A stretch of DNA of 20,000 nucleotides from an uncultured virus (IMG/VR IMGVR_UViG_3300050026_000393) (taxonomy: Duplodnaviria; Heunggongvirae; Uroviricota; Caudoviricetes), in the IMG/VR virus record IMGVR_UViG_3300050026_000393; one strand, written 5' to 3'. Below, piece by piece: positions 1 to 20,000 of the stretch. The notes under the pieces are model-generated. The model had not been told where the DNA came from and did no database searches. It worked only from the letters and a program-made list of their open reading frames with translations. Position 1 is the stretch's first letter; each line of letters opens with the position of its first letter. A program made the position numbers and the translations under genes.

Positions 1-1
1 G

Positions 2-1321
2 GGTCAATTGTATTTACAATTGACAACAACCAACTCTTTAGCAAGTGTCTCTCCAACCCCTATAGATCAAAATATATCCCCTGCAATAGTTTTTAGTTTT
101 ATAGCAAGCGATGTGGTTTCAGTTTTGGCTCCTACTAATAGTAACACTGGGGTAAACATAAATGTTAAAAAACAGGCTCTTTCAACATCCTCACAAGCGG
201 GACCGGTCTACCTTACCGACAATACACAAGCAAACATTACCTATCCCGGAGTAGCTTGTTATGGTAACGATCCTCGTCTTAGTGATTCCAGGAATGTCCT
301 TACACATGCTGTTGTAGATAAATCCGTAGATCCTGCAAATTTAGGGAGTTGGGCGGTAACTTCCCCCCCTACCTCAGAAAGTTTTTCGTACACAGGAGAC
401 AATTACGATAATATCTCTGGAGGAATTAATTCTAGTAAAGTTATATATACGGCGGGGCTCCCTTCAAACACATCAACTGTAGCAACTGTTGACGTGTTAT
501 TAGCGAATCACCTAAATACGACTTTAGGAAATACTAACACACATCCATTGGTAGTAAATTCAGATAGCGCAACATTTGAGATTAAACACGCTACAGTAGA
601 TACTAATGGTGGTGATGCCTTCTTAGTACAAGGAACAGGCTCTCCGGGAACGCGGTTAGCAGCTCTAACACAAGAAGGAGACGTATATTCTTACCAGTCA
701 TCTGAAGTGACTCCTGTAGTTCCCAGAAGCGGTCCTTATACCTCGGGTACTGTGGACGGATCTGGGTGCGAAGGAACTTTAGCAGGAACAGCAACTTCTG
801 TTGGGAATTTAAGTTCAATTGCGAGTTTGGTCTCATCTCATATTAATCAAAATGTTAATAGTAACCCACACGGATATCCTGCTATAACAAATTTGACAGG
901 AGATGTTACAGCGTCAGGACCGGGGTCAGCAACAACTACCCTTGCTACTGTATGTTCAACCCCAGGTTCCTACGTTGGTGCTAACGTAACTGTGAATTCC
1001 AAAGGACTGGTGACCACCGCAACTTCTGGTTTTACCCATAGTGCGAATGGATCCGGATACTGGTCTAAAGACCCTACAGGAAAGTATGAGATGTGGGGAA
1101 ATGTAACATCACTTGACGCTGTAAAAGGAAACTTTTCTTTTCCAGCCACTTTTACGACTTTTGATTCCGTAACCCTTAGTGTACTTCCTTACACACAAGA
1201 CGGGACACATCATGCTGCAGAAGGTTTTCCTGTAGATGTTAATACCTTTTACGTCTGTCTATATGATTTAGATAATGATGCTGTTGCTGGAACCTTCGGG
1301 TGGATAGCTGTGGGGTATTAG
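2..1321 (+). CDS. Tail fibre protein, probably 5'-partial
   Basis: The frame is open to the window edge (GGT CAA TTG...), so TTG at 8 need not be the start. Contains the fibre-shaft motif LTGDVTASG...PGSY...NVTVNSKGLVTTA, two H-x(n)-N-[PT]-H segments (NHLNTTLGNTNTHP, SHINQNVNSNPHG), and a C-terminal tip (GYWSKDPTGKYEMWG...FPATF...WIAVGY) resembling gp53-like fibre C-terminal domains. Confidence 0.75.
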   Translation, partial: GQLYLQLTTTNSLASVSPTPIDQNISPAIVFSFIASDVVSVLAPTNSNTGVNINVKKQALSTSSQAGPVYLTDNTQANITYPGVACYGNDPRLSDSRNVLTHAVVDKSVDPANLGSWAVTSPPTSESFSYTGDNYDNISGGINSSKVIYTAGLPSNTSTVATVDVLLANHLNTTLGNTNTHPLVVNSDSATFEIKHATVDTNGGDAFLVQGTGSPGTRLAALTQEGDVYSYQSSEVTPVVPRSGPYTSGTVDGSGCEGTLAGTATSVGNLSSIASLVSSHINQNVNSNPHGYPAITNLTGDVTASGPGSATTTLATVCSTPGSYVGANVTVNSKGLVTTATSGFTHSANGSGYWSKDPTGKYEMWGNVTSLDAVKGNFSFPATFTTFDSVTLSVLPYTQDGTHHAAEGFPVDVNTFYVCLYDLDNDAVAGTFGWIAVGY

Positions 1322-1323
1322 TT

Positions 1324-2901
1324 ATGTCTTTAATAGATTTAAGTTCGCCGCAAGGAATAGATAGATTTTTTTACGGACAAACCGTTCCTGAAAGAGGAAC
1401 GGTTATTGCACAGATAACTTCTTCGACAATAACTCCGGCGCAGAAAGTAAGTATTGTTAATATTCCATATAATGCAGGAAATTTAAACATATGGATATAT
1501 AGTAATGAAGGAAACCCTGTTCCTGACTTTACAATAGGTAATTATAATGTATCAGTAAACATTACAGGAAGTAATTACTATGTGTTAGAAAATCAGTTTT
1601 TTGAACTTACAAACAGGTTTGATACTGATGGAAACCCTCTATACTACTCACACACATTTATGGTAAACTCAGAGATTATTTCTGTAGGTACTGTTACGAT
1701 TTTGGATATGTTGGGAAATGTAGTAAAGACCATAACCGTCAACTCTAACACATATCTTCATTCTATGGACGGGGCAGTTTATCAAATAAGGTATTATAAT
1801 AGTACGACTGGCGTTACTGAAACGGCCTTGCTTAACTATGCCCCTGTCTTTACTAACTACACTTTTATAGGAAATGTCTTAACTGTTCCTGGCCTTATAA
1901 GTACTACGTATGCAATAAGATTTACACAGCAAAATGGTTATCAAGTTTTAACCCCCTATAATACACCTTCATATTTACCTTGGTATCCAAGAATAAGGTT
2001 TGGAGAAGGAATTCCGCCAAGAGAATATTTTCTTCAAAACTTCAATCCAATAAAACCCTATTTATTTGGTTCCTATATATCAGGAACAGTCCTTTCAGAT
2101 TCTACTCAAAATTTTCCAAATGTTATAGAGTTTGACAGGCTTAAAATATATCAACCCACTGTTACGACCTATCCAGACATTTTGATTTTTGATCAGTATG
2201 GTAATTTTAAAAACGCTCTATCTGGATCTAATACGAGTTCCTCTATTAGAGGTAATCTTTATCATTGGGAAGATTTGCAAATAAACAGCATCGACGCATA
2301 TAAAGCCAGAGTACAAGTAAAAGTGCCTTTAGAGACTACAGACATTGTTTATGGCTTTTATTCGTATGAGGAAGATGATATTAATTTTACATCCTTGGAT
2401 ATAAATCCTATAACAAATCCTTCTATTATTAATAATATTATTTATTTTTATTATCGCCCGGGATCTGTTTATAGTTTATTTTATCAAATGTTTTCCTCGA
2501 CAGGAACAGTGTCTGGGGCAACAAATGACACTTTGGCACCACCAACATGGAATTATGTTGGAAGTGCTTGGGTACCTAGCGACTCCTCTGTTGTTTTTTC
2601 TAATGTCCAGGTTGGAAACGGATATAGTAATTCAGATTTTACTGTAAATGACGTTAGAGTAAGAGGCGGAGGTTTAACCTCTTCAGACAAAAATATTCCT
2701 GTTTCAAATAACTTTTGGGATTGTGGCTACCTTGATGGACGTCCTTACCCTATAGGGGAAACTTTAGTAATCTATCTTCCTTTAACGTTACAAAACGTTT
2801 TAACTAAAGATCAGATTCGGGCAAAAGTTTTAAGTATTTTACCTGAAGGTGTTTATCCTACAATAAGATATGTGGATCAAAATGGAAACGAGACTGCTTA
2901 A
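1324..2901 (+). CDS. Virion structural protein, possibly baseplate component (525 aa)
   Basis: ATG at 1324 lies 2 nt after the upstream TAG and is preferred to GTG at 1300. Beta-rich and Tyr/Asn/Thr-rich. The C-terminal DVRVRGGGL...FWDCGYLDGRPYP...LVIYLP...LPEGVYPTIRY resembles motifs I recall from large-phage structural proteins. Function is inferred from context. Confidence 0.6.
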   Translation: MSLIDLSSPQGIDRFFYGQTVPERGTVIAQITSSTITPAQKVSIVNIPYNAGNLNIWIYSNEGNPVPDFTIGNYNVSVNITGSNYYVLENQFFELTNRFDTDGNPLYYSHTFMVNSEIISVGTVTILDMLGNVVKTITVNSNTYLHSMDGAVYQIRYYNSTTGVTETALLNYAPVFTNYTFIGNVLTVPGLISTTYAIRFTQQNGYQVLTPYNTPSYLPWYPRIRFGEGIPPREYFLQNFNPIKPYLFGSYISGTVLSDSTQNFPNVIEFDRLKIYQPTVTTYPDILIFDQYGNFKNALSGSNTSSSIRGNLYHWEDLQINSIDAYKARVQVKVPLETTDIVYGFYSYEEDDINFTSLDINPITNPSIINNIIYFYYRPGSVYSLFYQMFSSTGTVSGATNDTLAPPTWNYVGSAWVPSDSSVVFSNVQVGNGYSNSDFTVNDVRVRGGGLTSSDKNIPVSNNFWDCGYLDGRPYPIGETLVIYLPLTLQNVLTKDQIRAKVLSILPEGVYPTIRYVDQNGNETA

Positions 2902-3417
2902 ATGTCTTATTATGTAAATTGGATTCAAAATGGAATAGTTTTAACGGGGAAATCTGAAGGTACGTGGACGAACAACCCTTTAGTTTTTCCAATTAATTAT
3001 CCTGGAAACTCCACACTTTCTAGTGAGGTTGTTCTCCACTCTTCTTCTTTTGTTAATACACAAAATTATAATCTTAAAAATGTTAGTTTCTATCTAACAG
3101 GATCTGATTCTTTGGCAATACAGACGATATGGCCTTATATTGGAGATACGTATACTCCAACCCGTCCTGAATTAAATGGGGGTTTTGAAATAAGTTTTGA
3201 TGGGAATACGTGGATCAGGTTTAATTCAGGCATAGGTTTACAAACAAATAGGAGTACGTGGTTAACTCTATCTAGTCTATCAACAGGAAACGGTATAGAT
3301 GGGTTATTAGGTCCTTTGGATACTGCAACTTTAATGTTAAGATATGTTGTACCCTCAAATATTACTTTATATAAAGTATTAGATGTAAATTTAGCAATAA
3401 GTTTTGAAGTGGAATAG
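2902..3417 (+). CDS. Hypothetical beta-rich virion protein (171 aa)
   Basis: ATG directly follows the upstream TAA (TAAATG). Ig-like beta pattern with an S-F-D-G-N-T-W turn motif. Confidence 0.7.
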   Translation: MSYYVNWIQNGIVLTGKSEGTWTNNPLVFPINYPGNSTLSSEVVLHSSSFVNTQNYNLKNVSFYLTGSDSLAIQTIWPYIGDTYTPTRPELNGGFEISFDGNTWIRFNSGIGLQTNRSTWLTLSSLSTGNGIDGLLGPLDTATLMLRYVVPSNITLYKVLDVNLAISFEVE

Positions 3418-3426
3418 AGGTTTCTT

Positions 3427-5685
3427 TTGGATCTTCTCGGAAATTACCAAGGAACTCTAACAAAGTATCAGTTCCAAGAATTAGTTTCTTTACTACAGAC
3501 CTCAATACAACAAGGTGCTTACAGTGGAGGAAACACATTCTCACAGGCTGACCTTGAAGCCCTCCAGGCGCAAGGTCAAGCCTTTACTACACTTCCTCAG
3601 CCCTCCTCAGGACAGAGATCCTCTGACGATTGTTTTAATAATCCGATAAACTTGTTATCAGCTCGTTTCTCTGCAATTTTGTCTGAGACCTTAAGGTTTG
3701 ATCAACAACTCTCTAATTTAACATCAACCTTACAAAGTAATACTGATCTGATTGATAAACTTATTTTTGCCGCCGAATTAAATAACTGGTTATCAATCTT
3801 ACCTTACTATAAAAGTAATAAGTTTTCTTGGAGTTTTGGGTCGGGTTTTGGATTGATAAACCCTGGAAGTTATTTTTTAGATCCTCTAACTAATACTTCT
3901 TATACCCAAAGTAAACCTTTACTAATAACAACCTTTTTAGGAAACAAAAAGTTTACAGGATTAACTTGTAATTCAACGGTTACAGGCACAGTAACTACAG
4001 GTCTAAGTTGGAACTACACAGGAACAGATAAATACAGTGTTCAAAGCGGGAAAGATTGGACCAGTTTAACAGTTACAACAGGAGAACCTGTTATAACTTA
4101 TACAGGTTCTCCTGTTGTTTCTCCGACTAATCCCTTTTTTAGCATAACAGGAACTTCTTTTTTTGGGAATTTACCTTTTTATGTAAAAATTAGCCATACG
4201 CCCCGGCTAAATATGTACCAAAGTTCTTCGCTTGTTGTAAATTCACCTGTAACTATTTCTAATTATGTTGTCTCGGCAAATGATGTTTTTGTAACAGAAC
4301 AAGCACCTGGTCCGAATTTATATGAGTATCCCAACTTAATAAGTTCAGAACTGCCTATAATAACTTCTACATACACACAAGGGATAGATTACACTATCAC
4401 TGATAATGGGATATTTATTCCATTATCAAGTGCATTAGTGGGAGAGAATGTAAATATTCAATTTACTGAATATTTTCCCTCTTATCAGTGTTCCACAGAT
4501 CAAACCCACTGGTCACCATTATTAATGTTGGATCCTTTAAGGCCGTACCAGGATAATGAATTAACTTTTATGCCTTTCTCTTTTGGGCCTGGAAATTCTT
4601 TTCCTATAACAGACGAGTCTGGGGTTCCTTCTGGTTTATGTATTTCCTTAAATAACGCTACTACAGTAGATGATTACTTATTAACAATATACAGTTATGC
4701 TGCCCCTAACACTGTAGGAGTAAATGCTGTTCTTGAAGTTGATTTTGGGGAGTTTCAAACACTAAACGCCTTAACAATAAATCCCTTTTGTGAATTTCCT
4801 TTAGTCTTAAAAGAAATAAATTTACAAGGACAGAGTTCTTTAGTTCAGACCAATGTTTGGACTGGGAGTACCGTCCTAGATTCAAAAACAACCTTAAGAT
4901 TCCCTTTAACAATAGCATCTAAAATTTACTTATCTTTTTATCAACCAAACTATACTATAATCCAATCAGAATTAGATAGTAACAGTAATCTTCAAAGAGA
5001 CATTATTCAACAATTACAAGCATCTGTTCCTTCGGCGGCCCAAATTAAGAATAATACACAGTCTAATTTACAGTTAGGATACAATTACGAGTTTGGTCTA
5101 CAGGATATTATAGGACAAAACATACAAACAGAAGATGGGATATTTAAAGCAGGTCCTTACCTCAGTTCAGGCTCGCCAGATTCGGTAATCCTGAACGCAG
5201 AGTATACAACTGCTGATATGTTGTCCATGACAAACACTCTGGTTATAAATGCTACACAAGGTAATAATTTTATAACAGTTATTTCTGGTTCAGGTTTTGA
5301 GGACGGTCAGACTATAATAGACCCTACAGGACACATTGCTAGTGGGACAAAAATAACAGGAATTTCTGGAAATACTTTAGGAATTAGTACGACAGTAAGT
5401 ACCTCTCTAAATAATGCAGAAGTTAGTTTGTCTTTTGTTAATCCTGTTGACTTTTATTTAACATATACCGCTTATGACTCAGGAAGTAATCTAATAGATT
5501 CTAATTTAACAGGAGTTCCTATTATCCCGGGCGTCCCTTTAATATTTCCCTTTAATCACCCTTTTATAGGAAATTCTTCTAATAACGTTTCTGATGTGGA
5601 TCATATAGTAATGTATTTACTAATTTGCCATCGTCATCCTTTAGCCCTTTTAGATAAGTTTCAGTTAGAGGTTATAAATGCTTAG
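3427..5685 (+). CDS. Large virion structural protein (752 aa), member 1 of a putative paralogous trio
   Basis: TTG start with GAGG at 3417-3420. Helical N-terminal ~120 aa followed by beta-rich domains; YEFGL motif. Confidence 0.7.
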   Translation: MDLLGNYQGTLTKYQFQELVSLLQTSIQQGAYSGGNTFSQADLEALQAQGQAFTTLPQPSSGQRSSDDCFNNPINLLSARFSAILSETLRFDQQLSNLTSTLQSNTDLIDKLIFAAELNNWLSILPYYKSNKFSWSFGSGFGLINPGSYFLDPLTNTSYTQSKPLLITTFLGNKKFTGLTCNSTVTGTVTTGLSWNYTGTDKYSVQSGKDWTSLTVTTGEPVITYTGSPVVSPTNPFFSITGTSFFGNLPFYVKISHTPRLNMYQSSSLVVNSPVTISNYVVSANDVFVTEQAPGPNLYEYPNLISSELPIITSTYTQGIDYTITDNGIFIPLSSALVGENVNIQFTEYFPSYQCSTDQTHWSPLLMLDPLRPYQDNELTFMPFSFGPGNSFPITDESGVPSGLCISLNNATTVDDYLLTIYSYAAPNTVGVNAVLEVDFGEFQTLNALTINPFCEFPLVLKEINLQGQSSLVQTNVWTGSTVLDSKTTLRFPLTIASKIYLSFYQPNYTIIQSELDSNSNLQRDIIQQLQASVPSAAQIKNNTQSNLQLGYNYEFGLQDIIGQNIQTEDGIFKAGPYLSSGSPDSVILNAEYTTADMLSMTNTLVINATQGNNFITVISGSGFEDGQTIIDPTGHIASGTKITGISGNTLGISTTVSTSLNNAEVSLSFVNPVDFYLTYTAYDSGSNLIDSNLTGVPIIPGVPLIFPFNHPFIGNSSNNVSDVDHIVMYLLICHRHPLALLDKFQLEVINA

Positions 5686-7174
5686 TTCCCTATTATTAGA
5701 CCCAAATGATAGTATTATAGGAGATAGACTCTCTAGAGTTCAAGCAAATATTAACTCTCTAAATCTTTCTACAAAAGAAGAATATATTGCTCAAATTTAC
5801 TCCCAAGTAAACTCGGTATTAAATTTAGGAGATAATATGCAGGAACTTGATGTTGTAACATCAAGACCTGCAATTGTTGGAGATCTTATAACTAACTTCT
5901 CGCAATTAAATGAGGATGCTACAGACATAACAAGAGAGTTATTAAGAATTGAAGATAATCTGGCAGATTTATATAATGTGGCGGCAACAGGGCAGAATGC
6001 CTTAAAACAGGCTTTAAGAGAAACAATTTATGTTAATAATTTAAGTAGTTATTCAGAACCTTTTATTTCAACAAATAATATCTCTTCAGGGTATACTGCA
6101 AATATTGATATTAATGCAGGAAGTTCTCAACTACCTTTAATTGCAGAAACAGTTTTGTTTCCAACAATTTCCTTAGGATCAAATTGTGTAGGGACAGGAA
6201 ACGGGAATTTGTCTTCTTTATTAAACTCGACAGTAGGGTTTATTTATACTTGGAAAGGTACCTACCTTGAACTCACCATTATTTTTCCATCGCCTGTTGT
6301 AGCGAACAGACTGTATTTGGGCATAAACACTTATGAAGGACTCGCAATTACAGAATTAACGTCCTCACCTGATGGTATTATTTACAATAACATTCTAGAA
6401 GGTCTTCCTAATACTGTAAATGGAAATTACTTTATAGATGCAAGTTCGGGGAAATATTCAGGGGATGTAGTTATTGATTTTATCCCAGTATATACTCAAA
6501 CTTTAAAATTAGGTATTACAAATTTTACAAACAATCCCTCTTTTTACCTAAATTCTTTAATATTAGTAAACAGAACTTACCAGTCGTCAGGAGTATTCAC
6601 CTCTAATGGTATTACTTTGAACGGAAATAATTTAGACTTTTCTGTAGATCAGGAAGTTTTGTCCCCTTTTACTTCTATTACACATCAAATTTCTACAACA
6701 GGGGTTCAATTCAAAAATATTATTCCTGGAATTTTAACAGGACAAATTCTTTCTGGAAATCCTTTTTATTATCGGGCGTTACTTTCCCGTTCCTCTAATG
6801 CCTTTGCGAACAGTACCTCGGCGCTCTTAGATGTAAATCCAACTTATGGTATAAAAAGCCAAAGTTCTACAACAGTAAGTCCGGGGATTATTGAACAAAC
6901 GATTGTCTTGACTAATGTGCCTGAATACTCTTCTGGATCTCCGACTACCACTTCCGTAACGTTCGTGAACACTCCTATTACAAATACTTTTAATATTCAA
7001 ATAGGATCTACATACCTAACTACAGGATTTGATTTGTTAGGTAATGTTTTAACTTTTTCGGCGCCACAAACGTTAATTACTATAACATACCAGATTTCCT
7101 CATATTCTTCTGTTCAGAACCTACAAAGTTATTACACACCTTTGTTGCATCAAGTAAATTTTGAGGTAGTTTAA
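5678..7174 (+). CDS. Virion structural protein (498 aa), member 2 of a putative paralogous trio
   Basis: ATG with GAGG upstream and an 8-nt overlap with the previous gene. Helical N-terminus, discoidin-like beta region (LTIIFPSPVVANRLYL...SSPDGIIY), C-terminal TPLLHQVNFEVV. Confidence 0.7.
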   Translation: MLSSLLLDPNDSIIGDRLSRVQANINSLNLSTKEEYIAQIYSQVNSVLNLGDNMQELDVVTSRPAIVGDLITNFSQLNEDATDITRELLRIEDNLADLYNVAATGQNALKQALRETIYVNNLSSYSEPFISTNNISSGYTANIDINAGSSQLPLIAETVLFPTISLGSNCVGTGNGNLSSLLNSTVGFIYTWKGTYLELTIIFPSPVVANRLYLGINTYEGLAITELTSSPDGIIYNNILEGLPNTVNGNYFIDASSGKYSGDVVIDFIPVYTQTLKLGITNFTNNPSFYLNSLILVNRTYQSSGVFTSNGITLNGNNLDFSVDQEVLSPFTSITHQISTTGVQFKNIIPGILTGQILSGNPFYYRALLSRSSNAFANSTSALLDVNPTYGIKSQSSTTVSPGIIEQTIVLTNVPEYSSGSPTTTSVTFVNTPITNTFNIQIGSTYLTTGFDLLGNVLTFSAPQTLITITYQISSYSSVQNLQSYYTPLLHQVNFEVV

Positions 7175-8458
7175 ATGTCTACAAATACTATTCCTGTTTT
7201 TTCTAATGGAGAAACTGCTTCTGCCTCAATATTTATGCAAGCATTAACTGCTTTATATAATTCTGGTCAGAATGTTGTAGACATTCTGACTAGTTATAGA
7301 AACACTGCGTTAATAAATTTTAACAGACAGGTCGAAGCCTTAAACAATAGGGGTTCGGTTACCAACAGACTTTTGGGGACAACTACCTTAGTAAATTTTG
7401 TTACAACCGATTTCTTAGATGTAGATCAAACTCAAACCTCCGCGACAATAAGGGCAGATGCAGGAAGTGTTTCTCTTTGTGAAAAGAATCAACCTTTATC
7501 TTTTGGAGACAAAAGTACTGTATTTACAACTAACTTGGGAACTGCACAATCAATTTCTAAAGTATATGATATCTACACAGTAACAGCAGAGACTATACCT
7601 ACGGGAACATTCATAATAACTTTAAACTCAACAATAAATATTAATATTTTAAATCTAGAATTAACCGCTATAAGTTCTAATCCTGTAATAACGATAACAA
7701 CCTCAGAAGATAATGTTGTTTATACTCCCGTAAACAGTTATAGTTTAAATGGTTATAATCTAATAGCTAATTTAGACTCTACACAGGTTAAGTATATTAA
7801 TATAGCAATAACTCCTGCCGTCCCAGACACCTTGTCAGGAAATACCTACACTTTTGGATTAATATCGGTAGAAACGTCTTTAACTAATTATGAATATTCA
7901 TCGGAATTTGTAACCCTACCTATAAACTTTTGTCCAACAGGACAAAATGTAGAATACTCATCTACGCAACAAAATAATTTCAATTATTTGAATTTCAGTT
8001 CTCAACCAGGAACGTGGTATGAAGTGAATTCAGGAAGTATTTTGTCACTTCCAGGAGTGTCTTCTGTAAACCTTACAGGAATTTCGTTAGAAACCGGAAA
8101 TTATATTAATACCCCTATAACTTTTAACAGTAATGATATAATATATCCTAATACTTTAACTATTAAAGATAACACGGGAATAAACATTCCCGTTATCTTT
8201 GGTTTATCACCTTCAGATCTTAATATCTTGTATACTAGAAATAAATATATAGCAGTAAACTCAACAATATCTTCTGGAGATATTATATATACTCTTTGCT
8301 ATATAGACAATAGCTATACAGGAAGTCCTGAGAAGACATTTGACATTAATTACACCTATGGACCTAAAAACATGTCCGTGGCGCTTAAAGTTCAACTTTC
8401 AACTACAAATAATACTTTAACCCCCATCTTTAACGGGGCGACTTTAAACGAGGTTTAG
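7175..8458 (+). CDS. Virion structural protein (427 aa), member 3 of a putative paralogous trio
   Basis: TAAATG junction with GAGGT upstream. Helical N-terminus, beta region (TSEDNVVY, YTFGL), C-terminal TPIFNGATLNEV. Confidence 0.7.
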   Translation: MSTNTIPVFSNGETASASIFMQALTALYNSGQNVVDILTSYRNTALINFNRQVEALNNRGSVTNRLLGTTTLVNFVTTDFLDVDQTQTSATIRADAGSVSLCEKNQPLSFGDKSTVFTTNLGTAQSISKVYDIYTVTAETIPTGTFIITLNSTININILNLELTAISSNPVITITTSEDNVVYTPVNSYSLNGYNLIANLDSTQVKYINIAITPAVPDTLSGNTYTFGLISVETSLTNYEYSSEFVTLPINFCPTGQNVEYSSTQQNNFNYLNFSSQPGTWYEVNSGSILSLPGVSSVNLTGISLETGNYINTPITFNSNDIIYPNTLTIKDNTGINIPVIFGLSPSDLNILYTRNKYIAVNSTISSGDIIYTLCYIDNSYTGSPEKTFDINYTYGPKNMSVALKVQLSTTNNTLTPIFNGATLNEV

Positions 8459-8460
8459 AA

Positions 8461-8943
8461 ATGAAAGGTAGCAAAAAAGTACTCGCCCTCTTACAGAAAG
8501 CAATAGAATCAGAACAACTTGCCATTCGTCAATACGAGGTTCACGCAAGAGTTCAAAAATCTCAAGGGTTTAGTAAGATTAAAAAACGTTTGACTGCAGA
8601 ACACCTTCACGACGAATATAAACATCTTAAAAAACTAATGGACCGTCTCTTACAGTTAGGAGGAACCCCTGACACAAGTAAAGCAACCGAACAAAATATT
8701 GGAACAGGTCTTCCTGAACAATTTGAGAACGATCTTGCCGCAGAATACTCAACTATTGAACAATATAGAGACGCGATGACAACTTGTTTGGAAGAAAAAG
8801 ACCACCAAACTTATAGAATCCTTGAACATATATTGACAGATGAAGAAGAACATGCAGACGACTTAGAGACTCAACTTTCGTTAATAAACAAGTCCGGGAT
8901 AGAGAATTATTCCGCCAGAAATGCACATGTAGAGGCTAAGTAA
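8461..8943 (+). CDS. bfr: Bacterioferritin-family protein
   Basis: Aligns by eye over its full length with E. coli Bfr (MKG..KV...L...E..AI.QY..HAR, DE.KH, NIG, DLA.E, DEE.H.D.LET.L.LI.K.G..NY). Ferroxidase ligands E18, E52, H55, E95, E128 and H131 are present. GAGGT Shine-Dalgarno upstream. Confidence 0.92.
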   Translation: MKGSKKVLALLQKAIESEQLAIRQYEVHARVQKSQGFSKIKKRLTAEHLHDEYKHLKKLMDRLLQLGGTPDTSKATEQNIGTGLPEQFENDLAAEYSTIEQYRDAMTTCLEEKDHQTYRILEHILTDEEEHADDLETQLSLINKSGIENYSARNAHVEAK

Positions 8944-9632
8944 TGTCTACGTTAAATATCCCTACAACTCAATTAGTGTCAACGGTAATTACCGTGCCCT
9001 TGAAAGGATCACCGTCTTCTAGGGACTATAACGATACCAACACACAAAATCTCCTGGATCATGCTGCGATGATAAATACTATCAATGATAGTATTTTACC
9101 AGTACTCAACACACTTCCTTCAAGTGCTGCCTCTGGATTATTGGGCGCTACGTTATACACAGATACTTCCAGTCAAGGGCCGCTTACATATAATTCTTCG
9201 ACAAACTCTTATTTAACAGTTTCTCAAACTCTGACCTATTTATCAGGTTTGATTAACACCGTTCAAACTAACTTAGTAAATATAAATACTCAGGTTGGTA
9301 TTATAAATTCAAAACTTTCGGCCACAAATCAAAATGACATTTCTATCGCACTTCAGTCTTTTCAAACAAATATTCAAGCACAAGAAACACAGATAGTAGC
9401 TCTTCAAGAAGCTGTTGGTGTTGGGGCATTGACTTTTATAAATGAAGCTCCAAGCGGAAGTATACCCGGAACCTCTTTTACATTAACATACACGCCTTTA
9501 ATCTTCGTCGCGTTCTGTTTGGGTGGGGTCATTCAAAAACTAGGAACGGACTACACAAGAACAGGATCTAATATAATAACTAATTTTACAGTTTCTACGG
9601 AAGACTCTATATATGCGTTATATTTCAAGTAG
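8943..9632 (+). CDS. Coiled-coil virion protein with a small C-terminal beta domain (putative fibre adaptor)
   Basis: TAATG overlap with bfr. Heptad-like Q/N/I/L segment, then FINEAPSG...FTLTYTP...GGVIQKLGTDYTRTGSNI...DSIYALY, a ~65-aa module that recurs in phage structural proteins. Confidence 0.65.
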   Translation: MSTLNIPTTQLVSTVITVPLKGSPSSRDYNDTNTQNLLDHAAMINTINDSILPVLNTLPSSAASGLLGATLYTDTSSQGPLTYNSSTNSYLTVSQTLTYLSGLINTVQTNLVNINTQVGIINSKLSATNQNDISIALQSFQTNIQAQETQIVALQEAVGVGALTFINEAPSGSIPGTSFTLTYTPLIFVAFCLGGVIQKLGTDYTRTGSNIITNFTVSTEDSIYALYFK

Positions 9633-12207
9633 TTTTCTTGTGCTATTTTTTGCTGCAATTTTAATGTCGGCACAAACTAAGATTAATCCAAATACCCAGA
9701 TAGACTGGTCTGAATGGACAGGATTAAACCTAGAGACTATAACTTCTGAGAACATTGACGGTTCTTTTTATGTCACGGGGGCGCCGTCAAGTTGCACTGT
9801 CAGTTCTGTTGGGTATACAACCCAAGCGGACTGTGCTTTTTATTCTGCAATTGCTACTGCAATATCCACAGGATTCAGTCAAAAAGTAATACTCCCCTGC
9901 GGAATAAGTCTTACAAATGTAGGATGGGTGATGCCTGACATTTCTATGACATTTAGTACCCCCGCGATAGAAATTGAGGGGTGTGGAGCAGGAGATAGCG
10001 CCCCAACTATTTTACGAGCTAATACCTCCATAACCTCTGTACTTTCAACAACAGGGATAGCCTACAAGTCCCTAACTATCAAAGGGGTGCAATTCGACGG
10101 GAATGGTCTTACTACAGGTCCTGTTGTCAATCTTTCATATCTTTACTCTAGTAAAATAGGTCCTATTGATGTACGAGGTCCAAATCTATCCGCCGCACAA
10201 CGTGGTTGGAACACGTCTATTGCAAGTATAACTAATAGTTATGAAGTAAGTGTGGATAAGATAAAAGTTGCGGCCCCGAAGACTGCTTCTGTTGATGCGG
10301 TAATTACGGTCGTAGTATCTGGTGGGGTCCCTGCACTTACAAAAGTGAGTGGGGGATCAGGTTACCAAAATGGGACAACTGTGCCTATTATTCTTCGAGG
10401 ACAAGCGGTGTCTGGTGGATACCCTTGTATGGATCCCGGTTCCTATAATGGAATCGTCGTAAGTGGCGTAATAACCTCCATAACTACAGTAAGAGCAGCA
10501 AGTAATTGCTCGGCAACTCTTGTTGCCGTAGCAATGGATATCCCTCCCCAACAGTTTGGACTTTATTTAGCAGGAGTCACCGACAGCACAATTAACGACG
10601 AGGTTACACAAGGGGTTGGCGGATATACATATACTGGTGCTAATATTACACAATGCACTATAGACGGTTCCGGAAATGCTACTTTAACTATCAATACAAT
10701 TGTAGGATCTCCAATTCAGAACGGGTTGTATATGCGACCTAGCGGTCTTTCAACTTGTACTGCTTTAAATAATGTAGCATGGCCAGTTGCCAGCTACACA
10801 GGAAGTCAAGTAGTACTAACAACGACAGCAGGCGCACAAGCACTTGTGTCGGATGCGGGAGTAATTGCTGCATTTGATTATGGTGCAGGAACCTATGTTA
10901 ATAACGGAACTGTAGTTTTTAATCATTCCCATCCTTATTACTCAATTGTAGGAATAAAGGCTGGAGATGGTGTTTTTGAAGATCTTGAATGCGACTCAAA
11001 TCTCGCGTGGTGTATGCACTTAACTGGTCCAGTTACAATTAACAGTGCTCTGCTCTACTATAATATGGGACTTACATATAGTCTTAACTATTCGGGAGAT
11101 TGGCTTATTGACGGTTCGTATAACAATGCTACATTTATTAGCGGTAAATGTGTAAATTATCAGAATGCAGGAAATTATATTCAATTCAACTATGGTACAG
11201 GCGATTTGGGAGTGAACCCTTCCGCGCTCGTGTCCCCAAATCAAATAAACGTTTCATCTACGTTCCCAAGGTGCAACGGGGGAACTCCTTCTTTTTTCAG
11301 CATCGGAGCAGATAATACCAGTCTTACTCAGTGGGGGTTCCAAAGAGATCCCTCGGGACGTTGGGCCAATACCGGTTATAGCAGAAGCACCGCAACAAGC
11401 AGTACAAGTCCACAAGCGCCTCCAATTATGTTTCAAGGAAGATATTGGAATGGGACAAACGAAGGTCCAGATGAATGGGAACTTTACCCAAATATTTCTG
11501 GCGGAACTAACGGGCAATCACAGTTACAAATTAGACATTATGGAAGTTACAGTGCTTATACTGGAGTTTATATAGGTGGTATAGGAACTGGTGGAACCAA
11601 TCAGACCCCGGCATCTTTGGTTGTGACGGGTGAAGTCCGTGCGGCATATACTACGGATCCCATCACCACTGTTAGTGGATCCTTAGTAGATTCTTATGCT
11701 TCATTTATGGATTCCGGGCCTCTAAAGAGAGCTGTCTCTGGAGGTTTTACGACTTTACTCACTACTAATTATGGAGGATCCGTTACAAACCCCGATGTAC
11801 AACTAGATTTTACCTGTACATCACCGGGGACGACACACTCATGTGAACTTCAGACTCCACTAATTAGTGCAGCTTTTGTTGGAACTGATTCTAGAGGATC
11901 TCTGATTTCGGTTACTGGCGCGACTAATATTTCTAATATCCAAATTACAACAGGAACAACAACAATTTCAGCTAACACCTGTACATCAGATACCGCAACT
12001 ACAATGACAGGATTATTGGCAACATCAGCTATTGTATCACCAACACCTACTACCAGTACAAAATCTGTTACAGGTTGGGGTGCTGTTGGTGGACTTAGTT
12101 TTGTGTATTTTGCTGGTGCGAATACATTCACATGGAATGTGTGCAACTCAACATTTGCAGCTATAACTCCCGGAGCAGCAGTCACTTGGAATATAGGAGC
12201 ACGATAG
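9613..12207 (+). CDS. Signal-peptide-bearing tailspike-like protein, probable pectin-lyase-like beta-helix (depolymerase/adhesin)
   Basis: N-terminus MRYISSSFLVLFFAAILMSA|QTK. Beta-helix entry pattern (AIATA...KVILPCG...IEIEGCG...TILRA...LTIKGVQFDGNG). 16 Cys in the mature chain. Confidence 0.7.
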   Translation: MRYISSSFLVLFFAAILMSAQTKINPNTQIDWSEWTGLNLETITSENIDGSFYVTGAPSSCTVSSVGYTTQADCAFYSAIATAISTGFSQKVILPCGISLTNVGWVMPDISMTFSTPAIEIEGCGAGDSAPTILRANTSITSVLSTTGIAYKSLTIKGVQFDGNGLTTGPVVNLSYLYSSKIGPIDVRGPNLSAAQRGWNTSIASITNSYEVSVDKIKVAAPKTASVDAVITVVVSGGVPALTKVSGGSGYQNGTTVPIILRGQAVSGGYPCMDPGSYNGIVVSGVITSITTVRAASNCSATLVAVAMDIPPQQFGLYLAGVTDSTINDEVTQGVGGYTYTGANITQCTIDGSGNATLTINTIVGSPIQNGLYMRPSGLSTCTALNNVAWPVASYTGSQVVLTTTAGAQALVSDAGVIAAFDYGAGTYVNNGTVVFNHSHPYYSIVGIKAGDGVFEDLECDSNLAWCMHLTGPVTINSALLYYNMGLTYSLNYSGDWLIDGSYNNATFISGKCVNYQNAGNYIQFNYGTGDLGVNPSALVSPNQINVSSTFPRCNGGTPSFFSIGADNTSLTQWGFQRDPSGRWANTGYSRSTATSSTSPQAPPIMFQGRYWNGTNEGPDEWELYPNISGGTNGQSQLQIRHYGSYSAYTGVYIGGIGTGGTNQTPASLVVTGEVRAAYTTDPITTVSGSLVDSYASFMDSGPLKRAVSGGFTTLLTTNYGGSVTNPDVQLDFTCTSPGTTHSCELQTPLISAAFVGTDSRGSLISVTGATNISNIQITTGTTTISANTCTSDTATTMTGLLATSAIVSPTPTTSTKSVTGWGAVGGLSFVYFAGANTFTWNVCNSTFAAITPGAAVTWNIGAR

Positions 12208-12962
12208 TGAAATTTCTTATAATAACGATTCTTTGCCTCTGTCTTCCAGCCTGCGGACAATATACGAGTTATGCTCATTCTAACTCGGCGACGGTAATAA
12301 ATGCTATAAACAATGGCCAAGCCTCAACGGCTAACTGGGGTAGTTGTGTTACTTCTGCTTGTGCTGGAGGATCTGGAAACGGAACGGGCCCAACACAGAA
12401 TACAGGAATAACCTCTCCAAGTGTTAGTGGTTCTGCAATGTCGCTAACCTTCACATCTCCAGCGGCAGGAAATAATGCTCTATTTTATTGGAAACCAGGA
12501 ACAGCAGATACAAGCACATGGGTTCGTTTTGATACATATGTATACCTTCCGACGGGAGTTGCTAACTATGAATTTGATTCATTCATAATAACACCTACCT
12601 TGGACGGAATGTTTGGAAAACAGTGTAATACTGTATCAGGATTTTGGCAGTATGCCAATCAGACGAGTGCTTGGTTTAATGGACCAATACCCTGTTCGTT
12701 AACTACAGGAGTATGGCATCACTTAATATTTTCTGATTCATGGAATCCAGCAGACATAAGTTGTGGAGGATACCCTTCAGAAAAGTTTGGTTCCATAACT
12801 ATTGATGGTGTAGTGTATTCGTGGGGATCTACTTCTATATGTGCTACACCGATTCCTATAGGATGGTCACACACTTATGGGTGCCAGTTTCAAATGGATA
12901 GTAATAGTTCAGCAACTTTGACAGAGTATGTTGACTCCGTAAATTGTTGGACGGGCGAATAA
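12207..12962 (+). CDS. Secreted ConA/LamG-like beta-sandwich (lectin-like) protein (251 aa)
   Basis: The start is better placed at GTG 12207 (TAGTG overlap, GGAG at 12196-12199), giving the signal peptide MKFLIITILCLCLPACG|Q. Trp/Cys-rich beta pattern (YEFD, MFGKQC, WHHL, ITIDG, FQMD, YVDSV). Confidence 0.65.
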   Translation: MKFLIITILCLCLPACGQYTSYAHSNSATVINAINNGQASTANWGSCVTSACAGGSGNGTGPTQNTGITSPSVSGSAMSLTFTSPAAGNNALFYWKPGTADTSTWVRFDTYVYLPTGVANYEFDSFIITPTLDGMFGKQCNTVSGFWQYANQTSAWFNGPIPCSLTTGVWHHLIFSDSWNPADISCGGYPSEKFGSITIDGVVYSWGSTSICATPIPIGWSHTYGCQFQMDSNSSATLTEYVDSVNCWTGE

Positions 12963-12985
12963 ATAAGATCTTTAAAACAGATTTT

Positions 12986-13001
12986 CTATACTAGTTATAG
13001 T
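12986..13001 (+). promoter_or_regulatory. Repeated 16-bp near-palindrome CTATACTAGTTATAGT, copy 1 (putative promoter/operator)
   Basis: Exact copy at 14183-14198. Intergenic, contains the -10-like hexamer TATACT, and directly precedes the GTG at 13002. Confidence 0.6.
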
Positions 13002-13385
13002 GTGGGAAAATTTATATCTAAACTTGTAAAGGCTCGGGCAAGAAGAAAAAGACCAGTTTCTGGCCTAGAAAAACAAGTTTATGCCTTATTAGATTCGATA
13101 AAAATAAAGTACAAAAAAGAATATAAGATAAGTAGACTACACGTAGATATATTAATAGAACCTAATTTAGTCATAGAATGTCAAGGGTGTTATTTTCACA
13201 AACATGAATGCCTAAAACCAAAAGGAGGCTGGAAAGCCTCCGATTTGGTTGTTCAAGATAAGGACTCCAAAAGATTTGCCTTTCTTACTTCTCAAGGATA
13301 TATTGTAAAAGAGATATGGGAATGTGAAATGAAAGAACCTGAGAAGGTAATAAGAAAAGTAAAATCTTGGGTTAAAGGAACATAA
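13002..13385 (+). CDS. DUF559/Vsr-like PD-(D/E)XK endonuclease
   Basis: S.LEK.V...L...I.Y..EY.I....VD......LVIECQGCYFH...D..R...L...GY.V..IWECE is the Vsr/DUF559 pattern. Basic N-terminus. GTG start with no Shine-Dalgarno. Confidence 0.85.
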   Translation: MGKFISKLVKARARRKRPVSGLEKQVYALLDSIKIKYKKEYKISRLHVDILIEPNLVIECQGCYFHKHECLKPKGGWKASDLVVQDKDSKRFAFLTSQGYIVKEIWECEMKEPEKVIRKVKSWVKGT

Positions 13386-13924
13386 TGCTAAATCCTGTGG
13401 AAATAGTTGAAGACCTGCTTAATTTCACACACAAATCCTTTGCCCAAAAAGGTAAATTCCCTAAGGCTGGGGTATTAAGAGGAAACTCTAAACTCGGTGC
13501 AAAATATGCTGCTACTCAATTAGGATGGGAAGAGGGTATAAAACCTGCTCTTAAATTGGGACTTCCGTTTGCTGCTTATGCACTGGCAAAATCTTCTAAA
13601 GGTAATTTTGTTTCAACTGCTGCTTCTCAAACAGGTCAAATAGCCGGCGGTTATTTTGGAGGAGCCGTTGGTAGTCTTCTTGGAGGAGTTCCTGGAATAC
13701 TAGTAGGAAATCTTATAGGAGCAACAGTAGGAGATGAGGCAGGACAGTTGATTAATCCTATTATGGACGTAGGAAAAAGAATAAACCATTCTAACTTTGG
13801 TGGAAACTATAGAGATTCAGAGCAAGCTTATACTTATAGACAAAAAGCCAGCCAATCAATGAACTCTTCTCTATTAAATTGTAGACAATTTCTTGGAAAA
13901 GAAGCATTACTGTTACATACTTAA
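13385..13924 (+). CDS. Glycine-zipper protein (179 aa), possible virion or membrane-active protein
   Basis: TAATG overlap with AAGGA Shine-Dalgarno. GxxxG tract GQIAGGYFGGAVGSLLGGVPGILVGNLIGATVG and a helical C-terminus AYTYRQKASQSM...LGKEALLLH. Confidence 0.65.
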   Translation: MLNPVEIVEDLLNFTHKSFAQKGKFPKAGVLRGNSKLGAKYAATQLGWEEGIKPALKLGLPFAAYALAKSSKGNFVSTAASQTGQIAGGYFGGAVGSLLGGVPGILVGNLIGATVGDEAGQLINPIMDVGKRINHSNFGGNYRDSEQAYTYRQKASQSMNSSLLNCRQFLGKEALLLHT

Positions 13925-13931
13925 GGAAAAT

Positions 13932-14147
13932 ATGTCAGTTTACACACTTGAACAGCTCTCAGGAATGATGGACGCTCTAACTACTAGAGTAAATAACATT
14001 GATGGTCAAAATTTAACGCTGCCTGCACAAGGGAGTATTGCTATTAATACTGCAAAAGTAAATGGTTTAAACACTTCTGTTAAAAACCTGGTCTCAAATT
14101 TTCAAGGACAAATCTTAAAATTAAGTCAATTAATAAACAACCGATAA
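13932..14147 (+). CDS. Small coiled-coil hypothetical protein (71 aa)
   Basis: ATG at 13932 has AAGGA at 13923-13927 and is preferred to TTG at 13893. Amphipathic helices, no transmembrane segment. Confidence 0.65.
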   Translation: MSVYTLEQLSGMMDALTTRVNNIDGQNLTLPAQGSIAINTAKVNGLNTSVKNLVSNFQGQILKLSQLINNR

Positions 14148-14178
14148 TCTTGAAACTATAAAACAGAAAAAACCAACA

Positions 14179-14201
14179 TCTACTATACTAGTTATAGTAG
14201 A
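14179..14201 (+). promoter_or_regulatory. Inverted repeat TCTACTATA-ctagt-TATAGTAGA containing copy 2 of the 16-bp motif
   Basis: Perfect 9-bp arms (14179-14187 and 14193-14201) with a 5-nt spacer, ending 28 nt before the lysozyme ATG. Confidence 0.6.
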
Positions 14202-14229
14202 GATAACTTCCATATTAAGGAAACAACAA

Positions 14230-14667
14230 ATGACTTATTCTATAAACTGTGTTAATCTCGTTAAAACCTCGGAAGGACGAAGACTTAAAGTCTATACGGA
14301 TTTAACAGGCAACCCCACAATCGGATTTGGCCATAAATTAACTTCTGAAGAAAGAGGTTTACTTTTAGAAGTTGATGAGCAGAAAGCAACTACTCTACTA
14401 GAAAAAGATCTAACGACAACATGTAACTCGGTTAATTCCCTTGTAAGGGTTGCAATAACACAAGGACAATTAGATGCTCTTGTCTCGTTTACTTTTAATC
14501 TGGGCGCGGGCCGATTAAAAGAATCAACATTGTTAAAATATCTTAATAATAAAGAGTATGATAATGCAGGAAAACAAATACTAGTCTGGAATAGAGCTAA
14601 TGGAATAGTAGTTAAAGGTCTAGATACTAGAAGAAAAGCCGAATTTGAGTTGTGGAATAAAAAATAA
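14230..14667 (+). CDS. Phage lysozyme/endolysin, GH24 muramidase
   Basis: Catalytic E15-x8-D24-x5-T30 (EGRRLKVYTDLTGNPTIGFGH), plus QGQLDALVSFTFNLG and GL..RRKAE..L. TAAGGA Shine-Dalgarno. No SAR or signal segment. Confidence 0.95.
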   Translation: MTYSINCVNLVKTSEGRRLKVYTDLTGNPTIGFGHKLTSEERGLLLEVDEQKATTLLEKDLTTTCNSVNSLVRVAITQGQLDALVSFTFNLGAGRLKESTLLKYLNNKEYDNAGKQILVWNRANGIVVKGLDTRRKAEFELWNKK

Positions 14668-14715
14668 AAAGTATACTGACATAAGAGATAAACAACAAAT
14701 AAGGATAAGAGTAAA

Positions 14716-17700
14716 ATGAGAAAATTGTTTTTAGTTCTGTTATTTTTAATAACAAGTCTAAGTCTTGGAGCGCAGTCTGTTACTATTACAGATACTCCCT
14801 TAAATACCAATGGAGCCATAGTTCCTGGAGGTGTACTAGACTTTGCATTAGTAAATTGCTCTCAGGCAAATAACACTCTTTTTACAAAAGATGTTATTTT
14901 AAATGCTAGTGGAGCTTTTTCGGTAATTCTACCAGAAACAGTTTCGCCTATCAGTTACCAAAAAACTAGTACCACATGTACAAGCACCCCTTATTATCAA
15001 GTAACCTTTAGAAATCCTCCAGAAACTTCTGTAAGTTTAACTTCCGGTAGTTTTATTTGGACCAAAGCTTATTCCTTTAATGGGACAACGGGGAGTTTGC
15101 AAACTCCACTGTCTGTCCTTCCAACAGGAACTGGAATCCCGGAGATAAGTAAAACCCAGACAACTGTGGTAGGTCCTATTAGTACTACGCATTTAGATGT
15201 CCCTGTATTTACAGGAACAAACGGCCAGATTATAGATAGTGGTTTTCTTATAAGCAGTTTCCAACCAACCCTAACTCTGACGACTGTAGGAACTAGTGGT
15301 GCCGCTACCTTAACAGGAGCTACCTTAAATGTACCTACTCCAAGTGGTTCCGGAAGTTCTAGTCTATCCGGTATGACAGCGACACAGATTCCTGTAGCAG
15401 CGACAGCAACCACAGTTACCAGCAGTACGTCTGATCCAACGCTAACTGGCGTGAACGGAACGGCTATTTATCCGTGGAGCTGGTATGTTGCCTATGGCGA
15501 TTCAATCACATTTGAATTCGATGGTCCCGCCAATCCGTCTAACGGATACGCTTATCTGATTGGAGAAACACTAGGGGTTCCTGTTCAGAACCATGGTCAT
15601 AACTCCAGACAGACGGGCGATCTAGAAGCAGAGATTTACTCCATTGGCTGTCCATCGGGAAGTTTATGCAGTAGCGCACTCGGCACCAATGATGTTACCT
15701 TTTGGGCGAACAATTCCAATAGCATTGCGAACTACACTGACGAGAAAATGGCAGAACTGGCGTACTTAGCCATTCCGGCAACAGCCAAACAGACCGCTCA
15801 GGGTGGAGCGCAAGGAAGTGCCAGCACCTGCACCTACACTGGGACTTGGAACACCACTACACTGTCTGGTTGGACCAACTTCAGTAACGCTGCTACAGCA
15901 ACAAACACGGTAGAGAAACGTGCATCGTCTAACGGTGCAACTGTAACTTGCACCGTGACCGGGACGACAATCTATATTGGCAACACAATGCAGGACGGTG
16001 ACACCGCTACGGCAAGTTACACTGTTGACGGGGGCAGCTCGGTCAGCATTCCTTCAGTTGGGACAGGTGGAGCGACGATCGCAACCGACCCATCAGGTAT
16101 CTTCTACGGCCCCCATCTCACAAGGATTACAGGTTTATCGAACACCTCTCACACGGTAGTCATCACCGTGGCAACTTCATCCACTTCAAACTATTTCAAC
16201 TTTGACTGGATTGCAGGTATCAGCGGTCTACCAGCCAATGCCCCGACTATCCTTTATGCTACGCCACTGGCGACCAATCCTCTGTTTGGCCAGCTTGCAA
16301 CGGTAACCATTCACTCAGGTGCGGCGGGAACAGGGTACACTGTGGGAGATGTGATTACCTACGGTGCTGGCGTTGGGGGTAACACCACTGTAGCAACTGT
16401 TTCATCAGGGGTTCCTACATCGTTATCTCTTAACATAGAAGGCACCGCTTACGCAATCGCCGGAGGGACAAACATAGCAACTTCGGGTGGAACAGGAACA
16501 GGACTCAAGGTGGATTACACTGTCTCTGACCATACTGGACTCTACAACGCAGCAGACGCGTCAGTGGCGGCAACTCTCAATGGCGACGGCCTGACAAACA
16601 TCATTCCTGTACTTCAATACAACGCACTGACGACAACCTACGCAAACACGGTGGTTACACCCTCAACCTTACCTACAGGGTACACGGCATCGGGGATGTA
16701 TTTCGACAGTGTGCATCCTAATGATTTTGGTTACTGGCTTGAAGCTCACTACTGGCTGGACACGTTAGCTACAGCAAATGGTCTGAAATACCCGGCTCTG
16801 CCATCATGGCTTGGACCCCGACTATTCAACAACATCTCTGTTGATATAGGAAGTCTCGCTGTAGGATCACAGACCTGCACCAGTATCACAACTGGAACTC
16901 AGAATGTGTGTCTGGGCGAACTCGTTGGGACTGCTATGACAACCGGCTCTGGAAATGTTTTCGCTGGTTACAAAACAGCAGCAACAGGCACCACTGGATA
17001 TACAAATACAGTGGGTGTGGGAGAACTTGTATTTAACGCAAATACGGGGGCACTGGTAGGTAATGTTGCGGTAGGTGCTCAGACTCAGCAAAAGGCAAAG
17101 GGACCGGGAAGTGCCTCTGTTGGCTATTTCAGCATGAATAGTGACCAGAGCACTCTTGGTTATAATTCGTCATTGGGTGCCTTTTCCATGTACTGCCCAA
17201 CAGGTGCCACCGGTTCTTACAATACTGCTATAGGTTCGTACAGTATGTGCGGATTAAACGTATCAGCCACTCTAAGTGGTGACCACAATACAGCAAATGG
17301 CTACGCCGCAGGTGGATACAATGGATCTGGCGCGGGTAATGTGTTCATAGGCTCTCTGAGCGGGGTGACGGCAACAGCAGCCAACGCAAACGTTACTGGC
17401 TCGAATAACACTTGGGTAGGAAGCGGAACAGGGCCATCATCTACCACGCAGGTATCAAACACAATAGCAATCGGTAGCGGAGCTACAGTAGCAGCGAGTA
17501 ATACCGGAACTATTGGAGTTTCAGCATCTACTCAGTTAACACTCTTCGGGATTATCTCACCCGGTGTAGTCTACAGCCATGCAGGTACACAGCTAGCAGC
17601 GTGTGGAGCTACGACTCTTGGGTGGGCAATGGTAAGTGATGCTTCCAGTCTGACTCCTGGGACGGCATACTCAGTAACAGCGGGTGCGGGATCTATTACA

Positions 17701-17754
17701 GTAACCGTACAATGCACATTAACGGGCGGCACCTACGCATGGCAAACGATGTAA
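14716..17754 (+). CDS. Signal-peptide-bearing fibre-like protein with SGNH/GDSL esterase domain and C-terminal YadA-head-like beta-roll repeats (1012 aa)
   Basis: MRKLFLVLLFLITSLSLGA|QS. Fibre-stalk motifs (VGP.S...VPVFTGTNGQIIDSG; QPTLTLTTVGTSGAATL.G.TLNVP). SGNH blocks GDS (15496), NHG, GTND (15682) and DSVH (16705). N-[TVS]-x-[IVL]-G repeats at about 16900-17480. Confidence 0.8.
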   Translation: MRKLFLVLLFLITSLSLGAQSVTITDTPLNTNGAIVPGGVLDFALVNCSQANNTLFTKDVILNASGAFSVILPETVSPISYQKTSTTCTSTPYYQVTFRNPPETSVSLTSGSFIWTKAYSFNGTTGSLQTPLSVLPTGTGIPEISKTQTTVVGPISTTHLDVPVFTGTNGQIIDSGFLISSFQPTLTLTTVGTSGAATLTGATLNVPTPSGSGSSSLSGMTATQIPVAATATTVTSSTSDPTLTGVNGTAIYPWSWYVAYGDSITFEFDGPANPSNGYAYLIGETLGVPVQNHGHNSRQTGDLEAEIYSIGCPSGSLCSSALGTNDVTFWANNSNSIANYTDEKMAELAYLAIPATAKQTAQGGAQGSASTCTYTGTWNTTTLSGWTNFSNAATATNTVEKRASSNGATVTCTVTGTTIYIGNTMQDGDTATASYTVDGGSSVSIPSVGTGGATIATDPSGIFYGPHLTRITGLSNTSHTVVITVATSSTSNYFNFDWIAGISGLPANAPTILYATPLATNPLFGQLATVTIHSGAAGTGYTVGDVITYGAGVGGNTTVATVSSGVPTSLSLNIEGTAYAIAGGTNIATSGGTGTGLKVDYTVSDHTGLYNAADASVAATLNGDGLTNIIPVLQYNALTTTYANTVVTPSTLPTGYTASGMYFDSVHPNDFGYWLEAHYWLDTLATANGLKYPALPSWLGPRLFNNISVDIGSLAVGSQTCTSITTGTQNVCLGELVGTAMTTGSGNVFAGYKTAATGTTGYTNTVGVGELVFNANTGALVGNVAVGAQTQQKAKGPGSASVGYFSMNSDQSTLGYNSSLGAFSMYCPTGATGSYNTAIGSYSMCGLNVSATLSGDHNTANGYAAGGYNGSGAGNVFIGSLSGVTATAANANVTGSNNTWVGSGTGPSSTTQVSNTIAIGSGATVAASNTGTIGVSASTQLTLFGIISPGVVYSHAGTQLAACGATTLGWAMVSDASSLTPGTAYSVTAGAGSITVTVQCTLTGGTYAWQTM

Positions 17755-17800
17755 ATGAGCGAACGACAGACTCCACACCATCGTGTATATAGAACATTAA

Positions 17801-17839
17801 GACATAAGATCCATTTCAATGGATCTTATGTTTTTATTT
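17801..17839 (+). terminator. Putative intrinsic terminator hairpin
   Basis: ACATAAGATCCAT (17802-17814) pairs with ATGGATCTTATGT (17819-17831), a perfect 13-bp stem with a TTCA loop, followed by TTTTATTT. The stem is AT-rich. Confidence 0.65.
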
Positions 17840-17876
17840 AAACAATAAAGAACCAAAGGAGTTAAGAGAGAAAGTA

Positions 17877-20000
17877 ATGAAAAAATATATTTTAGCATTT
17901 TTACTTTTATTTAGTTTCCCTTGTATTTTTGCACAGAGTACTTCCTTAATCTCTGGTATTCCCTTAAACAATACTTCATCTCCTGTTCCGGGGGGAACTG
18001 TCTCTTTTTCTCTAGAAAATTGTTTATCAGGAACAGCTCCCTTATATAAAATAAATTCCCCCTTATCTTCAACTACGGGAAACTTTGTAATTACCTTACC
18101 ACAAACTACATTTTATGTAGAATACCAATCAAAACTTTTTACCTGTAAATTTTCTCCATATTATCAAGTCCAATTATTAGATTCAACAAACACATTAATC
18201 TGGACAAAATATTATACTTATACAAGTTCAACAGGAGATCTTTCTACTCCAATAACTGTAATAAACTTACCTGTTGGTGATTTTACAACCACATTAAGTT
18301 CATCTTCAGGACTTGTGATTCCGAATTTAACAGTAGACAGCCAAGGCAACATGACTACCACAAAGCAAATTGCTGCAAGTACCCTAGTGGCTGGTGCTAC
18401 GAACTCGGTCACAATTGGTGGAGCCACTGGAAGCTGTGCAGGACAATATGCCAAGGCTGATGGGACCGGATGCGGTACGCCGAGTGGAGGCACGACAGGA
18501 ACTACACCAGCACTTGGCTTTGCTACTCCAACCGCAATTGGCGACTCACTCACGCAAGGAATGGACGGTACTCCATATCCAACACAGATTAGCACTAACC
18601 TAGGACTTGCCGTAACCAACCTGGGCTCATGCGGCCAGACATCAACTCAGATCGCAGAGCGCATCGGAGCAGAATCAGTTACAGTTACACTGACTGGAAA
18701 CTCCATTCCGACTAGCGGCAGCGTGATAATCACGGCATCCAATCCAGTGGGTGTAACGAGCGGCTGCGGTGGTCCGTCAGTAGCCGGAACCATTGCTGGA
18801 GTACCGGGGATAATCTCTTACAGCAGCCCTAATGTGCTGTTCACGCCGACAGTTTATCCGGGAACGGCACAGACCGTCTCGAATCCGGTGCTGTTCACTC
18901 CAACGGTGACAGCGACAGAGTTCAACGGTCTGAATATCATCTGGGTCGGGCGCAACAATTACCCCTCGCTGTCTACAATAATGGCGGACATAGCCGCTAT
19001 AGTAGCCTATCTGCCCACTCCGAAAAACTATCTCATTATGAGCATCATCAATTCTGATAACTACGGGGTTGAGTACATAGGGCAGACTGGCTATAACGAG
19101 ATCGCCGCCGACAATGCAGCTATCGCCGCAGCGTATCCAAACAACTATCTGGATATTTGGTCCATTCTTGTGGCAGCATACAATCCTGCCAGCGCACAAG
19201 ATGTGATTGATAACAGTCACGGCGTGGTTCCAAGCTCTCTGCGGGGAGTCGGAGCTTACGGGACACTCACAGCAGCGGTGACTACGACCGGACAGACTTC
19301 GATAGGAATAGCAGCTTGCCCAGGAGGTTACGGTGGCGGCACGATTGTTGTCGGTACCGAGTTGATGGAGATCACCGCCTGTACATCAAATACAGCGACG
19401 GTGCTTCGCGGATACGCCGGAACATCTGCTGCCACATATCTGATCAACACGGCCTATACGATCACTGATACGATCCATCTGAACACGACAGGGTACGGAC
19501 TTGTATCCAGTTCGGTAGACACATGGATGAGAGCCAACATAAACACGATTCCAAACGTGAACGGAATCTACGACATGCTCTCGACATACCAGGCACAGAA
19601 CTCTACTGCTGGTATGATTACGATGGGCAGCGTAAAATCAGGCACACTGGCAACAGACTTGAATACTCAGACCTCATGGCCTTGGATCGGCTATGCAACT
19701 ACAGCAGCTACGGCTAATATACCAACGACTGGAAGCGGCACATATTACGTCACTGTGCTCAGCATAGGGACTTCTGCGAATTACTTGACCCAGATTGCTG
19801 TAGATACGAATGGACTGCTGTTCACTCGGTCAAAGACCGCGACGTGGGGTTCTTGGAATCAGATTGGAGCATCAGGAACAGCAGGCCAGCTTGCCTATTT
19901 TGCATCCACTGGAACCACGCTCAGCAGCGTTGTAACGCTTCCCGTGCAATCAATTGCAAACTTGGGAGCGCAGACGGTGATTCCAACCGTGCTGACGGGA
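17877..20000 (+). CDS. Signal-peptide-bearing fibre-like protein with SGNH/GDSL esterase and pyocin-knob-like domain, 3'-partial (at least 708 aa; absent from the ORF track)
   Basis: Hand translation from ATG 17877 is open to the window end: MKKYILAFLLLFSFPCIFA|QSTS... SGNH blocks GDSLT (18540), NLGSCGQT, GRNN and DTIH (19467). The segment DLNT...NIP...YLTQIAV...LFTRSK..TWGSWNQI (19656-19869) matches the knob pattern of tail fibres. The N-terminal domain is paralogous to that of 14716. Confidence 0.88.
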   Translation, partial: MKKYILAFLLLFSFPCIFAQSTSLISGIPLNNTSSPVPGGTVSFSLENCLSGTAPLYKINSPLSSTTGNFVITLPQTTFYVEYQSKLFTCKFSPYYQVQLLDSTNTLIWTKYYTYTSSTGDLSTPITVINLPVGDFTTTLSSSSGLVIPNLTVDSQGNMTTTKQIAASTLVAGATNSVTIGGATGSCAGQYAKADGTGCGTPSGGTTGTTPALGFATPTAIGDSLTQGMDGTPYPTQISTNLGLAVTNLGSCGQTSTQIAERIGAESVTVTLTGNSIPTSGSVIITASNPVGVTSGCGGPSVAGTIAGVPGIISYSSPNVLFTPTVYPGTAQTVSNPVLFTPTVTATEFNGLNIIWVGRNNYPSLSTIMADIAAIVAYLPTPKNYLIMSIINSDNYGVEYIGQTGYNEIAADNAAIAAAYPNNYLDIWSILVAAYNPASAQDVIDNSHGVVPSSLRGVGAYGTLTAAVTTTGQTSIGIAACPGGYGGGTIVVGTELMEITACTSNTATVLRGYAGTSAATYLINTAYTITDTIHLNTTGYGLVSSSVDTWMRANINTIPNVNGIYDMLSTYQAQNSTAGMITMGSVKSGTLATDLNTQTSWPWIGYATTAATANIPTTGSGTYYVTVLSIGTSANYLTQIAVDTNGLLFTRSKTATWGSWNQIGASGTAGQLAYFASTGTTLSSVVTLPVQSIANLGAQTVIPTVLTG

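Follow-up and report, generated by a model that had tools for sequence, protein, structure and literature searches.

The window, by which we mean the whole stretch of 20,000 nucleotides that was analysed, comes from an uncultured virus of the Caudoviricetes (IMG/VR IMGVR_UViG_3300050026_000393), and all genes described here are on its plus strand. It begins with six leaderless tail-module proteins (2-1321, 1324-2901, 2902-3417, 3427-5685, 5678-7174 and 7175-8458). Their genes are syntenic with those found downstream of Baseplate_J in a related 178-kb provirus (G002), in the same order and at 27-46% identity; in that provirus the syntenic genes are preceded by those for Baseplate_J, a giant SLT-bearing protein and a protein resembling a capsid protein. 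The protein encoded by 2-1321 is fibre-like with a Gp53-like C-terminus, and a viral scan with 3427-5685 gave no match. The next gene (8943-9632) encodes a leaderless, fibre-like protein of 229 aa, whose N-terminal 164 aa are conserved (44% identity to L002/L003). In every jumbo relative (L002, L015, L018, L019, L020) a similar gene immediately precedes that of the leader-bearing fibre, and we regard the 8943 product as a candidate baseplate-side partner of that fibre. The four genes that concern us most (9613-12207, 12207-12962, 14716-17754 and 17877-20000) lie at the distal end of the tail module and are co-oriented with the tail genes. Between the two pairs there is a cassette (13002-14667) which, on the basis of Pfam/PHROG matches and synteny, encodes a DUF559/Vsr-like endonuclease (13002-13385), a glycine-zipper protein (13385-13924), a small ORF (13932-14147) and a phage lysozyme (14230-14667). 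The first three of these genes occur in the same order in L002/L003.

An earlier note on this DNA had pointed out leaders at the start of these four proteins, and all four ORFs and their leaders are as it described. Each protein starts with basic residues, continues with hydrophobic ones and reaches a small residue followed by Gln. The leaders are MRYISSSFLVLFFAAILMSA in 9613 (residues 1-20, 9613-9672), MKFLIITILCLCLPACG in 12207 (residues 1-17, 12207-12257, with a GTG start and AGGAG 8 nt upstream), MRKLFLVLLFLITSLSLGA in 14716 (14716-14772) and MKKYILAFLLLFSFPCIFA in 17877 (17877-17933). Leaders were called with a crude home-made n/h/c-region rule, which flagged four of the 16 window ORFs picked, exactly these four, and four of the 167 ORFs in provirus G002. 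For signal peptidase I we looked for a basic n-region, then some 10-16 hydrophobic residues without interruption, and at positions -1 and -3 a small or neutral residue, and by this home-made rule all four proteins carry a type I signal peptide. In the order 9613, 12207, 14716 and 17877, the residues at -1 are A, G, A and A and those at -3 are M, A, L and I; a Met at -3, as in 9613, is not usual for signal peptidase I. Position +1 is Gln in all four, as it is in all 23 aligned members of the 12207 family.

It might be asked whether translation really begins before these hydrophobic segments. Motifs resembling a Shine-Dalgarno sequence precede 11 of 15 starts in the window, and no in-frame start preceded by such a motif was found within 90 codons past any of the four leaders. 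Another possibility is that the hydrophobic N-termini stay uncleaved, as membrane tethers or structural helices of fibres assembled in the cytoplasm. To our knowledge all tailed-phage assembly is cytoplasmic, which counts for this explanation, as do the Met at -3 of 9613 and the home-made nature of the rule. However, the alignments show that homologues keep the leader character while the letters of the hydrophobic core vary, and that the first mature residues, from Gln +1 onwards, are conserved. This is the pattern of a leader that is removed and not of a docking helix. The constant Gln of the 12207 family, which matches the leader style of the host, and the even-numbered, pairwise covarying cysteines described below also argue against uncleaved N-termini, and we consider this explanation improbable.

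The cysteine counts given in the earlier note were exactly reproduced. After the leader there are 16 cysteines in 9613, 8 in 12207, 12 in 14716 and 8 in the visible part of 17877, an ORF that is open at its 3' end, compared with 1, 0, 6, 1, 3 and 1 in the leaderless ORFs 1324, 2902, 3427, 5678, 7175 and 8943. An even mature count is found in all nine complete leader-bearing proteins and in 5 of 15 leaderless tail proteins (Fisher p = 0.002, for rows that are not independent). Across the 23 aligned members of the 12207 family cysteines appear, vanish or relocate in pairs. The enrichment is only modest in 14716 and 17877 (1.2%), and equally high proportions occur in two proteins that have no leader, the endolysin (1.4%) and the endonuclease (3.2%).

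The first pair of genes is closely tied to the tail module. The start of 9613 lies 20 nt inside ORF 8943-9632, 12207 abuts the stop of 9613, and the GC3 of both is ordinary for the window (0.29). The 864-aa product of 9613 is a leader-bearing protein of the beta-helix fibre or tailspike type, for which an ESM-Atlas model aligns with parallel beta-helix clusters (TM 0.66 by row, to be taken as a lead only). Its mature N-terminus, QTKINPNTQIDW, forms a module that we call type A. This module is common to 9613 and two fibres of G007, a complete P2-like myophage, and its conservation starts exactly at Gln +1. The C-terminal 80-100 aa or so (about 11950-12204) are also conserved. In the window and in L053, L054, L055 and L057 this domain is immediately followed by a 12207-like gene. 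A search of a large protein index with 9613 returned the query itself as the sole match.

The second gene of this pair encodes a protein of 251 aa that is predicted to be exported and for which 26 homologues were found (48-78% identity). A leader and an even number of mature cysteines, either 8 or 10, are present in each of the 23 family members that were aligned. A reading of 12207 as a lipoprotein, with Cys after LPA, was rejected because this Cys is absent in many members and Gln +1 is invariant. With the alignment of 23 sequences AF2 gave an all-beta model with a pLDDT of 86.8, compared with 32 without it. In Foldseek the model has jelly-roll matches (E 4e-6 to 1e-4, TM 0.43-0.55), which include the phi24B esterase entry 6yp6, glucuronan and alginate lyases and legume lectins. 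The modelled fold of 12207 is thus a ConA-like beta-jelly-roll, and its candidate function is that of a lectin or of a protein similar to polysaccharide lyases. A metagenome scan with the family yielded only five contigs of 1.0-3.5 kb.

The second pair appears to encode two SGNH esterases of the fibre type, built on a common Ig-like N-terminal domain, which we call type B. It spans about 14773-15135 in 14716 and 17934-18278 in 17877, and both of its cysteines are invariant at 32-38% identity. In the 1012-aa protein 14716 a motif search placed the SGNH blocks at residues 261 (GDS), 323 (GTND) and 664 (DSVH), and the PHROG tail-spike match is weak (E 0.0058). The 17877 protein, of at least 708 aa, continues with a stalk module common to another phage (18318-18500) and an SGNH domain of the tailspike type (about 18534-19250). 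Its residues 220-455 match phrog_11419 'tail fiber protein' (E 3.7e-39), the SGNH region matches the solved tail spike 9sij (E 4.9e-9), and the blocks GDS, GxN(D/N) and DxxH were found by motif search at residues 222, 358 and 445. For PF13472 (GDSL) both proteins score below the gathering cut-off of 32.9 bits (21.6 for 14716, 19.9 for 17877). The earlier note had seen several tail-fibre hallmarks in the set. They are borne out in part: 17877 has the matches just given, the beta-helix of 9613 stands as a lead, and 14716 has only its motifs and a GDSL score below the cut-off. The YadA-like repeats found no support in Pfam at E<=5, which added nothing for five fibres and gave no YadA/Hep_Hag match. 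A large protein index searched with the N-terminus of 14716 returned only the query. The type-B profile, run against 1.8 billion representatives, gave five matches including the query; two are FN3-repeat proteins matched over short stretches, and in P0006 the domain is internal, with no leader adjacent to it.

The genomic setting of these two genes differs from that of the first pair. They sit after the lysozyme gene, their GC3 (0.40 for 14716 and 0.44 for 17877) exceeds that of the ORFs at 1300-14667 (0.19-0.30), and they are separated by a terminator-like site on the plus strand (17802-17838). This site is a 13-bp perfect hairpin followed by TTTTTATTT; the scan listed the hairpin on the minus strand, and the plus-strand T-run was read by eye. 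Position, GC3 and hairpin together may give the two genes a moron-like character. Two contigs from RNA libraries diverge from the window at 15425, just past the N-module of 14716.

The relatives of the window are a syntenic family of 178-214 kb proviruses and the 64-kb myophage G007. Integrases in G002 and G007 and 'provirus' labels in IMG/VR mark them as temperate, and one of the proviruses lies within an Acidobacteriaceae MAG. Our rule called 23 cleavage sites in about 0.5 Mb of this MAG, and 9 of them have Gln at +1. A Bacteroidota host, raised by the sites with Gln after Ala, was set aside in view of the Acidobacteriaceae prophage, these host sites and the Shine-Dalgarno motifs. The GC content of the window (0.32-0.51) is lower than that of its relatives (0.57-0.60), and its host may not be theirs. 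The phage itself is common: near-identical DNA turns up in the public runs of 17 studies, which mostly bear the label of peat or permafrost metagenomes, and contigs from the RNA libraries of four studies cover structural and leader genes at >= 99% identity. Word depth in these libraries is higher over 14.7-20 kb, but such contigs cannot show transcription or rank genes, so we draw nothing from it. Megablast of the window DNA against phages gave no match, and neither did tblastn of 9613, 14716, 12207 and 5678 against cultured phages.

The deviating GC3 of 14716 and 17877, and the fact that the window ends inside 17877, could suggest that we are dealing with ordinary host genes for surface proteins, which lie beside a prophage or were assembled next to one. 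Their homologues are instead found in phage tail modules. The type-B domain occurs once in the Acidobacteriaceae MAG (5.4 Mb), inside the prophage; beyond the window our search found type A only in phage G007, and neither module was found in this MAG outside the prophage. Type-B fibres with a leader are present in L002 (MRQLKSILAFLFVLLPVLAYG before Gln), L018 (MRRLLASIVLALSALVSSG before Gln) and L054 besides 14716 and 17877, and in L002, L018 and G007 the gene for the leader fibre has tail genes on one side and lysis genes on the other. Together with the similarity of the 17877 SGNH domain to phage tail fibres and spikes, this makes an origin as host genes very improbable.

An argument for a role in host recognition comes from G007, which CheckV rates as 100% complete and which has a terminase, portal, sheath, tube, gpU, Baseplate_J and Tail_P2_I. 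From Tail_P2_I to the lysozyme it encodes a 102-aa ORF for which no leader was called and four proteins with leaders (359, 1034, 264 and 958 aa); three of these four leaders were flagged by the rule and that of the 264-aa protein was recognised by eye and in alignment A5. All fibre candidates in this stretch, which ends at the endolysin, bear a leader, and the other large ORFs of G007 belong to replication, packaging or unknown families, none of them fibre-like. This leads to the idea that the exported proteins are the phage's own host-recognition gear. In the window and the jumbo relatives, leaderless fibre-like proteins such as those of 2-1321 and 8943 are also encoded, so that the exported set need not be the virion fibres.

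The proteins might instead be exported and never join a virion, acting as receptor-destroying or receptor-masking enzymes and lectins on the envelope polysaccharides of the producing cell. Possible roles would be superinfection exclusion or lysogenic conversion in lysogens, or the removal of receptors and slime that would otherwise hold progeny back on debris. The temperate nature of the relatives fits this, as do the moron-like setting of 14716 and 17877, the suitability of SGNH esterases with intact catalytic motifs for receptor de-acetylation, the leaderless fibre-like proteins that could serve the virion, and two small leader-bearing proteins with Gln +1 in the early region of G007, which are typical morons. 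What makes us think it unlikely is the lack of any leaderless fibre candidate in the complete G007 genome, the classic fibre layout with a conserved N-module and swapped distal parts, and the overlap of 9613 and 12207 with tail genes. In addition, a signal peptide leads only to the periplasm, with no outer-membrane route evident, and leader proteins of the cultured phage phi18:3 are annotated as found in virions by MS/MS.

We therefore return to the view that the four ORFs encode the receptor-binding and depolymerase set of a tailed phage, exported through Sec, processed by signal peptidase I and oxidatively folded, which we consider probable. The core proposal of the earlier note, that adhesin- or depolymerase-type proteins are exported for oxidative folding, has come through every refutation test that was run. 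A Sec-type signal peptide would take each newly made protein into the periplasm of a diderm soil host, the relatives being integrated in Acidobacteriaceae. Signal peptidase I would cut the protein just before the invariant Gln, and in the periplasm it would fold with disulfide bonds. The leaders and how they are conserved, the pairing of cysteines, the domains and the place in the tail module are what we observed; export, cleavage and disulfides are what we infer for all four. The mature proteins appear to be directed at glycans, with the beta-helix enzyme 9613 and the co-inherited jelly-roll protein 12207 beside the two putative esterases. A fibre-poor particle built in the cytoplasm would meet them only once holin and endolysin open the envelope. 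Attachment to virions at lysis is the least certain part and is proposed tentatively, although among docking, surface remodelling and matrix clearing it is docking that we favour on genomic grounds. A fuller scheme, possible but one we would lean slightly against, is that of two-compartment virions in Acidobacteria-like peat bacteria. Capsid, tail and baseplate would be made in the cytoplasm, and the whole receptor-binding apparatus, Sec-exported, cut before Gln and disulfide-bonded in the periplasm, would snap onto fibreless particles only after the inner membrane has been opened by the holin. Docking elements would then be the conserved mature N-modules, type A (QTKINP..Q..W) and the Ig-like type B, and 12207 the tip adhesin or a chaperone of the 9613 fibre.

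If the receptor-binding proteins of these phages do mature in the periplasm, this would be a widespread exception to the rule that tailed phages are assembled wholly in the cytoplasm. It would account for the way in which soil phages come by fibres and depolymerases stabilised by disulfides, and it would predict a late extracytoplasmic assembly step that inhibitors of Sec, signal peptidase or Dsb could block. The expression of receptor-binding proteins for host-range work would also have to change, since such proteins would misfold when expressed in the cytoplasm.

The canonical tailspikes and fibres that are known have no signal peptide, and both their folding and their attachment take place in the cytoplasm. 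The window proteins share with canonical SGNH and pectate-lyase beta-helix spikes (9sij, phrog_11419) the enzymatic domains, the distal position in the tail module and a modular layout of fibre or spike domains, conserved N-module and exchangeable distal parts, but all four differ from them by a leader and by paired cysteines. The leader set of G007 follows Baseplate_J and Tail_P2_I, which is exactly the place of gpH and gpG in P2, where we take the order to be gpJ-gpI-gpH-gpG. No homology of the G007 proteins in this slot to gpH or gpG was detected, and unlike in P2 the four large occupants all begin with leaders. A receptor-binding protein with a Sec leader and periplasmic disulfides is known from filamentous phages, whose pIII is assembled by extrusion through the envelope of the living cell. 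The window phage, in contrast, is tailed, lytic or temperate, and its capsid and tail are cytoplasmic. T5 Llp, lambda Lom and phi80 Cor are exported exclusion or conversion proteins which, like the proteins described here, have a signal peptide and are encoded in or beside fibre genes. They are, however, small single-domain envelope proteins, whereas here we see fibre- or enzyme-type proteins of 250-1700 aa with shared N-modules.

The Gln at +1 recalls the Q-rule of Bacteroidota, which concerns signal peptidase I substrates with Gln after the leader (PMC5837995). Q-rule proteins have been reported from phages of P. gingivalis, with unknown function and not as fibres (PMC10367356). The likeness extends to the Gln and to phage proteins copying the leader style of the host, and the difference is that the relatives of the window sit in Acidobacteriaceae and that most starts in the window follow a Shine-Dalgarno-like motif. 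A keyword search of titles, abstract beginnings and passages found no publication on signal peptides of tail fibres.

The earlier note had called this a candidate new system, and here two cultured phages qualify its claim, as their records contain the same leader trait, apparently unremarked there. In the Bacteroidota podovirus Cellulophaga phi18:3 (NC_021794.1), gp085, gp086 and gp087 are large proteins, encoded one after another immediately ahead of the lysis genes. Like the window proteins they have a basic and hydrophobic leader followed by Gln. They account for three of the four hits of our rule among 59 CDS, and in the record they are annotated, 'based on experimental MS/MS proteomics', as structural proteins or tail proteins. 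BLASTP gave no match between them and the window proteins at E<=1e-3, and with only 0, 1 and 3 cysteines they are not of the disulfide type. The second case is Tunturi_1 (PP887698.1), a cultured podovirus of the acidobacterium Tunturiibacter. Its gp12, gp13, gp14, gp16 and gp17 have leaders, four of the five followed by Gln, and lie between a 'tail protein' and the endolysin. The authors of the record named gp14 'tail spike protein' and gp17 'virion structural protein', and the term 'signal peptide' is absent from the main text of the Tunturi_1 paper. The large leader proteins have 20, 10, 21 (one of them in the leader) and 32 cysteines. The likeness to the window consists of leader, position and cysteines; tblastn of 9613, 14716, 12207 and 5678 against a phage collection that includes Tunturi_1 gave no match. 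An odd number would remain in gp16 after removal of the leader, and this, together with the few cysteines of phi18:3, means that disulfides are not a constant companion of the leader. Since both phages are in culture and share the leader trait, Tunturi_1 and phi18:3 make the question directly testable.

Four ORFs of the window, named here by their start coordinates (9613, 12207, 14716 and 17877), encode proteins that begin with a leader of one or two basic residues, 13-16 hydrophobic residues and a small residue followed by Gln, with cleavage presumed before the Gln. An earlier note had read these N-termini as signal-like and the proteins as Sec-exported, disulfide-rich fibres. The N-termini were borne out by the ORF translations and by a home-made n/h/c rule, which flagged 4 of the 16 picked window ORFs, exactly these four. 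Applied to the related 178-kb provirus G002, the rule flagged 4 of 167 ORFs, two of them at the first start codon, the fibre being one of this pair. The true starts might lie downstream of the leaders, but this is argued against by the absence of an SD-like motif at every in-frame start codon within 90 codons downstream of the leaders of the four ORFs. Such motifs (GAGG, AGGA, AGGAG or AAGG) precede 11 of 15 window starts; 12207 starts with GTG, which is preceded by AGGAG and adjoins the stop of 9613, which itself starts 20 nt inside the preceding tail gene.

The mature proteins contain 16 (9613), 8 (12207), 12 (14716) and 8 (17877, 3'-open) cysteines, and a recount reproduced the numbers previously given for the leaderless window ORFs. 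Cysteine counts are even in all nine complete leader-bearing proteins (16, 8, 12, 24, 6, 14, 22, 20 and 10) against 5 of 15 leaderless tail-module proteins from the window and L002, a part of G002 described below (Fisher p = 0.002, with rows that are related to each other). A 359-aa protein of the relative G007 was omitted from this count because the end of its leader is unclear.

All sizeable window ORFs lie on the plus strand. No useful Pfam or PHROG family was found for the ORFs in 2-8458 and 8943-9632, save a sub-threshold match of ORF 2-1321 to a Gp53-like fibre C-terminus. The other annotated genes encode a ferritin-like protein (8461-8943; PF00210, E 1.3e-27), a DUF559/Vsr-like endonuclease (13002-13385), a glycine-zipper protein (13385-13924) weakly matching tape-measure and tail-lysin PHROGs, and a phage lysozyme (14230-14667).

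A scan of viral contigs with the N-domain shared by 14716 and 17877 identified a piece of G002, labelled a provirus, that is syntenic with the window (L002). Its genes include homologues of 2-1321 (27% identity) and of 1324, 2902, 3427, 5678, 7175 and 8943 (35-46%), after which come one 1696-aa protein and then counterparts of the endonuclease, the glycine-zipper protein and the small ORF next to it. Upstream genes in G002 encode Baseplate_J, a giant SLT-bearing protein and a capsid-like protein. Near-identical copies of this piece occur in four more records (G003/L003, G006/L015, L019 and L020), L020 lying within an uncultured Acidobacteriaceae MAG, and a divergent copy (L018) comes from a 214-kb provirus with a completeness rating of 99%. 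The leader ORFs of the window belong to a phage tail module.

The ferritin-like gene is placed within the tail-fibre module. At the corresponding place L015 carries an ORF (12738-13307) with an N-terminus that resembles it by eye; L002 and L020 have no ferritin-like ORF there. The endonuclease is 53% identical to its L002 counterpart (14995-15393). Throughout the jumbo relatives it keeps its place between fibre genes and lysis genes, a stability unusual in homing-type nucleases. The glycine-zipper protein adjoins the lysis genes and could be holin-like or membrane-active; its C-terminal 64-82 aa also occur elsewhere in G002 and G003 (L008 14741-14986; L004 2922-3113).

The leaders are conserved along with the fibres. 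The 1696-aa protein begins with MRQLKSILAFLFVLLPVLAYG and then Gln, and the L018 fibre (512 aa, start 13464) with MRRLLASIVLALSALVSSG and then Gln. Behind the leader, both share with 14716 and 17877 an Ig-like domain of about 110 aa (type B) at 32-38% identity, in which both cysteines are invariant. The mature N-terminus of 9613 (QTKINPNTQIDW) is of a different type (type A), found again in two fibres of the different phage G007; in their alignment with 9613 conservation begins exactly at Gln +1, and the hydrophobic cores differ. A 143-kb viral contig (L001) encodes a 1215-aa protein that starts with MKTLLAFLTFAMVVTTAIVA and then QQ. Its 61-aa stalk module is shared with 17877 at 78% amino-acid identity, and the stalk DNA (window 18318-18500, L001 10001-10201) aligns over 180 nt with 83% mean column identity. 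By eye only, L001 also seems to have a 751-aa protein with an intein-like insert (5890-8145) and, nearby, two GIY-YIG-like ORFs (16013-18640).

For 12207 we found 26 homologues at 48-78% identity. The window protein and 22 of the homologues were aligned (23 rows), and four shorter proteins of 143-175 aa (P0021, P0024, P0025 and P0032) were omitted. Every row has a hydrophobic leader, Gln at +1 and 8 or 10 mature cysteines, which are lost, gained or relocated pairwise. In precursor numbering, 47/52 and 226/247 each disappear as a pair from one member; 100 and 103 are both present in 15, both absent in 6 and split in 2; and 186 occurs with 212 in 14 members and with 191 in 8. The covarying pairs are taken as 47/52, 140/163, 186/212 and 226/247. 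The AF2 prediction from this alignment is all-beta (pLDDT 86.8), and Foldseek matches the model to ConA-like jelly rolls (TM 0.43-0.55) of legume lectins, of glucuronan and alginate lyases and of the phi24B esterase entry 6yp6. A fibre with the conserved 9613-type C-terminal domain lies directly 5' of the 12207-family gene in the window and in four other sequences (L053, L054, L055 and L057), and in L053, L054 and L056 another leader-bearing ORF comes after that gene, of type B in L054.

Our main argument comes from the P2-like myophage G007 (63.9 kb, CheckV completeness 100%), which encodes terminase, portal, prohead protease, sheath, tube, tape-measure, gpU, Baseplate_J, Tail_P2_I, lysozyme and integrase. 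The stretch from Tail_P2_I to lysozyme contains one 102-aa ORF in which no leader was called, plus four proteins with hydrophobic leaders: the 359-aa protein, a 1034-aa type-A protein with a weak GDSL match, a 264-aa member of the 12207 family and a 958-aa type-A protein that is pectate-lyase-like. Three of these leaders were flagged by the rule, and that of the 264-aa protein comes from reading by eye and alignment A5. The other large ORFs surveyed in G007 either have no family or encode enzymes such as nucleases, helicases and a methylase, and none looks fibre-like. Since all fibre candidates of this phage bear leaders, such proteins would be virion receptor-binding proteins and not accessories. 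Leaders are kept by the homologues in L002, L018, G007 and the 12207 family, and those in L002, L018 and G007 lie in phage tail modules. Two small proteins in the G007 early region (L060 7588-7953 and 8110-8760) also have a leader and then Gln; these are secreted proteins of the moron type and do not belong to the fibre set.

Residues 220-455 of 17877 match phrog_11419 (E 3.7e-39), the solved tail spike 9sij and, in 31 phage records, tail fibres and spikes, and a motif search found GDS, GxN(D/N) and DxxH kept in both esterases, 14716 and 17877. For 9613, the ESM-Atlas model gives alignments to beta-helix clusters, a lead only. GC3 rises from 0.19-0.30 in earlier window genes to 0.40 in 14716 and 0.44 in 17877, which, with the stalk module shared with L001, suggests that phages differing in GC have recently exchanged modules. 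A perfect 13-bp hairpin with a T-run (17802-17838, plus strand) between the two genes is likely an intrinsic terminator, and 17877 may therefore be transcribed separately. The GC3 values and the hairpin with its T-run make 14716 and 17877 look moron-like, which speaks against the mechanism proposed below. RNA-library contigs from two studies (X16 and X19) follow the window to 15425, a point close behind the N-domain and stalk of 14716, and then share the same unlike sequence; in other strains this N-module seems to be joined to another distal part.

Near-identical DNA to window 9001-19000 was found in 20 listed runs from 17 studies, mostly labelled peat or permafrost metagenomes and six of them RNA libraries; the phage or its fibre region is widespread. 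Within roughly 0.5 Mb of Acidobacteriaceae MAG G004 (L024-L050), 41 of 378 ORFs have an n+h region; the rule called a cleavage site in 23 of these, with Gln at +1 in 9. By eye, several more Ala-Gln sites can be made out that the rule missed. A preference resembling the Q-rule may exist outside Bacteroidota; the excerpt of PMC5837995 limits the Q-rule to Bacteroidetes and leaves Acidobacteria unmentioned. Type-A and type-B modules, sought in the Acidobacteriaceae MAG, were absent outside the prophage. The GC of the window is much lower than that of its relatives, and this MAG may not represent its host.

Judging from sequence, we infer that the leader proteins would be exported, cleaved before Gln and stabilised by disulfides; a further step, suggested by G007 and by the annotation of Cellulophaga phage phi18:3, is that they might attach to particles at lysis. 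Leaderless fibre-like proteins in the window phage also argue against this mechanism. Among known systems, gp12, 13, 14, 16 and 17 of Tunturi_1, a cultured phage of Tunturiibacter psychrotolerans, have leaders too, and the main text of the Tunturi_1 paper (PMC11924767) nowhere uses the term 'signal peptide'. Excerpts of two other papers describe, for P. gingivalis phages, proteins with Q-rule leaders and of unknown function (PMC10367356) and, in the other paper, signal peptides on 5% of prophage CAZymes, with tail fibres excluded there (PMC13507307). In phi18:3, which is grown on Cellulophaga baltica, gp085-087 bear such leaders and are annotated as structural or tail proteins from MS/MS; unlike the window proteins they lack cysteine pairs, which again counts against the mechanism. 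The leader-bearing fibres are a real, conserved variant of phage receptor-binding proteins, apparently one that the literature has not described.
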